This document shows, in pieces, positions 1 through 64,000 of a stretch of 64,000 nucleotides of DNA; positions within the stretch are counted from its first letter, which is position 1; the number at the start of each line of letters is the position of its first letter. The translations under genes were made by a program, and so were the position numbers. The DNA is from a virus (lineage: Duplodnaviria > Caudoviricetes): IMG/VR virus record IMGVR_UViG_3300027805_000006. One strand, written 5' to 3'. The notes under the pieces were generated by a model that was given only the letters and a program-made list of their open reading frames with translations, did no database searches and was not told the DNA's origin.

Positions 1-365
1 TGAATACCCAGCAGGTCACCAATGTCGCGTCCTTCTTGGATGTCAATCGGTTCAATTTTTCCATATACAGCACTAATTGGAATTAGCAAACCCTGTGATA
101 CCTGACCCCGCAACTTGGCGGTACGCAGGCGTTCACCCTTGACACCATTGAACTCGCGGGGTTCGCTACCCTTGCTCAGGAACGGTGCCAGTTCGTGTGG
201 AACCCAACTGTCAATTTCTAGGTAAACAGCAAGATCACCTGCTGCGAATTCACCGCGTTTTACTACGACCTTCCAGCCGCCAACAGTGGCAACTTCAATT
301 GCATCAGCACCGTCAATAGGGTCGATGGCATCAATTCGCCGTATACTTGCAAGTTTTCTTTCCAT
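1..365 (-). CDS. RNA ligase, DRB0094 family (5' part; runs off window start)
   Basis: Manual translation MERKLASIRRIDAIDPIDGADAIEVATVGGWKVVVKRGEF...YLEIDSWVP...RLRTAKLRGQVSQGLL matches the N-terminal domain of DRB0094-type RNA ligases; AGGA RBS before ATG at 365; not in ORF track. Confidence 0.85.
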   Translation of the reverse strand, partial: MERKLASIRRIDAIDPIDGADAIEVATVGGWKVVVKRGEFAAGDLAVYLEIDSWVPHELAPFLSKGSEPREFNGVKGERLRTAKLRGQVSQGLLIPISAVYGKIEPIDIQEGRDIGDLLGI

Positions 366-390
366 ATGCATCCTTTTATCCAATAAGGAT

Positions 391-419
391 ATTATAACAT
401 GGTTATGCTAAAATGTTAA
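391..419 (-). promoter_or_regulatory. sigma70-type early promoter for RNA ligase
   Basis: Minus strand TTAACA-N17-TATAAT upstream of the ATG at 365. Confidence 0.55.
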
Positions 420-452
420 TTGAAAAATTGTAACTAGAAATATTAATTGTAA

Positions 453-872
453 CTAGAGTTGGTCAGACATTCCTTGTGAATGTAATTCTCTTTTCATCTT
501 AAGAAATAGAAGAATATTGAAGCAACGACAGTGAGTTTCAAGTGGCATATCAGGAGAAATCATTGTCACGCTTCTTAAGAAGAAACCCGCTCTCCACGCT
601 GGGCCCCATACAAAAGGTGCATTTATAGAAACAGTCATTCCTAGGCGGCTCTCAAGGGAAGAGATAGCATTTAGGTCAGTTAGATAGTTCTTGTTTTCAA
701 CGGCATGACTTCCTAAAGCGTCAGCAATAAATTCAACCAAATGATTTGACTTTGCTGCTTTTTCCCAGTTATCAATTAATGTTTCGGTTACCGCATTTGC
801 GATTTCATGCATAGAAACTTTTGGATGGCGTGCTCGTTGACCACGAGGAGCAAATTCTATAATTTCAGCCAT
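453..872 (-). CDS. hypothetical protein (139 aa)
   Basis: Co-oriented ORF, tightly packed, no recognisable motif. Confidence 0.7.
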   Translation of the reverse strand: MAEIIEFAPRGQRARHPKVSMHEIANAVTETLIDNWEKAAKSNHLVEFIADALGSHAVENKNYLTDLNAISSLESRLGMTVSINAPFVWGPAWRAGFFLRSVTMISPDMPLETHCRCFNILLFLKMKRELHSQGMSDQL

Positions 873-889
873 AATTGTATATGCGCTGG

Positions 890-1063
890 TTATGCTATTC
901 GCTTAGCCACTTCTTTGTGTAACTCGAACCAGACGCTTATTTTTCTCTTCAGTTCTATCACTGAGCCTGGACGATTTATATCAGACGCAACCTCAACTAC
1001 CGCTTGAGCAGCATTTCTTTCTTTTCGCTTTTGGACGTAGAAGTGGAAGTCGTATAGTTGCAT
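890..1063 (-). CDS. small hypothetical protein (57 aa)
   Basis: Manual ORF MQLYDFHFYVQKRKERNAAQ...KEVAKRIA fills the gap between ligase and 453..872. Confidence 0.55.
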   Translation of the reverse strand: MQLYDFHFYVQKRKERNAAQAVVEVASDINRPGSVIELKRKISVWFELHKEVAKRIA

Positions 1064-1085
1064 TGTCGATTTTAGTTATAACCTT

Positions 1086-2372
1086 TTATTTATCATCTCT
1101 GACATGCATGAAGACGGGAAATCGGAGGCTCATTTCCTTAGCATTTTTAGCCATGGACTTCTCTTGATACTTGATGGTCACGGTTTTACCGATGAAATTC
1201 TTTTGATTTTCCCAGATTTCAGCCCTCATCTCATCGCTGAAGCCGCTACCAACATTTACGTCAAATGAGATACCCTTCTCATCCACGCCGCGAACGCAGA
1301 TACCGCCAAGGGTGCCTTCAAGACGGGACTTGGCCCTACCAGGATAGACAGCATAAACCTGCCCATCGACGTCGTGCATTCGCTTCACCTTACACCAATC
1401 AATGGTCCTGGCCCATTGATAGGGCGCATTCCAGTTCTTGAGGATAAGCCCTTCCTGTTTGTGCACGTCGATTACCTCATTGCAGTAGGCAATCATGTCC
1501 TGATAGTCCCTGACCTCTCGCCCTTCGGACAGAATGACCTTTGTGCACTTGGCTTCCTTGATGAGAAAGTCAAGGCGCTGTCTGGTATCGCGCATCGTGA
1601 TGCTTGTCTTCTGCACCATCCAGTCTTCAAGTGGCATCATGAAGAAGGCACGCAAACGAAGGTTTGCCTTGGCAGTATCATTGCCTTCCTTTTTTGCATT
1701 CATTGTTTCAGTGAAGTCGGACGCGAATGCCTCACCATCCAGCACAAAGTCAGTTGCAATGCGAGCGCGGATAGCCGTCAAGTCTTCATCAAACAGACCG
1801 TTGAGGTGCTCAGACGGCTTTCCACTCCGCGCTCGGTACTCAACTGGCTGCCCAGCACGCACGATTGCAATGGTGCGATTTCCATCATACTTTACATCGG
1901 CTTGGCAGGGGAAAGACACCTGCTCCTCAAACTCTTCTGCAGTCTCGCACTTATCAGCAAGCATCACCTCAAAGGTAGGAATGACCTTTTCCTTCCAGAC
2001 CTTGTTTGCAGTCTCGGCACTGAAGCCGCACCGCAGGTCCTTGTCAAGAACACGTGTAAGATACGCCGCATCTTCTGCGCTGTAAAGAGACAGCGTTTGA
2101 GTGACGGCTGCGCGGGCGGCATCTCCAGTGAGGAAGCGATTGGAGAGCCTATGGAGCAGAGACATGAACGGCTGTGGTGAAGATTCGCCCTTAGTTGGAT
2201 GAGTAGGCGGATCAAAAAGCCGAACACCAAAAGTCATGTACGGGTTGAGAGCGGCGGTGATGAGGGCCTTGGCCTCACCATCAGCGGTGGCAAGAGCGGC
2301 CTGAATGGCCTTTTTGGTGCCTGCGCCTTCGGCCTTCTCACACTCCTTGATTACCTGAACAAAGTTGGTCAT
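1086..2372 (-). CDS. lig: ATP-dependent DNA ligase (T4 gp30-like)
   Basis: KYDG adenylation motif I, VLDGE motif III, EGLILK motif IV, WCKVK motif V, C-terminal OB fold ending LRFPVF. Confidence 0.95.
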   Translation of the reverse strand: MTNFVQVIKECEKAEGAGTKKAIQAALATADGEAKALITAALNPYMTFGVRLFDPPTHPTKGESSPQPFMSLLHRLSNRFLTGDAARAAVTQTLSLYSAEDAAYLTRVLDKDLRCGFSAETANKVWKEKVIPTFEVMLADKCETAEEFEEQVSFPCQADVKYDGNRTIAIVRAGQPVEYRARSGKPSEHLNGLFDEDLTAIRARIATDFVLDGEAFASDFTETMNAKKEGNDTAKANLRLRAFFMMPLEDWMVQKTSITMRDTRQRLDFLIKEAKCTKVILSEGREVRDYQDMIAYCNEVIDVHKQEGLILKNWNAPYQWARTIDWCKVKRMHDVDGQVYAVYPGRAKSRLEGTLGGICVRGVDEKGISFDVNVGSGFSDEMRAEIWENQKNFIGKTVTIKYQEKSMAKNAKEMSLRFPVFMHVRDDK

Positions 2373-2377
2373 AGTGG

Positions 2378-2902
2378 TTACTCCATGTCTCCAATAACTT
2401 CAGCAATATACTCTCGATCGTTCTGCTCCAATTTTGAAATTGCCTTCAACAGCCGAGCAACCTTTTCCTTGGTGCTGACAATGTTGTTCTTGCGCTTCTT
2501 CTTGTGGAGGTCAAGTGAAGTCAAATCGTATGTGTGCTTGGTCTTTGGCTGAAGATCAAGTACGCCCATAACCTCAGCCCATTCCTTACCGTGTGGCTTC
2601 ACCTTCTTGCCGTTCATCGGCTTACTGTCATAGACGTGATGGGCTACCAGGTGGGCTACCTCGTGCGGAACCGTACTAGCAAGAAAGTCCTTTTCATTTT
2701 CTACGAGGAAGGTCAAGTTCAAGCGAATGAGGTTGCGGTGCAACCACGCTTCCCCGCCATTTGTGTTGCGGATGTCGAAACGAACTTCTGGCCGCGGGAA
2801 CTTTTTCTTGTAGTGCTTCTCGGCTTTAACAAAGGATTCCTCCACTGCCATACCTACTTTTTGACGCAGAGAGGGGGTGAGGAGAAGTTCTTTAGAAGAC
2901 AT
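2378..2902 (-). CDS. SprT-like zinc metalloprotease
   Basis: HEVAH zincin motif, HGKEW, NGGEA; start moved to ATG 2902 because the track's TTG overlaps the promoter -10. Confidence 0.85.
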   Translation of the reverse strand: MSSKELLLTPSLRQKVGMAVEESFVKAEKHYKKKFPRPEVRFDIRNTNGGEAWLHRNLIRLNLTFLVENEKDFLASTVPHEVAHLVAHHVYDSKPMNGKKVKPHGKEWAEVMGVLDLQPKTKHTYDLTSLDLHKKKRKNNIVSTKEKVARLLKAISKLEQNDREYIAEVIGDME

Positions 2903-2934
2903 TTTGAGGTGTTCCGTATTCAACTGATAGATCA

Positions 2935-2963
2935 ATTATACACATTCTAGGGTAAAAGTAAAC
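2935..2963 (-). promoter_or_regulatory. T4-type early promoter
   Basis: Minus strand GTTTAC-N17-TATAAT matches the T4 early promoter consensus. Confidence 0.75.
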
Positions 2964-3110
2964 ATAAAAAGTGTAATATTTGTTACAGAATTTGTAAAAA
3001 TGCCTCTTTTTATGATGTAAATAATCTAACAAAAATCAAGGTACTGATTAACAGATACCTGAACCGTGCAAATTATAACAATAAAAATAAGAATCTAAGG
3101 AGATTATACC

Positions 3111-3560
3111 TTGTCCAAGAAGAAAATTCCTGACCTCTTCATTGAGCGGGCTGAAGACCGTGGCAATTTTTTCTATGTTAGCGTACTAGAATATAAGAGA
3201 GAAAACTATCTTGTCGTTGTTGACAACATTGGAACTGATGAGTTAGGTGCATACGTTCTAGACTATGCTCAACAAGAGGGAATTAGACTAAAGGACCTCC
3301 TCACGGCTGTTACGTTTTGGTTTTACCGCGGGTCATACAACTACCCAGTATCATTTGAATTCTCTAGACTTGGAATTTCAAAGTATACTAACAGAATCTA
3401 TAAGACCTTTGAACTTGCACACGTCACGCGCCTTATTGGCAAGGACTTTAAATACGACCTTCTTTCACCACCAAAGGTAAGAAGAAGGCGCGTATCTAAG
3501 ATACCTGCTGGCTTTGAAATCAAGTTGAAGAAAACTTCAATTTCACAATCTACAGTTTAA
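3111..3560 (+). CDS. hypothetical protein, basic C-terminus (149 aa)
   Basis: TTG start with AAGGAG RBS; divergent from the ligase operon; one of only two plus-strand genes. Confidence 0.75.
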   Translation: MSKKKIPDLFIERAEDRGNFFYVSVLEYKRENYLVVVDNIGTDELGAYVLDYAQQEGIRLKDLLTAVTFWFYRGSYNYPVSFEFSRLGISKYTNRIYKTFELAHVTRLIGKDFKYDLLSPPKVRRRRVSKIPAGFEIKLKKTSISQSTV

Positions 3561-3710
3561 CTACTGCAGCGTTGTTGATTCAATTGTGGTTTGATACTTT
3601 CGTTGCAGGGCGGTAAATACCGCTTCTTCTAGCCAGCGTGCCTCCGCGTCTGACAGTTCTTCATCTTCAATCTTTCCAGCCCACCACAATGCAAAGCGCT
3701 CTTCAGTCAT
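3561..3710 (-). CDS. small hypothetical protein (49 aa)
   Basis: Manual ORF MTEERFALWWAGKIEDEELS...STTLQ; AAGGA RBS and own early promoter. Confidence 0.6.
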   Translation of the reverse strand: MTEERFALWWAGKIEDEELSDAEARWLEEAVFTALQRKYQTTIESTTLQ

Positions 3711-3730
3711 TGGTGTTTTCCTTTAAAGAT

Positions 3731-3759
3731 ATTGTACTACATCTACCCAGGTTGTACAC
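3731..3759 (-). promoter_or_regulatory. T4-type early promoter
   Basis: Minus strand GTGTAC-N17-TACAAT; spacer nearly identical to the one at 4133-4161. Confidence 0.7.
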
Positions 3760-3775
3760 AGGAAAAGTGTAACCA

Positions 3776-4126
3776 TTACCTTTCCATCGAGCGTTCCCAC
3801 TCGATGGTATCCTCTTCAGAGTACGCATCAGAGCCGTATGCGGGGAAGGTTTCCTCCCATCGGTCGAATGCGACAGGGTTCTTGCCTTGTGATAGGCGGG
3901 TGGTTAGAGCATTCACCTGCTTCTCGACACGAGCGAACACCTCGGCTTCCTGCGAGTGGTGGAGCGTAACGACATGCCAGCGCTTACGGTTGCCCTCGGT
4001 GTCCTCAGCGACTACGTAACCGGCAATACCGAAGATGTGACCTTGCTGGTTGACGTAGTCAGCCATCTCGGGGTTCGACCCGATAACCACCACATCGGTC
4101 GATGCAGAGAAGTGGGAGATGTTCAT
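3776..4126 (-). CDS. hypothetical early protein
   Basis: Start reassigned to MNISHF (ATG 4126); directly under an early promoter. Confidence 0.7.
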   Translation of the reverse strand: MNISHFSASTDVVVIGSNPEMADYVNQQGHIFGIAGYVVAEDTEGNRKRWHVVTLHHSQEAEVFARVEKQVNALTTRLSQGKNPVAFDRWEETFPAYGSDAYSEEDTIEWERSMER

Positions 4127-4132
4127 GGATGT

Positions 4133-4161
4133 ATAGTAACACACCTACCCAGGTTGTACAT
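4133..4161 (-). promoter_or_regulatory. T4-type early promoter (predicted leaderless transcript)
   Basis: Minus strand ATGTAC-N17-TACTAT; -10 ends 7 nt before the ATG. Confidence 0.65.
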
Positions 4162-4183
4162 AGCCAGGGGCTAAATGGAGCAC

Positions 4184-4208
4184 AAAAGTGTTACTTTTTA
4201 ACACTTTT
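4184..4208. terminator. AT-rich inverted repeat (terminator or operator)
   Basis: AAAAGTGTTA-CTTTT-TAACACTTTT downstream of the DnaE-like C-fragment. Confidence 0.5.
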
Positions 4209-4225
4209 TTCACTCCTGTAACTAG

Positions 4226-4810
4226 TTACAGTCTTCCCTGCTCAATTAGATGTAACTGAAGTACCACAACCAGACTGTAGGCTAAACTGTGACTTTTCTT
4301 GAATTGATAGCCTTCATCATCCTTTGCATAGAGTACTCGCCGGCAAGCTTCTTTTTCCTTTAGATAAAGCCCGACCAGTGCTTTTTTCGCAGGCCTGATT
4401 AGCGCCATGCAATCAGCTAATTCCTCGATGCTCTTTGGCTTGACCTTCTGTAAAAGGTCGCCGTGTTTTGCAAGTTGGAACAACTTTGGGTGAGTTGATG
4501 GAAGTTGTAAAAGTGTCCAGTCGGGTTCTTTCTTCAGCAGTTCTTCTATCTCGCTTCGCGAAGAGAAAAGAGAATAGAAATTTAAATGAAGAAAATCTAC
4601 CTTAAGGTACCCTAGCTCTTCAGCTGCTTCATATGGAACTGCTGCTAACTTCGTGAATGGGTCAACTGCAATCGCCTGCGGATAAACACCGACAGGGTGT
4701 GGCTGTACCTTACCATCCTTCATCACTGATGCACGCACCCACGGGAAGTAATTCTCAGGGTTGAAGCTTGGTGCAGTGTCAATATCAACGTCGCCTCTAC
4801 TTATTGACAT
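4226..4810 (-). CDS. dnaE: DNA polymerase III alpha (DnaE)-like catalytic C-fragment
   Basis: GDVDID corresponds to DnaE PDxDxD, KVDFLHL to KxDFLGL (third catalytic Asp), YQFKKSHSLAY to YGFNKSHxxAY. Confidence 0.85.
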   Translation of the reverse strand: MSISRGDVDIDTAPSFNPENYFPWVRASVMKDGKVQPHPVGVYPQAIAVDPFTKLAAVPYEAAEELGYLKVDFLHLNFYSLFSSRSEIEELLKKEPDWTLLQLPSTHPKLFQLAKHGDLLQKVKPKSIEELADCMALIRPAKKALVGLYLKEKEACRRVLYAKDDEGYQFKKSHSLAYSLVVVLQLHLIEQGRL

Positions 4811-4831
4811 ACATACTCCATAAATCAGACT

Positions 4832-5482
4832 TTACCATGTATCGTCTACCTCCACATCTCCCAACCAATCCTGCCGTTCATCGAAATCACGTTCTCCAGT
4901 AGGAGAAATGAACTGCTCGTTGAGACCTGAGGGCAACATGTTTTCTATAACAACTGTTTTATTCTTGTCCGTCTTTAACTGTGCTGGCAAAGAGGAACGC
5001 TCTCCTGTTGTGAGATCAAGCAGCTGCAAATTAAACAGCTTTGGTCTCTTCTGAAGTGAGATGAGTAAATCCTCCCCATCCTTGAATAAAGTACCACCTA
5101 ACTGATATGCATCGCCAAGAACTATTGGTAGCTGAGATAAATCCTTCATATGGAGAATAAGATGGGCTGAGGCGGATGTCTTCCTAAACTTGGGCTGAGT
5201 ATAGATTACCTCTAGCATATTATACTGTTTTCCGCTGATATTTGTTTCCTTAAACTTGATCCATCCTACAAGTTGCCCCTTTTTCATAAGAGCAAAGAAT
5301 GAGTTCTTGTCACCGTCCTTCTTTATCACCATGCCATGCGGAAGCTTTTTGAAGGTAGGCAGCCTAGAGAAATGCTCAGCAAAGGAATCTAGTTCCTTCT
5401 CCGTATATTCAGTGTATTGAACACCAGTAAAAGTAATCTCAGTTAACTTCATGCTATTCTCTTTTAAAGATGATAACCTCAA
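4832..5482 (-). CDS. hypothetical protein, possible GNAT-fold acetyltransferase, with MKLxEI motif
   Basis: LVGWIKF...LEVIYTQPKFRKTS resembles GNAT motif A; start may be 5482 or 5452 (MKLTEIT). Confidence 0.55.
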   Translation of the reverse strand: MRLSSLKENSMKLTEITFTGVQYTEYTEKELDSFAEHFSRLPTFKKLPHGMVIKKDGDKNSFFALMKKGQLVGWIKFKETNISGKQYNMLEVIYTQPKFRKTSASAHLILHMKDLSQLPIVLGDAYQLGGTLFKDGEDLLISLQKRPKLFNLQLLDLTTGERSSLPAQLKTDKNKTVVIENMLPSGLNEQFISPTGERDFDERQDWLGDVEVDDTW

Positions 5483-5679
5483 TGCGAACCACTACGCAAC
5501 CTAGCTACTACTTGTGGCAAAGCTTCTTTCCATTTTAGCCCAGCCTGTGGGTCATCGGTGTCACAAATGAGGGTGTCAAACCAACCTTTTTGTACCGCGT
5601 ACAAGTTCAGCATTACATTTGAGAATACTGCTGAATAGAAGCGGCCGCTGTTTTCATCCATTCCTGTGCACGTGTTCAT
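5479..5679 (-). CDS. hypothetical protein (66 aa)
   Basis: 4-nt overlaps with both neighbours (translational coupling). Confidence 0.65.
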   Translation of the reverse strand: MNTCTGMDENSGRFYSAVFSNVMLNLYAVQKGWFDTLICDTDDPQAGLKWKEALPQVVARLRSGSH

Positions 5680-6419
5680 AGCCCTACGAGTTTAGCGCCT
5701 TCTGAAAATTCCTTGAAGAGGCCGGGCTCTTGTGAAATTCTGGTATATGCAGCACCTGCATTGAGCGCATCAGTAAGCGCATCTCGCTCATCACCACTGA
5801 TGCTCAAGATATATTCCCTGAATTTTGCAGATGCAAGCAGGAACCAATATGTCAATTTTCGCCTCTTAATTAGTTCCACCAAGGTTTCAACACCTACTTT
5901 TGGATAGATATTAGGGAGTGGTACCTTCAGTTCTCTAGACAGTTCTTCAAGAAGTTCTAGACTTTGGAAGAACTGCTCTTGTGGAGTAACCGCTGCATCA
6001 TAACTCTTTAGATAAAGAGAATACACATTATCACGACACCACAAAACGGGAGGAACATTCCCATTTTCAACCATCAGCCTTATGAATTGCTTGACGTTGG
6101 GGATGTGTGTTTTTGTTGCGTGTTTGGCAAATTTGATGAATTGTCCGTAGAACTTACTTTGGGAAAAGGTGTCAATAGCCGGCACGGTGTGCTTTTGCGC
6201 TCGCATCCATTCTGAATAGTACGAGTACGCGGCTTGCCCAACAGGACTCCTAATTTCTTCATGGCGCAGTTTCTCCTTACAGTTATGAGACATAAAAACT
6301 TTTTCGGACATAAATGCCCGCTCGCAATAACTACAGAACCATTTTGGCTTTTTGCCCTCTCCATCTTGGTTGTAATTTCTGCGGGCCGTTGCCTTATTTC
6401 TTAGTTCTTCGCGTGTCAT
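5676..6419 (-). CDS. hypothetical protein with N-terminal zinc finger
   Basis: WFCSYCERAFMSEKVFMSHNC (C2H2/C2HC-type). Confidence 0.7.
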   Translation of the reverse strand: MTREELRNKATARRNYNQDGEGKKPKWFCSYCERAFMSEKVFMSHNCKEKLRHEEIRSPVGQAAYSYYSEWMRAQKHTVPAIDTFSQSKFYGQFIKFAKHATKTHIPNVKQFIRLMVENGNVPPVLWCRDNVYSLYLKSYDAAVTPQEQFFQSLELLEELSRELKVPLPNIYPKVGVETLVELIKRRKLTYWFLLASAKFREYILSISGDERDALTDALNAGAAYTRISQEPGLFKEFSEGAKLVGL

Positions 6420-6970
6420 CAGATGCTCTTTATGACGTAGCCAACAGGTAGTGTGTCAAGCCCCTCTTGCAGGGTGTTGGTCCAGTAGCTATTTTGCGGT
6501 AGCTCTTCCCTCGTGAGGAGCCATTCGGTGGCGAAGTCAGTCTTGTCACCGCGGTGAACGTGCAAGAACCCACCCTCTGCTCTGAATACACGCTGCGTGA
6601 TGAAGGAGTAAATGCGCTCCTTGCGCTCGTGCTGATCTTGGTCCTTGGAATGTCGTGGTTCAGCCGTGAAGAATAGAGCGTCCATGTCGTGCTCACGCCA
6701 CACCTTGCGAACTGCGTTTAGCACCACGCCGTAGACCTTTACTGGAACTTCCTCTTGGCCTTCATGTGTTGAGTAGGCATCATCACCCTTCCTGTCCGTC
6801 CTGAAGAACGAGACCTCGTAAGTCCTCAAACGTGGAACGGCTGGTGCAGCGATCTTACTTAGCTGCACAGTAAAGAGTTGGTCACCCCATTTGAAATTTC
6901 CTTGCCGGCCCCAGTCTGTCTTATAGAGAATATCCGGGATCTCACTGTCAAGGATTTCTTGCATCTTCAT
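6419..6970 (-). CDS. hypothetical protein with MKMQEIL..E motif
   Basis: Coupled ORF; N-terminus resembles the 52-59 kb family. Confidence 0.7.
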   Translation of the reverse strand: MKMQEILDSEIPDILYKTDWGRQGNFKWGDQLFTVQLSKIAAPAVPRLRTYEVSFFRTDRKGDDAYSTHEGQEEVPVKVYGVVLNAVRKVWREHDMDALFFTAEPRHSKDQDQHERKERIYSFITQRVFRAEGGFLHVHRGDKTDFATEWLLTREELPQNSYWTNTLQEGLDTLPVGYVIKSI

Positions 6971-7422
6971 TCCAACTCCTTCTTCAACTTCTTAACCTGT
7001 TCAGCATCCCATCCAAGTTCTTCAGCCATATCAACTAAATCTGTCGGTTTTACTAAAGTGTAGTGCTGTGCTTCACGGGTAGAACAATCAAAGTACTGCT
7101 TGATGACCTCGATAGAGAGACGATTATTTTTACTTCCTGGTGACTTTAGCCAAGAATACCTCTTTTTACTTCTTGTTGTTGATGCAGCAAGAAGTTTGAA
7201 AAGAAGTGATTTTTCGGCACCTAGTTGGAAAATATAACGGTTGGCAAAGGTATTTATCCTCACAATTTGGGCAGGGTCATTTGTTCCACACAGCCATCGC
7301 ATGATGACGAGTGGTGATGCTGCCTTTTTACCTTCTTCAGAGAGACTATCATACCACCTTAGGTCTCCTTCTGTAAGAGAATCTAGGGCTTTGAAGAGGT
7401 CAAATGCTTCGCGGTTTGCCAT
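6967..7422 (-). CDS. clamp loader small subunit (T4 gp62-like)
   Basis: Directly downstream of the gp44-like gene; SPLVIMRWL...N.F.N...RYSWLK...IKQYFDCSTREA pattern. Confidence 0.7.
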   Translation of the reverse strand: MANREAFDLFKALDSLTEGDLRWYDSLSEEGKKAASPLVIMRWLCGTNDPAQIVRINTFANRYIFQLGAEKSLLFKLLAASTTRSKKRYSWLKSPGSKNNRLSIEVIKQYFDCSTREAQHYTLVKPTDLVDMAEELGWDAEQVKKLKKELE

Positions 7423-8336
7423 TACTCAACCAGAAGGCTAAGTTCAATCATAAGCGCCGCCACGTTGATCTCGGGATCTGCTACGAAACCGTGCCGATAG
7501 GCGTACTCGGCAATCTTCACGATAGCCTCGTCCTGTGCTTTAATTTTCTTGCTCTTTGAGATATTCTCATAGAGGAACTTATAAATGTCCTGCAGTTCTT
7601 CCTTACTTGATTTTTCACATACCAACTTGCGAATTGACTTAAAGTCAGATTTGTCTAGCAAAGGGAATATTTCAAACTTCCAATCTGCGGCACCTTCGCT
7701 ACTTGCAATAACGAGTGAGCCGTGCTGTGAGTTTTGTTCTAGAAGGTGAATGATTTTTCTGAAGTCGGGGTATGCTACATTGATAACCTTTTCGAGGTCT
7801 TCAACTTGGAATTGTACATTCTGCTTTTCCAGAATTTCTGCGCACCGAATGGCTACTTGATTTATGTCTGGAGCATTGAATTGAAATTCCTGAAAGCGAG
7901 AACGCAGCGGTGGAATTACCTTGTTGATGTAGTTGCAGGTAGCAATAAACCGGCACGATGATGGGGCTTCATCAATAAGGGCACGCAGGAGGGCTTGGGC
8001 ATCAATTGACAGATGGTCAAACTCTTCAAGTTGAATTACCTTGTACTTACTAACAGGGTAGGTATGAGCAAAGCCCTTTACCTTATCGCGCATTGCATCA
8101 ATTTTCTCATCAGAACAGTTGATGCGCAGAATGTCAATTGCATCTACATCTAGGTCTCGGCACAGGGCTTTAGACACAGACGTCTTACCAGTGCCTGGCC
8201 GACCGCATAGCAGCAGATTTGGAAAATTTCCTTCTGCTACATACCCCTTGAAAGTTGCAGCAATCCGCCCATCTGAGAAGATGACGTCTTCGACAGAATA
8301 TGGAGAATGAACAATAATCCAAGGCTTCTTGACCAT
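7422..8336 (-). CDS. clamp loader AAA+ subunit (RFC small / T4 gp44-like)
   Basis: Walker A GRPGTGKT, INCSDE, Walker B LEEFD, ATCNY, PLRSRF arginine finger. Confidence 0.92.
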   Translation of the reverse strand: MVKKPWIIVHSPYSVEDVIFSDGRIAATFKGYVAEGNFPNLLLCGRPGTGKTSVSKALCRDLDVDAIDILRINCSDEKIDAMRDKVKGFAHTYPVSKYKVIQLEEFDHLSIDAQALLRALIDEAPSSCRFIATCNYINKVIPPLRSRFQEFQFNAPDINQVAIRCAEILEKQNVQFQVEDLEKVINVAYPDFRKIIHLLEQNSQHGSLVIASSEGAADWKFEIFPLLDKSDFKSIRKLVCEKSSKEELQDIYKFLYENISKSKKIKAQDEAIVKIAEYAYRHGFVADPEINVAALMIELSLLVE

Positions 8337-8412
8337 TTTGCAATCCTTTGTGTTTAGATAAAAAGGATTATACCTTTTTTCAGGACCTGTGTGTCTGCTC
8401 TATAAAGGATGA

Positions 8413-9789
8413 TTATCTACCAGAGCGGTAAATTCCCGGCTTGAAGACTCCAGACTTAAAGACGCCTGTCTTTAAGCCTACTTCTTTTGTATCTTCTTTT
8501 GGTTCTACAATTTCTTGTTCGGGAATTCCAAGCGTTGACTTTGTAATCTGCTCACGTGCGGGTGCTTCTACAATTGTTTCAGGAATTGTTTCAGGAATTG
8601 TTTCAGGAATTGTTTCAGGCGGATTTTGATTATCAGTCACTGTTACTGCTAAAAGTTCCTCTATTTCAACTTTTGCTGCAACTTCTTCTTGAATTGTTTG
8701 AGATATCTCTTTTTGAATTGTTTCAGGAATTGTTTCAGGAATTGTTTCAGGAATTGTTTCAGGAATTGTTTCAGTTATAACTTCCTCAATTTCAACTTTT
8801 GCTGCAACTTCTTCTTGGATTGTTTTAGTTTGCTTTGCTAGAGTTATAACTTCCTCAGCAATTTGTGGTGCTGTATCTACATCTACCGGGGCAACTACAG
8901 TTTCTGTTAATATCGCAGGCACAACTGCTGGAACAATTTCGCCTTCAATCTTTGCCTCTTCAACTGCTACTGTGTTTGGAGCAATTACTGCTGATACAGT
9001 AGGTGCTACCATTTCGCGGCTCATAGTAGGAGCAGCAACTATTTTTTCTATCTCAGGCTCAGAAATTAGTGGAGATGGAGGACTTGGAGGAGGAGTCTCC
9101 AACATCTCCTTGCGTCTTTGGAAAAGCAGGAAGTTTCCAGCAATTATGAGAAAAACTGCAAGCGGGTCGAACACGAAGATAATCATCAAGATTACCCACT
9201 TCACGGCTTCTTCTATGCTAACATCAAATGCCTTTGAGATGTAGAGAATTGGACCGGCTTTTGCTTCAACAGAAATCTGAGAAATTTGAAGAGTAGGTAG
9301 TTGCTGTGAAATTTCATTCAGTCTTGCAGTGACCAGCCGCTGCTCTTCCTTGAACTGATTCATTAAACGAATCTTTTGGTTTGCGCTGTACCTATCGGGT
9401 ATGGCGGCAATACCATCATCAATCTGTTTCTTACGCGCTTCTAATTTACCTTGCTCATCTTTGATTACCTGTATCTTCAACTGGCCTTCTTGAGTTCCAA
9501 CTACTGCTTTTTGAAATTCGGCTGACAAATATCCCGCTGCGCCGGCAGAAGTAATTACCATCGTAATGACAGCAGCAATCAATCCATATGTTCGCATTAA
9601 CCTGTTGAGTTTCTGCCAATATCCATACAACAGCGTTATTACAACCAATTTACCAATGTCAAGTACAACGGCAAGTGCAATGATAATTGGGTTGGCACCA
9701 AAAAGAGTGCTCAGTCCAATTACTGAAACAACTGTCCCAATTGCCTCAATAGAAAAAGCAGCGAAGAAGGTCAGCAGAATAAACGGCAT
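8413..9789 (-). CDS. membrane protein with coiled coil and low-complexity acidic tail
   Basis: Three N-terminal hydrophobic helices, coiled coil, a further TM (WVILMIIFVFDPLAVFLII), then P/E/T-rich repeats. Confidence 0.8.
   Translation of the reverse strand: MPFILLTFFAAFSIEAIGTVVSVIGLSTLFGANPIIIALAVVLDIGKLVVITLLYGYWQKLNRLMRTYGLIAAVITMVITSAGAAGYLSAEFQKAVVGTQEGQLKIQVIKDEQGKLEARKKQIDDGIAAIPDRYSANQKIRLMNQFKEEQRLVTARLNEISQQLPTLQISQISVEAKAGPILYISKAFDVSIEEAVKWVILMIIFVFDPLAVFLIIAGNFLLFQRRKEMLETPPPSPPSPLISEPEIEKIVAAPTMSREMVAPTVSAVIAPNTVAVEEAKIEGEIVPAVVPAILTETVVAPVDVDTAPQIAEEVITLAKQTKTIQEEVAAKVEIEEVITETIPETIPETIPETIPETIQKEISQTIQEEVAAKVEIEELLAVTVTDNQNPPETIPETIPETIPETIVEAPAREQITKSTLGIPEQEIVEPKEDTKEVGLKTGVFKSGVFKPGIYRSGR
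8572..8619. repeat. 12-bp tandem repeat x4 (PETI)
   Basis: AATTGTTTCAGG four times. Confidence 0.95.
8716..8775. repeat. 12-bp tandem repeat x5 (last copy imperfect)
   Basis: AATTGTTTCAGG x4 plus AATTGTTTCAGT. Confidence 0.95.
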
Positions 9790-9793
9790 TTAA

Positions 9794-10123
9794 TTACAGC
9801 GCCTGTGGTTGACAAGCGTCGATATCATTGGTAGCACAGATTATTTTACTGTCGTCTGTCTTCCAAACTTTTTCTGACTCATTAAGTTTAACACCTTCCA
9901 TCCACATTAAGGCTTCAATAAGAATAAAATCACCAGGAACTACGCCATCCACTGTAGGGCCTACGGCCAGCACCTTACCCCACCGTGCAATCTTTTGGCG
10001 ATTTACAGACTGAGGGATGAAGATGCCGCTTGGCAATTTCCTATCGGTGAAAGAACCTTTCTCACCGCTAGTTTCATCAAGGAATTGGAAAATGATATTA
10101 TTTCTGAGTGGTTTAATAGACAT
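9794..10123 (-). CDS. groES: GroES-like co-chaperonin
   Basis: IKPLRNNI, SGIFIP mobile loop, GKVLAVGP, VVPGDFIL. Confidence 0.85.
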   Translation of the reverse strand: MSIKPLRNNIIFQFLDETSGEKGSFTDRKLPSGIFIPQSVNRQKIARWGKVLAVGPTVDGVVPGDFILIEALMWMEGVKLNESEKVWKTDDSKIICATNDIDACQPQAL

Positions 10124-10127
10124 ATGT

Positions 10128-10361
10128 TTATTTCTTCTTTAGTTGACGGGCTTGACCCGCGGATGCTGCTGCCGCCGCTTGTGCCACAGCAAGAATATCT
10201 ACGTCTGGCTGAACATTAGTTTTTACTCCATCGCGCTCATCAATTGCTTGCTTTCGCTGTTCTACGGGCTTTGGAACTGGTTTTGCAGATAATTGTGCCT
10301 TGATAGCGAGTAGTTCAAAGTCGACCATCTCACCTCTGGCGCTGCGAACAAGTTTTGACAT
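10128..10361 (-). CDS. hypothetical protein (77 aa)
   Basis: GGAG RBS; under a TATAAATA late promoter. Confidence 0.75.
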   Translation of the reverse strand: MSKLVRSARGEMVDFELLAIKAQLSAKPVPKPVEQRKQAIDERDGVKTNVQPDVDILAVAQAAAAASAGQARQLKKK

Positions 10362-10383
10362 CGTATATTTCTCCAGTTATATG

Positions 10384-10408
10384 AAAGTGCACTTGTCTAG
10401 TGCACTTT
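10384..10408. terminator. hairpin, possible intrinsic terminator
   Basis: AAAGTGCACT-TGTCT-AGTGCACTTT. Confidence 0.55.
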
Positions 10409-10409
10409 T

Positions 10410-10417
10410 TATTTATA
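10410..10417 (-). promoter_or_regulatory. T4-type late promoter
   Basis: TATAAATA on the minus strand upstream of 10361 and groES. Confidence 0.65.
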
Positions 10418-10432
10418 TTTCCCCGCACCAGT

Positions 10433-10990
10433 TTAATCGTGGAAAAACTCATCTAAAGGTATATCATAAATGATGGGGTCAACAGAATGCAGGTTGAGTA
10501 GAAAAAGAACATAGGAAGCACAGGAAGAACCTCTTCCAACACCCCAAACTACTCCGCGCTCCTTGAAAACATCTAGAATGTAGATAACTGTCCTAAAGAA
10601 ATCAGTCATTCCGCGAGTTTCAATCTCGTGCAGTTCATCTATAACCCGGGTAAATGCTGAGTCCCACTGCTGTTGGGTGTACCGTTGATATAGTTCTTCT
10701 GAGCGTTCATCAAGAACTTTTCCAACAACTTCTGACAGATTGAGGGTCTTATACTTCTCTGGTAAGTTCCAAGAAAAGTTTAGTTTGACAGGCTCTTCTT
10801 CAAAAATACGAATAGTATCTTCTTCTACAACGTTTGAATTAAAAGCCTGGATATCCTCATTGAGGTGGGTGACCCGCATCTGCGTAGGAGAAACTCCATG
10901 AAGCAACGCATCTGCTACATCCTCAGGACAGATGATGCTTGTGCCGTCATATCTCAGCACCCGACCTTCTAGTTCTACAGAAAGTTGCAT
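10433..10990 (-). CDS. dnaE: DNA polymerase III alpha (DnaE)-like N-fragment
   Basis: VWGVGRGSSCASYVLFLLNLHSVDPIIYDIPLDEFF corresponds to DnaE GxGRGSxxGSLVAYxLxITxxDPxxxDLLFERF; preceded by ELHEIETRGMTDFF. Confidence 0.85.
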   Translation of the reverse strand: MQLSVELEGRVLRYDGTSIICPEDVADALLHGVSPTQMRVTHLNEDIQAFNSNVVEEDTIRIFEEEPVKLNFSWNLPEKYKTLNLSEVVGKVLDERSEELYQRYTQQQWDSAFTRVIDELHEIETRGMTDFFRTVIYILDVFKERGVVWGVGRGSSCASYVLFLLNLHSVDPIIYDIPLDEFFHD

Positions 10991-11275
10991 TTATGCTGCG
11001 GCTTTTTCATTCATCCGTACAAGCCGTTGCGCATGAGTTTCCCTCGAAGCCTTTAGGTGGTGACCCGCAAACTTTATAAGAACAGTCATAGGCACATCAG
11101 TAAATGGAAACTCACACAGGAACTGAGCCTTTCCCCAGTTTCCAGTTTGAATGAAGGAACGCAGCGATTCAAGATGTTCTTTGTTGGTTGGGTCAAACAG
11201 GGAGCGGGCCGTAGTGCACACCCGCAGCGAGTTAGAACGACTAAGGTAATCAGGGCTATCTGCAAAATCAGGCAT
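10991..11275 (-). CDS. hypothetical protein (94 aa)
   Basis: Packed co-oriented ORF. Confidence 0.65.
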   Translation of the reverse strand: MPDFADSPDYLSRSNSLRVCTTARSLFDPTNKEHLESLRSFIQTGNWGKAQFLCEFPFTDVPMTVLIKFAGHHLKASRETHAQRLVRMNEKAAA

Positions 11276-11714
11276 TATGCGCTCCTTTGTTGACTTGAAC
11301 TACATCTACACCACGCTCTTTCAGAAAATTTATTCCTGTATCATCACGATACTTTTCCCGAAAGAATACGTTCTTTATCTTTGCCTGCTTGATAAGTTTA
11401 GCACATTCACCGCAGGGAGAAAGAGTAACATAGAGAGATGAGCCGGCACAGCCGACACCACCATTCGCTGACAACTTCATCAGCGCGTTCAATTCTGCGT
11501 GTAGCACCGTGCTTTTGGTAACGAGCGTACCATCTGGCATAACATCTTCACATTCGTTGCTGTCGCCGGCGGCAGTACCATTCCACCCAAATGAAATGAT
11601 GTTGTCGTCCTTGACAACTACTGCACCCACCTTTTTTCGGACGGCATGAGACATCTCGCTGATGCGGTCAGCAACATCCATGTAGAGTAAATTCAATGCT
11701 TCTTGTTTCGGCAT
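11268..11714 (-). CDS. dCMP deaminase
   Basis: KVGAVVV, GWNG, HAELNAL, TLSPCGECAK zinc motifs. Confidence 0.93.
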   Translation of the reverse strand: MPKQEALNLLYMDVADRISEMSHAVRKKVGAVVVKDDNIISFGWNGTAAGDSNECEDVMPDGTLVTKSTVLHAELNALMKLSANGGVGCAGSSLYVTLSPCGECAKLIKQAKIKNVFFREKYRDDTGINFLKERGVDVVQVNKGAHNA

Positions 11715-11718
11715 TTGC

Positions 11719-12384
11719 CTATTTTACCAAACGGCCGAACTTCATTCCACGAGATGTGAGGACGACGACACCACCTGCGTGAGGTGCTATCCACTTTACT
11801 TTGCCAACAACAGAAACCCACTTGTCTGTAGCCTTGGCATTTGCTGCTTCATTTGCCCAGTCTTCCTTTCCAGTCTTGAAACTGAAGGCCCGGCCATAAC
11901 TAGAAGTAATTTTGATTTTGAAACTGGTACCAAAGGCATCTCTAACCTGTTCAACAGATTGGACCTTGCCCATTATCTTAACTTCATCATCAACCTTAAT
12001 GTCCTTCCAACCTTCTGCCTTCTTGGCAAGGTCACGTTTTTGACGGAAAGACCTAAGTAGCACTTCTACCTGCTTTGGAGATAGAAATCCACGAGAAGCA
12101 TACTGCGACTTGAGAGAGTGAATAAACTCGTTGGTTACTTCTTCTCGACTGGTTACAGGATTGACGGTAGAAGAAGTCTGCTGGATTGCTTCTTCAAAGT
12201 CCTTCCTGTCTTCTTCAGACATAGAGGTCAGGAAGTTTTCCTTGTCAGCATTACGCTTCTCTTCCCATGCCTTCTTTTTTGCCTCAAGTTCGGCTGCACG
12301 AGCCGCAACTTTTGCCATAATCCGCTCTTGCTTCTTGACAGCAGCCCGAGCGGTCTTTTCTTCAGGAGTAAGTTTGGTAGGCAT
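11719..12384 (-). CDS. hypothetical early protein (charged coil plus possible C-terminal OB fold)
   Basis: Start reassigned to MPTKL (12384); FIHSLKSQYASRGFLSPKQ motif; beta-rich C-terminus. Confidence 0.7.
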   Translation of the reverse strand: MPTKLTPEEKTARAAVKKQERIMAKVAARAAELEAKKKAWEEKRNADKENFLTSMSEEDRKDFEEAIQQTSSTVNPVTSREEVTNEFIHSLKSQYASRGFLSPKQVEVLLRSFRQKRDLAKKAEGWKDIKVDDEVKIMGKVQSVEQVRDAFGTSFKIKITSSYGRAFSFKTGKEDWANEAANAKATDKWVSVVGKVKWIAPHAGGVVVLTSRGMKFGRLVK

Positions 12385-12390
12385 AGATGA

Positions 12391-12419
12391 ATTATACACC
12401 ATATTTTGGGGTTGTACAC
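12391..12419 (-). promoter_or_regulatory. T4-type early promoter (predicted leaderless transcript)
   Basis: Minus strand GTGTAC-N17-TATAAT; -10 ends 7 nt before the ATG. Confidence 0.75.
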
Positions 12420-12420
12420 T

Positions 12421-12448
12421 AAAATGTGTTACTTTTTTAACACATTTT
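12421..12448. terminator. AT-rich inverted repeat (terminator or operator)
   Basis: AAAATGTGTTA-CTTTTT-TAACACATTTT, closely similar to 4184-4208. Confidence 0.55.
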
Positions 12449-12849
12449 TAAGATCTTGCTAGATTTACAGGAAATAAAGTAATAGAGCCTTCTGTGGCTA
12501 CTCCAAACATTCCTGCTCCACTAGAATTTGTATTTACAGGAAACATACTTATAGTGCCTGGAGAAAACGCAGTAGTACTACTTCCAGAATTAATATTCAC
12601 TGGGAAGGTTGAAGTAACTTCTTCCTCAGCAGTATTGAAACCAACAGAAATGTTTACTGGGAACTGCGCAATAAGTGCAGTAGATGTTTCGTTAAAAACT
12701 GCTGAAAGATCAACTGGAAAACCATTAATGCCGTTTGCTTTTGCTGTTGTTGGTGTTGCTGAAAGATTTACTGGAAAGAGTGTTTGTTGACCAATTAGAT
12801 CACCGTCTTCATTTCGTGAAGCAATAATTCCAGCAATGGCGCCAAGCAT
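12448..12849 (-). CDS. module gene C' (FPVN repeat protein)
   Basis: Start reassigned to MLGAIAGIIASRN; six FPV[ND] repeats; paralog of 13854..14180. Confidence 0.7.
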   Translation of the reverse strand: MLGAIAGIIASRNEDGDLIGQQTLFPVNLSATPTTAKANGINGFPVDLSAVFNETSTALIAQFPVNISVGFNTAEEEVTSTFPVNINSGSSTTAFSPGTISMFPVNTNSSGAGMFGVATEGSITLFPVNLARS

Positions 12850-12850
12850 T

Positions 12851-13381
12851 TTATGTGTAGTTCCAAGTAGATGGGAACTCAATTCTCAAGTTAAGAACGC
12901 GGTATGGTTCCCCAAGCACGATACTTGTTGACCCCATTTCAAGATCTGAACCTGAACCAATTATCCCAACAGTGCCTATGATTTGATGAATTATAAAATT
13001 TGGATTATCAAGATAATAAGTTGGTCTAACTGTTAACCAAAACCAAGTTGCCATTCCTGTGGCGGCGGCAGAAACATAGATTGTAGAAATAACTGCAGGA
13101 TTTATTGTTGGCTGTGTTGGTGCAAAGTGGGCGCTACGAACTGAAAACTCTACAAGTGTATCAGCGGAACGTGAAGTATAACTTGTAAGAGTTGAAAGAT
13201 CGACTGGGACAGTTCCTTTCATCAAAGTTAGACGTGTTCCTGGTAATCCATAACTGTCGTTGCCTGCCATTAATAGACCACTTGTGGCAGCAACATTTGA
13301 TGTTGAAGCAGTCTCGCTAAATCTGAGAATTCTATTTGGCAGCCCTGCCATAAACCCTGAACTTAAATCAATTGTTGCCAT
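12851..13381 (-). CDS. module gene B', putative virion structural protein
   Basis: Paralog of 14181..14744 (ATWFW.TVRP, HQIIGT.G..G.G.DLE, Y...N.R..FP..W). Confidence 0.75.
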   Translation of the reverse strand: MATIDLSSGFMAGLPNRILRFSETASTSNVAATSGLLMAGNDSYGLPGTRLTLMKGTVPVDLSTLTSYTSRSADTLVEFSVRSAHFAPTQPTINPAVISTIYVSAAATGMATWFWLTVRPTYYLDNPNFIIHQIIGTVGIIGSGSDLEMGSTSIVLGEPYRVLNLRIEFPSTWNYT

Positions 13382-13390
13382 AATAACACC

Positions 13391-13852
13391 TTAGAATGTT
13401 GCGCCAATGGAGCCATCAAGAATTACTGCTGATGACGCAGTGGAAAGATTAGCATTTGAGAAGCGAATTATTCCAAGTCCAACGCTGTCTGAACAAGGTC
13501 CTACCAAAAAATTATTCGATGGCAAAGTTGTTGCTGCTACATTAGCAGCACTTACTGCAGTTGCCCAGAGAATACACCAGGTAGCAGTTCCAGTATTAAC
13601 TGGAAAACCCGCTGGAGGAAAAGTAGAAAGTTGCATCAAGATGCCGCTAGAGGGTTGTGACCAGGCGGCGCCAGCATAGTGAATTAAAAATCCACTTGTT
13701 CCAGAGTTGTATGAAACCCAATTTGAAATAATATCATTTGTTGTGGGTTGAATTCCGGTGTAGATAGAAATTGAACAAGGGTTTGTAAAGTTTGCCAGCA
13801 GCCCACGCCCTATCATCAAATTTCTTACTGACTGTGAAAAAATTAGTGCCAT
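13391..13852 (-). CDS. module gene A', putative virion structural protein
   Basis: Paralog of 14754..15227 (RNLM..RGLLA, YxG.QP, W.SYNS, WCI.W, GI.RF). Confidence 0.75.
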   Translation of the reverse strand: MALIFSQSVRNLMIGRGLLANFTNPCSISIYTGIQPTTNDIISNWVSYNSGTSGFLIHYAGAAWSQPSSGILMQLSTFPPAGFPVNTGTATWCILWATAVSAANVAATTLPSNNFLVGPCSDSVGLGIIRFSNANLSTASSAVILDGSIGATF

Positions 13853-13853
13853 T

Positions 13854-14180
13854 TTATGCTCCTGTTACCGTCAGCGGAACGGTATTGATGTTCTCTGTGC
13901 GTAGTGAGTAACTTGAGGTATTAAGTTGAATTCCAACGCTTGTTATTGCTTCTGTAAAAAATGAAATACTATTGCTTGAAAGTTGAATAGTTACTGGTGT
14001 AATACTCTCTTCATAGAATGAAAGGCTGTTACTGGAAAGTGTTAAAGGAACTGCAGTGATACTATCTTCTCTAAAAGAATTTCCATCACCATAGAGAAAA
14101 AGAGGAACATTAACAGCTATTCCAGAAAATTCAGCTGCAGCATTTCGTGAGGCAATAATTCCGGCTAAAGCACCAATCAT
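13854..14180 (-). CDS. module gene C (repeat protein)
   Basis: MIGALAGIIASRN N-terminus; internal SIT.V...LSSNS.SF repeats. Confidence 0.7.
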   Translation of the reverse strand: MIGALAGIIASRNAAAEFSGIAVNVPLFLYGDGNSFREDSITAVPLTLSSNSLSFYEESITPVTIQLSSNSISFFTEAITSVGIQLNTSSYSLRTENINTVPLTVTGA

Positions 14181-14744
14181 TTAGAACGTCCAAGAAGTAG
14201 GAAATTGTAGACGAATATTAGTAATTCTATACGCTGCACCAGATACAATGTTGGTATCTGGAATTTCAAGATCTGCACCTGTTCCTGTCATACCAATTGT
14301 GCCAATAATTTGGTGCATCAGCGCATCAGTTCCACTTACACTTCCACCCGTTGTTGGTCTAACTGTCCACCAAAACCATGTTGCAGTACCAGAGGCAGAT
14401 GCAGTTAGATAGTTGGATGTAATTACCACGGGGTTTGTGTTTGTCACTGATGGAGAAAAATTACCTGTAGCGTTAGAAACTCCAGTATATGTAATCAAAA
14501 CATCACTTGCGCGAGCATTAAAATTCGCGAGCGTAGCAAAATCTGTTGGCACAGTACCTTTCATAATATAGAAATTCAAATTTCCTGTATTTGGATAATT
14601 AGCTGTACCAGGGCTAGCCATCAACCCATTTGTGCTTGCTCTACTTAGAACTGATGATGCAGGTGAATTTAACCAAGTTCCAAGTTGCATCATTCTACTT
14701 ACATAACCACTTACAAATGCTGGTGAAATTTCTATAGTAGCCAT
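14181..14744 (-). CDS. module gene B, putative virion structural protein
   Basis: Paralog of 12851..13381. Confidence 0.75.
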   Translation of the reverse strand: MATIEISPAFVSGYVSRMMQLGTWLNSPASSVLSRASTNGLMASPGTANYPNTGNLNFYIMKGTVPTDFATLANFNARASDVLITYTGVSNATGNFSPSVTNTNPVVITSNYLTASASGTATWFWWTVRPTTGGSVSGTDALMHQIIGTIGMTGTGADLEIPDTNIVSGAAYRITNIRLQFPTSWTF

Positions 14745-14753
14745 ATTATCCTC

Positions 14754-15227
14754 TTAGTTAGAAGACACTGAAATTGTGCCATCAGCAATTGTGAATGGTG
14801 TTAATGCCACAAACGTAACTGTTGGATTAAACCTCACTATGCCATTACCCGCAAGCGTAGATACTGGACCAATAATAAATGATGTGGAAGGTATTGTTGC
14901 ACCAGCAAGAGCAGTTGGTGTAACTGCGGTTGACCATATAATACACCACTCACCAATTCCTGAATTTATTGCGGCTGTTGAAGCAGGGAAGGTTGTGATA
15001 CTACCAAAAGTAGTAGTTCCATCAATTGGGTGCGTCCAGCCAACACCCTGAAAGTGAATTAAACAGGAAGCATTTGAGGAGTTATAACTGGTCCAGTTTG
15101 ATGCAATTGTAGCAGCAGATGGTTGTGTTCCGGAATAAACAGTTACTCCTACTGTTGTTGTTAATCCAGCAAGCAAACCACGGTTTACCATCAAGTTTCT
15201 AATATTTGGGTGAAATAGTATAGCCAT
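14754..15227 (-). CDS. module gene A, putative virion structural protein
   Basis: Start reassigned to MAILFHPN (15227); paralog of 13391..13852. Confidence 0.75.
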   Translation of the reverse strand: MAILFHPNIRNLMVNRGLLAGLTTTVGVTVYSGTQPSAATIASNWTSYNSSNASCLIHFQGVGWTHPIDGTTTFGSITTFPASTAAINSGIGEWCIIWSTAVTPTALAGATIPSTSFIIGPVSTLAGNGIVRFNPTVTFVALTPFTIADGTISVSSN

Positions 15228-15229
15228 TA

Positions 15230-18010
15230 TTATGTTCCAATATTTCCTTCGAGGTCCCAAACATCAGGTGCAACTTTGATTAGTGTTGCTTTTCCGTGAA
15301 TGTTGGTAATGCTTAGTGAGTCAGGTGTGTTGATGGTAACGCCAGATCCAGCAACAAATGTTACATCACCCGTATTGTGCTTACCAACAATAATAGTACC
15401 ACCAATTGGCATTGGTGCTGGACTTGTTGGGTTAAAATCATTCTCATAGTACTGCTGTGTTCCAGTCCAGAAACTTTCTGGCTGGATTGTAATCGTTATT
15501 GCAGTTACAGCAGTACATCTGTAGTGTGAGTTGTGGTGTGCTGAAGAACCAAGGTCAAGAGCAGTTGACGTTGTGGTAGTTGTTGTTAGAGGTCTTGGCT
15601 TTGGCTGCTGCGATCCTGCAGGACCCGGTACCCAAGAGGTACCATTCCAAATCAATGCATCACCAACTATAGGTGCAGAAGTAGTTGTATCTACATCAGT
15701 CAAATCATCTGCAGACAGAATAATTGGTAGCGATGAAACTGCATCATCAACATATTTCTTATTAACGAGGTCATCATCAAGTAGGACAAGTGCTTCATAG
15801 TTTGTGAGACTTGAAGTAAGAACGCCATCTGATCTTAGAATGATGCTATTGGTAGAATTTTCAAGTGCAAGCCTACCAGCATCAGCAGCAATTCTTGGGT
15901 AGTTTGATGTAGTTACTCCAAACGCTGTTGCCCAAACATAGCCAGTAACATCAATTCCTGATACTACAGGCAGCGTATCAGATGCTTGGAACTTAGCCAG
16001 TAACTCACCATCGACAGATAATTGAACCTGAGCAGGCTGTGCTGGGTCAAACCAAAATCCGCTCTTATCATTTCCAACAAATGAAATGCCAGGCTGAGGT
16101 CCAAATCCATTAAAGAACTTTACCTGTCCTGTGAGTGTTCCACCGGCAAGAGGCAGGTAATCGTGTGAATGGGCTGTATTTGCTTTACCATTAATTTCTG
16201 TCTGCAGATTGGTAAGAGTTGTCTGCAAATTGTAAATCTCATTTATTCCGTGAGTGTGACCAACATTGCTCTTTCCAGCCAGCGCAGTAACTAACCCCAT
16301 AACCTGATTCATATCATGTGAGTGAATTGAATCTGCTTTTCCAGCGAGTGCTGTATCAAGTCCAGAAATTTGAACCATGCTGTGTGTATGGTTTATCTGT
16401 GGATATCGACCATCGAAGAAGTTTAAGTCATAACCACTATCTTGAATGCCGCCACCAGAAACAAATGATGCAAAGTTTCCTACAACTGCAGTAAGTACCT
16501 TATCTACCTTAGCCCCTAGAACAGTGCGAAGAGTTGAGCCAGTGCCCACATCTAAAGCGCTTGTTCTATTCACACCATCAAATACTTCGTCAAATGTATT
16601 GACGTGAATGCGAGCAGCCTTGCTATTCAACTCAGTCTGAAGATCTGTTACCTGTGCAATTGAATGTAGGTGTGATACTGCTGCAAAGTCTGTATGTGTA
16701 TGACCAAGCAGTGAATATAAACTTGAATGGTCATGTGTTAAAGGAGCCTTATCATCAAGCGACGCTTGTAGAAGTGAAACATCTGCAATTGTATGGATAT
16801 GGCCAAGCATTGCCTTTCCTGTTATTGCAATTTCTGCAGCATCTAGACGGCTTTCATGAATTGTCAATTGTCCTGCTTGTGTTGAAGACATAAAGCCATT
16901 TTGGGTTTCCGATGATGCTGGCAGAGATAATGTCCAAACTTTTTCACCTAACCCATTTATAGAAAATGCTGAACTTAGTGGAGCATCTGCTTCAACAATA
17001 ACATCTGATGGTCCAGAAGAATAAACTTGTGGTGTTGTCTCAGCATCTATTTGGAAAACAATTGTTTTTGGCGATTTAATAAATCCAACTCTATACACCA
17101 TTAGCCCCGTCGGGCGTGTGAGAGTAATTTGACCATTGTTGTCACAGAATACAGGATTTCCAATATGACCAGCCCAGTTCCAAGCGTCATATGAAATTTC
17201 ACCACTTTGTGTTACAACACCAACTTGATTTGCTGAGAGTGGCTCTTGAACAATTCCAATTGGTACTCTTTGTGGTGAAAGAGAAGGATTGCTTGAGGCT
17301 AATGAAACAGTATTAGTAGCAGAAAAATATACCAATGACATTGCAGGAATATTTTCTCCTGCTTTGATCGGTATAAATGCATTTGGCAGCACTGCTAATA
17401 CGCCTGTTGTGCCAACTGTTGTATTAAATCTCACTGGCGTATTTGACGTAACAAACTCAAGACTTGGCATTCTGAGTGGTGTGCCAAAGATATCTGTAGA
17501 GATATATCCAGCAGATGATGTTACTTGTAGTGCAATAGCATTTTTCCAGGGTTGTCCAGGTAATTCTGCCTGAATAGAGTTTGTGTTTCCATTTGCCACT
17601 TTACCAGCAAATGCCCTAATAACATGTTGCCATTCAGTTCCACTCCAACGCTTCATTTTCATTGAAGTCAAATCAAACCAATGTTGGTCGACTACTGGAC
17701 TTGAAGGTGCTGAAGGATGTGCTACAGGTTCAATGGTAGTAATACCATATGAAACTAAACTAGTAAGTGTATTGATATCCCAATAAAGATAATTGTCAAT
17801 ACTGCTAACTACTGGGCCCCAGGCAGCAGGAACGTCTTGCGAAAACACAAGAAGATAATTTGATGCACCGTCTGCAATAGTTACTGTTGTAGGAGTAGTT
17901 GATACGTTAAATGCAACATATGATGGTGTTGAAGATGCAATTAAAAATTGTGGTAGACCAAAAGGGTCTTTTTGGCAATCAACAATGCCTTGTCTGAATG
18001 GTAACTTCAT
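15230..18010 (-). CDS. tail/neck fibre-like structural protein with HxH repeats (926 aa)
   Basis: Repeated H.H.I..V..LQ..L..KA fibre repeats; WNGTSWVP linker; C-terminal FVAGSGVTIN...ATLIKVAPDVWDLEG domain. Confidence 0.75.
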   Translation of the reverse strand: MKLPFRQGIVDCQKDPFGLPQFLIASSTPSYVAFNVSTTPTTVTIADGASNYLLVFSQDVPAAWGPVVSSIDNYLYWDINTLTSLVSYGITTIEPVAHPSAPSSPVVDQHWFDLTSMKMKRWSGTEWQHVIRAFAGKVANGNTNSIQAELPGQPWKNAIALQVTSSAGYISTDIFGTPLRMPSLEFVTSNTPVRFNTTVGTTGVLAVLPNAFIPIKAGENIPAMSLVYFSATNTVSLASSNPSLSPQRVPIGIVQEPLSANQVGVVTQSGEISYDAWNWAGHIGNPVFCDNNGQITLTRPTGLMVYRVGFIKSPKTIVFQIDAETTPQVYSSGPSDVIVEADAPLSSAFSINGLGEKVWTLSLPASSETQNGFMSSTQAGQLTIHESRLDAAEIAITGKAMLGHIHTIADVSLLQASLDDKAPLTHDHSSLYSLLGHTHTDFAAVSHLHSIAQVTDLQTELNSKAARIHVNTFDEVFDGVNRTSALDVGTGSTLRTVLGAKVDKVLTAVVGNFASFVSGGGIQDSGYDLNFFDGRYPQINHTHSMVQISGLDTALAGKADSIHSHDMNQVMGLVTALAGKSNVGHTHGINEIYNLQTTLTNLQTEINGKANTAHSHDYLPLAGGTLTGQVKFFNGFGPQPGISFVGNDKSGFWFDPAQPAQVQLSVDGELLAKFQASDTLPVVSGIDVTGYVWATAFGVTTSNYPRIAADAGRLALENSTNSIILRSDGVLTSSLTNYEALVLLDDDLVNKKYVDDAVSSLPIILSADDLTDVDTTTSAPIVGDALIWNGTSWVPGPAGSQQPKPRPLTTTTTTSTALDLGSSAHHNSHYRCTAVTAITITIQPESFWTGTQQYYENDFNPTSPAPMPIGGTIIVGKHNTGDVTFVAGSGVTINTPDSLSITNIHGKATLIKVAPDVWDLEGNIGT

Positions 18011-18016
18011 GTTAAG

Positions 18017-18586
18017 TTATACCTTTGGTGGTTTAAGTGACGGGTCATCTTCATCAATTTGCTTTTCTTCTTGTGGTGCTTTCTGCATATCTCTTGCACC
18101 TCTATAATTGTATGAATAACCCTGCTGATGTGGTGGTGCTTGATAGTTGCCAATTGGGCGTCTTTGTTCTTCATATTCACCGTCAACATGGTCACGAACA
18201 GATGTCTCATTATACTTATACTTTGCAGAAACAAACTTGCTGTAGCCTTCTATGCCACCTACATATGCTAGATAAATTCCTAGCACTGCTTCTGTAAGCC
18301 CACCAGTCAGTGTTAATTTTACCATAATCCAAGTAGCAGTAATGCCGCCGACAAGTTGAAGTATTTTCGTAAGGCTAATAGCTTTGCCATCCTTTGTAAT
18401 CATATCAGCAAAATCAAGTTTGTTTGATGATTGAATTCTCCAGAAGAGAAATAGAATTCCTATGGCAGTAAAAATCATTGCAAGTGCCATAATATTGAAT
18501 TCATACCCAAACAGATCAAGAGTTACATCAACTGTCTGCTGATTGAGATTTTCTTTTACGGGTGTGGCTTGTGTTGCTGGTTGCAT
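18017..18586 (-). CDS. small membrane protein, holin candidate
   Basis: About three hydrophobic helices and a charged C-tail; CATAAATA late promoter at 18612-18619. Confidence 0.5.
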   Translation of the reverse strand: MQPATQATPVKENLNQQTVDVTLDLFGYEFNIMALAMIFTAIGILFLFWRIQSSNKLDFADMITKDGKAISLTKILQLVGGITATWIMVKLTLTGGLTEAVLGIYLAYVGGIEGYSKFVSAKYKYNETSVRDHVDGEYEEQRRPIGNYQAPPHQQGYSYNYRGARDMQKAPQEEKQIDEDDPSLKPPKV

Positions 18587-18742
18587 TAGAAACTCCTACA
18601 CTATCATATCTTATTTATGGCATCATAATTCCGGGAGCACATAACTATGAATGCGGGCGCTATTTGTGCGCTAATGCTATAATATCGCGCGCGTTGTTGC
18701 TTGTGGCGTAGTTTTTCTTTTTTCGACTTGGTATAGGCATTA

Positions 18743-18767
18743 AAAAAGGACCTTTTTGGTCCTTTTT
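18743..18767. terminator. bidirectional intrinsic terminator after glutaredoxin
   Basis: AAAAAGGACC-TTTTT-GGTCCTTTTT. Confidence 0.8.
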
Positions 18768-18768
18768 G

Positions 18769-19035
18769 TTAGTCCTTATTGCTGAAGAACTGTTTTAGTT
18801 CTTGATATCCACCTATTTTAGTTTGATGTCCGTCAAAGTCTAGCAGGATCTGCGGCATAGTTCTGGCACCTGGAAATACCTCTAGAATTTCATCTCGTGA
18901 AACGTAATTCTTTCCTTCCTCCTTTGGCTGCCCCATATCAAGCATATACTCAAGATATGCACATTCGTGTTGCTTTAGGAGTGCTTTGGCTTGCTCGCAA
19001 AAGGTGCATTGTGGTTTTGAATAAACTTTAAACAT
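18769..19035 (-). CDS. glutaredoxin (NrdC/NrdH-like)
   Basis: YSKPQCTFCEQAK, TMPQI, IGGY; downstream of nrdB. Confidence 0.92.
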   Translation of the reverse strand: MFKVYSKPQCTFCEQAKALLKQHECAYLEYMLDMGQPKEEGKNYVSRDEILEVFPGARTMPQILLDFDGHQTKIGGYQELKQFFSNKD

Positions 19036-19043
19036 ATTTTCCT

Positions 19044-20144
19044 TTATAGTTCTGGAAGTTCCTCATAAACAAGATCAGAAGTCATTGATGCTAAAACATA
19101 ACTTTGTGACTCATTTTCCTGAAGAGCAGTTTGTTTCTTGCTGGTATTCAGGTGCTTGTTAAACCAAGGAAGTGGAGTTGTTTTAATACCAATATCGTAT
19201 TTTATACCAATTTCCTTTAGCCGTGTTTGAGCAGTCCAATCGACGAAGTCTCGCATTACTTTGGCATTCAAGCCAATGACAGTGCCTTTCTTGAAGAGAT
19301 AATCAGCCCACGCCTTTTCTTCTTCAATCACGTCAATAAACATTTGATAAACTTCTTCCTTGCACCTCTCCTTAGCAGCAGCAAAGCGCTTATCGTCCTT
19401 AACGACGCGGTTAATAATCATTCCAGTCCAATCAGTATGTAGAAGTTCATCATTAAGAATTAGATTGATGATATTTCCATTGCCAATAAAAATCTTATTT
19501 TCAACCATTCCGAGAGATGTAGCAAATGATACCATAAATCGAATTGCCTCTAGCGCGTATGAAGCATTCAGTGCAAGCCAAATTGCGTCGATCATCTTCT
19601 CTTCATCTGGCTTTGTTGCTACTGGATTAACTGTTGCCTGAGCGTTAAGCACGCTAAGTTGATCGTAGTACTTCCCGATATGAGCCGCCATTTCTACAAT
19701 TTCAGTAGTGTCGTGAATTCTGTTGAATTCTTCTGAAGGTACATTGTAGATATTTCTAATGATGTGGCTGTAACTGTCAGAGTGAATTTGCTCAAATGCA
19801 GACCACCACAAAACAAGTGCTTCAAGTTCTGGAACAGAAACAACTGGGAAAAAGCACTCAACTGGAGAACGACCTTGAATACTGTCAAGTGCCGTCTGCC
19901 TCAGAAGGTTGCTAGTGAAGATGTGCTTTACTGCTTCGTTTGCATTCTTGAAGTCAATCTTATCCTTCACCAAGGTGATTTCTTCAGGAACCCAGAAAAA
20001 GCCCTTTTGAGTCTTTACATATTTTGCAATACTTGGGTATGCGTGTTCCTCATAACGCTGAATGGTAACTCTACCAGCCGGGTCAAGGAACATCTGTCGA
20101 TTTAGATAGTTTGGATTTGAACTGAAATTTAAACTGCTTTTCAT
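19044..20144 (-). CDS. nrdB: ribonucleotide reductase class Ia beta subunit
   Basis: FFWVPEEI, LDSIQGR, EQIHSDSY (radical Tyr), LEAIRF, DELLH di-iron ligands. Confidence 0.95.
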   Translation of the reverse strand: MKSSLNFSSNPNYLNRQMFLDPAGRVTIQRYEEHAYPSIAKYVKTQKGFFWVPEEITLVKDKIDFKNANEAVKHIFTSNLLRQTALDSIQGRSPVECFFPVVSVPELEALVLWWSAFEQIHSDSYSHIIRNIYNVPSEEFNRIHDTTEIVEMAAHIGKYYDQLSVLNAQATVNPVATKPDEEKMIDAIWLALNASYALEAIRFMVSFATSLGMVENKIFIGNGNIINLILNDELLHTDWTGMIINRVVKDDKRFAAAKERCKEEVYQMFIDVIEEEKAWADYLFKKGTVIGLNAKVMRDFVDWTAQTRLKEIGIKYDIGIKTTPLPWFNKHLNTSKKQTALQENESQSYVLASMTSDLVYEELPEL

Positions 20145-20159
20145 AAAAACTCCTGCAAA

Positions 20160-22484
20160 TTATAGAACACAACTTTCACATACTTCTTCAACTTCTTCAA
20201 TAACTTCTTGCTTTACTTCTGGCTCAAATGCCTTCGCCGCTTCACGCGCCGCTTGCTTTTCAACTAGGTGGTAATAGTGACTTTTCAATCCCCACTTGTG
20301 GGCTAGCATTAGGTTCTTTGTTACCAAAGTTAGCGGTATCTTGCCATCGCTGAAGTGACGTGGAGAGTAGAAGGTATCTGACGAAATGCCCTGGTCAATG
20401 TATGCCTGCAGAACAGCCACTGTCTTGATGTAATCAACACAGTCCTTTTGTTCAAATAGCAACTGATAGTTCTTCTTCAGTTTTCTGAATTCAGGTGCCA
20501 CCTGTGGAATAATACCTGCCTTGCTTTCCTTAATAACAATGAACTGCTTTAGGAGGTTAATTCCATTGGTGCTATCAATTACAACTGAAGAACTTTCAAC
20601 AGGTGCAATTGCCATCAGGGTTGCATTACGAACACCGAAGGTCTTCATTTTCTCTCTTAGACCTTCCCAATCTAGATCATCACTAGGCACGAACGATGTT
20701 AGATCATCAACACCCTTTGAGCGTCTTTCCCAAGGGAATACACCCTTACCATACCAGGTATTATGACTTTGCGAACAAGGACCCTTTTCCTTTGCAAGTT
20801 CAACGCTCATTTCCGTAAGATAGAATGCTTGGTGTTCCATCCAGCGCTTTACTTCAGCAAGCGCTTCTGTATCACCATACCGCAACTTACGCTTTGCATG
20901 CCAGAATGCTAGGTTAGTAACGCCAATTCCAAGTGGTTCAAACTCTTCATTGTGGAGTTTGCTTTGAACTGAAAGGAAGTCCTGGTACTGCAGCAGATTA
21001 TGAAGACAGCGGTGAAGCAGCCTTGTTGGACGTCTCATTTCATCTGGGTGTCTGAACTTGCCCCAGTTCAAACTTCCAAGAGTGCATAACGCAATCCTAC
21101 CACACTCGTCATCTACCGTCTGGAATTCTCTTGTTGGGAGCATAATTTCAGTGCATAGGTTTGTCTGGTAGATAGGATGAACGCTGGTGTCAAAAGGACC
21201 TTGGTTTGAAACATTGTCAACGTTCAGAATATAGTAGCGACCAGTATCAGCACGCTCCTTCATTACCCAGCCGAATACCTTCTCTGCAGTTTCAACCTTT
21301 GAACGAATGTCCTTTCGCTTCTCATACTCGCAGTACAGTTGCTCAAACTTAGCACTATCGCTGTAGAATGCTTCATATAGGTCTGGCACCTGGTTAGGGT
21401 CAAAGAAGGTAATGTTTCCACCTTGTCGAAGCCGCCGCCAGAAGAAAGCACTTAGCACCACGCAGTAGTCCATCTGTCGTACGCGTGTTTCTTCAGTGCC
21501 TTGGTTGTTCTTTAGCACGATGAAGTCATCAAACTGATAGTGCCAGATTGGCATATTCACGGTTGCAGAAGCATTACGAATTCCACCCTGGCTGCACGAA
21601 CGAAGATCAGCAAACCACTTCTTCATAAAGGGAATAATGCCAGTGTGCATTACTTCGCCCTTTCTAATTTCGGCGCCCAATGGGCGAAGCCTTCCAATCT
21701 CTAGACCGATGCCTGCTCGCTTTGAGGCATAATCAGCCATAACTTGTCCAGTCGCAAAGATGCTTTTTAGTGTATCGTCAGTGCGCAACAACACACAGGA
21801 ACTAAACTGCTTTGTCTTAGTGCCTAGACCTGCAAGAACCGGTGTTGCCAGCGTAAAGAGCCCATCAGAAGCAGCAGAATAGAAGTCCTTTACCCACTTA
21901 AGTCGTTCTTTCTTTTCTGCGTGGAATGCCACCGCTGCAGCCACCATATAGCGAACCTGGGGGCTTTCAATGATAAGGTTGGTAGAACGATTTCTAACCA
22001 GGTATTTTTCAATAAGTTGTTCAACTGCAGCGTATGACAACTGTTCATCACGCTCGTGTTCAACCCACCTGTTCAGTTCATTCCACTCTTCTTCTGAGTA
22101 CCACTCTAGAAGTTCAGGGGTGTAGAGATTGAGTGCTACATTTTTCTTTACAATTTCATAAAGGTGTGGAGGATCATAATCTCCATACACATCTTTTCTT
22201 AACATGCTTATGCGCTGCTTTCCAGCAACATATTGGTAATTTGCATTTCCAATATCTGGATTTTCTTCTTCATCAATTAGATTGACCATTGCTCTTAGCG
22301 CAATTTGATCAAGTTCCCTAGTTGTCATACCATCAGTGAAATGCGCCTGGGCAGCAATTTCAATCATTGATGGGGAAACATCAGCAACACCCTCACATAC
22401 CTTTGCGATTTGTGCCTGCCACTTTGACAAGTCGAATGGGACTTTTTCCCCAGACCGTTTTACTACGAACATGCTTTTATCCAT
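20160..22484 (-). CDS. nrdA: ribonucleotide reductase class Ia alpha subunit
   Basis: ATP cone VVKRSG, FSSCVL, TNLCTEI, CTLG, C-terminal CESC; uninterrupted. Confidence 0.96.
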   Translation of the reverse strand: MDKSMFVVKRSGEKVPFDLSKWQAQIAKVCEGVADVSPSMIEIAAQAHFTDGMTTRELDQIALRAMVNLIDEEENPDIGNANYQYVAGKQRISMLRKDVYGDYDPPHLYEIVKKNVALNLYTPELLEWYSEEEWNELNRWVEHERDEQLSYAAVEQLIEKYLVRNRSTNLIIESPQVRYMVAAAVAFHAEKKERLKWVKDFYSAASDGLFTLATPVLAGLGTKTKQFSSCVLLRTDDTLKSIFATGQVMADYASKRAGIGLEIGRLRPLGAEIRKGEVMHTGIIPFMKKWFADLRSCSQGGIRNASATVNMPIWHYQFDDFIVLKNNQGTEETRVRQMDYCVVLSAFFWRRLRQGGNITFFDPNQVPDLYEAFYSDSAKFEQLYCEYEKRKDIRSKVETAEKVFGWVMKERADTGRYYILNVDNVSNQGPFDTSVHPIYQTNLCTEIMLPTREFQTVDDECGRIALCTLGSLNWGKFRHPDEMRRPTRLLHRCLHNLLQYQDFLSVQSKLHNEEFEPLGIGVTNLAFWHAKRKLRYGDTEALAEVKRWMEHQAFYLTEMSVELAKEKGPCSQSHNTWYGKGVFPWERRSKGVDDLTSFVPSDDLDWEGLREKMKTFGVRNATLMAIAPVESSSVVIDSTNGINLLKQFIVIKESKAGIIPQVAPEFRKLKKNYQLLFEQKDCVDYIKTVAVLQAYIDQGISSDTFYSPRHFSDGKIPLTLVTKNLMLAHKWGLKSHYYHLVEKQAAREAAKAFEPEVKQEVIEEVEEVCESCVL

Positions 22485-22665
22485 TTAATTGTTTTCTGAT
22501 TGTTAATGGTCTCAAATTTATTGCTTTATCAGCATCGCCTTGAATTATGAGTGTTGATATAAGTTGTCTTCTAAATTCTGCTTTCTCTGTTTCTGATAAT
22601 CTTGGTAAATTTCCTGCTGACCTTCTGATTTCTTCTTGACTTATCAGATATTCTACAGTATCCAT
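22477..22665 (-). CDS. hypothetical protein (about 62 aa)
   Basis: Likely start MDTVEYL; overlaps the nrdA start. Confidence 0.5.
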   Translation of the reverse strand: MDTVEYLISQEEIRRSAGNLPRLSETEKAEFRRQLISTLIIQGDADKAINLRPLTIRKQLNG

Positions 22666-22787
22666 ATTATACTGTACTTTACTTGAAGTAATGACAGTGA
22701 ATAACTTTGGAGGAGTAAGGTCAGATGACATTTAATTTTAAAAAATAAAAATACTGGAAATAACCTGAAAACAGGCTAAAACGAAAT

Positions 22788-23399
22788 TTATACTACAGTT
22801 TCTGGATTGGTAGTATAATCACGCATTTCATTTATGCGTCTCATCCATCCATTTCTGAAACGTTCCTGAGAGGGATTGCGCTGAATAATTTCAGAATAGA
22901 AGTCCTGTCTGATATCACAAATAATACCACAGAGTGAAAGTTCGCCTATTTGAAAAAGTGCAGTATTAAGTGCCTTTAAAGAGCCCGGTCCAATAGAACC
23001 ATCTTCAGTTACTCTAATCGCACGCTGCAGAAACTTACTTGCTCTTCCAACACCGTGATTGATCGCGCCATCAAAGTGAAGTACAGCAAGGCGAGGCGAA
23101 AGTTGATTCACTGCATCGCACTTAGCGGCAAGCCAATACATTTTAAAATAAACTTCTTGAGCACCTGCCCAAGTCAAAAGGGTGATATTTAAATCAGGGT
23201 TGGCATTTTTTGCAACACCAAACTTTGTTTCACCGCCTCGATCAAGCGGGTCATTTACATACCCAACAGCCCGTTGCTGTTCTCTAGTATTGATTAACCC
23301 TTCTTCAACACCGGGTGCATCTCTTCTCCAGTGCCCGCCTACTTCATATAGCATTGCGTGATCGATGGCTGTTTCAAAGGCTGATGGGTACTGTGACAT
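22788..23399 (-). CDS. endolysin, glycoside hydrolase family 108 with peptidoglycan-binding C-terminus
   Basis: E.GG...GYVNDPLDRGGETKFGV, FDGAINHG, LQRAI...DG.IGP, RFRNGWMRR; AGGAG RBS and GATAAATA late promoter. Confidence 0.92.
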   Translation of the reverse strand: MSQYPSAFETAIDHAMLYEVGGHWRRDAPGVEEGLINTREQQRAVGYVNDPLDRGGETKFGVAKNANPDLNITLLTWAGAQEVYFKMYWLAAKCDAVNQLSPRLAVLHFDGAINHGVGRASKFLQRAIRVTEDGSIGPGSLKALNTALFQIGELSLCGIICDIRQDFYSEIIQRNPSQERFRNGWMRRINEMRDYTTNPETVV

Positions 23400-23433
23400 G
23401 GCAATCTCCTGGTTGTGACCTATTTATCTGTGG

Positions 23434-23943
23434 TCACCCCAAAATATCGCCTACCGTCTTCCCTCCGATCCAGCGGTGCAAATCATGTGGCCCGCACACA
23501 ATTCCATAGAAAATCGACTTCCCATGAAACAATTCCACACCTGTTGGGTGGATCATGGCTGATGCTTTTGGTACTGCAGGATGAATACAGGAAGTTTTGG
23601 CAGTATAGCCAATGATAGTCGCTGTTGCAGTTGCTAACTTACTGTCATCAGGAGAAAATAAAAGAAGGTCGTGGTTAAATGCAGCAGAACTGGTGATAGG
23701 GATACTATCAATTGTATAGGTTTCTTTATCAACTGCCATCACATGCCAACTTGCTGGAATTTCAACTTCTAAATTTTGAATACGCAGTTTAAGTGTATGA
23801 CCTGTCGTTTCCTCAAGGTACTGCATTTCCTCCAACTTAAAGTCCATCATATGACTGCTAAATGACCAAAAGTGGGAAACACCAATAGGAGCAGTAATGC
23901 TCTCTAGAATGTATGCGCGATTTACCTCAGATAATATTTGCAT
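23434..23943 (-). CDS. hypothetical protein (169 aa)
   Basis: Co-oriented ORF downstream of uvsW. Confidence 0.75.
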   Translation of the reverse strand: MQILSEVNRAYILESITAPIGVSHFWSFSSHMMDFKLEEMQYLEETTGHTLKLRIQNLEVEIPASWHVMAVDKETYTIDSIPITSSAAFNHDLLLFSPDDSKLATATATIIGYTAKTSCIHPAVPKASAMIHPTGVELFHGKSIFYGIVCGPHDLHRWIGGKTVGDILG

Positions 23944-24367
23944 TTTTGATATACTTTTCGGTTAGTTCTGCCAAAGTTAGTCGTGCAAAGTTTCCACCTG
24001 CAAATCGACCACCATACTTCTTCCATTCTTCTATTATAGATTGATATACCTGCTCTGCGGATACAATTTCTTGTGGTTGAAGGTGAATAATTATATCAAG
24101 CGTATCATACACTGTAGATGGGAGAGATCTGCCATAGTATGCTAGAAGTTGGTGTTGCTGGTTGCGGTGAAGGATGGCATTTAACTTTTCTTCCTCTTCT
24201 TGTGTACAGATTACATGAGCACGAGCCATCATATTAATAGTGTCACCAGCCATAAAAGCACCAGACAATTGCTCTTCAAGATTTGAGCCGCTGATTATAC
24301 CAATTGACAGGAGTTGGTGCCTTACATGCTGAAGGTCGCCAACGCCTGCTTTTCTCTCAATTCTCAT
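23927..24367 (-). CDS. hypothetical protein (146 aa)
   Basis: 4-nt overlap with the uvsW C-part. Confidence 0.7.
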   Translation of the reverse strand: MRIERKAGVGDLQHVRHQLLSIGIISGSNLEEQLSGAFMAGDTINMMARAHVICTQEEEEKLNAILHRNQQHQLLAYYGRSLPSTVYDTLDIIIHLQPQEIVSAEQVYQSIIEEWKKYGGRFAGGNFARLTLAELTEKYIKNANII

Positions 24368-25764
24368 GCTGTTGCCTTAACTACCTTCAGCACCGGGTAT
24401 TGGGCTGACTCGTAGTATTTTTTGCGCTCACGATAGTGCTTGCGTGACCACTTTAAACTTGAATGAATATCAACGCAATGCACTCTTTCCTTGTCATCTG
24501 CCTTGCGAAGACCACGACCGATAGATTGAATTGTACGGACAAATGATTTACCTGCATCAATCATCATAAGGTTGAATACACGGTCAATGCTGATACCTGT
24601 GCTTGCAATTCCAAATGTTGCAATGACGATTAGATTGTCGGTGTTTTCAAACATGTGGTACCATTCCGCACGGACATCATTCTCAGTGGCTCCATACAGA
24701 AACACACTATCCTTGATAAGTTTCTGCAGCGCTCTTCCCTGCTTCACTGAATTTACCAGCACAAAGGTATTACCAAATTGATCTGCCTTTGCAATGATAA
24801 GGTCAGCAATAAAGTCAAGTCTATCAGAATTCCTGCTGAGGAAAGTTTTTTCAGATGAATAATCTGGAAATTCTTCTGTTGCAGTTTCTTGAATTTCAAT
24901 CGGCTCAATTTCAAGTTGAGCAAGATAGCCCATCCTGATGAGGTCAGCGGCAGAAATTTCAAATAAGATTTCACCGATTGCACCCCGTAGTGACATCTGG
25001 TCAATCTTTGGCTTTGGGAAGGTGCCGGTAAATCCAAAGCGGTATGCACAGTTTTTACCGTGCTTGTTTATCAACTCTCCAATAGTTTTTGCCGAGGCAC
25101 CGTGGGCTTCATCCACAATAATGCAGTGAAAGTCCTCTACAACAACTGGGTTATTCTGCAGTGCCTGCCAAGTTGCTACTACGGTATAGTGGTGAATGTC
25201 CTTCTTGTTTCCAGAATAAACACCAACATCTAGATTTCCAAGCGTCATGGTGCTAGCAGTCTGCTCAACTAGGTCGGATGAAGGCACAATAACCAAGGTG
25301 CGAAGTTCTTGCTTTGCAAGAATGTCAGCCACACCGGCAATCATCCACGTGTTATGATGAAGAAGCCCATTTGCATCGTAATATGAATGATGATTGGCAT
25401 AAATTGAAATATCGTAAAATTCATCTTCACCATCTGGAATAATATCAACTATCTTTGTTAATCCTGTTTTTGTAACAATTTCATCATTGACATTCAATGA
25501 TGATGCCTTTATTACGCCATTTTTATTAAACACCAAATGACCAGCAGCACACCTCAACTTGCAATTTTCTGTGTGTAGAATAAGTGCTTTGTCAGTTTTT
25601 TTAATAGCAGCAACTGCTAATTCCCAGCCGGTGGGTGTTTCAAATTTAATTTGAAGATCAGAAATATCTACAGGAATATTGACTTCAAATCTGCGCCCCG
25701 TCGTTTCTCCAATGGCGTTGAAGAGTTTCGCAAATGTCGTCAAATAATTTGTGTCTCGGGTCAT
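24364..25764 (-). CDS. uvsW: UvsW SF2 helicase C-part fused to split-intein IntC
   Basis: After ...NGLLHHN|T: VPSSDL, VATWQ, IVDEAH, GFTGT, IATFGIASTGISI, QSIGRGLR. Confidence 0.92.
   Translation of the reverse strand: MTRDTNYLTTFAKLFNAIGETTGRRFEVNIPVDISDLQIKFETPTGWELAVAAIKKTDKALILHTENCKLRCAAGHLVFNKNGVIKASSLNVNDEIVTKTGLTKIVDIIPDGEDEFYDISIYANHHSYYDANGLLHHNTWMIAGVADILAKQELRTLVIVPSSDLVEQTASTMTLGNLDVGVYSGNKKDIHHYTVVATWQALQNNPVVVEDFHCIIVDEAHGASAKTIGELINKHGKNCAYRFGFTGTFPKPKIDQMSLRGAIGEILFEISAADLIRMGYLAQLEIEPIEIQETATEEFPDYSSEKTFLSRNSDRLDFIADLIIAKADQFGNTFVLVNSVKQGRALQKLIKDSVFLYGATENDVRAEWYHMFENTDNLIVIATFGIASTGISIDRVFNLMMIDAGKSFVRTIQSIGRGLRKADDKERVHCVDIHSSLKWSRKHYRERKKYYESAQYPVLKVVKATA
25351..25764 (-). 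mobile_element. split intein C-fragment (138 aa)
   Basis: Block B-like LRCAAGHLVF, block F EFYDISI, block G NGLLHHN followed by Thr+1; two in-frame TAA directly before its ATG. Confidence 0.88.
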
Positions 25765-26605
25765 TTATTATCCATTCTGAATACAAACTTTCTAGGTTTT
25801 TACCGTCAATTGCGCATATACATTTCTTTGCCAAATTTTCTGATTTAGATAACCATTTTAAATTTCGTGGAAATGCAATAAACTTTATATTAACACGATT
25901 TAAAAACCCCGCGCTGATAGAATATTGATGATCTAGATGTCTTATTCCATTCTTACTTTCACTACTTTGATTTATTTGGTCTTCAAACATACGTGCTGAA
26001 ATTTTTGTTAAAATTCCAACATAATGCTTGTATTGTATCTTACGATCGCGCTCCTTGATAAGTTCTTGTGGGATAGATGAAGTTTTTTGTAGTTCTTTTC
26101 TTGAGGAAACTGTTTCAGCCCATTTTTTGTTTCTTATTAACCATAATTTTATGCCTTCTTCTAATCCATTTCTCTCAACAAATTTTTCAATTCTTCCTGT
26201 TGATTGTCTCTGTTTTTGAAGAATTTTTGCTTTCTCAAAATCATTATCGGTTTTCTTAAGAAAATATTTTATGCCGGTGGTGTTTTTAGAAATACTAGAC
26301 TTTTGAAAAAGTGAATTACCTAACGCTTCTCCGTGTCTAGAAATTTTTGCTTTTAGCGAAGAAGTATCACAATTTTTAGGTTTCCATTTTTTTATTTTAT
26401 TCTGAACGTGCTCTGAATAAAGTTTAGTAGCGCGATCTTTAGTAAAACCAGAACAAAATCTATTCAAATCTATTGATGTTTTACTGCTTGATTTACAGTT
26501 ACACAAAACAACTTCTGTTAATATTTTACTCCTAGCGCGTTTAAATTCAGAACCGCAATGCAAGCAGCGGGGTGTATTAAGTACGTGACCTTTCCAAGTT
26601 TTCAA
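25685..26605 (-). mobile_element. free-standing HNH-type homing endonuclease inside uvsW
   Basis: Own AGGAGA RBS plus TTG; CxxC motif; NGLEEG repeat; HLDHQYSISAGF...NLKWLSKSENLAK HNH core; visibly AT-rich. Confidence 0.8.
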
Positions 26606-27089
26606 AATATTCTCCTATAATTCCACCTACACGTATATTTATAGGAGTATTTCCATCAATGCATTTCCCACTACCAGTGGCTGCCAGAATGAAGCCAGAA
26701 GTTGCTTCAAGCGCAGCATTCACAGCATCAACTTGGTATGGGCGGAGAACAACACCTAGTTTGTGTTCAGGCTTGTCTTTAAACCAATTGGCGTGAATAC
26801 GAGTTTGTACAATCGGCTGGGCTTTCCTATTATCAACAATTTCTAAGTCATATCCCCATTTATCAAGATACGGAGTCACTTCGTCCAATAGCCGAAAATA
26901 GATTTTGCCAGCCTTATCAAAAAAATGTACTTTACCATCCCAACGACCGAGCCGGTACAAGGGCATAAAATATGCTCCTTCCACCATTACTGCAAATTTT
27001 TCCTCCAGAACCTTATGATCAGCCGGTTCTAGCCCAGAAATCCTGCAAAACACCTCATCATCTACGGTTATGAAAACTTTTTTACTCAT
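26577..27089 (-). CDS. uvsW: UvsW helicase N-part fused to split-intein IntN
   Basis: RLGRWDGK, LRPYQ Q-motif, LAATGSGK followed by intein block A CIDGNTPINIRV and a stop. Confidence 0.92.
   Translation of the reverse strand: MSKKVFITVDDEVFCRISGLEPADHKVLEEKFAVMVEGAYFMPLYRLGRWDGKVHFFDKAGKIYFRLLDEVTPYLDKWGYDLEIVDNRKAQPIVQTRIHANWFKDKPEHKLGVVLRPYQVDAVNAALEATSGFILAATGSGKCIDGNTPINIRVGGIIGEYFENLERSRT
26580..26663 (-). mobile_element. split intein N-fragment (28 aa)
   Basis: CIDGNTPINIRVGGIIGEYFENLERSRT; Cys1 directly after Walker A Lys. Confidence 0.85.
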
Positions 27090-27532
27090 TCTTGACTAAA
27101 TGAAAAATGGCGTTCTAGATTATTCTTCCTGATATAGGAGATAGGTGTGATGTTCAAATTTGCTGCAGTAACAGTAATCATAGTCATCAGAGTGCTAATC
27201 TTAAGTTGCTCAATTGCAGTAATACTATGTTCAGGGCTAAGCACTGCCTTAATCTTTGCCCCGTTGGTGTGTTCGTGAAAAGAGATTACAAAATCGTCAT
27301 TGACAAAATTTACCGTCATAGCAGGAAAACAATTTTTTGTCAAACTTACGCTGCTCTTTGAAATATTAATTGGCGAAGAAGCAGAAGTACTTCCAAAACT
27401 TCCACCAGATATAATTGATCCTGATGTTATAGACGGTGACATTGGTTGATTGGTAATCGAGTACGTATAGTTTAGTGTTCCTGAAGCATCAGCGGTCACA
27501 CTAATACCACTATCATCGGTAGAATTTGACAT
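27086..27532 (-). CDS. hypothetical protein, Ser-rich N-terminus
   Basis: AAGGAAG RBS; coupled to uvsW. Confidence 0.7.
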   Translation of the reverse strand: MSNSTDDSGISVTADASGTLNYTYSITNQPMSPSITSGSIISGGSFGSTSASSPINISKSSVSLTKNCFPAMTVNFVNDDFVISFHEHTNGAKIKAVLSPEHSITAIEQLKISTLMTMITVTAANLNITPISYIRKNNLERHFSFSQE

Positions 27533-27541
27533 ATATCTTCC

Positions 27542-28003
27542 TTATAAAATAATATCGTTGAGGGATGCTACACGCAATTTTACAATATTTGAAAGCATCC
27601 AGCCCATTTGTTTGAATGATTCAACAATTGATTCAAGTCGCTGCTGGTACAAACTTGCTTCTACGATAAGTTGATTATGCTCTATCATATCTTTTTCACC
27701 AGAGATAAGCACACTTGTTTCTCTAGCACCAAAAGCGCGCTGACCATTTAGGTAGTTTTTGGTCAGCCGTGCCTCAATTCTACTCTTGTAGTTTTCCAAC
27801 CACTTCACAAGTTGCTTTGCTTCCTGTGCAAGTTGGTCATACCTCATCTGATGATGGGGCAGATTTCTAATGAGTATTTCTAGCCGTTCTCCACCAAGTT
27901 CAAACAGTGGTTCTGCTTGTGTAATACTTTCTTCGTACCGTGCAAAGAACGAAACAAGTTCATCTGCTAATTTATTTTCATCAATCTGGAGAAGAACGGT
28001 CAT
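27542..28003 (-). CDS. uvsY: UvsY-like recombination mediator
   Basis: All-helical 153 aa; C-terminal LESIVESFKQMGWMLSNIVKLR pattern; lies between uvsX and uvsW. Confidence 0.7.
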   Translation of the reverse strand: MTVLLQIDENKLADELVSFFARYEESITQAEPLFELGGERLEILIRNLPHHQMRYDQLAQEAKQLVKWLENYKSRIEARLTKNYLNGQRAFGARETSVLISGEKDMIEHNQLIVEASLYQQRLESIVESFKQMGWMLSNIVKLRVASLNDIIL

Positions 28004-28266
28004 TCGCTACCCCTTTTTGAGATAATAAACTCATTTTCGTCATAGTCATAGTCAATAATCTGATTGGCTAAAAGTATTGCAGTTTGATAATCAACTATGA
28101 CCTTAGGTATGTGAGAAATGATGCTATCACCAGGTTGCGCCTCGGCATTAGGCTCTAAATCAATGTGTGAGCCAGCCTGAATTGTTCCAATTGCCTGAAC
28201 ACGAAAGCATTTGCCTGGCTCTAAAATCTGTAAAATCTTAGAGCGGGCACAAAGTGTAATCCGCAT
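28000..28266 (-). CDS. hypothetical protein (88 aa)
   Basis: Coupled ORF. Confidence 0.65.
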   Translation of the reverse strand: MRITLCARSKILQILEPGKCFRVQAIGTIQAGSHIDLEPNAEAQPGDSIISHIPKVIVDYQTAILLANQIIDYDYDENEFIISKRGSE

Positions 28267-28274
28267 AGTTTAGA

Positions 28275-28302
28275 AATTAGGGGAAAATTACTTCCCCTAA
28301 TT
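28275..28302. terminator. 11-bp stem hairpin
   Basis: AATTAGGGGAA-AATTAC-TTCCCCTAATT. Confidence 0.55.
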
Positions 28303-28306
28303 AGTA

Positions 28307-28480
28307 TTACTCTGCGTCGTCATCCGCCTTCTTTGGAAGAAGGCTTAGATTTTCTACGGCGGCGCGTAGCGCCTTATTCAACTTACCTACTGATGAATAG
28401 ACTTCTGTAGTAGTCTTACCATCAGCAGTTACAGATAGAATAAAGCCACCCTTTGCAAATTGTACAACAATATTATCCAT
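28307..28480 (-). CDS. small hypothetical protein
   Basis: Likely start MDNIVV right after the uvsX stop, GAGG RBS. Confidence 0.65.
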   Translation of the reverse strand: MDNIVVQFAKGGFILSVTADGKTTTEVYSSVGKLNKALRAAVENLSLLPKKADDDAE

Positions 28481-28481
28481 T

Positions 28482-29609
28482 TTATTCCTCAATTGGTTGC
28501 ATCTTTCGGGTGCGTTTGCCCTTAGATGTGGTTAATTCATCCTGATCAACAATTTGACCAAGTTCTTCCTCAGTGGCATCTGACCCCCCACGCACAAGCA
28601 TAGGCACACACGCTGGGTGCTTTAGGAGTTTGAGAGCAATCTCTTCATCGAAGTCCTTTTCCTTGAAGGTAATTCGCTCATCTCCAACTTCTGCAACATA
28701 CAGAAGTTTTTCTCCTGGCTGCGTTCCCTTTGCAGTCACACCCATTTCAACTAGCATCTCAAGAAGACCGCTTGTTGCCGCCATACCACGGTTATAAGGA
28801 ACTTCCAGTTCAACTTTGGTACCAAGTTTTGCGAAGCGAGACTTGTAGGTCTCAAATCGCATCCTTACGCCAGTTACTTCACCTTCTTCCTTCAACTTCA
28901 ACTTGGTAACGATACCAATAATTGAAGATGAGAACTTAGTTGAGTTAGTGATTGCCCAGGCACCATCACCCATCATGATATCTTGAGGATACACGTGATC
29001 GGTAATTACCATCGAGATTGGAAGACGACCAATGTGACCTACAGCAAGTCGAAGCATTGCCTTCCGGCGCTTTGCTAAGATGCCTTGGTCAGCCTTAATG
29101 GTACCATCTCGATCATAGTTTTCCATCTCAGTGCTTGAACTTAGCATTGCTAGACTATCAAGCACGATGAGGGTCTTTTGCGCAGAAAGATTATCCTTGC
29201 CAAATGCCTTGATATATCCGCTGAAGAACTCAGCAAGCACGCGGTTGACATCCTCAATGGTAGTAACTGACATATACGTCAGCGCCTCATCAGTGATATT
29301 AACACCAATCTTGCGAAGATAATCTACATCAATTGCGTGCTCGCTGTCTAGATAGAGCACGTGATATCCTTCACGCTGCGCCTGCAGCGCAATATTTGAA
29401 GCAATGAAACTCTTACCAGAACCTGATGGTCCAGCAAATAGAGAAATCTTGCCCAGCGGAATTCCCTTTAGGAAATCACCGCTTAGTGCTCGATTGAGCG
29501 CAAAATTGCCAGTAGATAGCCATTCTTCAGTGGTCTTGATGCCCACACCGACGGTATCGAGTTTAGCAATTTCCTTCTTGAATTTATCCAAAAAAGGTAA
29601 TCCAGCCAT
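28482..29609 (-). CDS. uvsX: UvsX/RecA-like recombinase
   Basis: LSTGNFALN, GPSGSGKS, LDSEHA, LIVLDSL, KSRF, EVPYNRG. Confidence 0.93.
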   Translation of the reverse strand: MAGLPFLDKFKKEIAKLDTVGVGIKTTEEWLSTGNFALNRALSGDFLKGIPLGKISLFAGPSGSGKSFIASNIALQAQREGYHVLYLDSEHAIDVDYLRKIGVNITDEALTYMSVTTIEDVNRVLAEFFSGYIKAFGKDNLSAQKTLIVLDSLAMLSSSTEMENYDRDGTIKADQGILAKRRKAMLRLAVGHIGRLPISMVITDHVYPQDIMMGDGAWAITNSTKFSSSIIGIVTKLKLKEEGEVTGVRMRFETYKSRFAKLGTKVELEVPYNRGMAATSGLLEMLVEMGVTAKGTQPGEKLLYVAEVGDERITFKEKDFDEEIALKLLKHPACVPMLVRGGSDATEEELGQIVDQDELTTSKGKRTRKMQPIEE

Positions 29610-29637
29610 ATTTTACTCCTATCTGATACCCAAGGAT

Positions 29638-29662
29638 GGTGAGGAGGATTAACCTCCACACC
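29638..29662. other. GC-rich hairpin between SSB and uvsX without U-tract
   Basis: GGTG-A-GGAGG-ATTAA-CCTCC-A-CACC. Confidence 0.4.
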
Positions 29663-29674
29663 TCCGGAGTAAAG

Positions 29675-30574
29675 TTACTCGGCAGTCGCAGCAGCCTTCT
29701 GCTGTTGTCGAAGCCGAAGTTGTTCAACTACACTCAACTTCTTACCTTCTGCAGGAGCAGATGGAGCGGGAGCCGGTGCAGGAGCCTCATCAGTGCTGGT
29801 TGAAAGTGCCTTGGCAACCTTTGATACTGCAGGCTTGGCAGGTGCAGCATCTTCAGCATCTTCACCATTTGGTAGTGAAGAGCCAGTCTGATCAGCGATC
29901 AGCATCGCTTCAAGTTGCTCTCGCGAAACCTTAGAAGTGCGATATGCCTTCAGGTCAAATAGTTCGATTGCCTCAAGTACGTCGTCAGCAACATCAGTTT
30001 GCTTAGGAGAGAAACTAGAGGTACCATAGTCAGCATACTGACCAGATTGGGTCTTCTTGATACGGAAGTTATACCCACCCTTTAGTTCGTAAGGAGGTTC
30101 CTCAAGATCACCGCTTTGGAAGGCTGCTTGAATTTGCTTGAAGATCTTTGGTCCAAACTCGATCAACTTAACAAGTTGCTCTGTGTCGTGCTCGACAGGG
30201 GTCTCAAGAACTAGCACTTGACCAATGTAGCCCTTCTTACGGTAGTACTTCTTACCGAGTTCAGGGTTGTGCTCAGGATCCTTTTCATCGTAGTACTTAG
30301 AGGACAGGGCGCAGATTGGGCAGTCCTCGCCGTGCATCTTCAGGCAGGCAACCTTCTCACGCTTACCATTTACAACAAGATCGTGAGTTAGGTTTTCCAC
30401 GAGGAAACCCATCGGATTATCTTCATCTAGGTCGGGTAGGAAGCGGACAACAGAAACGCTGTCTGCGGGTGCCTTCCAAAAATTGAAAAACTTCTTCCAA
30501 TTTTGGTCACCACCAGTGCCGGTGGTCTTTTGGGCGAATGAGGCGGCTAGGTCAGCCAGAGTACGTTTTGCCAT
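29675..30574 (-). CDS. single-stranded DNA-binding protein (T4 gp32-like)
   Basis: VVRFLP, H...C...CPIC zinc ligands, GPKIFKQI, GYNFRIKK, YADY; start reassigned to MAKRTL (GGAA RBS). Confidence 0.9.
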   Translation of the reverse strand: MAKRTLADLAASFAQKTTGTGGDQNWKKFFNFWKAPADSVSVVRFLPDLDEDNPMGFLVENLTHDLVVNGKREKVACLKMHGEDCPICALSSKYYDEKDPEHNPELGKKYYRKKGYIGQVLVLETPVEHDTEQLVKLIEFGPKIFKQIQAAFQSGDLEEPPYELKGGYNFRIKKTQSGQYADYGTSSFSPKQTDVADDVLEAIELFDLKAYRTSKVSREQLEAMLIADQTGSSLPNGEDAEDAAPAKPAVSKVAKALSTSTDEAPAPAPAPSAPAEGKKLSVVEQLRLRQQQKAAATAE

Positions 30575-30646
30575 TTTATAAATTCCTTCAAAGTTAGAAT
30601 AAACAAGATTGATTTTGTATAAACAGTGTTGATTGCTCAACAATTT

Positions 30647-30654
30647 TATTTATA
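30647..30654 (-). promoter_or_regulatory. T4-type late promoter upstream of SSB
   Basis: TATAAATA. Confidence 0.55.
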
Positions 30655-30752
30655 CGCTTCCACACAAAGATGATGGTATCAACCTCCAAAAAGTCAGAAT
30701 GCTATTTCCAACGTTTTTAATTATACCACCTTCTAGTGTTCTGGTGTGCGAA

Positions 30753-31904
30753 TTAACAGGTCTGAAGTACAATTTCATCAACTTCGCTACCTGCCCGCGC
30801 ACAAGTCTGGCTGTAGTATTGGCGTGCAACAGCATCATATCCAACACTTTTGTCTGGTCGTGTTTCCTGGCGAACCATCAGAGTTTCAATGTCACACCAG
30901 AATTCCACTGCAACTACCTTCATTCGGTTTTGTCTTGCCAACTGAACGTATCTTGCTCTTGCCTTCTTAGAGGCATTTACGTTGTCAATGGTAATGCCAA
31001 ATTTCTTTCGGTCGGCATCTTGCATCAACGTACGTAGGTCTTCCGCAATATATTTGTCAAACTTTGTTTTGTGCTCATTGCAGAAGTTCCAAGCATCAGC
31101 ATACAGACGCTTTACATCATCTGAGCTGTGCCCGTGCTTATTCATATAGAATGATAGCCTAAGTACATCAAGCGAGTGATAAACCGTGTTTTGGAGATTT
31201 TCCCTGAAATAGGTAGATTTTCCGGCGCCTGAAGGTCCGATTAGAATGTAGCAGGTACCCTCAGCCTCATCAAAGGTATTCAACGCATCCTCTTGGATAT
31301 TTGAAAACGTTGAAATCCAGTTCTTCACCCTTTCAAGTTTTTCCTGGTGGTTATCAGACGTTCTGCCTGCGGCATCTGACCTTAGGCAGTCAAAGAAAAT
31401 ATCACAGTGATGAAGCGTTGAAAGAGTTGCCCTCTTTAGTGCACTCAGCTTTGCCTCATCTTTTATGCCATACGGCAGGTGGTGCTCGATTATCCACCGA
31501 ACTCTTCGTGCATCCTCGGCGCTCAGCAACGAGCGCAGCCTCTCGCTCTTCAACCAATGCTCTGTAAAAATAACTGCAGAAAGAAGTTCGTGCCCAGGGT
31601 AGCGACGATACGTCTGACCATCCGAAGTTTTGACCGTTTCCTCTGCCTTTGGCTTTCCAGCATCGTGAAATAGAAGAGAACATACAGCAATGATGTTGTG
31701 GGTTAGTGGGCGAAATGATGAAAAATTCTTGATGTAATGGTCAATGACCATCTCAGTGTGTGTCCAGACGTTTTCCTCTCTGTGATATGGGCTATTCTCA
31801 GACGTGTTGAGCATTGCCACGCCTGCAGCAGAAGCCTCAAGCGAGACAATCACCTCCCACAGTTCTGGAGAAAAGTCAAAATCAGTCTGTTGAAGAATTT
31901 TCAT
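30753..31904 (-). CDS. HD-domain phosphoesterase / polynucleotide kinase (HD-Pnk)
   Basis: YHRE.NVWTHT, LFHDAGK, IEHH, SDAAGR HD motifs; P-loop GPSGAGKST, IDNVN, R..Y. Confidence 0.85.
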   Translation of the reverse strand: MKILQQTDFDFSPELWEVIVSLEASAAGVAMLNTSENSPYHREENVWTHTEMVIDHYIKNFSSFRPLTHNIIAVCSLLFHDAGKPKAEETVKTSDGQTYRRYPGHELLSAVIFTEHWLKSERLRSLLSAEDARRVRWIIEHHLPYGIKDEAKLSALKRATLSTLHHCDIFFDCLRSDAAGRTSDNHQEKLERVKNWISTFSNIQEDALNTFDEAEGTCYILIGPSGAGKSTYFRENLQNTVYHSLDVLRLSFYMNKHGHSSDDVKRLYADAWNFCNEHKTKFDKYIAEDLRTLMQDADRKKFGITIDNVNASKKARARYVQLARQNRMKVVAVEFWCDIETLMVRQETRPDKSVGYDAVARQYYSQTCARAGSEVDEIVLQTC

Positions 31905-32242
31905 CAGTCAATATTAGAAACTACACGAGCAGAAATGCCGTGTTCAGCAAGCACCTTCACAAAGGCTCGCGCACCTTCTTCCTTCGCGTACATCCACTGC
32001 GTGCTGTTCCTAGAAGGGTTGAAGATGTTGTAGCCGCCGTAGAACTCATCAACATTGCCAACCTTTTGGTCCTTCAACATCGACACAAAGCGACCACGAG
32101 CAGGACGAATATTCACATGCACAAACCCACAGGGATACCACTCGCCTGGATGGTCAGAGAGGTACTTCTGCGTAGCAGCACCTGCAAGTCGAGTTGCTTC
32201 ATTGAAGACGTCAAGTTCCTTCTGATACTGGTATGGTTGCAT
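31904..32242 (-). CDS. hypothetical protein (112 aa)
   Basis: Start reassigned to MQPYQY with AAGGA RBS; YPCGFV...TQWMYAKE motif. Confidence 0.7.
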   Translation of the reverse strand: MQPYQYQKELDVFNEATRLAGAATQKYLSDHPGEWYPCGFVHVNIRPARGRFVSMLKDQKVGNVDEFYGGYNIFNPSRNSTQWMYAKEEGARAFVKVLAEHGISARVVSNID

Positions 32243-32255
32243 ACTGATATCCTTC

Positions 32256-32690
32256 TTAGAAGTGGGGGTTACGCTCATCGACAGTTCCAGAGACAAGAGA
32301 GAATGTACCTCCAATCTCCTTCCATGCCGGTCGGTTCTTGCAGCGGTTAAAGCGTGCACCCGTAGAGGTAGTAATCCTCCACGACTTGGTAATCCTTACA
32401 ATCTTTCCACACGGATAGTAGTCACCATTGAAGCCGCGAGAAACATCATCCCCTACTGTAGGCGCTTCAAATACCTCAAACCGTGGAGAAACACTAGATG
32501 AATTATCGGCAGAAAGCCATACATTTCCAGTCATCGCAGTAATATAGACTGCTAGTTTTTCGGCTTCTTCCATTGAAGAGACATCTTGCCGTAGCGACAT
32601 CCAGCCATTGACCTTGTCCCAAGTAGCATTCTTTGGGAACTCACTTGAAACTTCAACTGGAAGACCATTGACCATACGCACATACTTCAT
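32256..32690 (-). CDS. hypothetical protein (144 aa)
   Basis: Start reassigned to MKYVRM with AAGGAG RBS; TATAAT at 32715-32720. Confidence 0.7.
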   Translation of the reverse strand: MKYVRMVNGLPVEVSSEFPKNATWDKVNGWMSLRQDVSSMEEAEKLAVYITAMTGNVWLSADNSSSVSPRFEVFEAPTVGDDVSRGFNGDYYPCGKIVRITKSWRITTSTGARFNRCKNRPAWKEIGGTFSLVSGTVDERNPHF

Positions 32691-32746
32691 ACAATATCTC
32701 CTTCCATAGATGCTATTATACACCAGTTTCTGCGGAAAAAGAAACA

Positions 32747-32776
32747 AAAAAGTGTGTCATTTTAGACACACTTTTT
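32747..32776 (-). terminator. intrinsic terminator after the fibre cluster
   Basis: AAAAAGTGTGTC-ATTTTA-GACACACTTTTT; T-tract on the minus strand. Confidence 0.75.
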
Positions 32777-32794
32777 CTTAACCTGCCTTAGAAA

Positions 32795-35700
32795 TTAAGC
32801 AGGAGTAAAGTTGCTGGTGTAAAGGGCTTCAGTTGTTACCTTTAGACCTTGGAGATAACCGTTGAAGTAATCTCCTGCGAGACCTGCATACGTATTCCAA
32901 CCAACGCCCATTTCTTGATTGCCTACAGGGAAAAGGTTAGAGGTCGTTGTTCCTACAGATACACCGTCCTGGTACATCGTAATCGTTGAACCAGACTTAA
33001 CGATTGCTATATGGTACCAGGTGTCAATTGACAGTGAAGGTCCTGTTATTCTGTTTGCGCCATTACCAGAGACAGTGGTTGAGTACAGTCTAAATGTGGA
33101 TAGTCCTACATACACGTTCCACCTGTAGTTTGTCCCAGTTCCAAACTGGAAAATGTGTGGGGTGTTTGCAAGAGAGTTAAAGCGTACCCAGCACTCTACT
33201 GTAAAATCACCACTATACAGGTCTAAGAACCTAGACGATGGAACAGTTAGGTAATCTCCATTTCCGTCAAATGCAACCGTTGTATTTCCACCACGGGTTT
33301 GAACGTTGCTTACCCGTGCATCTCCAAAGGCGGCAATGTTGTTCTTTGTCGTGGAGTCAAACAGACCAGCGTGTCTAAAGTCAAGCGCCAAACTTGTTGC
33401 TGGAGTTATATCAAGAGGTGCTGATGCAGGTCTGAAGTTTCCTTCGTATAGACCAGCGCCACGAATAACTCTAACTGAAGATATGCGACCAGAAGAAGGG
33501 CTTGCTACTGCAACCCCAGCACCTAGTGTCACTGATGTAGCCGACGTGCTAAGTGCCGCACTGCTAACAATAGTTGTGGCTAAAACACCATTTAAGAACA
33601 ACCTAATAGAACCACGAACCCGACAGGCTGTTACGTGATGCCAAACATTTGCTCTTGGTGTGGAAGTTATTACTGTGTTATTTGAGATATCCCAGGATGT
33701 ACCGTTTGATGAGGAATAAAATGCAAGTCCGCCCGTACTATTAACATAAAATAGCCATCCAGGATAGTTCGTGCCATTCCACCCGCATCCCATAACTGCG
33801 GTTGAGTTGGTAATTGTTGCAGGTCCAGGTCTCCACCAGAATTCAATGGTGAAGTCCTCACTTGAGGTAGGAACAAATGCTGTAGAGCCAGTGATTGCAA
33901 GGCTATCACCAGTTCCATCAAAATATGCATTTCCAGCAGACATCATATTTGAATAATTTGACGCTGTGGTGCTTGACGAGGTCTTTGTGAATGGCGTATT
34001 AGGGCGAACACGAGCAGAGTTGAAGAGCCTGATGTAGTGGTTGTTGCGGCTCTCATCAATAACATTTGAAGAACGAGCAGTTAGCAGACTGAGGTTCTTT
34101 GAGTATTGGCTAGCCTGTAGCGGTGAGGAACTTGGAGTAAATGCACCGGTATATGCAACCACTCCTTTTAGAATTCTTATATTTGAAACATGGCCCTTAT
34201 AATAAGCAGCACCTGTAGCACCAATTGTTCCACCAGAGTTGTAGTAGTTGCCTACAGTGGTGTTAATTGCAAGATAGGAACCGGTTGTAGCAGATGTCGC
34301 AGTAGCAACTGATACACCATTTAGATACATGGTAAATGATGAACCATTTCGTGTAACTGCAATGTGATTCCATTGACCAATCTTAACTGCAGTTGAACTT
34401 GTTAATAGTGGGGAACCGGTACTAAGTGGGCCGAACTCAAATACTGGTGTATTGGCGCTCAAGCTTATTAGCCAGCCGCCAGTTGATACACTGGCTTGAT
34501 TCCACTGTCCAACAATTGCCTTATAACCTGCGGCAACTTCAGGTTGTATCCAGCACTCAACAGTAAAGTCACCGCTTAGAATGTTCAGAGCGCTGCTGTG
34601 ATTTACAATAGCGTGCGATGAAGCAGCACTATCAAAGTACCAGGAATTTAGTTTGGTTGTTGGAACTGTAACATTTACTTCTGGCGAACCAGTTGTAGTT
34701 AGCGCAAGGTTGCTTGGGCTCACGTCCTCAATCGCTCTTGATACGCAGGTAAGGAAAGATGTTCCAGGAATTACAGTTGGTGCATCAGTTGGAGGTGTAA
34801 AGTTTTCAGTGTACAGCGCGTATCCCTTAATCGCTCCAACACCATATGCATATCCATTCAAGCCTACACCAACTCTAAATGTTCCTGCAGTGATGTTTGT
34901 TGTAGAAGAAATTTCAGCAGTGGGATATGTTGATGGATTTGCACCACTTCCAAATGTCTGCATTTTTCCGTTTACGAAGAACCGTAGAATGCCTCCAGCT
35001 CTAGTTAGCGCGATGTGCGTCCAGGTATTCAGCATATCTGTCTGAAGAAGCGGCGTACTGTAGCACGTTGCAGTAGATGATGAGTCGGTAAAGAACTGAA
35101 GTTTGTAACCAAATCCTACGTTTCCAAATCTAAAACCAACAGTCGTACCACTAAACACTGAATCAAATAGTTGTACATAATCAGCAACGTTTGAAGCAAT
35201 ATAGAACCAGCCACCCATTGTAAAGTCGCCAGTTCCAAATGCTGCCGCCGCCGATGAAGCAGCGGTTACACTCGCTGAACCTGGGAAGTAGGTGCTGTAG
35301 TACTCTCCATTTGGACCAGGAACGAAGCCTGATTCATCTAATGTAATCGCAGCATCGCCATTCCGCGTAACTGTAAAGGCATTGGTGCTGCTATCTAAGA
35401 AGTTTTGCTTTCCAACAAGCAATAAACTCGTTCCACCGATAGCAGTTAGATCCGCCGTTGACGGAATAAATGGTGCGGTGTAAACTGCAGTACCCTTTAC
35501 AATTCTGATGTTGGAAAGATATCCATTGTAGTAGTTTGAACCGCCCTGACGCTGACCAATGTTGATGTTCAGGTTGCTGTTGTTGATTACGTTCGTGCTA
35601 ATTACGCTGCTGGTTGCTTCAGGAACACCATTTAGGTACAGCGTTAGAGAAGTACCACTTCTTACAAGGGCTGCGTGGTACCAAGCGCCGGTCTTGAGCG

Positions 35701-38700
35701 CCGTAGTTGAAACTAGATTGATCTGCGATGTGCTGTTGTTGTACGCAACGGTTGCCTGCAGTTTATTTGCTGCAGCAAACAGGAAGGTAAAGGCAGAGTT
35801 TGTATCTGTGCCAGCTGCGCTTTCAAACTGGTTAAGTATCCATTGTGCAGAGATGCTTCGCGTGTTAAACCAGAACTCAACAGTAAAGTTTCCACTTCCA
35901 AAGTTGAAAGCAGTATCATTATCAGGCACAGTTAGGAAGTCACCAGTACCGTCAAATGTAATACTATTTGACACACTAAATGGTGAGAACTGAGTTGTCC
36001 TTGCATCACCTGCTTGTGTTAATGTAAAGTTATTTGAACTGTTGTCCTTAAATGTACCGTCAATACAGGTAAGCAGTGATGTGTTAGATATTGCTGTAAG
36101 ATCTGATGTTGGTGGGGTGAAGTTGGCAGTATAAACTGCTGTTCCCTTTACAATTCTTAGATTTGAAATGTAACCGGGGAAAGGTTCAACATAACTAGCA
36201 CTGTTACGTCTAGCAGCAATGGTAAAAGTATTTGCCGCTTGAAGAGTAATACTTTGTGTAGTTGAACCAACAGAAATGCCGTCAACATAAAGAGTGAAAA
36301 TATTTCCACTTCTTACTGCAGCAAAATGATGCCATCTTCCTGTGCCAATAGTTCCAGATAAAGATACTTGACTGCTTGAGCCATTTGAACTGCAGGCAAA
36401 AATAATTGATGTTGGAGCAACAAGAATTTCCCAACTTGCTGTGCTGGGTGTTGAAGAAGACCAATTATTGACAATTCTACCGGGATTTACTGACGATGTT
36501 TGATATATCCAAGCCTCAACAGTAAAATCACCTGAACCAAACTGTACTGCCGCAGTACCATCTGGAAGTGATAGATAATCTCCAGTACCATCAAAATATA
36601 CACTTCTGTTTGGCGCAACTGGCTGGCTTACCAACGTTGGTGCAAATGGATTGTTTGAATTTAGTGCAACGTTTCCAGTTCTTGTAATTGCAAAGTTGTT
36701 GGTACTTGCATCAGAGAAAGAAGTGCCTTGGCAGGTCAGCAGTGATGTACCAGAAATTGCAGTTAGGGGAGAAGTTGGTGGCGTAAATGCTGCCGTATAA
36801 ACTGCGGTACCCTTTACAATTCTAAAATTGGAAATGCAACCATTGAAATTAAATCCTACAACTTGGTTGTTGCCAATAAGCAAAGGTTGGTCTGACCCCA
36901 AGTTAGATGATACTGTAGCAGAGCCTGCTAATTTTCCGTTTATATATGCATAAACTGTTCCAGAACTACGAACACATGCAATGTGGTTCCAAGAATTCAG
37001 TGTTACTATTTGAGATGTAAAAATATTATTAATGTTAGCGGGGCCATTATAAAATTGTAACTGCAGTGAGCTATTAACTCTCATACTTGTAGCAGATGCA
37101 GTTGGAGCAGTTCTGAAATCAGCTATAGTGCCTGGTCCATTTGCGGGATTTACCGTGGGATAAATCCAGGCTTCTATTGTAAAATCTCCAGTTCCAAGAC
37201 CAAATGCGGTATTTGAAGCAAGTGATAAACCACTTGATCCATCAAACCACACGCTTCTGCTTGTTGGGTATGCTCTTGATGAAGTTGTTTGCTCTGATAC
37301 AGTCGTTGTTGTTAGAGCAAATGGAGAATTTGCAGTAGGTCTTGCATTTCCTGTAGCCGTAATAGTAAAGTTGTTGGTGCTTGCATCAGAGAAAGAAGTA
37401 CCTTGACAGGTAAGCAGTGATGTACCGGAAATTGCAGTTAGAGGAGAAGTTGATGGGGTAAAGGCTGCGGTGTAGAGCGCCGTACCATTTACAATTCGCG
37501 CATTGGAAATATAGCCGGTAAAATCTCCAAAACCACTTGAACCAACCTGAATATTATTGCTGCTTGCTGAACCTGCACTCCCGCCTGCACTATATTCAAC
37601 CCCATTAACATAACCTTTTAATGTACCAGCAGCCGTTTTTGATACAGCAATATGGTACCAGGTATTAAGTCTTAGCGTAGGACCGAAATTATTAGCAGCA
37701 ACGCCCGGGTTTACCCAAGACATTTGCATTGTGTTTTGCAGTCTTAGTTCCCACCCGTTGCTTCCACCTGATCTAGAAAAAATTGGACCACCGTATACCG
37801 TTGGAGGAACAGCAGTTGGATATATCCAGGCTTCTACCGTAAAATCGCCTGAAAGTGAAAATGCCGTTGTTCCTCCAACCGTTAAGTAATCTCCAGTTCC
37901 ATCAAAATATACGCTGCCAGTAGGTATACTTTGAATCTCAGTAGATGTAAATGGGCTGTACCTGAATGTTATTGGGTTGCCAGTTACTGTCAGCGCATTT
38001 CGAACACCGCTCGAGTCATCAAGAATTGACCTGTTGCAAATCAATAAGGATGTTTCAGGGGTTGATGACAGTGCTGACGTTGATGGCGTAAATGCTGATG
38101 TATAAAGAGCAACGCCCTTTACTATTCTTAGATTGGAAATATAGCCAATGAAAGGTCTAAAGTCGCCAGACACAGCAGCAAATCTACCGGCAATTACTGC
38201 TGAGGTCGCGCTATAATTATTGGTGTCAGCATAATCAACACCTTCTTTTACACCATTGATATAAAGGCGAGTTACGCCTGCTTGACGAACTAGGGCAAAA
38301 TGAACCCAAGTTCCAGTATCAAGAGTGGTTGAACTTATTATACGACTTGAGCCATTTACCCACAACTCCAGCTGAGTGGAACTAGATGCTTTTTCAATTA
38401 AAATTTGTGCGCTTGGCTCTGCAGTTCTAAAATCTAGAACTGTAGAGCCATAAGTACTGTCGACTGCATTTAAACCTGTTCTGTTCAACCAAGCTTCAAT
38501 TGTAAAATCACCAGTTCCTAGAGATAATGACTGGTTTGAAACAGATATGTAAGATATGGGATTTCCACTCCTATTGAAAAACCAACTCCAATCACTTCCA
38601 AATGGATTATCAGTTCCCTGCGTAACATCGCCATTTCGTGTAATCAAACCACGATAGTCTATCGATTCATCCAAGAATGAGGTATTAACATCCTTGTTGC

Positions 38701-38806
38701 TTGTTGATGTTGCTAGTTTTAGTGAAACGGTTTTTGCTACCGCGGCGGCAACTGCCTGTGCCACCTGATAAACCTTCGTTATAGAGATGCTTCTAAATCC
38801 AAACAT
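32795..38806 (-). CDS. giant LamG/concanavalin-A-like lectin repeat protein (2003 aa), putative receptor-binding fibre
   Basis: Nine [GS]xDFT[IV]ExW ... W.H.A.vR.G...l.l.G ... G.ISN.RI.KG.A.Y domains joined by FDGTGDYL linkers. Confidence 0.85.
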   Translation of the reverse strand: MFGFRSISITKVYQVAQAVAAAVAKTVSLKLATSTSNKDVNTSFLDESIDYRGLITRNGDVTQGTDNPFGSDWSWFFNRSGNPISYISVSNQSLSLGTGDFTIEAWLNRTGLNAVDSTYGSTVLDFRTAEPSAQILIEKASSSTQLELWVNGSSRIISSTTLDTGTWVHFALVRQAGVTRLYINGVKEGVDYADTNNYSATSAVIAGRFAAVSGDFRPFIGYISNLRIVKGVALYTSAFTPSTSALSSTPETSLLICNRSILDDSSGVRNALTVTGNPITFRYSPFTSTEIQSIPTGSVYFDGTGDYLTVGGTTAFSLSGDFTVEAWIYPTAVPPTVYGGPIFSRSGGSNGWELRLQNTMQMSWVNPGVAANNFGPTLRLNTWYHIAVSKTAAGTLKGYVNGVEYSAGGSAGSASSNNIQVGSSGFGDFTGYISNARIVNGTALYTAAFTPSTSPLTAISGTSLLTCQGTSFSDASTNNFTITATGNARPTANSPFALTTTTVSEQTTSSRAYPTSRSVWFDGSSGLSLASNTAFGLGTGDFTIEAWIYPTVNPANGPGTIADFRTAPTASATSMRVNSSLQLQFYNGPANINNIFTSQIVTLNSWNHIACVRSSGTVYAYINGKLAGSATVSSNLGSDQPLLIGNNQVVGFNFNGCISNFRIVKGTAVYTAAFTPPTSPLTAISGTSLLTCQGTSFSDASTNNFAITRTGNVALNSNNPFAPTLVSQPVAPNRSVYFDGTGDYLSLPDGTAAVQFGSGDFTVEAWIYQTSSVNPGRIVNNWSSSTPSTASWEILVAPTSIIFACSSNGSSSQVSLSGTIGTGRWHHFAAVRSGNIFTLYVDGISVGSTTQSITLQAANTFTIAARRNSASYVEPFPGYISNLRIVKGTAVYTANFTPPTSDLTAISNTSLLTCIDGTFKDNSSNNFTLTQAGDARTTQFSPFSVSNSITFDGTGDFLTVPDNDTAFNFGSGNFTVEFWFNTRSISAQWILNQFESAAGTDTNSAFTFLFAAANKLQATVAYNNSTSQINLVSTTALKTGAWYHAALVRSGTSLTLYLNGVPEATSSVISTNVINNSNLNINIGQRQGGSNYYNGYLSNIRIVKGTAVYTAPFIPSTADLTAIGGTSLLLVGKQNFLDSSTNAFTVTRNGDAAITLDESGFVPGPNGEYYSTYFPGSASVTAASSAAAAFGTGDFTMGGWFYIASNVADYVQLFDSVFSGTTVGFRFGNVGFGYKLQFFTDSSSTATCYSTPLLQTDMLNTWTHIALTRAGGILRFFVNGKMQTFGSGANPSTYPTAEISSTTNITAGTFRVGVGLNGYAYGVGAIKGYALYTENFTPPTDAPTVIPGTSFLTCVSRAIEDVSPSNLALTTTGSPEVNVTVPTTKLNSWYFDSAASSHAIVNHSSALNILSGDFTVECWIQPEVAAGYKAIVGQWNQASVSTGGWLISLSANTPVFEFGPLSTGSPLLTSSTAVKIGQWNHIAVTRNGSSFTMYLNGVSVATATSATTGSYLAINTTVGNYYNSGGTIGATGAAYYKGHVSNIRILKGVVAYTGAFTPSSSPLQASQYSKNLSLLTARSSNVIDESRNNHYIRLFNSARVRPNTPFTKTSSSTTASNYSNMMSAGNAYFDGTGDSLAITGSTAFVPTSSEDFTIEFWWRPGPATITNSTAVMGCGWNGTNYPGWLFYVNSTGGLAFYSSSNGTSWDISNNTVITSTPRANVWHHVTACRVRGSIRLFLNGVLATTIVSSAALSTSATSVTLGAGVAVASPSSGRISSVRVIRGAGLYEGNFRPASAPLDITPATSLALDFRHAGLFDSTTKNNIAAFGDARVSNVQTRGGNTTVAFDGNGDYLTVPSSRFLDLYSGDFTVECWVRFNSLANTPHIFQFGTGTNYRWNVYVGLSTFRLYSTTVSGNGANRITGPSLSIDTWYHIAIVKSGSTITMYQDGVSVGTTTSNLFPVGNQEMGVGWNTYAGLAGDYFNGYLQGLKVTTEALYTSNFTPA

Positions 38807-38832
38807 TTTGACCCCGCTTTACTTCAGTTAGA

Positions 38833-40290
38833 TTAATAGTTTTGACCAGCAACAAAGCCAAACCAGTTTGTACCGCCATCGTACGTCATAAGTGTAATGA
38901 TGTCATATTTTCCAGATGTTGAAGTAAGCGCTGGAGCACCACCGCTTGGCCACTTTACGGAACCTGGCCAATTAATTGTAAATGATCCAGCCCCGCTCTG
39001 AAGAATTACCAGCGACATATTATAGACCCTACCTGAAGTAGGAACGTTTGAGAACGTCAGCGTGGTAATGCTGGTACCAAGAGTAATTGCAAAGTTGTTT
39101 CCTGTTGCGCAGTTAAGCGTTGTGGATGCAGTAGCAGTTACGTTGGTGTTTGTTTCGGTGTATGCTGTACCAAAAATGAGTGATGATGATAGAGTTACTG
39201 AACTTGAGAAGGTTGTAGCATTTGCAACTGTACCACCAGTGAATGTCGCTGGAGCATTTTGCCAGGAAGGGGGAGCATCGCCATTAGAAGTAAGTATCTG
39301 TCCAGCGGTGCCGTATGCTGTACCTGATGTACCAAATGACAGAGCACCAGACCCAGTCATTCTCATACGCTCAATCCAGGTGATTGGTACAGCACCAATG
39401 TTGTGTGTTTGAAATACGATAGAACCTGGATATGGAATGTCTCCACCACCAGAACCGCTGCGTAGATAAAGCGTTGGGCCGGCATTGTTTCCGCCCTGAC
39501 CAACGTTTAGGCTGTCTCCACCCTGCACGTACAGGTCGCCGCCAGCAACTGAACCGCCAGATCTACCGCCCTTGATCATTAGGTGACCACCTCCTTCAGC
39601 GCCCGAAACAGTCAGCATGCCGCCGCTACCGATCACGGTAGAAGCACCACCTGCCAGCGTTAGAACACGTGAGGTATTATTCCAGGTTAGGTTGCTAGAT
39701 CCAGTCAGCAAGTTTGACCCACTTCCATAACCAACATATGAAGCAGTTAAACTGGCTGGCGCAGAACCAGTAAATTGCGCAAAGGTAAGTGCAGTTGTTC
39801 CAACTGTAATTGTACCATTTGTGGTAAGTACCCAGCCAGTGTCAGCGTAGGTAGTACCTTCGGTGACGAACACGAAGTCACCAGCCTTTACCTCTGTAGA
39901 TGGAGCACCATCAAAGTCAGTCGCACGGGTCCAGGAACTTGAAGCAACAACATAGATACCGTTCTGAGAACCAGTGTTTTGGTTCTTAACCAGTACTCTG
40001 TCACCAACTGTTAGAGAAACTCCATCAACTGTCTGTGTTCCAGAAAGAGTGATGTTTGCTGTTGTTGCTGCTCTTACCGCTGGCTTTACATTCAGCGCAT
40101 CAAAACTTACATTTCCAGAGCCAACTGCCTGCCACTCAGCGCCAGAATAGACGTACAGCCCTTCATTGGGGCTGTCTGTTCGATAAAATAACTCACCTGT
40201 TGAAGGAGATGTAGGATTTGAGGTACCGCTTGCAATTGTCAAATTTGAAACTGCAGTACCTTCTGCAAGTGAAAGTCCATCGTAAAGCAT
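38833..40290 (-). CDS. tail fibre/adaptor protein, paralog 3 (485 aa)
   Basis: Shared MLYDGLSLAEGT...VRAATTANITLSG..GDRVLVKNQ...QNGIYV N-terminus; C-terminal VKWPSGGAP...FVAGQNY domain. Confidence 0.8.
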   Translation of the reverse strand: MLYDGLSLAEGTAVSNLTIASGTSNPTSPSTGELFYRTDSPNEGLYVYSGAEWQAVGSGNVSFDALNVKPAVRAATTANITLSGTQTVDGVSLTVGDRVLVKNQNTGSQNGIYVVASSSWTRATDFDGAPSTEVKAGDFVFVTEGTTYADTGWVLTTNGTITVGTTALTFAQFTGSAPASLTASYVGYGSGSNLLTGSSNLTWNNTSRVLTLAGGASTVIGSGGMLTVSGAEGGGHLMIKGGRSGGSVAGGDLYVQGGDSLNVGQGGNNAGPTLYLRSGSGGGDIPYPGSIVFQTHNIGAVPITWIERMRMTGSGALSFGTSGTAYGTAGQILTSNGDAPPSWQNAPATFTGGTVANATTFSSSVTLSSSLIFGTAYTETNTNVTATASTTLNCATGNNFAITLGTSITTLTFSNVPTSGRVYNMSLVILQSGAGSFTINWPGSVKWPSGGAPALTSTSGKYDIITLMTYDGGTNWFGFVAGQNY

Positions 40291-40343
40291 AGTGTTCTCC
40301 TAGACAATAGTCGTTGTACAGTATTTATGAAAAACGTATATGG

Positions 40344-40370
40344 GCAGGGGAAATATTATATTTCCCCTGC
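40344..40370. terminator. 12-bp stem hairpin after the 1612-aa gene
   Basis: GCAGGGGAAATA-TTA-TATTTCCCCTGC, followed by a CATAAATA promoter at 40322-40329. Confidence 0.55.
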
Positions 40371-40414
40371 GTGTTATATGACTATCGTTTTAGATATCAG
40401 GAAGCGCGTTCTGC

Positions 40415-43400
40415 TTATAATTTGTAGCGAATGATGACGATTCCTGAACCACCATTTCCAGCGGCAACTGCATTTCCACCGCCACCACCGCCACCATTTC
40501 CGGTATTTGCCGCTCCTGATGCTCCAACACCAGTATTTGCACCAGCGCCATTACCACCAGTTGAGTATGTAGTTGCGGTACCATTTATTCTAGAAATTCT
40601 TCCATTACCGCCAGAACCGCCAGTCCCCTGGCCTGGTCCAGTTGAACCATTAGCACCAGCACCACCCCCGCCTCCACCACTACAGAAGGTAGTACCATAT
40701 GTTCCTACACCTGTAGCACCAGAATTTCCTTGTCGAGGAGGTCCAGAAATTCCAGTCCCTGCGGTGCCGCTACCTGCCACTCCACCACCCGAGCCGCCGC
40801 CAGTTGCGTAGGTGACGTTACTGTTGCTACCACCAGCACCGCCTACGGCTCGAATTGAAATTTCACTGCTGGATATAAGTGAATCAACACCCTTTGCACC
40901 TGGATTTCCACCAGCACCACCAGTGCCAACATTGATGTTTAGAGCGCCTGTTTGCGTTATAGTTGCAGTTCCTTGAAGAAATCCTCCTGCCCCCCCGCCG
41001 CCACCTCCAACGTTGAGACCACCTCCACCACCCCCACCTCCACCTCCAACCAGTAGGTACTCAAATTCTCCAGGTGATGTGACTATGAGCGTTCCATTAG
41101 AGGTAAAACTGTGTATCTTGTACCCATCAGCAGTTGTTTCAGTGCCTCCTGTTGCCACCATTGCAGAGATTGGAGTTGCAACTCTAGAGACGTAGAAGTT
41201 GCTTGAGTACTTTCCATAACCCCTATGCACCTTAATGTCATCAAGCACACCAGTAAGTTCAGTGCCAGTAGCAAATGAATTTTCGCCAATTAGAGGACGA
41301 AGCGCTGGTGTAGTATAGTTGTTGGTGTCTGCATAAATTCCCTGCAGGTTTCCATTTACGAACAACCTTGTAGTACCACTTATTCTAGAAAGAGCGATGT
41401 GGTACCAAGCACCTGCAGTGCAAGCGGTAGTGCCAGTTATTCCCTGCGTTGTATTCACCACGAATACAATTTGATTGGAAGCATTTCGGTGCAAACTTAC
41501 ATACTGTCCGTTAGTTTCACTTGGTCTCCAATCTATAAAGGTATATAACGAGTTGCTGATTGTTGGGTAGTGCCAGAACTCTACCGTGAAGTCACCAGTA
41601 CCAAAGGCAGTATTTGCGTTCTGTGTGCCAAAGTAGTCACCAGTACCATCAAAGAAAATTGCTGTCTTTCCAGTCTTTGGATAAGCACCAGAAGATGGTA
41701 GATAAGAGGCAGCAGCATTTCCAACTTTTCTCAAAACTGAATTACCAGTAGTATCAAATACACCAGGTGATGAGAAGTTTAGAAGCAGACTGGTGTTTGC
41801 AATCTTTCCAACTGGAGTAGTAGGAGGAGTAAAGGCAGCAGTATAAACTGCCGTTCCTCTTACGAAGCGTAGATTTGATATATGTCCGCTGAAATATTCA
41901 GTTGCATTATTGTCCCAACGCCTTCCAATATACCAATTGTCTCCATTTGCACCAGTTACACCCCAAGTAGTAGCAGGTGTTGGTGAGCCAGCAGTTACAT
42001 CTACGCCGTTTATGAATATCTTTGTTGTTGAGCCAGTAAACACTGCAGCAACGTGATTCCACTGGTTAAGTGATATTGCTGTCGTAGATACTGCTGCTGT
42101 TACCCAAGAAGTACCATTATAGTATCCAAGCGCAGGAATTAAACCAGTCGTATTGTTTGCTCCAGTTCCATTTGAAAGCGATAGAGTTATTGGGACCGTA
42201 TTTGTTCCAGTTGTAAATTGGTCACTGAAAATAGCACCGCCAGAAGCGGTAGGATAAACCCATGCCTCTATTGTAAATGGAGTAGTTGAGGTTGTAATTG
42301 CAAAGGCTGAAGAGCCTGCAACTGAAAGATAATCTGTGTTACTTGCAGCAAAGAGTCCGCTGCCAACTTGAATGTCTGTTTCGCGCAGCGGGAATGGGCT
42401 AACTTTTCTAACTGCTGCGTTTCCATTTGCTGTAACTGTGAAGTTGTTTGGACTTCCATCTGCTATCTCAGTTCCTTGACAGGTTAGCAGTGATACTGTA
42501 GAAGGAACTAAAGTAACATCTAATGGTGCTACAGGAGGAACAAAGTTTGCAGTATATACTGCTACACCCTTTATAACTCTAAAGTTAGAAATGTATGAAC
42601 TGTTGATTGCGGTTGAACCATCTGCCGCCCCCGCCCCGATAGCAAATGCTGCAGTGTTGTTAGGAACAGTGCCGCCAAGAGTTGTAGAAACACCAGATAC
42701 ACCGTTTACGTATAACTGCCACCCGCCTCCGTTTCTCACCGCAGCAATATGATTCCAGCTATTCAACGCCACTGCAACAGTACTTGCTATGTTGATACTC
42801 CATGAAGTACCATTTACGGTTGCTAATAGACTTGGAAATAGTGTATTAGCACCAAAACCTACTTGCACGCCACCAAACGCTGCATTAGATGCTCTCTTTG
42901 AAAAAAGTGTTTGCGAGTTTGGCGTAGTAAGAGGATAGAACCAGCACTCAATCGTGAAGGAAGCCGCCTCCATATCCAAAGCCGTATTATCTGCAACTGT
43001 AAGATAGTCCCCTGTTCCATCAAAGTAAACAGAGTGTGCAGGTAAAGTCGTCTTTTCACCTGTACTAAAGAACGCATTTCCATTAAATGGTAACACCGTT
43101 CCAGTTGTTGAAATAGAATGTGCATTCGTGCTGTTATCAACTATAGTAGAGTTCTGCAGCGCCAGCAGTGAAGTGCCTGCAACTGCCGATAGGTTTGAGG
43201 TCGATGGTGTAAAGGCAGCAGTATAAACGGCTGAGCCCTTTACAACACGTAGATTTGAGATATACCCATTGAACGGCGTAAAGTATGCTTCACCACCATA
43301 TCCAAGGTATGTTGCCTGGTTTGTAAATGTTATAACGGTATCATTTGAACCAGTACCACTTGCAACACCATTTATATACCAAGTCCAGGTAGTTGAGTTT

Positions 43401-45253
43401 CTAACAAACGCAATATGCGTCCATTCATTTGCAGAAACTGCTGAAGATGCAGTGGTGTAAATGTCAGCACCATTTGTAAGACCGTTGTAATGAATGCTTG
43501 GAACACCAGCATTTAGGTGAACAACAAATTTTGGAACGGCACCCGGTCCACCTGAAGTTCCATAAATTCCTTCAATTCCACTTATGTTTGTTGCATAAAT
43601 CCAGCACTCAAATGTGAATGAACCAGAGTTCATATCCAGAGTGCTGCTATAAGGAATGCTTAGGTAGTTGTTATTTCCGCTGAAGTACCAACTCCAATTT
43701 ACACCCTCCGTAGAACCTGAAAATGGGTTTGTGCTGCTTGTAGTAGGAGTTCCATTCTTTGTTACCGTAAGTGAATATGGTCCATTGTCCTGCAGCACCT
43801 TGTCCTGCAGTGAAAGGAAAACTGTACCACCTATCAGCCGCGTCTTTGTAGTTTCTGGCGTAAAGGCAGTAGTATAAACCGCTGAGCCCTTCACAATGCG
43901 CAGATTTGAGATATAACCATTGAAGTAATTCGATCCGCCCGTACGTCTTCCAATGCTTAGACTTAGGTTGCTGTTGTTTACTACATTGGTGCTTATCGCG
44001 GTACTTGTCGCTTCAGCCTTACCATTTAGGTACAGCGTAAGTGACGTTCCATTTCTTACGAGCGCAGCGTGGTACCACAAATTAGAAGTAATAGTGGTTG
44101 TTGAAACCAGATTTACTTGAGAGGTACTGTTGTTATGTGCTACAATTGCCTGTAGTTTGTTTGCTGCGGTAAACAAAAAGGTGAATGCTGAGTTTGTATC
44201 ATCTCCACCACCACTTTCAAATTGACTTACAATCCAAGAAGTATCTACAGCACGAGGGTTGAACCAGAACTCAACCGCAAAGTTATCATTGCGGAAGTTA
44301 AATGCATCATTGTCAGCAACAGTAATGTAGTCTGTTGAGCCATCAAAGTCATATGACCAATTTTCCTGCTTTACTACCTTGAATGGAGAGAAAGAAGTTG
44401 CTGCAACGTCGCCATTGACGGTAAGTGCAAAGTTATTGGTGCTGTTGTCCTTTAGGTAAGGATTTTGAAGTGTCAGTAGCGATGTGTTTGCAACAGCAGT
44501 GAATGGAGAAGTTGATGGAGTAAAGGAAGAGGTATAAACACTGCTTCCATTTACTATTCTTAAATTTGAAACTAATCCTTGTAAAAAATACTCAGTTGGT
44601 GCAGGAACAGTTGGATCAGTTCTACTAATAGTAGTTCTTGGTGCTGCTGCAGGTGGGGCGTATGATGACATACTGGCAGCATTAATATCGATCACTCCAT
44701 TTACATATGTGGTGATAGTTTTTGCACTTCCATTATAAACAAAAGCAATGTGTGACCAAGAGTTTAAAGGAACTGTATTTGTTCCAGTTGTAAATTGTGG
44801 CGTTACTGATCCAGTTGACCATTCTACAACTAGACGTCTAGAAGAATCTATGTAAAATGCGGTATTATGACTTACGTTCCAACCACCACCAGAACCATTA
44901 GAAGAGAAAAGCAAACAGGATGCTGCAGCAGGTGTAACTGCAGGATTCAACCACAGTTCAATCGTCCAGTCAGCGTTGCTGTTAAGAAGTAAATTAGCAG
45001 ATGTAGCAGTTGTTAAGTAGTCACCATTCCCATCAAACTTATATGACCAATAAGGGCTGAAAGGTGAGAACGTGCCTTGGCTAGAGGAGGTATTTGTTAC
45101 TGCAAATAAATTATTCGACTCATCAAAGTACCTATCATTCGTGCTTTTTGCAAAACTATCTCCTGCAACTTTCATTACAAGATTTTCTGGCTTGTCCTCA
45201 ACTGTTGAGAGACTTGTTGGTCCAGTTCCCGCGGTGCTTCTTACTGAAAACAT
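40415..45253 (-). CDS. LamG repeat protein with C-terminal glycine-rich domain (1612 aa)
   Basis: Six LamG-like domains; ends with YKIHSFTSNG...LVGGGGGGG...GGSGIVIIRY glycine-rich module. Confidence 0.85.
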   Translation of the reverse strand: MFSVRSTAGTGPTSLSTVEDKPENLVMKVAGDSFAKSTNDRYFDESNNLFAVTNTSSSQGTFSPFSPYWSYKFDGNGDYLTTATSANLLLNSNADWTIELWLNPAVTPAAASCLLFSSNGSGGGWNVSHNTAFYIDSSRRLVVEWSTGSVTPQFTTGTNTVPLNSWSHIAFVYNGSAKTITTYVNGVIDINAASMSSYAPPAAAPRTTISRTDPTVPAPTEYFLQGLVSNLRIVNGSSVYTSSFTPSTSPFTAVANTSLLTLQNPYLKDNSTNNFALTVNGDVAATSFSPFKVVKQENWSYDFDGSTDYITVADNDAFNFRNDNFAVEFWFNPRAVDTSWIVSQFESGGGDDTNSAFTFLFTAANKLQAIVAHNNSTSQVNLVSTTTITSNLWYHAALVRNGTSLTLYLNGKAEATSTAISTNVVNNSNLSLSIGRRTGGSNYFNGYISNLRIVKGSAVYTTAFTPETTKTRLIGGTVFLSLQDKVLQDNGPYSLTVTKNGTPTTSSTNPFSGSTEGVNWSWYFSGNNNYLSIPYSSTLDMNSGSFTFECWIYATNISGIEGIYGTSGGPGAVPKFVVHLNAGVPSIHYNGLTNGADIYTTASSAVSANEWTHIAFVRNSTTWTWYINGVASGTGSNDTVITFTNQATYLGYGGEAYFTPFNGYISNLRVVKGSAVYTAAFTPSTSNLSAVAGTSLLALQNSTIVDNSTNAHSISTTGTVLPFNGNAFFSTGEKTTLPAHSVYFDGTGDYLTVADNTALDMEAASFTIECWFYPLTTPNSQTLFSKRASNAAFGGVQVGFGANTLFPSLLATVNGTSWSINIASTVAVALNSWNHIAAVRNGGGWQLYVNGVSGVSTTLGGTVPNNTAAFAIGAGAADGSTAINSSYISNFRVIKGVAVYTANFVPPVAPLDVTLVPSTVSLLTCQGTEIADGSPNNFTVTANGNAAVRKVSPFPLRETDIQVGSGLFAASNTDYLSVAGSSAFAITTSTTPFTIEAWVYPTASGGAIFSDQFTTGTNTVPITLSLSNGTGANNTTGLIPALGYYNGTSWVTAAVSTTAISLNQWNHVAAVFTGSTTKIFINGVDVTAGSPTPATTWGVTGANGDNWYIGRRWDNNATEYFSGHISNLRFVRGTAVYTAAFTPPTTPVGKIANTSLLLNFSSPGVFDTTGNSVLRKVGNAAASYLPSSGAYPKTGKTAIFFDGTGDYFGTQNANTAFGTGDFTVEFWHYPTISNSLYTFIDWRPSETNGQYVSLHRNASNQIVFVVNTTQGITGTTACTAGAWYHIALSRISGTTRLFVNGNLQGIYADTNNYTTPALRPLIGENSFATGTELTGVLDDIKVHRGYGKYSSNFYVSRVATPISAMVATGGTETTADGYKIHSFTSNGTLIVTSPGEFEYLLVGGGGGGGGGGLNVGGGGGGAGGFLQGTATITQTGALNINVGTGGAGGNPGAKGVDSLISSSEISIRAVGGAGGSNSNVTYATGGGSGGGVAGSGTAGTGISGPPRQGNSGATGVGTYGTTFCSGGGGGGAGANGSTGPGQGTGGSGGNGRISRINGTATTYSTGGNGAGANTGVGASGAANTGNGGGGGGGNAVAAGNGGSGIVIIRYKL

Positions 45254-45277
45254 AGTTGATCCTTATCAGTTAGGCAA

Positions 45278-47578
45278 TTACATATTCTGTGCGGCTACGA
45301 AACCTAGCCAAGAAGTGCCGGCATTATAGGTAACCAGCGTAATAACGTCTATCTTAGTTGCAGTTGCTGTGAGTGAAGGTGCTGTACCATTTGGCCACTT
45401 CACCGCTGCGGGCCACACAATTTCTCTACCACCTGTTGCATCCTGCGTTATATACAGCGTCATAGAATAGTTTCTTCCACTTGCAGGAATGTTTGAGAAG
45501 GTAAGCGTTGTGATGTTAGCAGACATCGTCACCGTAAAGTTGTTTGCTGTGGAGCAATCAATGTTGGTGGTGGCAGAAGCAGTAACTGAACCTTGGAACT
45601 CGTCGTACTTAGTAAATGATGAAGGTACAGATACTGTTTGCCAGGTAGGTGCTGCATTTCCATTGGACGTTAATACCTGTCCAGATGTACCATATGCAGT
45701 GCCAGTACTACCAACTGACCAAGCGCCAGTAGCTAGGATACGGAAGCGTTCTGTTAGTGCCGTAACGCCAGTTTTAAATGATACATAACCATTGGTGATT
45801 GGACCCGTATTTGCATTTGCAATGCCACCCGAAATAATCACTGAGCCAACACTCTGAGTAGCGGCTTGAGCGTTTGCAGATGAAATGTTACCACCAGTAA
45901 TGTTAACATTGCCACCATACACATCCATAAAAGCAGCAGAAGCAACGTTACCACCGTTGACATTAACATCTGGTATAAAAGTTGCACTGTTTGGCCCTGT
46001 TGAATTTCCGGCTCGCAATGTTAACCTGCCAGGCGCGCCGCCAGTAGTGTCACCACCTCGGACAACTACATCACCTGCATAGTTGCTTGTTGTGTCTGAA
46101 CCACGAACTGTTGTAACTTGCCGTGTTGATGAGTTACCTTGCGTTCCACCGGCAATGGTGATATTACCTGCAGGTGCGCTCGAGACAGCATTACCAGATG
46201 TAATATTTACGTCGCCTCCTGGTCCAAAAGTGTTAGCATTTCCGCCCTTCAATGTAAGTGAGCCACCAGCACCTGTAGCTGCAAGTGCACCCGCTTGGAC
46301 AGTTAGTCGTGCACCGACTTCAGAAGCAGATTGATTGCCTTGAAGTGTTACTGCCGCTGTTCCATCACCAAATGTGGTAGTATTACCAAATGAAGATGAT
46401 CCTGCTGCAGTCTGCCAAGTAGGTGCAGAACCAGAGCCATTGGAAGTTAGTACCTGACCTGATGTGCCAGTTGCTATGAAACTAGTTGCGCCAGCACCCG
46501 TTTGATATGGGATTTGATTAGCAGAACCGCCTGCCAGGTTTGTGGCAGTTGTAGTACTTGATACATTCTGCCAAGTAGGTGCTGCATTTCCATTTGATGT
46601 TAACACCTGACCTGATGTGCCATAAGCAGTACCAGTACTACCAACTGACCAAGCACCATTCTGAAGAATACGAAAACGTTCAGTTGAAGTTGTTCCAGTT
46701 GTAAAGGATATCATACCTCCACCAGCACCAGTTCCTGTTGCGCCGGCCGCCAGCATAATAGAACCGGCTAGATTAGTGCCAGTTCCAGCACCAGCATTAA
46801 TCCAAATCATACCACCTTGCCCGCTTGGCGCAGCAGCTGCATCGATTGATATTCCCAAACCATTATTTGCATTTGCACTTGAAGCTATATTCAGTTGTTT
46901 ACCACCACTAGTTTTAACAGTTGCGGTGCTTCCACTGCTTGGTGTCAGCGATAGTGTTCCAGTACTATTGTCCCACGTAAATGAAGCGCTACCCGTCAGC
47001 AAGTTTGACCCACTTCCGTAGCCAATGTACGTAGAGGTCAGAGCAGAAGAACCTGAACTAAACTGAGCAAATGTAAGGGCAGTTGTTCCAATTGTAATAG
47101 TACCATTATTTGTAAGTACCCAGCCGGTATCTGCCTGTGTAGTTCCCTCTGTCACAAAGGTGAAATCACCTGCCTTTACCTCTGTTGTTGGCGCGCCATC
47201 AAAATCAGTTGAGCGTGTCCAAGAACCAGAAGCAACGACATAGATACCGTTTTGGGAACCAGTGTTTTGGTTCTTTACAAGTACTCTGTCTCCTGCTACC
47301 AGCACCACTCCGTCAATCGTTTGCGCTCCAGATAGCGTAATGTTGGCTGTAGTTGCGGCTCTTACTGCCGGCTTAACGTTTAGACTATCAAAACTTACGT
47401 TTCCTGAGCCTACTGCCTGCCATTCAGTGCCAGTATAAACATATAGCCCTTCATTGGGGCTATCTGTGCGGTAAAACAGTTCTCCGGTAGTTGGTGATCC
47501 TGGGTTTGAAGTTCCACTTGCAATTGTCAAATTTGAAACTGCAGTGCCTTCAGCAAGTGAAAGTCCATCGTAAAGCAT
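45278..47578 (-). CDS. tail fibre/adaptor protein, paralog 2 (766 aa)
   Basis: Same N-terminal ~175 aa; I.GG beta-helix-like repeats; C-terminal VKWPNGTAP...FVAAQNM domain. Confidence 0.8.
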   Translation of the reverse strand: MLYDGLSLAEGTAVSNLTIASGTSNPGSPTTGELFYRTDSPNEGLYVYTGTEWQAVGSGNVSFDSLNVKPAVRAATTANITLSGAQTIDGVVLVAGDRVLVKNQNTGSQNGIYVVASGSWTRSTDFDGAPTTEVKAGDFTFVTEGTTQADTGWVLTNNGTITIGTTALTFAQFSSGSSALTSTYIGYGSGSNLLTGSASFTWDNSTGTLSLTPSSGSTATVKTSGGKQLNIASSANANNGLGISIDAAAAPSGQGGMIWINAGAGTGTNLAGSIMLAAGATGTGAGGGMISFTTGTTSTERFRILQNGAWSVGSTGTAYGTSGQVLTSNGNAAPTWQNVSSTTTATNLAGGSANQIPYQTGAGATSFIATGTSGQVLTSNGSGSAPTWQTAAGSSSFGNTTTFGDGTAAVTLQGNQSASEVGARLTVQAGALAATGAGGSLTLKGGNANTFGPGGDVNITSGNAVSSAPAGNITIAGGTQGNSSTRQVTTVRGSDTTSNYAGDVVVRGGDTTGGAPGRLTLRAGNSTGPNSATFIPDVNVNGGNVASAAFMDVYGGNVNITGGNISSANAQAATQSVGSVIISGGIANANTGPITNGYVSFKTGVTALTERFRILATGAWSVGSTGTAYGTSGQVLTSNGNAAPTWQTVSVPSSFTKYDEFQGSVTASATTNIDCSTANNFTVTMSANITTLTFSNIPASGRNYSMTLYITQDATGGREIVWPAAVKWPNGTAPSLTATATKIDVITLVTYNAGTSWLGFVAAQNM

Positions 47579-47647
47579 AGTGTTCTCCTAGAAATGGATA
47601 CTGTATATTTACGACATTTTTGAGGTTTATCTTGATATTTGCATAAT

Positions 47648-47677
47648 GCACATTGGCCGCTTTAGCGGCCAATGTGC
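47648..47677. terminator. 13-bp stem hairpin between fibre genes
   Basis: GCACATTGGCCGC-TTTA-GCGGCCAATGTGC. Confidence 0.55.
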
Positions 47678-47716
47678 TGGAACATAACGTACTATTTTAG
47701 TACGGGTTTTACTAGT

Positions 47717-49903
47717 TTAGAATAGATCATTCCAGATCGTTCCATTGTAGCAACGCAGCTTGTTGGATGTGCTATCATAATAAACATCTCCTGCTTCAGC
47801 AGATGCTGGCTCAGCCATTGGAACGTAACGCACGGCGCCATTTTCCTTAACTCGTACTCGCTCAGTAACTGTTGTTGTAGCAGCAGTGCTTAGCGAGATA
47901 TAACCTCCTGCTGCAGCAGAACGTCCGCCCCTAATGTTAACATTACCACCATTTGATGCAATGCCAGACAGTGATGCATTACCTGCAGTAATAGAAACAG
48001 AACCGCCAAGGCCGTTGGTATTAGTTGCAGAAAGTGAGCCACCGTTGATGAAAACGGCACCACCTCCACCATCAATTGTATTAGCGCCACCAGAGATTGT
48101 GACGCTGCCGCCGTTTGACCCACCTGAAATAGATGATGTACCACCAGTAATATTGATTGGCCCACCACCAGCGCCGGCGGCGGAGGTATTGGTGCCACCA
48201 GTAATGTTAACTGCACCACCAAGGAAGCCGCCGCCCGTTGAATTGCCTGCGGTAAGTGTGACTGCACCGCCATTAGCATTTGAAGAGTTACCGCCAACGG
48301 CTGAGACTGCAGTTCCAGTTGTTCCGCTTGTGCCTGCAAGGCTAGTGACTGAAAAAGTCTGCCAAGTAGGTGCTGCATTTCCATTGGAAGTTAGTACCTG
48401 ACCAGGTGTGCCATATGCAGTACCAGTACTACCAACTGACCAGGCGCCATTTGCTAGAATGCGGAAGCGTTCTGCTGATGCTGTTGTTAATACTATATAA
48501 CCAGCTGTTCCAGTACTCGTACCGCCTGCAATAGTAACGTTTCCACCTGCTAGTGCACCAGAAGAAATATTGCCACCTTGTATTTTAACATGTCCTGCAC
48601 TACCTATGGAGTTAGTAGCACTACCTAGAATTGTTAGCGTTCCTCCACCAACTACTCCACTTAGTGTTGTGCTTGCACCAGTGCCTGATGCACCAAGTTG
48701 AAGTGTATTTGCTGCTGATTCCCACGTAAAGTTGTTTGTTCCAGTTAATTGGTTAAACCCATTGCCATATCCGATATATGTGACAGTTAATGAAGGTGCT
48801 ACTGCAGACACCGCCTGCCAAGTAGGTGCTGCATTTCCATTTGATGTTAACACCTGACCTGATGTACCGTATGCTGTGCCTCCTGTGCCAACTGACCAAG
48901 CACCAGTAGCTAGGATACGGAAGCGTTCAACACCGGCTGCGGCTGCAACTTTACCAGTGGTGAATGAGACATAGCCGCTGTTCGCGAGCGTGTCCGAGCC
49001 ACCAGTCGCAAACAAGATATTTCCAGCAGAACCAGTCGCTGAATGTTGTCCAGTGGTGATGGTAATGTTACCAGCAGGATAAGCGTTCGAGCCCGAGCTA
49101 CCACCAGTAATTGTGACATCACCGCCACCTTGCGAAGCATTTGCACCCTGAATAGCCAACACGCCTGGTTTGGTATTCGCTGGTGAACTTGTGATAATAG
49201 TTAAACCACCGCTTCCAGCAGTAGTGCCAGTTGTGCTGCCAGCAATTACGCCTGCTGTTGCTGTTGTGCCGACACTTAATTTTGCTGCTGTATTGTCCCA
49301 CGTAAATGAAGCGCTACCCGTTAGCAAGTTTGACTCACTTCCGTAGCCAATGTACGTAGAGGTTAGCGCAGATGAGCCAGAACTAAACTGAGCAAATGTA
49401 AGGGCAGTTGTTCCAATTGTAATAGTACCATTATTTGTAAGTACCCAGCCAGTATCTGCAAAAGTAGTACCTTCGGTAACAAACACGAAGTCACCTGCCT
49501 TTACCTCTGTTGTTGGCGCGCCATCAAAATCTGCAGCGCGGGCCCAAGAACCAGAAGCAGCTACATAGATGCCATTTTGTGAGCCTGTAGATTGGTTCTT
49601 TACGAGAACTCTATCACCAGCAATAATAGAAACGCCATCAATTGTCTGTGTTCCAGAAAGAGTGATGTTTGCTGTTGTTGCTGCTCTTACTGCTGGCTTT
49701 ACATTTAGGCTGTCAAAACTTACGTCTCCTGAGCCTACTGCGTCCCACGATGCTCCAGAATAGACGTACAGCCCTTCATTGGGGCTATCTGTTCGATAGA
49801 ATAACTCACCAGTAGTTGGTGATGTAGGATTTGACGTGCCGCTCGCAATTGTCAAATTTGAAACTGAAGTGCCTTCAGCAAGTGATAGACCATCGTACAA
49901 CAT
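47717..49903 (-). CDS. tail fibre protein, paralog 1 (728 aa)
   Basis: Same N-terminus; Gly/Ser/Thr repeats; ends AGDVYYDSTSNKLRCYNGTIWNDLF. Confidence 0.8.
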   Translation of the reverse strand: MLYDGLSLAEGTSVSNLTIASGTSNPTSPTTGELFYRTDSPNEGLYVYSGASWDAVGSGDVSFDSLNVKPAVRAATTANITLSGTQTIDGVSIIAGDRVLVKNQSTGSQNGIYVAASGSWARAADFDGAPTTEVKAGDFVFVTEGTTFADTGWVLTNNGTITIGTTALTFAQFSSGSSALTSTYIGYGSESNLLTGSASFTWDNTAAKLSVGTTATAGVIAGSTTGTTAGSGGLTIITSSPANTKPGVLAIQGANASQGGGDVTITGGSSGSNAYPAGNITITTGQHSATGSAGNILFATGGSDTLANSGYVSFTTGKVAAAAGVERFRILATGAWSVGTGGTAYGTSGQVLTSNGNAAPTWQAVSAVAPSLTVTYIGYGNGFNQLTGTNNFTWESAANTLQLGASGTGASTTLSGVVGGGTLTILGSATNSIGSAGHVKIQGGNISSGALAGGNVTIAGGTSTGTAGYIVLTTASAERFRILANGAWSVGSTGTAYGTPGQVLTSNGNAAPTWQTFSVTSLAGTSGTTGTAVSAVGGNSSNANGGAVTLTAGNSTGGGFLGGAVNITGGTNTSAAGAGGGPINITGGTSSISGGSNGGSVTISGGANTIDGGGGAVFINGGSLSATNTNGLGGSVSITAGNASLSGIASNGGNVNIRGGRSAAAGGYISLSTAATTTVTERVRVKENGAVRYVPMAEPASAEAGDVYYDSTSNKLRCYNGTIWNDLF

Positions 49904-50001
49904 AAGCTACTCCTAGAAATGGATAAAGCAATGGATAAAGCAATAGATAATATTCTATTTACTTGTCCGCGTGTAATACCCGTGTAAAATACCCTGTTAT
50001 T

Positions 50002-51534
50002 TTACAATATTGCAAATGGCATAGGCTCATCTTCAGCGCCATCTGCATCTTCACTTGGGTCTACATATTCATTTACTCTCTTGAATGCCTCATCATTCCA
50101 CTCTGACAGGCGCTTAAGTAGCCGTACTATGCCAATAGTTGCCATCACCGCATCATCAGTAGCACCTATTTTTGCTTCATAGGTACCACCTTTTGCAGTA
50201 AAGTTCTTCAGTTCAAATAGCAGGTGCTCAGACTTTACGTTTAATCCACCAGCAGTTTTTTCAATAAGTTGCTTCAATTGAAGACAGGATAATATTTTTG
50301 TCTTACCAGTGGTATAAATTCCAAATTTGCCAGGAGCATCAGAAAAAAGTTCAGCATGCTCTGGCTGATTCTCATCGTTCTGATAAAGCGCTGATACTGC
50401 CTCACCAATTCCATTGCGCTCAAACGTCCATAAAACCTCTGCCCGCCCTTTACCAGAATTCGTGCTCAACTTGTTGATAATCCACTTTAACTTTGCGTAG
50501 AACAACGGGATATTCACGTCATTTGTACGGTACTCAGCAACTTGGTTAAGTGAAGGAAATTCAAATACCTCAATGACGCTAAAGTCATTTCCACTTCCAG
50601 TTGCAGGGTCGCAGGAAACAAGGTATGTTTTTCCAATACCACCAATTTCTTCAGGTTTAACCCAAAACTTGAAGCCCATATCGCTATGACTTGGCTGACA
50701 GTGCGCAATTTGCTGCAGCCGCATTGAGTTGATTAATAGCGCATCTGACGAAAGGAATTCGACGCCGACCTCTTGTCTAGTTTTAAGTATACCCAGTTGA
50801 CCCACCATAAGGTCCCAGTATTCATTACCTCTATCTGGGTGCTCTCTCCAATGAACCTCAAATGGAATATATCCATTTGTTCCGGCTCTTGCGCCTCTCC
50901 ACAGTTGTGCAAATAGTTCAGTATCTCCATTTGGCGTTGAACTGATAATTGCAGAACCACCAGTAGAAAGGGTGGGTGAAAGTGATGCCCACATTTCTTG
51001 CTGTATGCGCGCATTTACATAGGCAAGTTCGTCTAGATACAGCTTTGATACTGATAGACCACGACCAGTCTTTTCAGTTGTTGCTTCAGATATAATTCTT
51101 GAGCCATTGTCCATCTCAAGGTTATGACGGTTGTAGTACTTAACACCAGGCTTCAGCCAATTTGGAAGTTGCTCATATGCAAATCTAATTCTTGCCGCAA
51201 TTTCCAAGGCGTGTGATTGGTTCTTTGAAGCAATGAGCACTGTCACGTCATTGGTGAATGATGCGTACCATAGAAGATACATTGCAGTCGTAATCGTCTT
51301 TCCCATTTGGCGTGGCTGAAGTGTAAGCACGAAGCGATTTTCGTGCAGGTGACGCACGTATCTTTCTTGATATTCGTAGAGATCAAAACTGACGGTGCCA
51401 CGAGTTGGGTGCTGAATTCTAACATACTTTTGCATAAAGTAGACAGGGTCTTTCTTGCACTTCATCAACTCCATCACCATATCTGGTGTGTATTCATCTT
51501 CAGCAAATGCTCTTTTGATCTGAGTGTTTTTCAT
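50002..51534 (-). CDS. terL: terminase large subunit (T4 gp17-like)
   Basis: DPVYF...LYEYQ, PRQMGKT Walker A, GRGLS..LYLDELA Walker B, SSTPNG, CDPATG..DFS nuclease, DDAVMA. Confidence 0.96.
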   Translation of the reverse strand: MKNTQIKRAFAEDEYTPDMVMELMKCKKDPVYFMQKYVRIQHPTRGTVSFDLYEYQERYVRHLHENRFVLTLQPRQMGKTITTAMYLLWYASFTNDVTVLIASKNQSHALEIAARIRFAYEQLPNWLKPGVKYYNRHNLEMDNGSRIISEATTEKTGRGLSVSKLYLDELAYVNARIQQEMWASLSPTLSTGGSAIISSTPNGDTELFAQLWRGARAGTNGYIPFEVHWREHPDRGNEYWDLMVGQLGILKTRQEVGVEFLSSDALLINSMRLQQIAHCQPSHSDMGFKFWVKPEEIGGIGKTYLVSCDPATGSGNDFSVIEVFEFPSLNQVAEYRTNDVNIPLFYAKLKWIINKLSTNSGKGRAEVLWTFERNGIGEAVSALYQNDENQPEHAELFSDAPGKFGIYTTGKTKILSCLQLKQLIEKTAGGLNVKSEHLLFELKNFTAKGGTYEAKIGATDDAVMATIGIVRLLKRLSEWNDEAFKRVNEYVDPSEDADGAEDEPMPFAIL

Positions 51535-52109
51535 ACTTCTCTCTCAAAAAGAAAGTCTTCTATAAGCGAAATAGTTTTTTCGTGCATTACGACCTCAAAG
51601 TGGTTGGCTTTGACCTCTACCTTTTTTCCATATGGCAGCGCCTTTTGGCTGGCAATAGTTACAACGCTGTCATTTTGTTCAGAAGTGGTTGGCAAATTAC
51701 CGCCAACAGAAATAATTGATAGTAGTGGTGCCTTAATTTTCAGGGTGGTGAGACGGGAAATTGTTGCAGACCCAGGAGTAATGTCTTCAAAAACCTTCGG
51801 GTAACCAGGAACCCAGCGAAGGGCAATTGCTGCTTTTGAACCACCGAATGGTGCTGAAATGGAAACTATAGCCTTTACACGGTTTTGCAACTTCTCAGCA
51901 AGATAAACCGCTGCGAGCCCACCAAGTGAATGTGTCACAAATGAGAAGGGCGTTTTTGGTAACTGTTTCTCGATGTCAACAAGGCTCAGCGCAAATGGCT
52001 GATGACTGTCGAAGTTTATGGGAATAATTTCGTGTGCAGGAAGTTTGTTCTGAATATAATTAAACGACCTATGACTAGAATTAAAACCGTGAAGATAGCA
52101 GACTTGCAT
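51531..52109 (-). CDS. alpha/beta hydrolase (esterase/lipase-like)
   Basis: LHGFNSS oxyanion loop, THSLGG nucleophile elbow, PFGGS, DSVV, ANHF. Confidence 0.85.
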   Translation of the reverse strand: MQVCYLHGFNSSHRSFNYIQNKLPAHEIIPINFDSHQPFALSLVDIEKQLPKTPFSFVTHSLGGLAAVYLAEKLQNRVKAIVSISAPFGGSKAAIALRWVPGYPKVFEDITPGSATISRLTTLKIKAPLLSIISVGGNLPTTSEQNDSVVTIASQKALPYGKKVEVKANHFEVVMHEKTISLIEDFLFEREV

Positions 52110-52143
52110 TGAAAGTAGATAATAGTTTATCTACTATTTACTG

Positions 52144-52884
52144 TCATTTTTCAGCAAGTTTCTTTAGTTGCTCAAATTCAACAAGCGGTTTTTTACCAGT
52201 GCTTTTGCTCTCAGCCTTAATACCACCGGCATCTAGCCACATCTGCTTTATGAAGCGGCGCATTTCTGGAGAAGCATTCTTTCCGGTATCTACCCATTTT
52301 TTCCAAAGTTCAGACATTTTCTGCGTTACTTGAGCAGCATTAATGCCACTTGACACGGGTGGTGCGACTTCCTTTTCCTTGTCACCTTCAGCAGGCTTTT
52401 CGCCTTCCTTCTCAGCAGGCTTTTCGCCTTCCTTCTCAGCAGGCTTTTCGCCTTCCTTCTCAGCAGGCTTTTCAGCAGGCTTTTCAGCAGGCTTTTCAGC
52501 AGGCTTCTTGTCAAATGCGGGGTTATAGAGCATTGACCCCTTTGGTGCAAAAGTCAGACCTGCTTCAATATATGTTACAACTGGAGAGTCTTCTCTGAAT
52601 TTAACGTTTGTTTTGGTGTTTACCCAGCCGTCTGCTTTTTTCTCAAATGGCTTTCCATTAAAAGTTGCTGTATCACCAGTTTTAAATGACTTCTTTTCAC
52701 CGTGCTTTGTGGCATAATCTTCAGCAAATTCTTTTTCCTTTTGATACTCTTCTGGAGTAGCAGGTGCTTCAAACAGTTTTTGAAGAGATGTGCCCTCTGC
52801 AGTTTCCCTCCAGAAATCAAAAAAGGCTTCAATGTCTTCTTGAACTCTGTCTTCTAGTAGTTGAGAAAGGTGGCTAAGTTTCAT
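52144..52884 (-). CDS. putative internal head protein with KPAE repeats
   Basis: MKLSHLSQLLE start; TATAAATA promoter at 52906-52913. Confidence 0.7.
   Translation of the reverse strand: MKLSHLSQLLEDRVQEDIEAFFDFWRETAEGTSLQKLFEAPATPEEYQKEKEFAEDYATKHGEKKSFKTGDTATFNGKPFEKKADGWVNTKTNVKFREDSPVVTYIEAGLTFAPKGSMLYNPAFDKKPAEKPAEKPAEKPAEKEGEKPAEKEGEKPAEKEGEKPAEGDKEKEVAPPVSSGINAAQVTQKMSELWKKWVDTGKNASPEMRRFIKQMWLDAGGIKAESKSTGKKPLVEFEQLKKLAEK
52389..52508. repeat. 24-bp x3 plus 12-bp x4 tandem repeat (KPAEKEGE / KPAE)
   Basis: CAGCAGGCTTTTCGCCTTCCTTCT x3, then CAGCAGGCTTTT x3 and one variant. Confidence 0.95.
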
Positions 52885-52908
52885 TGTATCCTCAGAACTT
52901 TTGTTTAT

Positions 52909-53259
52909 TTATAATGCTACACCCTTGCCGTTAATACTGGTTAGTAGCCAGTATCCTTCAGGCATTTTCTTTAAAGTTAAGTTCTCATCATCGTTTTTAA
53001 TGAGTTCAAACCACTGTCCTGGTGAGGTGTTATAAATTCTGAATTCATTATTTCCTAATGACGTATGAATTTCAACCTTTGTGATGTCCCATATCTGGTA
53101 TGGGGGTGATGACTTAATTGATAAGGAAGCATTTCCAACTGCATATCCATCTTTTATTGCAACCTTCAGCGGCTTATGTGCTTGGTACAACTTAAGCAGC
53201 ATTTTTCCGATAAAAACATCCGGAATGCTGTCTTCCTCGAAGAGTTCAAACATCTTCAT
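52909..53259 (-). CDS. putative internal head protein
   Basis: MKMFELFEE start. Confidence 0.7.
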   Translation of the reverse strand: MKMFELFEEDSIPDVFIGKMLLKLYQAHKPLKVAIKDGYAVGNASLSIKSSPPYQIWDITKVEIHTSLGNNEFRIYNTSPGQWFELIKNDDENLTLKKMPEGYWLLTSINGKGVAL

Positions 53260-53666
53260 CGTGGGCTATGCCCCCATACCTTTAGAGAAAGTAACTTTCT
53301 GGTTGGCTCACCATTTTCGTCATACAGTGGTCCAGCCGCACCCTTCATTCTGCTAATGAAACTTACCTGCTTACCGGCCCATCGCCAGTCATTTGCGTCC
53401 CAGTCTTTTACTGGTCGCTTCTTCATGCTGATTATGTGTTTGGCTGACTGGCGACCAGTGCTAATTCCAAGTTTTGATGCCACTGATTGCTTTAGCCCAG
53501 GATGCTTCTTCGGATCAGACTTGGCTAACTCAAGTTGGCGATCTAACCATTTTTCCAGGCTTTCAGCAGACATATTGACAAGAGTTTTCCAGCGAGAATA
53601 CAAATCCTGTCGGCGCTTCTTTTCGCTGTCAGAAACTTCTTCAGTTAAAATTTCAGAAACTCTCAT
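53256..53666 (-). CDS. DUF3140-like protein with MRVSEILTE start
   Basis: LVNMSAESLEKWL...GRQSA..I...SLKVWGHSP matches the DUF3140 pattern as I recall it. Confidence 0.65.
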   Translation of the reverse strand: MRVSEILTEEVSDSEKKRRQDLYSRWKTLVNMSAESLEKWLDRQLELAKSDPKKHPGLKQSVASKLGISTGRQSAKHIISMKKRPVKDWDANDWRWAGKQVSFISRMKGAAGPLYDENGEPTRKLLSLKVWGHSPR

Positions 53667-53914
53667 TTTTTATCCTTTGCCTTTTTCCAAAGGTCCTTAT
53701 CAGCTTTTCTAGCTGGCCCGTTTGTTAAAAACGATGAAACTCTTGCATGTGCCCATTGGTGCTGACTTACACCAGGCCTATGACCAGTTCTCCACGCTGC
53801 TGCACCTCTGTTCCAAACCTTCCTAAGGATTGATACCGAAATACCTGTCTTCTCAGCCTTATTCTTCAGAGCGGTATCAACGCTTCCTTCAGTAAGGAGT
53901 TCAGTTAGCTTCAT
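53663..53914 (-). CDS. small basic putative internal protein
   Basis: Start reassigned to MKLTELLTE; KAEKTGIS..ILRKVWNRGAAAWRTGHRPG..QHQWAHARVSSF motif. Confidence 0.75.
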   Translation of the reverse strand: MKLTELLTEGSVDTALKNKAEKTGISVSILRKVWNRGAAAWRTGHRPGVSQHQWAHARVSSFLTNGPARKADKDLWKKAKDKK

Positions 53915-54230
53915 TTGAATACACCAGTAGGCGCCCATTAGAACCTTTTTGGAAGTGCAGTCGTCCGTCGTCCAGCATATCCTTCGTATAGACGATGTAA
54001 CGGTGTCCAGTTACCTGAGCAATCACCGAGAGCTCGAGCGAACCATCAGGACGAAGTTGGTAGCCGCTGATCTTCATCGGTTCATTCTCAATCTCCTTGT
54101 CCAGCAGCTTTACCGGCTGTCCTTTATTCTTGACGTGATCGGCAATAGTGCGCTTCAGCATTGATACTAGAATTGGTAAGTCTGCGCTTTCAGCCACGCT
54201 TACTTCAGTAAGGAGTTCAATAACCTTCAT
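53901..54230 (-). CDS. putative internal head protein
   Basis: MKVIELLTE start. Confidence 0.7.
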   Translation of the reverse strand: MKVIELLTEVSVAESADLPILVSMLKRTIADHVKNKGQPVKLLDKEIENEPMKISGYQLRPDGSLELSVIAQVTGHRYIVYTKDMLDDGRLHFQKGSNGRLLVYSNEAN

Positions 54231-54850
54231 TTGCCAAATCTCCGTTCAAACTTCTTGGTGTGTTCTGACTTAGGAAGGTTTTTGCCCTTCTTCTTCAACT
54301 CAGCCTTGTACTTTTGGTCTGCTGTCCAATCATCGGGGTAGGCGGCTGGGTCAGTGTGTTCCATATCTTTAAAGCGCTTTATTTCACGTGTCATCTCAGC
54401 CTTCAGTTCTTTTTTCCTTGATGACCCTTTAAAGTTAAGATAACTCTTCTTTATTTTTTCTTCATTAGTTACCTGTTCTCTATCAATAATTGTCCAAACG
54501 CCATTTATCTTCTTAATGGTATAATTGTCATCAATGGGTCTTTCAAATTCGAAGAGCATAGTGCTCGTAGCACCACGGCCATACAACGCAAACTCCTTAT
54601 AAGGGCTAATGTGCAGTTGATCGTTGTTTATGGCACGTCTAAGTATGTCGACTGGATCAACGAGCATATACTCTGCCTGCACTACCCATCCTTCCTTAGT
54701 GCTGCGCATCGCCTGATATCCACGCTGTGTATTACCAGACAGGAAGGTACGTCCCTTCGCATTGACATAGATGGGCTTTTTAGCCTTTACTAGTTTGAGC
54801 AGCATAGTAGCTAATATGCTTTCATTCTCGAATAACTGAGCGAGCTTCAT
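54227..54850 (-). CDS. putative internal head protein (two domains)
   Basis: MKLAQLFENE start; basic C-terminal DPAAY...KSEHTKKFERRFG domain. Confidence 0.7.
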   Translation of the reverse strand: MKLAQLFENESILATMLLKLVKAKKPIYVNAKGRTFLSGNTQRGYQAMRSTKEGWVVQAEYMLVDPVDILRRAINNDQLHISPYKEFALYGRGATSTMLFEFERPIDDNYTIKKINGVWTIIDREQVTNEEKIKKSYLNFKGSSRKKELKAEMTREIKRFKDMEHTDPAAYPDDWTADQKYKAELKKKGKNLPKSEHTKKFERRFGK

Positions 54851-55149
54851 TCGTTTGGTGCAATCTGTGCGTCATAGTACTTGTGCTGGGAGTGGTCAAT
54901 CTTTCCAGTCTTCTGGTCAATCTTTCCACCATAGTGTGCTGCCTGGCGCTCAATTCTTTTGAAAAGTTCAGCCATTGCCTTCATAATAACTTCGTGGCTA
55001 TATGGCTTTTCTGGATTGGTTGCATCTAACATCTTAAAGTCAGGATTAATCTCTGCGTGTCTTTCAGCGTCTGGTGCAATAGGAACTTCAGGAGCAGAAT
55101 TTCCTGCAGCAATAATGTGTTTAGCTTTTATTAATTCACTTACCTTCAT
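54847..55149 (-). CDS. putative internal head protein
   Basis: MKVSELI start. Confidence 0.65.
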   Translation of the reverse strand: MKVSELIKAKHIIAAGNSAPEVPIAPDAERHAEINPDFKMLDATNPEKPYSHEVIMKAMAELFKRIERQAAHYGGKIDQKTGKIDHSQHKYYDAQIAPNE

Positions 55150-55151
55150 AG

Positions 55152-55607
55152 TTATTCTTCTTTGTTCTTAGGTACAAATTTTTCAGATAGTTCTTTTATC
55201 CACTCTAGCGCTACTGGAAGAGCGTCTTTTGGTGAAGCAAAGCGCTTGGAGTTTTTTGCTTTTAAAACTTGAGTTAGGCTTTGACCATCACTCATTGAAA
55301 CATACCAGCCACTCTCATTCTTAACACCATGCTTTTCTGGTGCAAAGGTGTAAATTACTGCTACCCACCCAACATTTGCTTTACCATTTTTTGCAGGTCT
55401 AATTAGTTTTGCACGCAAAATTCTTTGCTTTGGAATTCCAAACTTCCCACCCGATTTAATTGTACTCTGTTCAATTTTATCAGCGTATGGCTTAAGCGCC
55501 CTTGAAAAAAGGTTAAACATAAAATCTACTTCTTCATCGGTTTGTTGTTCAACCTCCAACTTTTCCTTAGATTTTTTTGCTGCTTCTACCAGGTTATGAA
55601 GTTTCAT
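55152..55607 (-). CDS. putative internal head protein
   Basis: MKLHNLVEAA start; AGGA RBS. Confidence 0.7.
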   Translation of the reverse strand: MKLHNLVEAAKKSKEKLEVEQQTDEEVDFMFNLFSRALKPYADKIEQSTIKSGGKFGIPKQRILRAKLIRPAKNGKANVGWVAVIYTFAPEKHGVKNESGWYVSMSDGQSLTQVLKAKNSKRFASPKDALPVALEWIKELSEKFVPKNKEE

Positions 55608-55638
55608 TGCTAGTTCCTACCTTACTTTTTTGTGCTGT

Positions 55639-56145
55639 TCAACTGAACTTCACAATTCCCTGCGAAACTGTGGGTAGAATAATGGTAATTGAAACATTAG
55701 GTGTAGGATAAACTACGCTCAATGGAGTAACTTCGGAAAGAACAGTTTGCGTTACATCCCACGTATAGACCTTTATTTCGGGGTCATATCCAAGGTTATG
55801 CGTTACTGCCCAAGTGTTAGAATCTGATGTTTGGTAATGAGTGAAGTTAAGCCCCTGTAGAGCAAGTGCATTCTTCATTCTGTACCTGAAACTCGTAGTG
55901 CCAAGATTAGTTTCTGCTTGAACTGCAGATAGAAGAGAGTTAGCCATAGAATACCAAGCAGCATCAAATGCAGCATCATCTAGATATACAGTTCCTACGA
56001 GGGCAACTCTATCTTGTTCAAGTTGCTCTACCCAGTTTGAAAGTTGATTTACAACGCTCTTTAAAACAGCAACTTCAGTTCTTAACTCATTTCTTCTGTC
56101 ATGAAGAGAATTTACTATTGGTACACCTGATGGAAATGCTGACAT
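55639..56145 (-). CDS. hypothetical structural protein
   Basis: Coiled coil plus C-terminal W.VTHNLGYDP motif seen in fibre-associated beta domains. Confidence 0.65.
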   Translation of the reverse strand: MSAFPSGVPIVNSLHDRRNELRTEVAVLKSVVNQLSNWVEQLEQDRVALVGTVYLDDAAFDAAWYSMANSLLSAVQAETNLGTTSFRYRMKNALALQGLNFTHYQTSDSNTWAVTHNLGYDPEIKVYTWDVTQTVLSEVTPLSVVYPTPNVSITIILPTVSQGIVKFS

Positions 56146-56159
56146 GCTTCGCCTTTGTA

Positions 56160-56657
56160 TTATTTCTTCTTACGTGATTTTAGATTCTTTTCAACTTCTC
56201 TTTCTTCTATCTCTTTTAATCCGTGTTCTACAGATATATGCGCCTTGGCAACATATTGTTTTATTGCCTTAAGCAACTCGGTGGGAGTTCCCTTCATTGT
56301 TTTTGGGCGACGCATTCCGATTGTTAGTTGTGCGTACCACTCTCCATCCCTGTAGTATATGAAATATTGAACTTTTCCTCTCGATGCGATGTCTATAACA
56401 TCAAAAGCATAGCCAGGAATTACAAGGTATTTTTCTCTAAACTTCTGTACTTGAGGAATTTTCAACAAACCAAATATTGTGCTGACACCATAAGAAGCAG
56501 GCACTACAAGAAAAGGATGTGAGTCTGGTGGAAGTGACTTCAGAAACATCTTATTAATAAAGTCAATTTCCTCCTGAGTTTCATGATCAACGGTCGGGGC
56601 TGCTTTATAGCCACGATTGCGATGATTAGCAGCCTCAACTAATTGAGAAAGAATCAT
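56160..56657 (-). CDS. putative internal head protein
   Basis: MILSQLVEAA start. Confidence 0.7.
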   Translation of the reverse strand: MILSQLVEAANHRNRGYKAAPTVDHETQEEIDFINKMFLKSLPPDSHPFLVVPASYGVSTIFGLLKIPQVQKFREKYLVIPGYAFDVIDIASRGKVQYFIYYRDGEWYAQLTIGMRRPKTMKGTPTELLKAIKQYVAKAHISVEHGLKEIEEREVEKNLKSRKKK

Positions 56658-57046
56658 GCAAGATTTTCCATCTTATATTTAATTCTAGCAACAATGGCTT
56701 GAAGTTCCTCAAACTTATTCACCAAGAAGCCATCTTGCGGAATTATCTCGTGTTGCATTTCAAGGAAATGATACAACTGCGCAACAAATTCTTGTGGTGT
56801 ATTTTCACTAAAAATATTCGGTTCGCTTATTTCAATCCAAGTTTCAGTACCATATCCACCCATGTAGATTTCCATAAGATCATCTATTAGTTCATTCATG
56901 CCATCGTACAGCTCGCCGAGCGCCATGTGCTGTGAAAAGGATTTAACCTTCCAATGCCACATTCTAGCGGTGTTTTGAGCAGCTAGTAGGTGTGATACTA
57001 ATTCACCAATAGCTTCATCGTTTTTCTTATTGTTGTTATTATCCAT
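56654..57046 (-). CDS. ferritin/Dps-like four-helix protein
   Basis: RMWHWKVKSFSQHMALGELYD...IDDLMEIYMG resembles the Dps HW...H..L.E.Y...D...E motif; GAGG RBS. Confidence 0.7.
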   Translation of the reverse strand: MDNNNNKKNDEAIGELVSHLLAAQNTARMWHWKVKSFSQHMALGELYDGMNELIDDLMEIYMGGYGTETWIEISEPNIFSENTPQEFVAQLYHFLEMQHEIIPQDGFLVNKFEELQAIVARIKYKMENLA

Positions 57047-57159
57047 TATTTCCTCTTAAAGAAGTTAATTACTGTCCATTGGTACAAAACATAGATGCGT
57101 TTTTGCTTATTTCAACAATGATTTATACCATGTTTTATTTACTTTTCCGGGTAGAATTG

Positions 57160-57399
57160 TTATCTATTTTTCATACTTTTCGTAAAAATATGCTCTAAAA
57201 GCATAAAATCAGAAAAGGTTAGTGCTGTATTTTCACCCATCATCTTCTTGAAGATGCCAGTGGTATAGGCCCAAAATCGTTTTGTCCCATGCTTGAATTT
57301 TTCTTCAGCAGATTTTTTAGCAGATTCCCAACGCTCCTCTGCCTTACTCATTGAGACACCATGTTTTTCAGCGTATTTTTTAACTAAAGTTGCTGGCAT
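57160..57399 (-). CDS. small basic hypothetical protein
   Basis: Start MPATLVKKYAEK; WESAK..A...FWAYTTGIFKKM; ends LTFSDFMLLE. Confidence 0.7.
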   Translation of the reverse strand: MPATLVKKYAEKHGVSMSKAEERWESAKKSAEEKFKHGTKRFWAYTTGIFKKMMGENTALTFSDFMLLEHIFTKSMKNR

Positions 57400-57413
57400 A
57401 TTATTCTCACAGT

Positions 57414-57806
57414 TCAAATTTTAGTAGGTGCAGTTTGTGGTTCCGCACTGCCAGGATATTCTTTGGCTTCGCCTGAAAGCTGTTCTAGAAAAACTGGTTT
57501 TAAAATCTTATCGCGCACAAGTTCCTTGAAGTTTGGCTTAACATCTGCGCGAACCTTTACCACAACCCTGTTGCTGTTGCCCATAAGAGGTCTAGACCCA
57601 AAAATTCCAGCAGTTGCGCTAATTGACCATTTATTTTCGCCAAAAGTACGATCAAAAATGCCCGCAGTAATTGGCCAAACTGGCCAGGCAACAATCGGCC
57701 TGACTACATAGTCCTTGTACTCAATCTGCTGTTCTGGTTCCCATTCGCCCTCCCAGTCATCATCTTGAGATAGCTTTGCAGTTTCAAAAAGTTCTGTCAG
57801 TTTCAT
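57414..57806 (-). CDS. putative internal head protein
   Basis: Start reassigned to MKLTELFE (57806); the upstream part of the track ORF overlaps another gene. Confidence 0.7.
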   Translation of the reverse strand: MKLTELFETAKLSQDDDWEGEWEPEQQIEYKDYVVRPIVAWPVWPITAGIFDRTFGENKWSISATAGIFGSRPLMGNSNRVVVKVRADVKPNFKELVRDKILKPVFLEQLSGEAKEYPGSAEPQTAPTKI

Positions 57807-57807
57807 T

Positions 57808-58353
57808 TTAACCAAACTTTTTCTTGAGGGCGGCTCTAAGAGCATCTGCCTTCGCTGCACTAATAAGTTTTGAAGTATTTTGCTGCTGTGAAATTGCTCC
57901 ATAGGCAGACTTAAGCTTTTCATCCTTTGTTTTTTTATGAACACGTGAATTATACAGCCAAGCTGCCATTGCCAAAACACCAATATCTCCGTCGCGATAC
58001 CTTGCCCAACGTCCTTCTGCATCAGATGCGCCGCTGTCATTCCATTTTTCTAAAATACGCGCTTCATTTGCTGGAGATTTTGATTTAAACATTACTCTGC
58101 TAATAATTTTTTTCCCATCAGAAGTTTCTATACGAACAAATACACCACGAAGTGCATTAAAGACTCTGATTAAAATATTTCCAAGACCCATTTTGATTCG
58201 TTCAGATTTTACTTCTTTTCCAACCTTCAGTACCTTTTCTGCAGTATCATCATCAACGACGACTAATTCATTTGGTTGGGTGTCAAGAAATGATGCAGCT
58301 TTATTCATGGCAAGCTGATTAGCATTTTCATTTAATAGCTCATGGATTTTCAT
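57808..58353 (-). CDS. putative internal head protein
   Basis: MKIHELLNE start. Confidence 0.7.
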   Translation of the reverse strand: MKIHELLNENANQLAMNKAASFLDTQPNELVVVDDDTAEKVLKVGKEVKSERIKMGLGNILIRVFNALRGVFVRIETSDGKKIISRVMFKSKSPANEARILEKWNDSGASDAEGRWARYRDGDIGVLAMAAWLYNSRVHKKTKDEKLKSAYGAISQQQNTSKLISAAKADALRAALKKKFG

Positions 58354-59156
58354 TTTTGCACAGATATTTGCTTAATCAGAGTTGGTAAATGTGTCTCAAG
58401 CCATTGCACATATTGCTGACTTGAGTACTTGTTTGCATTTTTTGTGATTGTGGCAATAAATTGAGTTCCAACATGATCTGCAATAAGTTGCCCAAATGAT
58501 GATTTTGCACCCTGCCCTGAGACCGTCTTATCAACGCCAAATTCATGTGTTCGTTGGCCCGTCTTAATTCCACTATCTGCTAACCACTTCTTTACGACTG
58601 CAACTAGGTCCTTTTCAACACTGGGGTCATAGTAGTAGAACTTCAATGAGTCATTGTGTGACATAAAATAATCCAAATGACGGTGTGTCTTGAAGCTAAT
58701 CGGCGTCTGCTTATCATTTGAAAAATCGCGTATCTTTGAAATGAGCGTGTTGAATGATTTTAGAAACTTTGCGATATTTTCTTTTGTACGCTCAACCGTG
58801 ATATAGTAGTTCAATGTGCGGTCTTGGCCTGTTTTTCTTGGTATGTTAGCATTTATATCAACTTGTGCCCACGGTCCGCCGCCGCCAGTATTGAAGAATT
58901 TTCCGCTAAAGTAAGTCTTCCACGCGTTTACAGCGGTGTCATCAAAGCCAACCTGCTTTGCCTTTCCTATTTTGGCAATATCAACATCATTTACAACGAT
59001 GTCATATATAATTGACTTTATTTCTTTTTGAAGAGTAGAATTACTGGTATCAACTACTAGATCTGAAATAAGTTTTTCTAATTTTGCTTTTACGGGAGCA
59101 AAGTTAAACTGCTGAGCTTCAGCCAAAACCTGTAGATAAATGTCAGCCAGTTTCAT
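58350..59156 (-). CDS. putative internal head protein (268 aa)
   Basis: MKLADIYLQVLAE start. Confidence 0.7.
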   Translation of the reverse strand: MKLADIYLQVLAEAQQFNFAPVKAKLEKLISDLVVDTSNSTLQKEIKSIIYDIVVNDVDIAKIGKAKQVGFDDTAVNAWKTYFSGKFFNTGGGGPWAQVDINANIPRKTGQDRTLNYYITVERTKENIAKFLKSFNTLISKIRDFSNDKQTPISFKTHRHLDYFMSHNDSLKFYYYDPSVEKDLVAVVKKWLADSGIKTGQRTHEFGVDKTVSGQGAKSSFGQLIADHVGTQFIATITKNANKYSSQQYVQWLETHLPTLIKQISVQK

Positions 59157-59163
59157 TTTACAC

Positions 59164-59367
59164 TCATCTAATATTAAGTTTAGCCTTAAGCTCCTCTAGA
59201 CCTTCTGTTCCGCTGATATTCTCTTTCTCAGCCGCTTTAGGGTCAGTAAGCGTTAGTTTCCAATTACCACCATTACCTGCTTTAGCCTTACGAAGGTATG
59301 CTGGTGTTTTAACACGAGTTGATGCCTTTGGGGCAGCAGCTGTTTCTAGTAGTTGACTAACTTTCAT
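59164..59367 (-). CDS. small putative internal head protein
   Basis: MKVSQLLE start. Confidence 0.65.
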   Translation of the reverse strand: MKVSQLLETAAAPKASTRVKTPAYLRKAKAGNGGNWKLTLTDPKAAEKENISGTEGLEELKAKLNIR

Positions 59368-59606
59368 TTTTGATATTGTCCTTTCAGTACCACTTTAAAT
59401 GTTCCTAAGTCTGTCGATACATAAAGATTGTGCGCTATTTCCTTTGAAGGATTTGCAGTGACCATATGGTTGTGTGCGTCAATTGCTTCCCTCTTGCTTT
59501 GGAAATACTTTACTGCATCGTTCATCTTACTTTCAACGCCATTATTATTTAGGCGGTGCAGCCAAATATTAGTGCGTTTTTTAGACCACATTTCATCAAT
59601 CTTCAC
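59364..59606 (-). CDS. small putative internal head protein
   Basis: MKIDEM start; coupled to neighbours. Confidence 0.6.
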   Translation of the reverse strand: MKIDEMWSKKRTNIWLHRLNNNGVESKMNDAVKYFQSKREAIDAHNHMVTANPSKEIAHNLYVSTDLGTFKVVLKGQYQK

Positions 59607-60067
59607 TTTGTTTCCTTCGTTTCAGCGTCAATTGACATCATTTTCAGTATTTCCTCTCGGCTTGCAACAACTAGACCATTTGGATTTTTTGAAGCGTATG
59701 GAACAAATGCTGACGCCTTCTTTCTATCGCCGCGCACCTTAGCCTTTGTTGCTGCTGCATTCAGCGCAATATTGAGGTAGTTAGCAGCAACCTCAGCATT
59801 GCGGGCGGCATATCTTGGCTCAGTTATTTCAGCAAACTGCATCTGCTGCTGGAACGTGTCATATGCAGCATCATAGACTTGGTCAATCTTTTTGTCAATC
59901 TCAACATCCTCTGGCTCAACTTCAGTAGAAGGAGCAGGTGCTTGAAAAGATGCAAGAGTTGCTTCAGTCATTATACTGTACTCAGTGACATCTCTGACAG
60001 GCTCCTCAGTTTGGAATAAATCATCAAGTGGATGAATATACTTGCTGTCAGGTTGAAGCGTTTTCAT
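59603..60067 (-). CDS. probable terminase small subunit (gp16-like)
   Basis: Helical core PRYAARNAEVAANYLNIAL and C-terminal VVASREEILKMM resemble gp16 PRAYEV...FVGSTxELxK; start likely MKTLQP. Confidence 0.5.
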   Translation of the reverse strand: MKTLQPDSKYIHPLDDLFQTEEPVRDVTEYSIMTEATLASFQAPAPSTEVEPEDVEIDKKIDQVYDAAYDTFQQQMQFAEITEPRYAARNAEVAANYLNIALNAAATKAKVRGDRKKASAFVPYASKNPNGLVVASREEILKMMSIDAETKETK

Positions 60068-60163
60068 TTTGTTCCCCACTGCTAAAATAATAAAAGAGCA
60101 CCTTTTGCCCCTAGATTATCCGTTACTGGTTGATAAAGAGTTTTTATCTTTCTTGCCAGCACT

Positions 60164-60637
60164 TTAGACAGCATTACCGGGCGCTGGTGGCTTTCTTTTA
60201 TTTATGCCTCCCCACAGCGTTTTCTCTGTTACAACACGGAAATGCGCGCCCATTTGATTGGCATATGCTGATGCCGCTGCCCATTTTGCTTGATTTACCA
60301 CAAGCGCCATCTTGTCTCTGTCAGTCATCTTGGGAGTTGGCACTGTTTGTGAGTAGGGCTTTATCTCAACTATTTCTTTTCGAACACTACCATCTTTGTG
60401 CTTATACAAAACAATAATATCGGGGAAATAGCGATGAACTCGGTTGTCGAGTGGGCTTACATATGGAATAATGAGTTCTTCTGAACCAAATTTTAGAACT
60501 GCAGGATTTTGGTCAAGCCATTTCATAAAAGCAAATTCCCATGAGGATCTAAAAAAAATATTATTCGCATTCCCAAGATACTTCTGTGGATTTTGGCAGA
60601 TAAACCTGCCACGCATCGTAGAATTTGCGCCCTTCAT
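60164..60637 (-). CDS. head completion nuclease (T4 gp4-like, TnsA-type PD-(D/E)xK)
   Basis: GRF...NPQKY.G....FRSSWE, GSEE..IPY.SP.D.R.HRYFPD, VEIKP, VNQAKW. Confidence 0.92.
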   Translation of the reverse strand: MKGANSTMRGRFICQNPQKYLGNANNIFFRSSWEFAFMKWLDQNPAVLKFGSEELIIPYVSPLDNRVHRYFPDIIVLYKHKDGSVRKEIVEIKPYSQTVPTPKMTDRDKMALVVNQAKWAAASAYANQMGAHFRVVTEKTLWGGINKRKPPAPGNAV

Positions 60638-62067
60638 GGACCACCTGGACCGCTTGCTGGGTCAAGCCCGGGATTTTGTGGGCTATAGAAATTTGATGAA
60701 GATTGTGTAGAAACTGCTGGAGTTGTTTGACCTGTTCTGTCTGATAGAATCCCCGACATTGGACGCGCCGTTGCTTGATTCACCTTGCTGAATAGCCCAG
60801 CAGCCTGATCTGCAACTGCTGACTGCACTAAACCACCAGCCGCACTGCTTAGACCGCTCACTGCAGACCCTGCTGCTTGGCGAAGGATTGAGCCCATGAT
60901 TCCATTTCCACCGATCTGCTGTACTGCCTTGTTCACAAGGCTAGAGGTAAGTTGCTGTGCTGCTTTTCCAGCCACACCACCCAAGATATTTGCAAATGGG
61001 TTTGCCCTGCCTGCACTATTTCCTGCACTTGCTGCTTGTGCCCTGGCGGCTGGTGCAGCAGTGCTATTTCCTTGTAGTATATCTGTGGGTGCTCCAGAGC
61101 CAGTTACTCCTTGCTGACCAACAAGTCCTGCCACCGGGAAGTTTAGTGGTGGACCACCATCTCCAGTTACGAGTAACTTATCATGTTTAGTCATCTCCAT
61201 CCAATCATAGTCAAACTGCATGGTCAGAAGGTTAGGATCAGATGATTCGTGCGATAAGTCGTCAAGGTCAAATGATACAAGCCGAGGATTAACATAATCA
61301 TAGAATACCGCTTTTACTGCATTATCTTTTGATCCTGGTGTAGTAGTTGGGTCAATGAAAATCTGTTTGACGCGAATAATGTCAATTGCATTTCCCGCAT
61401 TTGCGTTGAACACCGCACGGTGGGCGATGTCTCCACCACCAGGAAAATTGTTAAAGTCGGAGAATGCCATTCCGTTGCCTTTTTGCCATCCTTCAGGATC
61501 TGGCTTAGCATTTACATTACCATCCCGCTGCATAGATGCGCGAGTAATTGGTGAATAAACCATCAGTAATATTCTAAAGAAATCAAATACATTGTTTCCT
61601 ACGTCATCAAGAAACGTTATAGTGAGTTCGCGGTGCTTTACTTTCTTTAGCGCCTTCGTTCTGAAGTTATACATGTTAACGTCATCTTCATACTCGAAGT
61701 CTACCTTTGGGCGGTCTACCTGCTTTATCATGAAGGTAAAGTCGCTTCTATCCAGCCAAGGTGCGATATCCCTAAGTTGAGGACTAAAGAAAAACTGTAC
61801 CTTGAAAAGAAACTTTAGTTTTGGTCTTGCAGGTGTTCCACCTGCTAAAGATGCAGCATATGACGTTGCATCCCAACTTGAACTTTTTGGCTGTTGTTCT
61901 GGACGAAGCGCTACGCCCGCCGCAGAAGATGTAGGTATCTTTAGTTTACCGCGTACGAAGTCTTCAACTGCACCGCTGAGTTGCTTTTGTGCTTCATTTT
62001 GAAGAGCACCGCTTGCTTGCTTTGCGAGTGATATCCCAGAAGACTTAAGAATATTATCTATTTTCAT
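60634..62067 (-). CDS. tail-tube-fold baseplate protein (gp54/gp48-like) with Gly/Ala-rich tail
   Basis: KLKFLFKVQF...QVDRP......YNFR......ITFLDD...FDLDDLS....LTMQFDYD tube-like pattern; CATAAATA promoter at 62095-62102. Confidence 0.65.
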   Translation of the reverse strand: MKIDNILKSSGISLAKQASGALQNEAQKQLSGAVEDFVRGKLKIPTSSAAGVALRPEQQPKSSSWDATSYAASLAGGTPARPKLKFLFKVQFFFSPQLRDIAPWLDRSDFTFMIKQVDRPKVDFEYEDDVNMYNFRTKALKKVKHRELTITFLDDVGNNVFDFFRILLMVYSPITRASMQRDGNVNAKPDPEGWQKGNGMAFSDFNNFPGGGDIAHRAVFNANAGNAIDIIRVKQIFIDPTTTPGSKDNAVKAVFYDYVNPRLVSFDLDDLSHESSDPNLLTMQFDYDWMEMTKHDKLLVTGDGGPPLNFPVAGLVGQQGVTGSGAPTDILQGNSTAAPAARAQAASAGNSAGRANPFANILGGVAGKAAQQLTSSLVNKAVQQIGGNGIMGSILRQAAGSAVSGLSSAAGGLVQSAVADQAAGLFSKVNQATARPMSGILSDRTGQTTPAVSTQSSSNFYSPQNPGLDPASGPGGP

Positions 62068-62125
62068 TTAGCAGAGAAACCCAGCAATATGTCTTATTTA
62101 TGATATTTCTGAGTTCAAGGAGTTG

Positions 62126-62334
62126 TCAAATTAAACACATACCTCCAAGACCCTGCTGTATGGCTCTGATGCTTTCAACTAGTGATGTAGTCTCAAATGG
62201 TGGCTTGTTGTCTTCTAAAAAGCTTGAGCCTCCTTCCACTTTTCATTCGAGGGCTTTGTCAATAGGCGGGCGGCCATTCTGTTGATGTGCCCATCAGGCT
62301 TGATTACCAGTTGCAAGAAGGTGCTTTTGTCCAT
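62126..62334 (-). pseudogene. possible decayed endonuclease N-terminal remnant
   Basis: ATG ORF stops after 39 aa at a T-run; adding one base gives 69 aa ending SLVESIRAIQQGLGGMCLI*, similar in pattern to the 63133 ORF N-terminus. Confidence 0.3.
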
Positions 62335-62374
62335 AACCTATTCCATAGTCTATAGTTTTATATATCCCTCTGTG

Positions 62375-62401
62375 AAAAAAAGGGGCTCAATGAGCCCCTT
62401 T
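62375..62401 (-). terminator. intrinsic terminator after tail tube
   Basis: Minus strand AAAGGGGCTC-ATT-GAGCCCC-TTTTTTT. Confidence 0.85.
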
Positions 62402-62420
62402 GCCAGATTAGCTTGGAAAA

Positions 62421-63020
62421 TTAGGCGACGGCACCGCCTAATGCAGTTCCGTAACCAGCGCCACTCTCGATATGACGTGCATGATCATATCTGATGTTCA
62501 TCGTGATTGTTGCTGCTTCAGAGGCTGAGTAGTCACGGTCTCCGAAGTCGGCTGATGTTAGCATGCAGCCCTCAAGAATCCATGTCTGTACAATGCCTTC
62601 ATCACCATCAAGTTGCTCAATCTTTGAGCCGAACTTGTAGTTAGAACCAGTTGCTGCGGTATTCAGCCAACGTCCGTCAAGGTCAACACCAATTAGGCGC
62701 TGCTGTGTCTCAAGTTGCCCCTTGACTACAGTTGCTGCTAGCCCAGTAATATCGTCTTCAACTGTTACGCTGATTGGTTCCCAAGTGTGCTTACCTGCAA
62801 CGTACGCTACTGAGTTGTAGCGGTGCAATGCAACTTCTTCAAATGATAAGTTTGGAAGAGTGATGTTGGTTACCTGCATTGACAGGTTCTTTGCGCTGTT
62901 TGCGATGCCTGGAACAAGTTGTCCCATGTTCAGGAAAGTGATACGGAATTTGTTCTTTAAGCGAGGATGGAGAATACCTGCGCCCACGCCAGGAATTCCA
63001 AAGTTTGATAGCGTTGCCAT
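62421..63020 (-). CDS. tail tube protein (T4 gp19-like)
   Basis: PRLKNKFRI, LP.LSFEEV..HRYNS...AGK.TWEPI.VTVEDD, W.LEGC....FG..DYS.SE....I.YD; AGGAG RBS; CATAAATA at 63062-63069. Confidence 0.9.
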   Translation of the reverse strand: MATLSNFGIPGVGAGILHPRLKNKFRITFLNMGQLVPGIANSAKNLSMQVTNITLPNLSFEEVALHRYNSVAYVAGKHTWEPISVTVEDDITGLAATVVKGQLETQQRLIGVDLDGRWLNTAATGSNYKFGSKIEQLDGDEGIVQTWILEGCMLTSADFGDRDYSASEAATITMNIRYDHARHIESGAGYGTALGGAVA

Positions 63021-63105
63021 ATTATACTCCTTTTAGAAGGGTGTTCAATCTTTATCCTAGATATTTATGTCTAGACAAGTTTTTATGTAATAAAATAAAT
63101 ACTGG

Positions 63106-63113
63106 TATAAATA
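63106..63113 (+). promoter_or_regulatory. T4-type late promoter for the free-standing endonuclease
   Basis: TATAAATA ending 20 nt before ATG 63133. Confidence 0.55.
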
Positions 63114-63132
63114 TTAAATTCATTATCCTATT

Positions 63133-64000
63133 ATGACAAAAAATAGAACTTTAGATGATCACATCAAACTTGGGCACGTTCGGTACATTTCAAAAGATGC
63201 TGAACAGGAACTTATAGAAAGAACGCCTGGTTGTAGTGGTGACAATGCAGAAAGATTATTTTGGCTTTTGAATGGATTGTCTTCATATCCTAAATGTCAA
63301 TCGTGTTCTAACACTTTAACATCTAAACAGTGGCAGCCTTTCTTAAAGAAACTTCACCGTACTGATGAAAACAAAAAGAGTGGTTATCTTCCATTTTGCG
63401 GAAAAAGTTGCGCTTATCTTAATGGGTCAAAAAAGGAAACCTATAAAAAAACCTGTATTGAGCGCTACGGGGTTGAACACCCAATGCTGACAGACGATGT
63501 TGTTGCCAAGATAAAAGCAACTAACATTGACCGCTATGGAGAACCAGCACCTATGCGCTGGTCTGGTCAAAAATTCAAAGATGCTATTAGGCAAAAATAC
63601 AATGTAGAAAATGTGCGGGCAATACCACGGGTGCATGAAGCAACAATTTACGCGAAAGCAAAAACAACTACTGAACTGCTACCTCTAAAAATTATTGAAT
63701 TAGAAAAATTGTTTAACGTAGAATGTCAAACAGATTTATCACAATTTGTTCTTATTCATCGCATGTATGATATTTCATTTTCTTGGAAACACAAGTGTGG
63801 AAGGGTTTATGAAAGCAATATATCTGAGCGTGGAATTCGCCAGTGCCCAAGTTGCTCATCAGGAACATCTAAAGGTGAGCAGGCAGTCATGGACTTTATT
63901 AAGTCTCTTGGCATAGAGGTTGAGCATCGAAACAAGTCAGTGATTGCACCAAAAGAAATTGACATCTGGATACCTGAGCATAAACTCGGTATTGAGTTTG
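63133..64000 (+). mobile_element. putative free-standing homing endonuclease, PD-(D/E)xK type (partial; runs off window end)
   Basis: Manual translation, open to the end: CxxC zinc motifs, T.IERYGVEHP / TNIDRYGE repeats, SKGEQAV...KEIDIWIPEHKLGIEF nuclease motif; absent from ORF track. Confidence 0.75.

What the first reader, a model, noticed from the sequence alone, without database searches (positions are those of the whole stretch)
4226..10990. Minimal two-gene DNA polymerase III alpha-like enzyme split next to the active site
Seen: 10433-10990 ends GRGSS...DPIIYDIPLDEFFHD* and 4226-4810 begins MSISRGDVDID. In E. coli DnaE these are one continuous stretch (GRGSGAG...[22 protein letters not shown]), so the break falls between FERF and the DxD motif. 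All three catalytic Asp equivalents are in the 194-aa half. Neither half shows an intein remnant, a PHP domain or an OB domain, and together they are only about 380 aa against about 1160 for DnaE. The halves are 5.6 kb apart with clamp-loader genes between them. Split PolIII-like genes have been noted in some T4-like jumbo phages, but to my knowledge their activity and role (replicase, primer synthesis or repair) are not established.
Basis: partly seen in the sequence, partly recalled or inferred. Interest (0 to 1): 0.8.

Follow-up and report, generated by a model that had tools for sequence, protein, structure and literature searches.

The report
Two-gene miniature Pol III polymerase
Two small genes 5.6 kb apart in this giant-phage fragment encode the two halves of a stripped-down bacterial-type (Pol III alpha) DNA polymerase core. 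The reading is correct, but this split enzyme was described from sequence in 2021 and its activity has never been tested.

Summary
ORF 10433-10990(-), 185 aa, ends exactly where E. coli Pol III alpha reaches residue 394 (FERFL). ORF 4226-4810(-), 194 aa, starts at residue 396 with the catalytic DxD.

Across 98 diverse homologues the three catalytic Asp and the active-site Lys are invariant. The steric-gate His is kept in 96 of 98. The GVGRGSS loop is invariant in 67 N-halves.

AlphaFold models (pLDDT 93 and 96) superpose on DnaE and PolC palm plus reduced fingers (Z 10-12.6). There is no PHP, thumb, clamp-binding or OB domain, and no intein. A complex model supports binding: score 0.89, best control 0.14.

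This is the "minimal split DNA polymerase III alpha" of group 2.2 (Rak2/XacN1-like) jumbo phages, described by Iyer et al. 2021 (PMC7824862). This scan has met it at least 70 times on other DNA. It is therefore a new member of a known kind, and its function is still untested.

New here, to my knowledge:
- A rare natural single-chain version (375-376 aa, four metagenome contigs) sits inside split relatives in both half-trees. This is a natural gene fusion of the two halves, which argues that they work as one enzyme.
- The first 69 residues of the N-half form a conserved module with no recognisable fold.

The most likely role is a dNTP-selective auxiliary DNA polymerase beside the phage's family B enzyme.

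The parts
10433..10990 (-). N-half of the split minimal Pol III alpha (185 aa): N-terminal module plus the NTP-binding part of the palm
   Evidence: ORF. Pfam PF07733 E 4e-13 and phrog_11127 E 1e-32. AF2 pLDDT 93.2.
10784..10990 (-). N-half residues 1-69: conserved small alpha/beta module with no recognisable relative. It sits where the PHP domain joins the palm in cellular enzymes.
   Evidence: No PDB match and no convincing Atlas match, TM <= 0.52 to mixed families. L7, R10, G16 and N51 are invariant in 67 sequences. Residues 1-37 touch the C-half in the complex model.
10436..10783 (-). N-half residues 70-185: first part of the Pol-beta-like palm, equal to E. coli Pol III alpha 271-394
   Evidence: VIA-align Z 12.6, 114 residues, rmsd 3.5 A to 4jom 271-394. 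phmmer aligns 114-183 to E. coli 323-392.
10523..10543 (-). GVGRGSS loop (residues 150-156), the 'GS' triphosphate-binding motif of the nucleotidyltransferase fold
   Evidence: Invariant in 67 N-halves. Coordinates checked. Touches the DxD strand of the C-half in the complex model.
4226..4810 (-). C-half of the split minimal Pol III alpha (194 aa): metal-binding part of the palm plus a reduced fingers domain; thumb deleted
   Evidence: phrog_11778 E 3e-59. AF2 pLDDT 95.7. VIA-align Z 10.0-10.3 to E. coli 396-782, Taq 457-839 and PolC 967-1297.
4778..4792 (-). DVDID (residues 7-11): catalytic Asp pair, equal to E. coli D401 and D403, plus D405
   Evidence: D7 and D9 are invariant and D11 is present in 97 of 98 homologues. 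Coordinates checked.
4595..4603 (-). KVD (residues 70-72): active-site Lys and third catalytic Asp, equal to E. coli K553 and D555
   Evidence: K70 and D72 are invariant in 98 homologues. Aligned to Taq GLLKMDFLGL.
4289..4294 (-). SH (residues 173-174) in FKKSH: equal to E. coli S759-H760, H760 being the presumptive steric gate against ribonucleotides
   Evidence: Aligned to E. coli 751-770. H174 is present in 96 of 98 homologues. The role of H760 is taken from PMC8485763.
7422..8336 (-). Context, not part of the enzyme: gp44-like clamp-loader large subunit lying between the halves
   Evidence: phrog_168 E 5e-75, Pfam AAA E 3e-16, Gp44_lid.
6967..7422 (-). Context: probable gp62-like clamp-loader small subunit
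   Evidence: phrog_225 E 2e-5 and phrog_11758 E 2e-17.

Best explanation

The 185-aa protein supplies a small N-terminal module and the first part of the Pol-beta-like palm, including the GS triphosphate-binding loop. The 194-aa protein supplies the strands carrying the three metal-binding Asp and the active-site Lys, and a fingers domain cut to about half size that still holds the steric-gate His. The thumb, PHP, clamp-binding and OB domains are absent.

The halves are translated separately. There is no intein, and in some relatives the gene order is reversed. They most likely associate non-covalently across a large interface to rebuild a composite active site.

Shown here: homology, a clean break point, invariant catalytic residues, one copy of each half together with a family B polymerase in all five complete relatives tested, a natural fused form, and a confident model of the complex.

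Inferred: the heterodimer is an active, dNTP-selective, template-dependent DNA polymerase. It probably has low intrinsic processivity and works beside the phage's family B replicase, in repair, gap filling, recombination-dependent synthesis or synthesis of one strand. Its real substrate and role are untested.
For: Homology and break point.

Invariant D7, D9, K70, D72 and near-invariant H38, G41, R139, K142, K171, H174 in 98 C-halves. Invariant GVGRGSS and a conserved EFFHD terminus in 67 N-halves. The steric-gate equivalence S173-H174 = E. coli S759-H760 comes and PMC8485763.

Complex model: score 0.89, best of 3 controls 0.14. That mark was reached by 58 of 80 solved complexes and 2 of 110 mismatched pairs in the tool's calibration. 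The model has about 175 contacts, including the GS loop against the DxD and KxD strands.

Co-occurrence: one N-half, one C-half and a family B polymerase each in RsoM2USA, Atu_ph07, GAP32, XacN1 and PA5oct. The halves lie 4 to 182 kb apart, and the C-half comes first in GAP32 and PA5oct.

Natural fusion: three diverged 375-376-aa single-chain proteins on four contigs from four samples. They are collinear with cellular Pol III alpha across the junction (PF07733 positions 12-121 over residues 97-207). They are nested inside split forms in both half-trees.

Family size: 341 N-half and 264 C-half clusters, nearly all of stand-alone length.

Literature: Iyer et al. 2021 predicted the same thing.
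Against: No biochemical or genetic test of activity was found in the searched literature.

The enzyme lacks a thumb and every known DNA- or clamp-tethering domain of Pol III alpha. How it would hold a primer-template is therefore unexplained.

The finger arginines that bind the dNTP triphosphate in cellular enzymes (R709/R710, numbering recalled from memory and not checked here) have no conserved counterpart in the alignment. Positions 157 and 158 of the C-half vary. The residue that HMMER aligns to R390 is an invariant Glu.

The complex score may partly reflect the model's memory of single-chain Pol III structures (caveat stated).

A family B polymerase could not be checked in this window's own genome. 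None of the window ORFs tested against the family libraries is a family B polymerase, though not every ORF was tested, and the full 330-kb contig was not available.
Confidence: 0.75

Rival explanations
1. The heterodimer is an active nucleotidyltransferase but not a conventional templated DNA polymerase. It could make primers, add nucleotides without a template, fill only very short gaps, or make a nucleotide product.
For: It has no thumb, clamp-binding or OB domain. The finger Arg pair is not conserved. The Pol-beta-like nucleotidyltransferase fold is used by many non-polymerase enzymes (general knowledge). The phage group already has a family B polymerase and a DnaG-type primase (PMC7824862), so a second replicase is not obviously needed.
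Against: The similarity is specifically to family C polymerases. It includes the fingers helix with the FKKSH motif and the steric-gate His, kept in 96 of 98. That residue only makes sense for selecting deoxyribose in a bound dNTP. A DnaG-type primase is already present in the group, which argues against a primase role.
Confidence: 0.17
2. The two proteins act separately, each with its own function, and their common origin from one polymerase is only historical.
For: The genes lie 4 to 182 kb apart in different phages and sit in different neighbourhoods. The N-half lies next to a GroES-like gene. The C-half lies next to primase/helicase genes in GAP32 and Atu_ph07.
Against: Neither half holds a complete active site: the GS loop is in one and all the carboxylates are in the other. 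Both halves occur once each in all five complete genomes tested. A natural fusion exists. The complex model scores 0.89 against a best control of 0.14.
Confidence: 0.04
3. The ORFs are decaying remnants of a captured host dnaE gene and have no function.
For: Earlier phage papers read the N-half as a 'truncated' Pol III alpha (PMC5259590). Scores against cellular DnaE models are far below their cut-offs.
Against: There are hundreds of diverged homologues with the same boundaries and lengths. Catalytic residues are invariant. Fold models have pLDDT of 93 and 96. Both halves have been kept across phages of Alpha-, Beta- and Gammaproteobacteria.
Confidence: 0.02
4. The halves are joined covalently after translation (split intein) or at the RNA level to give a single chain.
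For: Cyanobacterial and some phage DnaE proteins are joined by split inteins (general knowledge; scan note e1-2797369).
Against: No intein family was hit. Apart from the N-terminal module at the far end of the N-half, every residue is accounted for by the alignment to Pol III alpha up to the break, leaving no room for intein halves there. Nine ORFs lie between the genes, and the order is reversed in GAP32 and PA5oct.
Confidence: 0.01

Closest known systems
Split minimal DNA polymerase III alpha of group 2.2 jumbo phages (Iyer, Anantharaman, Krishnan, Burroughs, Aravind 2021, Viruses 13:63, PMC7824862); PHROGs phrog_11127 and phrog_11778
   Same: It has the same two-protein architecture: an N-terminal NTP-binding subdomain and a C-terminal Mg- and template-binding subdomain on separate, distant genes. 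It has no other Pol III domains. It sits in a T4-like jumbo-phage replication context. It matches both PHROG families at E 1e-32 and 3e-59. The nearest isolates are RsoM2USA, Xoo-sp13 and XacN1, at 48-50% identity in the C-half.
   Different: The architecture is the same. This copy comes from an uncultured 330-kb contig that is not in the phage collection searched, where the best identity is 50%. Its halves are unusually close (5.6 kb) and share the gene order of RsoM2USA.
Cellular family C replicases: E. coli / Thermus Pol III alpha (DnaE; PDB 2hnh, 2hpi, 3e0d) and Geobacillus PolC (3f2b)
   Same: It has the same Pol-beta-like palm with the GS loop, the DxD plus third Asp, the active-site Lys and the steric-gate His. 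Structural alignment gives Z 10-12.6 over nearly all residues from N-half residue 70 onward.
   Different: It is 379 aa in two chains, against about 1,160 aa in one. It has no PHP domain, thumb, clamp-binding domain or OB fold. The fingers are reduced: 194 residues span what takes 387 in E. coli. An extra 69-aa N-terminal module is present. Scores are far below the NCBIfam equivalog cut-offs, for example 44 against 1,260 bits.
Naturally split DnaE joined by a split intein (cyanobacteria; some marine phages)
   Same: A family C polymerase encoded by two separate genes.
   Different: There are no intein halves. The break site is different, inside the palm next to the active site. The halves are expected to stay as separate chains.
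Natural single-chain minimal Pol III
   Same: It has the same two modules in the same order, with 28% identity to the window's N-half and about 32-33% to its C-half. The junction lies exactly at the split point.
   Different: It is one 375-376-aa polypeptide with a linker of about 9 residues. It occurs only in one small clade of AT-rich metagenomic phages whose closest relatives are split.

Membership tests
Split minimal Pol III alpha of group 2.2 jumbo phages (Iyer et al. 2021) | Stand-alone N-terminal NTP-binding subdomain of the Pol III alpha palm, ending before the DxD | tested here: met
   185-aa ORF. phrog_11127 E 1e-32. Residues 70-185 equal E. coli 271-394. GVGRGSS is invariant.
Split minimal Pol III alpha of group 2.2 jumbo phages (Iyer et al. 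2021) | Stand-alone C-terminal Mg- and template-binding subdomain carrying all three catalytic Asp | tested here: met
   194-aa ORF. phrog_11778 E 3e-59. D7, D9 and D72 are invariant. Residues 1-194 equal E. coli 396-782.
Split minimal Pol III alpha of group 2.2 jumbo phages (Iyer et al. 2021) | The two parts are encoded by separate, non-adjacent genes | tested here: met
   5,622 bp and nine ORFs lie between them.
Split minimal Pol III alpha of group 2.2 jumbo phages (Iyer et al. 2021) | No PHP, clamp-binding or OB domains anywhere in either protein | tested here: met
   No such Pfam hit at E <= 0.1. Apart from the 69-aa N-terminal module, the lengths are fully used by palm and reduced fingers.
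Split minimal Pol III alpha of group 2.2 jumbo phages (Iyer et al. 2021) | T4-related jumbo-phage genome that also has a family B polymerase | tested here: inconclusive
   The window has gp44/62-like, gp32-like, UvsX-like and UvsW-like genes, a T4-type terminase and tail fibres, on a contig of 329,993 bp. None of the window ORFs tested is a family B polymerase, and the rest of the contig could not be fetched. All five relatives tested have one.
Cellular DnaE / PolC (family C replicative polymerase alpha subunit) | N-terminal PHP domain | tested here: not met
   No PF02811 hit. The structural match begins at E. coli residue 271, just after the PHP domain.
Cellular DnaE / PolC (family C replicative polymerase alpha subunit) | Thumb, full fingers, clamp-binding domain and OB fold in one chain of about 1,000-1,450 aa | tested here: not met
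   379 aa in two chains. Only 26 residues lie between the DxD motif and the conserved His38. NCBIfam scores are 18-44 bits against cut-offs of 434-1,806.
Cellular DnaE / PolC (family C replicative polymerase alpha subunit) | Pol-beta-like palm with GS loop, three catalytic Asp, active-site Lys and steric-gate His | tested here: met
   Residue roles are taken from PMC8485763.
Split-intein DnaE | N- and C-intein halves flanking the break | tested here: not met
   No intein or Hint hit. The N-half ends at the equivalent of E. coli 394 and the C-half starts at 396.

The most novel reading that the evidence does not exclude
The 379-aa heterodimer, and its natural 375-aa single-chain form, is a self-sufficient template-dependent DNA polymerase and the smallest family C polymerase known. 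In infection it would serve as a true second replicase. It would be coupled through its unassigned 69-aa N-terminal module to other phage factors, such as the stand-alone DnaQ-like exonuclease found in relatives, or the clamp. The phage would then divide DNA synthesis between a family B and a family C enzyme, much as Bacillota divide it between PolC and DnaE.
Probability: 0.2. Interest if true: 0.7.

Novelty: new member of a known kind. Interest (0 to 1): 0.3.

Why it matters
As given, the finding is a correct re-discovery of a published feature, so it adds one more, fairly divergent, example.

The open question is still worth asking. What does a 380-residue, two-piece family C polymerase core do in phages that already carry a family B replicase? 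And can so little of Pol III alpha polymerise DNA at all?

If it is active, it would define the minimal catalytic unit of the bacterial replicase family. It would also bear on ideas about the ancestral form of that family, which Iyer et al. 2021 raise.

The natural single-chain version found here gives experimenters a simpler construct, one gene of 375 aa. It is also independent genetic evidence that the two halves act together.

Tried and rejected
- Whole-genome search for a family B polymerase in the window's own genome. No genome is held. The contig is not in the viral collection by pattern search. The look-up by protein returned only a 34-kb contig.
- One combined alignment of fused proteins plus both sets of halves (A3). 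MAFFT stretched the halves across the whole length, so it was not used. As a result no AlphaFold model of the fused protein was made.
- An upstream neighbour of the stand-alone C-halves closest to the fused clade, as a possible adjacent N-half. There is no similarity.
- Fold or feature relatives for N-half residues 1-72. Nothing convincing appeared.
- A DnaQ-like exonuclease among ten unassigned window ORFs. None was found.
- Promoter and terminator scan of 4000-11400. Counts do not exceed shuffles.
- TATAAATA count in the window. Five sites against 2.5 expected, which is not significant on its own.
- Literature searches for any biochemical test of the split enzyme. Only Iyer et al. 2021 and genome papers that mention a 'truncated' alpha subunit were found.
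- Rooting the family trees with cellular DnaE. This was not attempted because no usable outgroup sequences were in hand, so the direction (fusion rather than retained ancestral state) rests on nesting and parsimony.

Full report
**1. The observation**

- 10433-10990(-) encodes 185 aa ending ...GVGRGSS...DPIIYDIPLDEFFHD*.
- 4226-4810(-) encodes 194 aa starting MSISRGDVDID.
- They are separated by 5,622 bp holding nine ORFs on the same strand with very short gaps.
- Those ORFs include a gp44-like clamp-loader large subunit (7422-8336; phrog_168 E 5e-75) and a probable gp62-like small subunit (6967-7422).

The family assignment is not a chance resemblance.
- The N-half hits Pfam PF07733 (Pol III alpha NTPase domain, E 4e-13) and phrog_11127 (E 1e-32).
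- The C-half hits phrog_11778 (E 3e-59) and, weakly, the Pol III fingers family.
- phmmer against PDB sequences aligns N-half 114-183 to E. coli Pol III alpha 323-392, ending at FERFL.
- It also aligns the C-half motifs DVDID and GYLKVDFLHL to the Thermus motifs that carry the three catalytic Asp.

**2. Structure**

AlphaFold2 models built on alignments of natural homologues are confident: C-half pLDDT 95.7 and N-half 93.2.
- Foldseek returns only Pol III alpha, DnaE and PolC entries at the top for both halves.
- VIA-align gives N-half 70-185 = E. coli 271-394 (Z 12.6, 114 residues, rmsd 3.5 A).
- It gives C-half 1-194 = E. coli 396-782 (Z 10.1), Thermus 457-839 (Z 10.3) and PolC 967-1297 (Z 10.0).

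Three things follow.
- The break is a clean cut between the equivalents of residues 394 and 396. This leaves no room for intein halves, and no intein, PHP or OB family is hit.
- The 194-aa half covers a span that needs 387 residues in E. coli. Only a beta-hairpin lies between the DxD strand and the next palm strand, so the thumb is gone and the fingers are roughly halved.
- N-half residues 1-69 lie outside the match. They form a conserved small alpha/beta module (L7, R10, G16 and N51 invariant) with no convincing relative in PDB or the ESM Atlas. The module sits where the PHP domain joins the palm in cellular enzymes.

**3. Conservation**

The family is large. There are 341 N-half clusters and 264 C-half representative clusters, almost all of stand-alone length.
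- In 98 diverse C-halves, D7, D9, K70, D72 and P140 are invariant.
- D11, H38, G41, R139, K142, K171 and H174 are at least 90% conserved.
- In 67 N-halves, GVGRGSS, E181 and F182 are invariant, and the chain nearly always ends EFFHD.
- D7, D9 and D72 correspond to E. coli D401, D403 and D555.
- S173-H174 align to S759-H760. H760 is the presumptive steric gate against ribonucleotides and is invariant in Pol III alpha (PMC8485763). H174 is kept in 96 of 98 sequences.

This pattern is that of an enzyme under selection for catalysis with dNTPs.

Two points do not fit neatly.
- The finger Arg pair of cellular enzymes has no conserved counterpart.
- The position HMMER aligns to R390 is an invariant Glu.

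**4. Do the halves work together?**

Four lines of evidence say yes.

(a) The active site is composite. The triphosphate-binding GS loop is in one protein and all the carboxylates are in the other.

(b) The complex model supports binding. The score is 0.89 against a best of three controls of 0.14. In the tool's calibration that mark was reached by 58 of 80 solved complexes and 2 of 110 mismatched pairs. The model has about 175 contacts, including GS-loop residues 145-158 against C-half 8-13 and 65-71. The tool warns that such a pass can reflect memory of solved single-chain Pol III structures, so it shows likeness rather than measured binding.

(c) Five complete phage genomes each hold exactly one N-half and one C-half. 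These are RsoM2USA, Atu_ph07, GAP32, XacN1 and PA5oct. The halves are 4.2, 182, 33, 15 and 43 kb apart. In GAP32 and PA5oct the C-half lies upstream, which excludes read-through.

(d) A natural fusion exists.
- The exhaustive search with the C-half found one 375-aa protein whose residues 190-374 match the C-half.
- Its residues 7-181 match the window's N-half (28% identity, E 3e-19).
- Two more fused proteins (376 aa, 81% and 78% identical) turned up. Together they lie on four contigs from four samples.
- Pfam and NCBIfam Pol III models align straight across the junction.
- The junction reads ...KEFIKD-NKEGIYNIA-DFDIDT. The nearest split relatives end ...KEFLK* and begin MPYIIPDLDLDM.
- In the N-half tree the fused clade (support 99) lies inside a 31-row clade (support 96) of stand-alone N-halves.
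- In the C-half tree the fused clade (support 100) lies inside a 12-row clade (support 97) of stand-alone C-halves.
- The gene upstream of the fused gene is homologous to the gene upstream of a stand-alone N-half. The gene downstream is homologous to one that lies downstream of a stand-alone C-half.

The simplest reading is one secondary fusion, made by a rearrangement that joined the two loci. The trees are unrooted, so this direction rests on nesting and parsimony.

**5. What it is, and what is known**

The window is part of a T4-related jumbo phage on a contig of 329,993 bp.
- It carries an ATP-dependent ligase, a SprT-like peptidase, the clamp loader and a dCMP deaminase.
- It also carries class I ribonucleotide reductase, a UvsW-like helicase, a UvsX-like recombinase, a gp32-like SSB, a large terminase and tail fibres.
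- The closest isolates are Ralstonia phage RsoM2USA and Xanthomonas phages Xoo-sp13 and XacN1, at 48-50% identity in the C-half. RsoM2USA has the same gene order between the halves.

Iyer et al. 2021 (PMC7824862) described this feature. [quoted passage not shown] They report that it accompanies a family B polymerase in group 2.2 jumbo phages. [quoted passage not shown]

I confirmed a family B polymerase in all five relatives. I could not do so for this window's own genome.

Earlier genome papers had noted a 'truncated' alpha subunit and a DnaQ-like epsilon subunit in these phages (PMC5259590, PMC6102473). I found no paper that tests activity.

This scan has reported the same feature at least 70 times in at least 43 other genomes, with the same conclusion. 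None of those notes appears to mention the fused form.

**6. Most likely mechanism**

The two proteins are made separately and assemble into a heterodimer that rebuilds the Pol-beta-like palm with a reduced fingers domain.

Given the intact metal site, GS loop, active-site Lys and steric-gate His, the most likely chemistry is template-directed addition of dNMPs.

With no thumb, clamp-binding or OB domain, it should be poorly processive on its own. It probably depends on partners. Candidates are the unassigned N-terminal module as a docking site and the stand-alone DnaQ-like exonuclease seen in relatives. That exonuclease is a 200-aa ORF in RsoM2USA (PF00929 E 3e-7). In XacN1 it is annotated 2.3 kb from the C-half.

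These steps are inference. The role in infection (repair, gap filling, recombination-dependent synthesis or one strand of the fork) is unknown.

**7. Verdict**

This is a new, fairly divergent member of a published family, so its interest as a finding is low to moderate.

Noticed in passing
L003:1066-2193, L004:519-1649, L005:1827-2957, L006:1292-2422 (proteins P0226, P0272, P0271): Natural single-chain minimal Pol III (375-376 aa) on four metagenome contigs from four samples. Both of its parts are nested among stand-alone halves (59-66% identity to the nearest). Its flanking genes match the upstream flank of a stand-alone N-half and the downstream flank of a stand-alone C-half. I did not find it mentioned in Iyer et al. 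2021 or in the scan's notes.
   Followed up: yes
window 10784-10990 (-): The first 69 residues of the N-half form a conserved alpha/beta module with no recognisable fold relative. In the complex model it touches the C-half. It could be a docking site or a thumb substitute.
   Followed up: partly
window 8413-9789 (-): A 458-aa predicted membrane protein lies between the halves. It has perfect 12-nt tandem repeats (8572-8619 and 8715-8774), giving runs of the peptide ETIP inside a 126-nt near-duplication. It has no family hit. A gene of similar size sits at the same place in RsoM2USA.
   Followed up: partly
window 9794-10123 (-); L017:3665-3991; L001:4004-4318: A GroES/gp31-like co-chaperonin gene lies one to two genes downstream of the N-half in the window and in PA5oct. 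A gene of matching size lies at the same place in RsoM2USA but was not tested for homology. This linkage appears older than the linkage of the two polymerase halves.
   Followed up: partly
window 10410-10417, 26636-26643, 30647-30654, 52906-52913 (-) and 63106-63113 (+): All five TATAAATA motifs (the T4 late-promoter consensus) lie on the coding strand within about 30 nt upstream of a gene start. One lies between the N-half and the next gene, followed by an 11-bp-stem hairpin at 10383-10409. The count alone is not significant: 5 against 2.5 expected.
   Followed up: partly
L013 (RsoM2USA 326938-327441); L016:5865-6458 (XacN1 ORF223): Relatives carry a stand-alone DnaQ-like (epsilon-type) 3'-5' exonuclease. 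It lies 2.3 kb from the C-half in XacN1 and about 4 kb from the family B polymerase in RsoM2USA. It is a possible proofreading partner. None was found among ten unassigned window ORFs.
   Followed up: partly
Atu_ph07 212336-213688 and PA5oct 217618-221395: The family B polymerase itself appears to be spread over two ORFs in Atu_ph07 (418 + 578 aa) and PA5oct (825 + 379 aa). Split polymerase genes may therefore be a wider habit of this phage group.
   Followed up: no
window 26577-27089 (-) and 24364-25764 (-): The UvsW N-terminal domain (PF21241, E 5e-8) is on a 170-aa ORF. It is separated from the helicase core ORF (466 aa, ResIII + Helicase_C) by an unassigned 306-aa ORF. This may be another replication or recombination protein encoded in pieces.
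   Followed up: no

Follow-up and report, generated by a model that had tools for sequence, protein, structure and literature searches.

Fractured genes, as described by Dassa, London, Stoddard, Schueler-Furman and Pietrokovski in 2009 (PMC2677866), are phage DNA-metabolism genes whose halves lie adjacent on one strand, with split-intein halves at the break and a free-standing endonuclease gene between them, which overlaps the downstream half by 6-69 bp at its 3' end and is associated with hairpins at its 5' end. In that set the endonucleases are GIY-YIG or Vsr-like, an HNH enzyme between split-intein halves being predicted only; all inteins but one (terminase) break at the canonical site, and uvsW is absent from the eight host enzymes. 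At Aeh1 nrdA/mobE (Gibb and Edgell, as cited in PMC2677866) an HNH-type free-standing endonuclease splits a T-even-type phage gene; according to that citing account the two genes are co-transcribed, transcriptional and translational control confine mobE to the late stage of infection, and the NrdA pieces, which carry no intein, associate unspliced. Natural atypically split inteins with an IntN of 15-37 aa have also been described (PMC13014065, PMC10189870). Their IntN lengths, for natural or consensus forms, are 25 aa (AceL TerL), 37 aa (GOS TerL), 30 aa (Cat/CatC) and 15 aa (PolB16 OarG), all of phage or metagenome origin, and 16 aa in the natural intein VidaL (PDB 6vgv/6vgw).

The window analysed here is a stretch of 64,000 nt, and the host of the locus is a freshwater T4-like jumbo phage. 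Three minus-strand ORFs in three different frames overlap one another (Table 1), and we read them, with a probability of about 80%, as a fractured uvsW gene in which a class 1 intein within Walker A has itself been broken by an HNH-like gene and the halves trans-splice. The locus resembles the genes of Dassa et al. in its adjacent halves on one strand, its split-intein halves at the break, its free-standing endonuclease gene overlapping the downstream half, its phage origin and a predicted hairpin at the endonuclease 5' end. It differs from them in the type of endonuclease, which is neither of the two found there, in the non-canonical break of the intein (PMC2677866) and in that the endonuclease ORF overlaps the upstream half too, by 29 nt with the N gene in addition to 80 nt with the C gene. 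An HNH-like nuclease is of the type that Dassa et al. predicted without observing.

Table 1. Features of the split uvsW locus, with positions in the window.
Feature	Position	Strand	Description
UvsW-N + IntN ORF	26577-27089	minus	170 aa: 142-aa N-extein and 28-aa IntN
uvsW N-extein	26664..27089	minus	142 aa; C-terminal end ...AATGSGK is the first part of Walker A
IntN	26577..26663	minus	28 aa and stop; CIDGNTPINIRVGGIIGEYFENLERSRT, directly after AATGSGK
IntN core C1-V12	26628-26663	minus	strands beta1-beta2 (block A); the other 16 aa form the tail
Predicted RNA hairpin	26603..26655	minus	CUCCUAUAA (overlaps the promoter motif) paired with UUAUAGGAG (nuclease Shine-Dalgarno)
T4 late-promoter consensus	26636..26643	minus	TATAAATA; IntN codons P-I-N-I, 30 nt upstream of the nuclease start
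Nuclease Shine-Dalgarno	26612-26616	minus	AGGAG; within IntN codons, 6 nt upstream of TTG
Nuclease ORF	25685..26605	minus	306 aa, TTG start
HNH-like catalytic module	25826..25942	minus	residues 222-260: RHLDH (222-226) ... N248 ... N257
Dual-coding overlap	25685..25764	minus	80 nt; nuclease C-terminal helix / IntC start and first helix
IntC + UvsW-C ORF	24364-25764	minus	466 aa: 138-aa IntC and 328-aa C-extein
IntC	25351..25764	minus	138 aa; strand and helix alpha1, then blocks B, F, G
IntC motifs			block B CAAGH (His76); block F FYDIS; block G HHN138 (...LLHHN end)
uvsW C-extein	24364..25350	minus	328 aa and stop; T+1 first (TWMIAG...), the last Walker A residue

An earlier sequence-only reading of this DNA had the N part end in AATGSGK followed by a 28-aa IntN and a stop, and had the C part begin at its own ATG after two in-frame stops and resume at HHN/TWMIAG; both were found as described, at the same minus-strand coordinates. 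The ATG of the C gene (25764) is immediately preceded in frame by TAA TAA and has a weak Shine-Dalgarno sequence, with an alternative start, TTG, at 25743. The public-database gene call (P0001) places the start at this TTG, seven codons downstream of the ATG, so that IntC may be 131 aa rather than 138 aa. No terminator-like site was found on the coding strand across the locus.

Both outer parts were identified as UvsW. The N part matched Pfam UvsW_N (E 5e-8) and the T4 UvsW structures 1rif (E 3.6e-5) and 2oca (E 7.8e-5), while the C part matched 2oca (E 1.8e-26), its extein containing Pfam ResIII and Helicase_C and matching a PHROG DNA helicase (E 5.7e-64). The N-extein was 44.9% identical, up to residue 142, to the intein-free UvsW of Ralstonia phage RsoM2USA (466 aa), which reads GTGAGK/TQICAA at the junction. 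This colinear allele, with a Walker A of GAGKT and no insert, and the match of T4 UvsW to both exteins, place the intein between K and T of Walker A (GSGK/T), the site that had been proposed from the sequence. A blastn search with the locus against 50,697 phage records gave a sole match, to a 137-nt helicase motif at 72%.

The curated Pfam intein models (Intein_splicing / Hint) did not recognise IntC even at E 10, and its homology is visible through PDB sequences, a family profile and fold only. Among PDB sequences IntC matched the Spl DnaX mini-intein (E 3.7e-4) and VidaL (E 6.2e-4), and the family profile matched VidaL best (E 3.8e-11), followed by gp41-1 (4.2e-6), CatC (1.4e-4) and PolB16 (1.7e-3). 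By tblastn, the TerL inteins annotated in Campylobacter phages CP220/CPt10 shared approximately 31% identity with IntC; a scan of IMG/VR with the IntC profile found no relatives. An AF2 model of a contiguous relative (P0005:136-315, 49% identical; pLDDT 89.7) matched 62 PDB entries at E<=1e-3, the best 50 of the 62 being all inteins or intein-like HINT domains, with VidaL as the best match (E 2e-9, TM 0.84 by target, rmsd 3.0).

Blocks B, F and G, which the sequence-only reading had assigned to IntC, were present, and the catalytic residues were invariant in 11 aligned sequences. C1 was invariant in 8 aligned N-side sequences, four split (the window, L001, L003 and L002) and four contiguous, and position 1 is Cys in three more split lineages (L006, L007 and L010). 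His76 of block B, in IntC numbering, was invariant within a conserved C-A-x-x-H, as was F-Y-D of block F among the aligned inteins, and H137-N138 followed by T139 was invariant across all 11. With a block A nucleophile, a block B His, block G with T+1 and, in the P0005 model, the HINT fold, the element is a real class 1 intein with predicted Cys1/Thr+1 chemistry, and probably a trans-splicing one.

VidaL, the closest intein of solved structure, the full name of which we take to be 'VidaL T4Lh-1', shares with it Cys1 and the unusual block B pattern C-A-x-x-H and resembles it in block G (H-x-x-Y-Y ... S/H-H-N), but the two are just 19-25% identical or thereabouts and differ in IntN length (16 aa versus 28 aa). 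Should VidaL reside in a T4-like helicase, it and the uvsW intein could be alleles that are distantly related. AceL/GOS TerL, Cat/CatC and PolB16 likewise have a short IntN with block A alone and an IntC with blocks B, F and G, but reside in host genes other than uvsW with its Walker A site, and PolB16 uses Ser1/Ser+1 in place of Cys1/Thr+1.

Alignment to the contiguous inteins equated IntN residues 1-12 with beta1-beta2 and the head of IntC with a strand and helix alpha1, and together with the AF2 model of P0005 it located the break near residue 12, in the turn that follows strand beta2. The split site is thus of the S1 type, as in VidaL and PolB16, an assignment based on the predicted structure of a relative (P0005); VidaL is likewise split directly after beta2, whereas in the TerL inteins the split follows helix alpha1 (S2) and in the uvsW intein it precedes this helix (PMC13014065). 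This agrees with the functional IntN core of about 14 aa suggested earlier. A core of about 12 residues and the 16-aa tail behind it account for the 28 aa of IntN, which in relatives measures 25-35 aa. An IntN below about 40 aa with block A alone, facing an IntC with blocks B, F and G, makes this a naturally atypically split intein; the description of it as new holds for the family member, but the kind, a rare one, was already known (PMC13014065, PMC10189870). A model of the IntN/IntC complex scored an ipSAE of 0.74 (0.74-0.76 in three runs) against 0.00 for the best control, a mark reached by 58/80 solved complexes and 2/110 mismatched pairs in rough counts with self-made alignments; the score may partly echo the model's memory of solved split-intein complexes and expresses likeness, not binding. 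In this model the window halves had a pLDDT of 82 (IntC) and 65 (IntN), and intein residues 1-21 and 23-24 contacted IntC.

[quoted passage not shown] To our knowledge only a handful of natural ones have been characterised (AceL/GOS TerL, VidaL, PolB16). The family of this locus adds seven natural IntN/IntC pairs and four contiguous relatives at one insertion site, and so forms a panel with which to ask about minimal IntN length, the role of the tail and the orthogonality of related pairs.

The split layout was also found in six other diverged lineages (L001, L003/L004, L006, L007, L010 and L002, the last equal to L008/L009), with the nuclease gene between the halves in five of them (all but L002). 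The L002 form, recovered from three assemblies, has no nuclease gene and reads from a stop through a 141-nt spacer to an ATG of its own, so its halves can be joined at the protein level only, and trans-splicing is the sole reading that fits it. Mean pairwise identity over the seven lineages was 61% for the N-extein, 71% for the C-extein, 46% for IntN, 48% for IntC and 46% for the nuclease, and the layout was retained across divergence down to approximately 35% IntC identity. Synonymous sites were saturated among these relatives, at about 48% protein identity.

The two polypeptides, UvsW-N with the 28-aa IntN and the 138-aa IntC with UvsW-C, would be produced separately; beta1-beta2 of IntN would dock on IntC and complete the HINT fold, the 16-aa tail packing against the first strand and helix of IntC, and protein trans-splicing would ligate the exteins, restoring GSGKT and an active 470-aa helicase. 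Alternatively, the intein halves might hold the UvsW pieces together without splicing, giving a non-covalent two-chain helicase like Aeh1 NrdA. Non-splicing fractured genes are known, from what PMC2677866 cites of Aeh1 nrdA/mobE and phage 25 gp43, and the Thr position of block B is Ala here (CAAGH), where most inteins carry Thr, although active VidaL has the same variant. However, the break lies within the P-loop, where a 166-aa intein complex left in place would disrupt ATP binding, and C1, the block B His, the penultimate His, the terminal Asn and T+1, on which the four splicing steps depend, are invariant at approximately 48% intein identity, which makes this alternative improbable.

It is very unlikely that uvsW is a decaying pseudogene hit by a mobile nuclease gene, with the intein halves as functionless remnants. 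Insertion of a homing endonuclease can inactivate genes, and UvsW is not strictly essential in T4, but both extein halves are intact and 61-71% identical in seven lineages, free of frameshifts and stops, and the layout has outlasted divergence of IntC to the level given above. Equally well known in T4-like phages are group I introns with endonuclease ORFs, and RNA splicing of such an intron around the nuclease gene could restore a single intein ORF for cis-splicing; this we consider highly improbable. Metatranscriptome contigs are too sparse over the locus to rule out a processed form, but one RNA-library contig, identical to the window, runs through the nuclease/IntC junction without splicing, and this thin coverage showed no joints. 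Rfam gave no group I intron at E<=1 in 23500-28000, nor any in eight related loci when the gathering score was applied, no P3-P9 core being found. The locus also leaves no non-coding room, since the nuclease ORF overlaps both flanking ORFs and an intron core would lie wholly in coding sequence, and the nuclease-free relative keeps the stop and restart with a spacer too short for a group I core. That a metagenomic assembly has produced an artefact from one continuous ORF can practically be dismissed, as the layout recurs independently in seven lineages whose assemblies and data sources differ, the nuclease-free form was recovered three times and separate RNA-library contigs agree with the window at 100% identity over the parts that they cover.

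The middle ORF has an N-terminal four-Cys zinc ribbon (C14, C17, C35, C37), helical repeats at approximately residues 47-206 and a C-terminal HNH-like beta-beta-alpha module. Its AF2 model (pLDDT 89.9) showed strands at 222-226 and 249-253 and a helix at 254-260, and this module carries an H-x-D-H ... N ... N/H motif. Orthologues in the other five nuclease-bearing lineages were 300-320 aa long and 30-65% identical. Among 5 close orthologues H223, D225, H226, N248 and N257 were all invariant; 1182 remote relatives were found at E<=1e-3, and in a 36-relative alignment D225 was invariant and H226, N248 and N257 nearly so. Pfam (E up to 10) and PHROGs gave no useful match to the window nuclease, so the HNH label is based on the motif and on weak fold evidence. 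Foldseek with the full model found nothing in the PDB at E<=1e-3, VIA-align gave Gme HNH at Z 4.1 (within noise) and GVE2 HNH at Z 3.1, and many AFDB clusters named 'HNH nuclease' matched weakly (E 1.8e-3 to 0.8). An Atlas feature search led to DUF7487/HNH clusters (0.85-0.87). Among remote relatives, two matched PHROGs, one 'homing endonuclease' and one 'HNH endonuclease', while Pfam on ten of them gave ROS/MucR zinc-finger matches only. The ORF is thus a probable free-standing HNH-like homing endonuclease, with a putative activity and target. Of the sequence-only reading, the position between the halves, the overlap with both and the Shine-Dalgarno and TTG within IntN codons stood, and the HNH identity is reduced to probable in view of the missing Pfam and PHROG matches.

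Expression of the nuclease may be controlled from within the intein codons. The TATAAATA octamer occurs at the same intein position in L001, L003 and L007, that is, in 4/6 nuclease-bearing loci with the window, where codon usage would lead one to expect it in just 0.6-3.3% of cases per locus, and each of the three further copies on the coding strand of the window is followed, after 21-72 nt, by a Shine-Dalgarno and start codon. We infer that it acts as the nuclease promoter, making the locus a testable case of a nuclease promoter embedded within intein codons. The predicted hairpin has an MFE of -16.5 kcal/mol (z -1.73) and is statistically weak, 14/200 shuffles folding equally well, and the other loci do not clearly share the fold. 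In the manner of T4 late genes and of Aeh1 mobE (PMC2677866), it may mask the nuclease ribosome-binding site; at the uvsW locus, unlike at Aeh1, both the late promoter and the hairpin are predictions. The nuclease gene would then probably be silent early, its ribosome-binding site being paired in read-through transcripts, and probably be expressed late from TATAAATA, and its product would propagate the element through cleavage of uvsW alleles that lack the nuclease gene.

A further, rather doubtful possibility is that the three genes form an interlocked unit, the coding sequence of the intein also serving to control the nuclease gene. The beta2 codons P-I-N-I may be kept as TATAAATA because they are the nuclease late promoter, the IntN tail may mainly carry the nuclease ribosome-binding site, masking hairpin and first codons, and the first IntC helix may be overprinted by the last nuclease helix. 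The overlap of nuclease and C gene measured 71-101 nt in 6/6 nuclease-bearing loci, compared with 6-69 bp in the genes of Dassa et al. (PMC2677866); in DNA alignments of nuclease 3' ends with the 141-nt L002 spacer, made to look for a nuclease remnant, the result was ambiguous upstream of the dual-coding part, so that L002 may have lost the nuclease gene or never gained it. Were the unit interlocked, the splicing-competent IntN would be about 12 residues, the shortest natural IntN, and contiguous relatives would have been re-fused from a split ancestor, opposite to the usual gene-breaking path.

The four syntenic contiguous relatives carry a mini-intein of 155-166 aa at the same insertion site, with a hypervariable loop of 12-17 aa exactly at the split point. 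In an extein tree the contiguous forms were nested among the split ones; a firm direction of evolution was rejected, as support was moderate and homing can move the nuclease gene. Together, the orthologous syntenic loci represent three stages of the fractured-gene model: a contiguous intein, a split intein with the nuclease gene and a split intein without it.

The uvsW locus of the window was found to consist of three overlapping ORFs, each in its own frame (table below), on the minus strand that carries every gene in the window. The first, encoding UvsW-N and the N-terminal intein half (IntN), matched Pfam UvsW_N (E 5e-8) and the T4 UvsW structures 1rif and 2oca; in the last, residues 1-138 end in ...LLHHN as the C-terminal half (IntC) and are followed by TWMIAG and the remaining SF2 helicase, this UvsW-C matching T4 UvsW 2oca with an E of 1.8e-26. 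Between them, the nuclease ORF shares 29 nt with the gene upstream and 80 nt with the one downstream. The neighbours of uvsW are gp32, UvsX, a GH108 endolysin, NrdA and NrdB, the nearest cultured relative of the extein (the UvsW flanks) is Ralstonia phage RsoM2USA (344 kb), and the source of the window is a T4-like jumbo phage. Eight short contigs from a freshwater metatranscriptomic run (2017) are 100% identical to window 23900-27600 and place the phage in fresh water; transcription is not implied by this, as DNA carry-over is possible.

Features of the uvsW locus and its surroundings in the window and in contigs with related loci (L001-L011)
Contig	Feature	Coordinates	Strand	Length	Details
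Window	UvsW-N + IntN ORF	26577-27089	minus	170 aa	extein end ...AATGSGK, then 28 residues CIDGNTPINIRVGGIIGEYFENLERSRT and stop
Window	nuclease ORF	25685-26605	minus	306 aa	TTG start; AGGAG 6 nt upstream within IntN codons
Window	IntC + UvsW-C ORF	24364-25764	minus	466 aa	own ATG, in-frame TAA TAA immediately 5'
Window	NrdA	20160-22484	minus	774 aa	RNR domains only
Window	gp32-like ORF	29675-30643	minus		as listed, from TTG 30643
Window	other TATAAATA copies	10410-10417, 30647-30654, 52906-52913	minus	8 nt	coding strand
L001	IntN; nuclease ORF			29 aa; 301 aa	
L003/L004	IntN; nuclease ORF			29 aa; 300 aa	one lineage
L006	IntN; nuclease ORF			29 aa; 305 aa	
L007	IntN; nuclease ORF			25 aa; 304 aa	
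L010	IntN; nuclease ORF			28 aa; 320 aa	
L002 (= L008/L009)	IntN			35 aa	no nuclease ORF; stop, 141-nt spacer, new ATG
L011	contiguous-intein uvsW	1047-2951			
L003, L004	GIY-YIG (LEM-3-type) gene	2835-3593 (each)	opposite		directly upstream of uvsW-N
L006	GIY-YIG (LEM-3-type) gene	3801-4409	opposite		directly downstream of uvsW-C
L001	gene with Intein_splicing match	11080-11394			ribonucleotide-reductase region
L002	genes with Intein_splicing matches	4615-7065, 7180-7602			ribonucleotide-reductase region

The UvsW of RsoM2USA is intein-free and uninterrupted (466 aa; ...GTGAGK/TQICAA, junction at the slash), which puts the insertion point of the window's element right at the K/T boundary of the P-loop, and the proposal of the sequence-only reading that excision would rebuild a Walker A GSGKT fits this alignment with GAGK/T. 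A Pfam search with the 138-aa IntC gave no recognition; by sequence, its matches among solved inteins were Spl DnaX (E 3.7e-4) and VidaL (E 6.2e-4), and a profile of 11 family members found VidaL best (E 3.8e-11), followed by gp41-1, Spl DnaX, CatC and PolB16. By tblastn, IntC was approximately 31% identical to the TerL inteins annotated in Campylobacter phages CP220 and CPt10. Invariant among the aligned relatives were the first intein residue (C1), the block B motif C-A-x-x-H, F-Y-D, H-H-N and the first C-extein residue (T+1); as these are kept over IntC identities of about 48%, a non-splicing element would not be expected to retain exactly this set. Non-covalent assembly of the UvsW halves, without splicing, is possible in principle, as for the pieces of Aeh1 NrdA (PMC2677866); however, a P-loop that is itself broken is difficult to square with such assembly, and the full conservation of the splicing residues also speaks against it.

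The break in the putative split intein was located with the help of an AF2 model (pLDDT 89.7) of P0005, a UvsW relative with a contiguous intein, for which the best PDB match was VidaL (E 2e-9, TM 0.84 by target, rmsd 3.0); 62 PDB entries matched at E<=1e-3, and the best 50 of the 62 were all intein or intein-like HINT domains. In the model, strand beta2 (intein residues 7-14) forms a hairpin with strand 25-32, with helix alpha1 (33-42) next, and alignment of IntN 1-12 to beta1-beta2 and of IntC ~3-20 to strand 25-32 and alpha1 puts the split in the hairpin turn directly after beta2. So modelled, the intein is split at the S1 site, which has been assigned to VidaL and PolB16 (PMC13014065), and not at S2, where the TerL inteins are broken. 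In P0011, the shortest contiguous relative, five residues separate beta1-beta2 from the part aligned to the IntC head. An IntN core far shorter than 28 aa had been suggested before, and the model bears this out, with residues 1-12 as beta1-beta2 and the final 16 as an appended tail. Prediction of a complex between IntC (145 aa) and a 45-aa IntN construct that included 17 extein residues, from author-made alignments, gave an ipSAE of 0.74 (median of three runs) versus 0.00 for the best control. The mark for a pass was one that 58 of 80 solved complexes reached in calibration, as did 2 of 110 mismatched pairs, counts that apply only roughly to author-made alignments. Since the family has solved complexes, this pass is read as likeness, not binding. 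The confident interface comprised IntN intein residues 1-21 and 23-24 and IntC residues 2-22, 37-42, 70-77, 114-118 and 128-139, and the IntN tail is also predicted to rest on the IntC head.

A word-indexed search seeded with the IntC region brought up relatives of two kinds: split C-parts (431-471 aa) and uninterrupted UvsW proteins (634-640 aa) whose contiguous mini-intein of 155-166 aa occupies the same GxGK/C...HHN/T site. From their contigs and one metagenome scan, the fractured layout was found in seven lineages, window included, with mean pairwise identities of 61% (N-extein), 71% (C-extein), 46% (IntN), 48% (IntC) and 46% (nuclease); its nuclease-free form (L002) was present in three separate assemblies. 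L011, a contiguous form, has the gene order of the window (153-aa gene, uvsW, 169-aa gene, GH108, NrdA, NrdB), which identifies the loci as orthologous. A group I intron holding the nuclease gene is not supported by these data: Rfam gave no match for the window at E<=1 and none for eight related loci at gathering score, the nuclease ORF has no surrounding non-coding sequence, and the nuclease-free lineage, whose spacer is too short to hold an intron core, keeps the stop and restart. Among the RNA-library contigs identical to the window, one runs unspliced across the nuclease/IntC junction, and no joints were observed, at a coverage too thin to decide. Assembly error, which the sequence-only reading had raised, is excluded by recurrence of the layout in independent lineages.

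The middle gene had been called an HNH endonuclease gene, and its product is probably an HNH-like free-standing homing endonuclease, judging by the motif and by a strand-strand-helix in its AF2 model (pLDDT 89.9); a curated profile match was not obtained, and the HNH matches in structure searches were weak. The model has an N-terminal four-Cys ribbon (C14, C17, C35, C37; invariant in five close orthologues), then helical repeats, and ends in the strand-strand-helix with RHLDH...N248...N257. Six orthologues share 30-65% identity; across 36 relatives, D225 is invariant and H226, N248 and N257 nearly so. An exhaustive profile search returned 1182 relatives at E<=1e-3; Pfam named none of ten remote relatives HNH, and the window protein had no PHROG match. 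Genes for GIY-YIG (LEM-3-type) endonucleases adjoin uvsW in L003, L004 and L006, marking these loci as hot spots for several mobile nuclease kinds; no such gene occurs in the window.

In an extein tree rooted on RsoM2USA, split forms were basal and contiguous forms fell within a clade that also holds split forms (95/92 support; other nodes weaker). This topology is compatible with re-fusion after nuclease loss and with repeated invasion of contiguous inteins by the nuclease gene. Among the contiguous-intein proteins, the C-exteins of P0005, P0006 and P0007 are identical or nearly so (P0006 = P0007; P0005 branch length 0.006), and the intein regions of these three share just 67-69% identity and carry a hypervariable loop of 12-17 aa exactly where the fractured relatives are split. 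This pattern suggests that co-circulating phages exchange intein alleles or that their inteins evolve very fast.

Within the intein reading frame, nt 20-27 (codons P-I-N-I) spell the T4 late-promoter consensus octamer TATAAATA, which precedes the nuclease start by 30 nt. The octamer recurs at the identical intein position in L001, L003 and L007, and with one mismatch in L006 and in nuclease-free L002; its chance of occurring on x-I-N-I, from codon usage, is 0.6-3.3% per locus, and in L003 the residue before I-N-I has changed from Pro to Cys with the needed T kept. Three other coding-strand copies in the window sit 21-72 nt upstream of an SD and ATG (of a 77-aa ORF, gp32 and a 246-aa ORF) and fit T4-type late promoters in this phage. 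The gp32-like ORF probably starts at ATG 30574 (299 aa, MAKRTLADL...), where an SD is present and the motif lies 72 nt upstream. In the predicted MFE fold of the window, the nuclease SD pairs with a 5' arm overlapping the promoter motif (z -1.73, weak). A transcript initiated late, immediately beyond the motif, would miss this masking arm, and early masking would keep the nuclease off while uvsW is made; such a scheme is known for T4 late genes and is reported for Aeh1 mobE (PMC2677866).

Fractured genes that combine split inteins with free-standing endonucleases have been on record since 2009 (PMC2677866), with GIY-YIG or Vsr-like nucleases, the canonical split site (one terminase excepted) and hosts that did not include uvsW; natural atypically split inteins whose IntN measures 15-37 aa are in established use as tools (PMC10189870, PMC13014065). 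The locus type is thus already known and this locus is a new addition to it, with the HNH-like nuclease, the double overlap, an S1-split IntN that bears a tail, and Cys1/Thr+1 as modest variants. The last nuclease helix and first IntC helix are encoded in overlapping frames (71-101 nt) at six of six nuclease loci, whereas overlaps of the same kind in PMC2677866 are shorter. None of the papers searched links a split intein to UvsW. Genes of the ribonucleotide-reductase region gave Pfam Intein_splicing matches in L001 and L002 (table), and NrdA of the window gave RNR domains only. L002 (NCBI GCA_018725305.1, contig QLUH01000041.1) is filed under a Syntrophomonadaceae MAG; bearing a phage uvsW and intein-bearing RNR genes, and recurring in L008 and L009, it is probably phage DNA that was binned into a bacterial genome.

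Follow-up and report, generated by a model that had tools for sequence, protein, structure and literature searches.

Why should a block of small genes beside the terminase gene of a phage begin, one after another, with much the same short peptide when the proteins behind it differ? The source of the window, a stretch of 64,000 nucleotides (nt), is an uncultured jumbo myophage of fresh water whose core genes are of T4 type; it is affiliated with the group of RsoM2USA, XacN1, PA5oct and Rak2. The array (52144-59606) comprises 17 small genes on the minus strand, as are all genes of the window described here, and occupies a slot anchored upstream by a T4 gp4-like head completion protein (phrog_218; 60164-60637) and downstream by the terminase large subunit TerL (50002-51534). 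The slot is bounded by a conserved, untagged protein of 158 amino acids (aa) containing NPLDELFxTE (59603-60079), a homolog of RsoM2USA ORF259; at the opposite end, a conserved, untagged alpha/beta-hydrolase-like protein (51531-52109) adjoins TerL in 14 loci. The neighbourhood of the array also includes genes for the tail tube, for head completion and for fibres. All ORFs and N-termini listed in a first-pass annotation were recovered on the minus strand, and the translational coupling it described is evident from nine junctions with 4-nt ATGA overlaps; the other junctions are one 14-nt overlap, gaps of 1-31 nt and one gap of 113 nt.

A clean tag, defined as M-[KRI]-[LVIM]-x-x-[LIM]...[LIVMF]-x-E within the first 13 residues, was found in 12 of the 17 array genes (consensus M-K-h-x-[EQ]-L-(h)-x-E). 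About 14 tagged starts had been claimed; the other two are degenerate (MKVSELIK and MKIDEM). Three genes lack an N-terminal tag, one of which holds the motif internally. Among the 61 called genes of the window outside the array, a single one fits the pattern, and the internal start that this match requires is doubtful (Fisher p = 1.7e-9; chance expectation 0.0007 per gene). Ten of the 17 array proteins have a pI of at least 9.3; the internal proteins of T4 are basic too.

Read from its upstream end, the array opens with an 80-aa gene with a GTG start (59364-59606) and the degenerate tag MKIDEMWSKK, relatives of which begin with MKLSE[VI] or MRVAELME. It is followed by a basic protein of 67 aa (59164-59367; MKVSQLLE/T, the slash marking the end of the tag), a 268-aa protein (58350-59156; MKLADIYLQVLAE/A) with a predicted HopA1/LanY/OspF-type phospho-Ser/Thr lyase fold, a basic orphan of 181 aa (57808-58353; MKIHELLNE/N) and a 130-aa orphan (57414-57806; MKLTELFE/T), the true start of which lies within a longer ORF. 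Two proteins without N-terminal tag come next: one of 79 aa (57160-57399), in which a conserved N-module, AEKHGVS..W..AK, precedes the internal LTFSDFMLLE (57193-57222), and a Dps-like protein (56654-57046; DUF5856, phrog_858) kept in the slot of 13 related loci. The basic proteins of 165 aa (56160-56657; MILSQLVE/A) and 151 aa (55152-55607; MKLHNLVE/A) enclose the third untagged one, an acidic protein of 168 aa (55639-56145) with a weak match to phrog_21918. The 100-aa protein (54847-55149) carries the degenerate MKVSELIK, and its orthologs in relatives begin with MKVSELFE, MKVKELFE, MKVAELFD or MKAHELFD. The remaining genes are cleanly tagged and encode a basic protein of 207 aa (54227-54850; MKLAQLFE/N), a protein of 109 aa (53901-54230; MKVIELLTE/V), a very basic protein of 83 aa (53663-53914; MKLTELLTE/G) with the tag fused to a DUF5824 domain (residues 25-79), a basic protein of 136 aa (53256-53666; MRVSEILTE/E) with a DUF3140/DUF6321-like body and orthologs beginning MKVTELLIE or MKLNELLTE, a protein of 116 aa (52909-53259; MKMFELFE/E) belonging to a small helix-plus-beta cargo family, and a 246-aa protein with PAEK/EGEK repeats (52144-52884; MKLSHLSQLLE/D), 27 nt upstream of which lies TATAAATA.

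The likeness of these starts might reside in the DNA, where it would serve to initiate or couple translation or would mark a recombination site at which cassettes are shuffled, the peptide being incidental. ATGA overlaps and A-rich starts (ATGAAA or ATGAAG) are indeed common, and the tag DNA of 53901-54230 is near-identical to that of the next gene, 53663-53914 (GAACTCCTTACTGAAG), with 16 nt in common. However, tags that agree in their Leu and Glu residues encode them with different codons, and the motif reaches 24-39 nt into the coding sequence. In the family of the 268-aa protein, Glu13 and an [LIF]-x-E site directly before the body are invariant in 14 of 14 homologs, three of which have an extension of about 200 residues ahead of this site. 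Since synonymous codons vary while these residues persist, the tags appear to be under selection at the protein level. The h-x-E site is kept even where it is internal: LTFSDFMLLE, reported earlier from 57160-57399, is genuine (residues 60-69), and relatives retain internal counterparts (MTFGEYLLLE, VTLKEWMMLE and VTFSEWLLFE) followed by up to about 320 further residues of cargo. An origin at the nucleotide level is thus highly improbable.

A shared N-terminus could also stem from a single paralogous family, tandem-duplicated and fast-diverging, whose first helix has been conserved without any role in capsid addressing. The array proteins had been called otherwise dissimilar, which is mostly true, but BLASTP yields two paralogous pairs (52909/54227 and 55152/56160). 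By iterated profile search, 52909 and the N-terminal part of 54227 join a family of about 110 aa that is common in relatives; 53901-54230, which this search did not retrieve and which had no BLASTP similarity, was added to the family alignment by hand only. The tag DNA common to 53663 and 53901 and a large RsoM2USA family of about 200 aa, whose members begin with MKLxEI, are likewise compatible with common descent. Against it, the same tag precedes bodies of differing fold or domain (lyase-like alpha/beta, small helix-plus-beta, DUF5824 and DUF3140). The tags also lie outside the folded bodies, as judged from AlphaFold2 models in which residues 1-13 of the 268-aa protein are disordered (pLDDT < 50) and residues 1-15 of the 116-aa protein, for which the search gave no known fold, are coil (pLDDT < 50 for residues 1-5). 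Moreover, some members of the 110-aa family carry tags of the MKVQELFE type (class A) and others of the T4-like MMTFKQFLAE type (class B; LTFSDFMLLE resembles the latter), and the two classes are therefore interchangeable on one cargo family. Together with the match to T4 tags in a phage with the matching protease, this makes a single paralogous family improbable.

In T4, Mullaney and Black reportedly described in 1996 a capsid targeting sequence on IPI, IPII, IPIII, Alt and gp24 that is removed by the prohead protease gp21. The proposal that the array provides a new portable capsid-loading tag is unjustified, because the T4 sequence has served that purpose since 1996; the part of the first-pass interpretation that concerns a targeting sequence of T4 type agrees with every sequence-based test. 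The T4 tags read from NC_000866 are MKTYQEFIAE (ipII and ipIII), MELITELFDE (alt) and MAKINELLRE (gp24), and the window tags match them, with hydrophobic residues at the key positions and the final h-x-E, here (L/I)-x-E, retained. Targeting in T4 requires residues 4 and 7 and processing residues 8 and 10 (PMC9026906); targeting and gp21 processing are reviewed in PMC9026906 and PMC5694885. The phage has its own protease: an ENA contig identical to the window across 11,580 nt holds the gene for a gp21-type Peptidase_S77 of 203 aa, which lies some 19 kb outside the window, along with scaffold and Gp23 capsid genes. Within this head module, a 143-aa gene starting (GTG)KLSEIIVE bears a class A tag.

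The tag might instead direct proteins elsewhere in the virion, for instance to the tail, baseplate or neck, or to a different protease or degradation system. The genes around the array (tail tube, head completion, fibre) would allow this, as would the proteomes of relatives, which say virion rather than head. For the cultured relative RsoM2USA, mass spectrometry of the main bands from purified virions assigned ten proteins (PMC8504454), among them ORF89 (MKTFKQFLSE) and ORF257, which belongs to the tag cluster next to TerL; in PA5oct, also cultured, the slot genes gp281 and gp282 are annotated with ESI-MS/MS, although PA5oct slot proteins have degenerate tags only; both data sets are evidence of presence in the virion, and neither of head location nor of cleavage. 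Yet the tag terminates in a specific gp21 site and matches T4 head-protein tags only, the protease itself begins with MKILTE, and the N-terminus of the capsid protein has LLE and LME sites. A destination other than the prohead core is accordingly quite improbable. The unrelated tagged folds, the class exchange and the virion proteomes of relatives all add to the case for targeting of T4 type.

The 12 tagged array proteins are thus probably head-packaged, protease-trimmed cargo, and we consider it likely that the slot is a hyperplastic internal-protein locus whose cargo most probably leaves with the DNA. Most slot genes would encode a cargo body behind a capsid targeting sequence of 8-13 residues, to be expressed late alongside the structural genes. 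A TAAATA late-promoter-like core (57136-57141, minus strand) lies in the 113-nt gap, the only long one of the array, with similar cores at 52906-52913 and 52135-52140. Such cores stand upstream of tail tube, fibre, TerL and array genes, and 12 of 21 fall in non-coding DNA (6.9% of the sequence; p = 2e-9); it is from this motif only that we infer late expression. A freshwater metatranscriptome contains contigs at least 99% identical to pieces of the array and to the tail tube gene, to which carried-over DNA could contribute. The tag would dock the protein onto the scaffolding core of the assembling prohead, Peptidase_S77 would cut after the tag Glu (P3 = L/I/V/F, P1 = E), and the mature proteins would stay packaged beside the DNA in the head, most probably exiting with it at infection. 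For this phage, docking, cleavage and ejection are inferred steps, and so would be any activity of the cargo as effectors or against host defences.

True targeting tags could nonetheless carry structural cargo, namely core, scaffold-helper or DNA-condensing proteins for a very large head, many of them degraded or inert, so that the locus would be no arsenal of injected effectors or anti-defence factors. Most array proteins would fit, being small and basic with no enzyme motif; the head module itself contains a class A tagged gene, and the Dps-like protein, a DNA-binding one, has been retained in the slot. T4 offers precedents in the core proteins gp67, gp68 and gp22, which carry a tag or undergo cleavage. 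No effector role is known for IPII and IPIII (PMC9026906), and many of the small basic cargo proteins may bind DNA as these do; part of the tagged set may simply be core proteins or DNA-binding proteins of the head. An arms race, however, suits better than structural need the fast turnover of cargo among close relatives: in 20 loci of related uncultured jumbo phages (TerL 61-78% identical), the slot holds 179 distinct proteins of 46 families, of which proteins at least 70 bear a tag, and its gene content changes from locus to locus. Relatives also tag P-loop proteins, and the predicted fold of the 268-aa protein is of an effector type. Its top 20 structure matches are all of the phospho-Ser/Thr lyase kind (HopA1/LanY/OspF-SpvC; VIA Z 10.4 for LxmY, 9.3 for HopA1 and 8.2 for SpvC). 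A further likeness is that K-T-H, Lys, Tyr and Arg residues are invariant in its family. Sequence identity is just 10-13% or thereabouts, and Pfam PF17914 gave no match at E <= 0.1. Unlike those lyases, the protein is phage-borne, capsid-tagged and lacks a nearby kinase partner; if the model holds, it would act on phosphoproteins. Purely structural cargo hence appears unlikely, though it deserves some weight.

The internal-protein reading makes this locus an unusually large new example of the known T4-type mechanism. As in T4, the tags are short and N-terminal (8-13 residues here, 10-19 in T4), share the hydrophobic/Glu pattern (ELLxE and ELFxE as in gp24 and Alt) and end in (L/I)-x-E, the gp21 site; tags of relatives come close to the T4 sequence (MKTFKQFLAE versus MKTYQEFIAE). 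A gp21-family protease is encoded, the tagged proteins are unrelated, often basic and non-conserved, and the locus varies between relatives. Among the array proteins searched, no cargo was homologous to T4 IPI, IPII, IPIII or Alt. In contrast to T4, the phage is a jumbo phage of about 330 kb with a TerL less than 60% identical to that of every collection phage, T4-like ones included; 12-14 tagged genes form one array, compared with three IP genes and Alt in T4, and this array is flanked by the gp4-like gene and by TerL. Tags of class A fall short of the T4 length by one or two residues, and one family has an internal copy of the motif after a 55-aa N-module. In the polymorphic IP loci of T2, T6 and other T4-related phages, the tagged small proteins likewise vary against a background of conserved core head genes, and these variable sets of IP and CTS-like basic proteins have been interpreted as the outcome of an arms race with the defences of the host (PMC9026906, section 3.1); the present locus differs in its distant, mostly metagenomic jumbo clade, its larger scale and its enzyme-like cargo. 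Giant phages of the phiKZ/SPN3US type also cut head-internal proteins at x-x-E with a gp21-like protease and eject many of them, but their propeptides are mostly 80-130 residues long, share no decapeptide and are cleaved at (S/A/G)-x-E (PMC5694885, PMC7411985), whereas the phage described here uses short tags in the style of T4.

The window is phage DNA of ~42% G+C, and its minus strand carries nearly all genes. PHROG matches were obtained for the terminase large subunit (TerL, 50002-51534, minus strand), a T4 gp4-like head completion protein (60164-60637, minus strand), a UvsX-like recombinase, two tail-tube-like proteins and three fibre-like proteins (38833-40290, 45278-47578 and 47717-49903). 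The three fibre-like proteins have a near-identical N-terminus (MLYDGLSLAEGT.VSNLTIASGTSNP) and a common domain of ~120 residues, followed by differing C-terminal parts. The TerL sequence shares 47% identity with its counterpart in the Ralstonia jumbo phage RsoM2USA and 35-42% with those of XacN1, PA5oct, Atu_ph07 and Rak2-like phages. A megablast search of the phage collection with positions 50-60 kb retrieved no near-identical DNA and hence no close cultured relative. The sequence is also present on a contig of 329,993 bp, and a 106-kb ENA contig has 11,580 nt in common with the window, with zero mismatches. The phage is therefore an uncultured jumbo myophage with T4-type core genes.

Between the gp4-like gene and TerL lies an array of 17 small minus-strand genes (52144-59606), in which the first-pass annotation had described translational coupling and an N-terminal tag shared by about 14 proteins. 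The tag is real. Twelve of the 17 genes start with M-[KRI]-[LVIM]-x-x-[LIM] and close this tag by residue 13 with [LIVMF]-x-E, a site of the type cut by the T4 prohead protease gp21. A random N-terminus would match the pattern with a chance of 0.0007. Elsewhere in the window one of 61 genes matched, internal starts permitted (Fisher p = 1.7e-9 against the array). Two array genes bear decayed tags (MKVSELIK and MKIDEM), both without the [LIVMF]-x-E end, and three have no N-terminal tag. The conserved Leu and Glu are encoded by different codons from tag to tag, and selection therefore operates on the peptide. A 183-aa gene distant from the array (6419-6970) starts with MKMQEILDSE and is possibly a further tagged protein. 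Coupled translation is borne out by nine ATGA overlaps and just one gap longer than 31 nt. The motif LTFSDFMLLE, which had been pointed out near the C-end of 57160-57399, is likewise present and conserved; relatives keep it internally, and long cargo then follows. The bodies behind the tags had been called otherwise dissimilar. This applies to most of them, which are mutually without similarity, and fails for two paralogue pairs, the only ones found by BLASTP, and for a family of ~110 aa. A profile search assigned the gene at 52909 and the N-terminal part of that at 54227 to this family; the gene at 53901 was not retrieved by the profile search and was placed in the family alignment by hand.

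The first-pass annotation also took the tag for a capsid targeting sequence (CTS) of the T4 type, a reading that has good support from sequence, context, comparison with relatives and the virion data of these relatives. The T4 tags in NC_000866 are MKTYQEFIAE (ipII and ipIII), MELITELFDE (alt) and MAKINELLRE (gp24), and the twelve array tags align with all of them under the formula M-K-h-x-[EQ]-L-(h)-x-E (class A). According to a review of Black's work, targeting by the T4 tag depends on residues 4 and 7 and processing by gp21 on residues 8 and 10 (PMC9026906). The array tags resemble the T4 CTS in their hydrophobic residues at matching places and in the retained final h-x-E, and two of them, MKLTELFE and MKVIELLTE, belong to the alt/gp24 type. 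One type of tag is found on differing bodies, which comprise DUF5824 and DUF3140 domains, a lyase-like fold, a small fold without known match and orphans. PHROG and Pfam searches tied no array protein to T4 IPI, IPII, IPIII or Alt, with neither internal virion proteins nor ADP-ribosyltransferases among the families matched.

The head module of the same genome was reached from the window by three chained exact-protein matches, and the ENA contig matches the window over 11.6 kb. About 19 kb past the window end it encodes, in this order, the portal, a Peptidase_S77 (PF03420; L064:9349-9960, 203 aa, starting MKILTE), a 143-aa protein, the scaffold and the Gp23 capsid protein, L064 being a piece of the same genome. 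The 143-aa gene between protease and scaffold genes (L064:10487-10918) has a GTG start and a class A tag, KLSEIIVE. The Gp23 capsid protein has LLE and LME sites close to its N-terminus. Peptidase_S77 is also encoded by RsoM2USA and two further relatives (G001 and G002), and the protease of the clade has more than 4,000 relatives in metagenomes; that of the window genome was not among the best 120 homologues of the G001 protease. Just past the window end, on another piece of the genome (L061:6353-8310), the tail sheath gene is followed by five small genes. Four of these carry T4 IP-like tags of the MxTFKQFLxE type (class B), i.e. MMTFKQFLLE, MKTFKHFLLE, MQKTFKQFITE and MKTFKQFLG, and the fifth starts with MLLTEILD. 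Three of the post-sheath genes, which the profile search had missed, were placed manually in the ~110-aa family alignment.

The slot bounded by the gp4-like gene and TerL was compared across the window and 19 IMG/VR loci with TerL sequences 61-78% identical to that of the window. Wherever both anchors are present, the gene set of this slot changes among relatives, and the genes start with MKVSELFE, MKVHQLLEEE, MITFKQFLAE, MKTFKQFLAE, MRFKQFLE and similar sequences. In the window and the 19 loci together, 179 distinct slot proteins formed 46 single-linkage families, and at least 70 of the proteins are tagged. Orthologues of the DUF3140-like protein keep the tag, which reads MRVSEILTE in the window and MKVTELLIE or MKLNELLTE in relatives. 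Within the ~110-aa cargo family some members bear a class A tag and others a class B tag, which makes the two classes interchangeable forms of a single signal. The conserved slot members without a tag are an 'NPLDELF' protein, a Dps-like DUF5856 protein, an alpha/beta-hydrolase and a protein of ~250 aa that is absent from the window. The untagged Dps-like gene (56654-57046; DUF5856, phrog_858) is kept in the slot of 13 related loci. The alpha/beta-hydrolase-like gene (51531-52109; HGFNSS...THSLGG) lies directly upstream of TerL in 14 loci, and in most relatives the ~250-aa gene, starting M.ILSKRAK, is located between the two. In relatives, at L035:17353-19687 and L036 (G001, 157-162 kb) and in ORF254/255 of RsoM2USA, the slot cargo differs from that of the window. 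Paralogues of ~250 aa that share a conserved 'YRG' motif occur there together with proteins containing a Walker-A motif (GxPGAGKS/T), all tagged MITFKQFLxE or MRFKQFLE and without a Pfam match. In XacN1 the TerL neighbourhood lacks synteny and is free of tags, and the XacN1 paper holds no data on proteins of the tagged kind.

Virion proteomes are available for two cultured relatives. LC-MS/MS of purified RsoM2USA virions identified ten main-band proteins, including ORF89 (28.57 kDa) and ORF257 (PMC8504454). ORF89 corresponds to the gene 66030-66791, has a computed mass of 28.56 kDa and starts with MKTFKQFLSE. Its body is leucine-rich-repeat-like, and its neighbours ORF87, ORF88 and ORF90 start with MKLSEA, MKLHEI and MSFKTFLE, respectively. 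ORF257 is one of five clustered genes that separate TerL from the gp4-like gene, and its neighbours in this cluster start with MTTFKEYLLE, MNQTFKQFLTE, MKFSDYILE and MRLKQFLME; the printed mass of ORF257, 17.57 kDa, is inconsistent with a cut after a Glu, and this mass was therefore excluded as evidence. PA5oct has the same gene order as the window phage (sheath, tube, tube, gp4-like, gp283, gp282 and gp281, TerL). Its slot genes gp281 and gp282, as well as gp279 (starting MKLFEVF), carry a RefSeq note of ESI-MS/MS detection, and all three are unmentioned in the main text of the PA5oct paper. The mass spectrometry of both phages demonstrates presence in virions, as distinct from location in the head or cleavage, and bears indirectly on the contents of heads.

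The hexamer TAAATA is the core of the T4 late promoter. It occurs 21 times on the coding strand of the window, and 12 of these occurrences are in non-coding DNA, which makes up 6.9% of the window (p = 1.8e-9), at 63067, 62100, 57141, 52911, 52140, 49961, 47611, 40327, 30652, 23426, 18617 and 10415 (minus strand). Ten of the 12 are located 27-58 nt upstream of a gene start. Among the genes preceded are those for tail tube and fibres, the hydrolase-TerL pair, the Dps-like gene and the tagged gene 52144-52884. TAAATA is probably the late promoter core of this phage, and its position ahead of both structural and array genes places the array in transcription units of the structural-gene type. The enrichment is confined to the short core; the exact T4 late promoter TATAAATA had 5 matches against 2.5 expected. 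In a freshwater metatranscriptome (2017), 24 contigs matched the region 50.7-64 kb with an identity of 99% or more, array pieces among them, a signal that may include carried-over DNA. Contig depth peaked on the tail tube gene.

Most of the array cargo matched no Pfam or PHROG family. Exceptions are 53663-53914, in which the tag is fused to a DUF5824 domain (residues 25-79), and 53256-53666, in which it is fused to a DUF3140/DUF6321-like body; PDB sequence searches with these two proteins gave nothing useful. An Atlas search with 57808-58353 returned no match. The tagged protein 52144-52884 has a run of PAEK/EGEK repeats at about residues 137-170. The model of the 116-aa protein (pLDDT 79) has a coil at residues 1-15, with pLDDT under 50 only at residues 1-5, and then a single helix and a beta sheet; it matched no known fold significantly (Foldseek best E = 0.25; best Z = 3.9 in the VIA-wide search). 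The isoelectric point is at least 9.3 in 10 of the 17 array proteins. The first-pass annotation proposed that the array proteins are packaged, cleaved and injected as anti-defence or takeover factors. They may be cleaved, delivered into the host and act against its defence; for many of them, a part in structure or in DNA binding is a realistic alternative.

The most interesting single lead of the array is the 268-aa protein encoded by 58350-59156. Its AF2 model (pLDDT 86.6; residues 1-13 disordered) matched LxmY (E = 1e-4) and HopA1 (E = 4e-4) in Foldseek, and the top 20 VIA matches were all phospho-Ser/Thr lyases or HopA1. The VIA Z scores were 10.4 for LxmY, 8.4-9.6 for lyase domains of class III lanthipeptide synthetases, 8.5-9.3 for HopA1 and 7.0-8.2 for SpvC, OspF and VirA. 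Atlas neighbours include HopA1 clusters; Pfam PF17914 gave no match at E <= 0.1. The body is predicted to adopt a phospho-Ser/Thr lyase fold of the HopA1/LanY/OspF type. In its 14 homologues (34-82% identity) [LIF]-x-E stands right before the conserved body and the Glu is invariant, and in three long metagenomic homologues (P0008-P0010, ~463 aa) a ~200-residue N-extension precedes the same h-x-E site. HopA1-like LanY proteins are proven lyases, and the catalytic residues of SpvC are K104, H106, K136 and Y158 (PMC9486802). The residues invariant in the 268-aa family (K156-T157-H158, K172, Y176, R202 and H204) are by residue type reminiscent of K-x-H, Lys, Tyr and Arg in SpvC.

If the tags act as in T4, the injected and head-internal proteins of a large, mostly uncultured clade of giant phages would be readable from sequence, and the slot adjacent to TerL would represent a concentrated source of candidate early-acting factors, among them anti-defence proteins, host modifiers and proteins that protect DNA. 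The capsid-loading code of T4 would then be conserved across very distant myophages, which suggests that T4 packaging tools could be transferable to jumbo phages with their much larger heads. A bolder and rather unlikely extension is that the array represents an 'injectome' readable from sequence, by which a widespread freshwater jumbo clade delivers any protein with a class A or class B tag along with its DNA. At least one of these, the 268-aa protein of predicted fold, would act as a ready-made phospho-Ser/Thr lyase and irreversibly strip phosphates from proteins of the host within the first few seconds after infection starts, e.g. disarming kinase-based defence or signalling. To our knowledge, no phage-packaged protein with phospho-Ser/Thr lyase activity has been described.

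Knowledge of the CTS mechanism itself goes back to 1996, and relatives of T4 have CTS-like tags on variable basic proteins (PMC9026906); for this jumbo clade, no description of short T4-style tags was found in the searchable literature. Giant phages of the phiKZ/SPN3US type employ long propeptides (PMC5694885), in contrast to the short T4-style tags of the window phage, whose array is probably an unusually large new case of the already known CTS mechanism.
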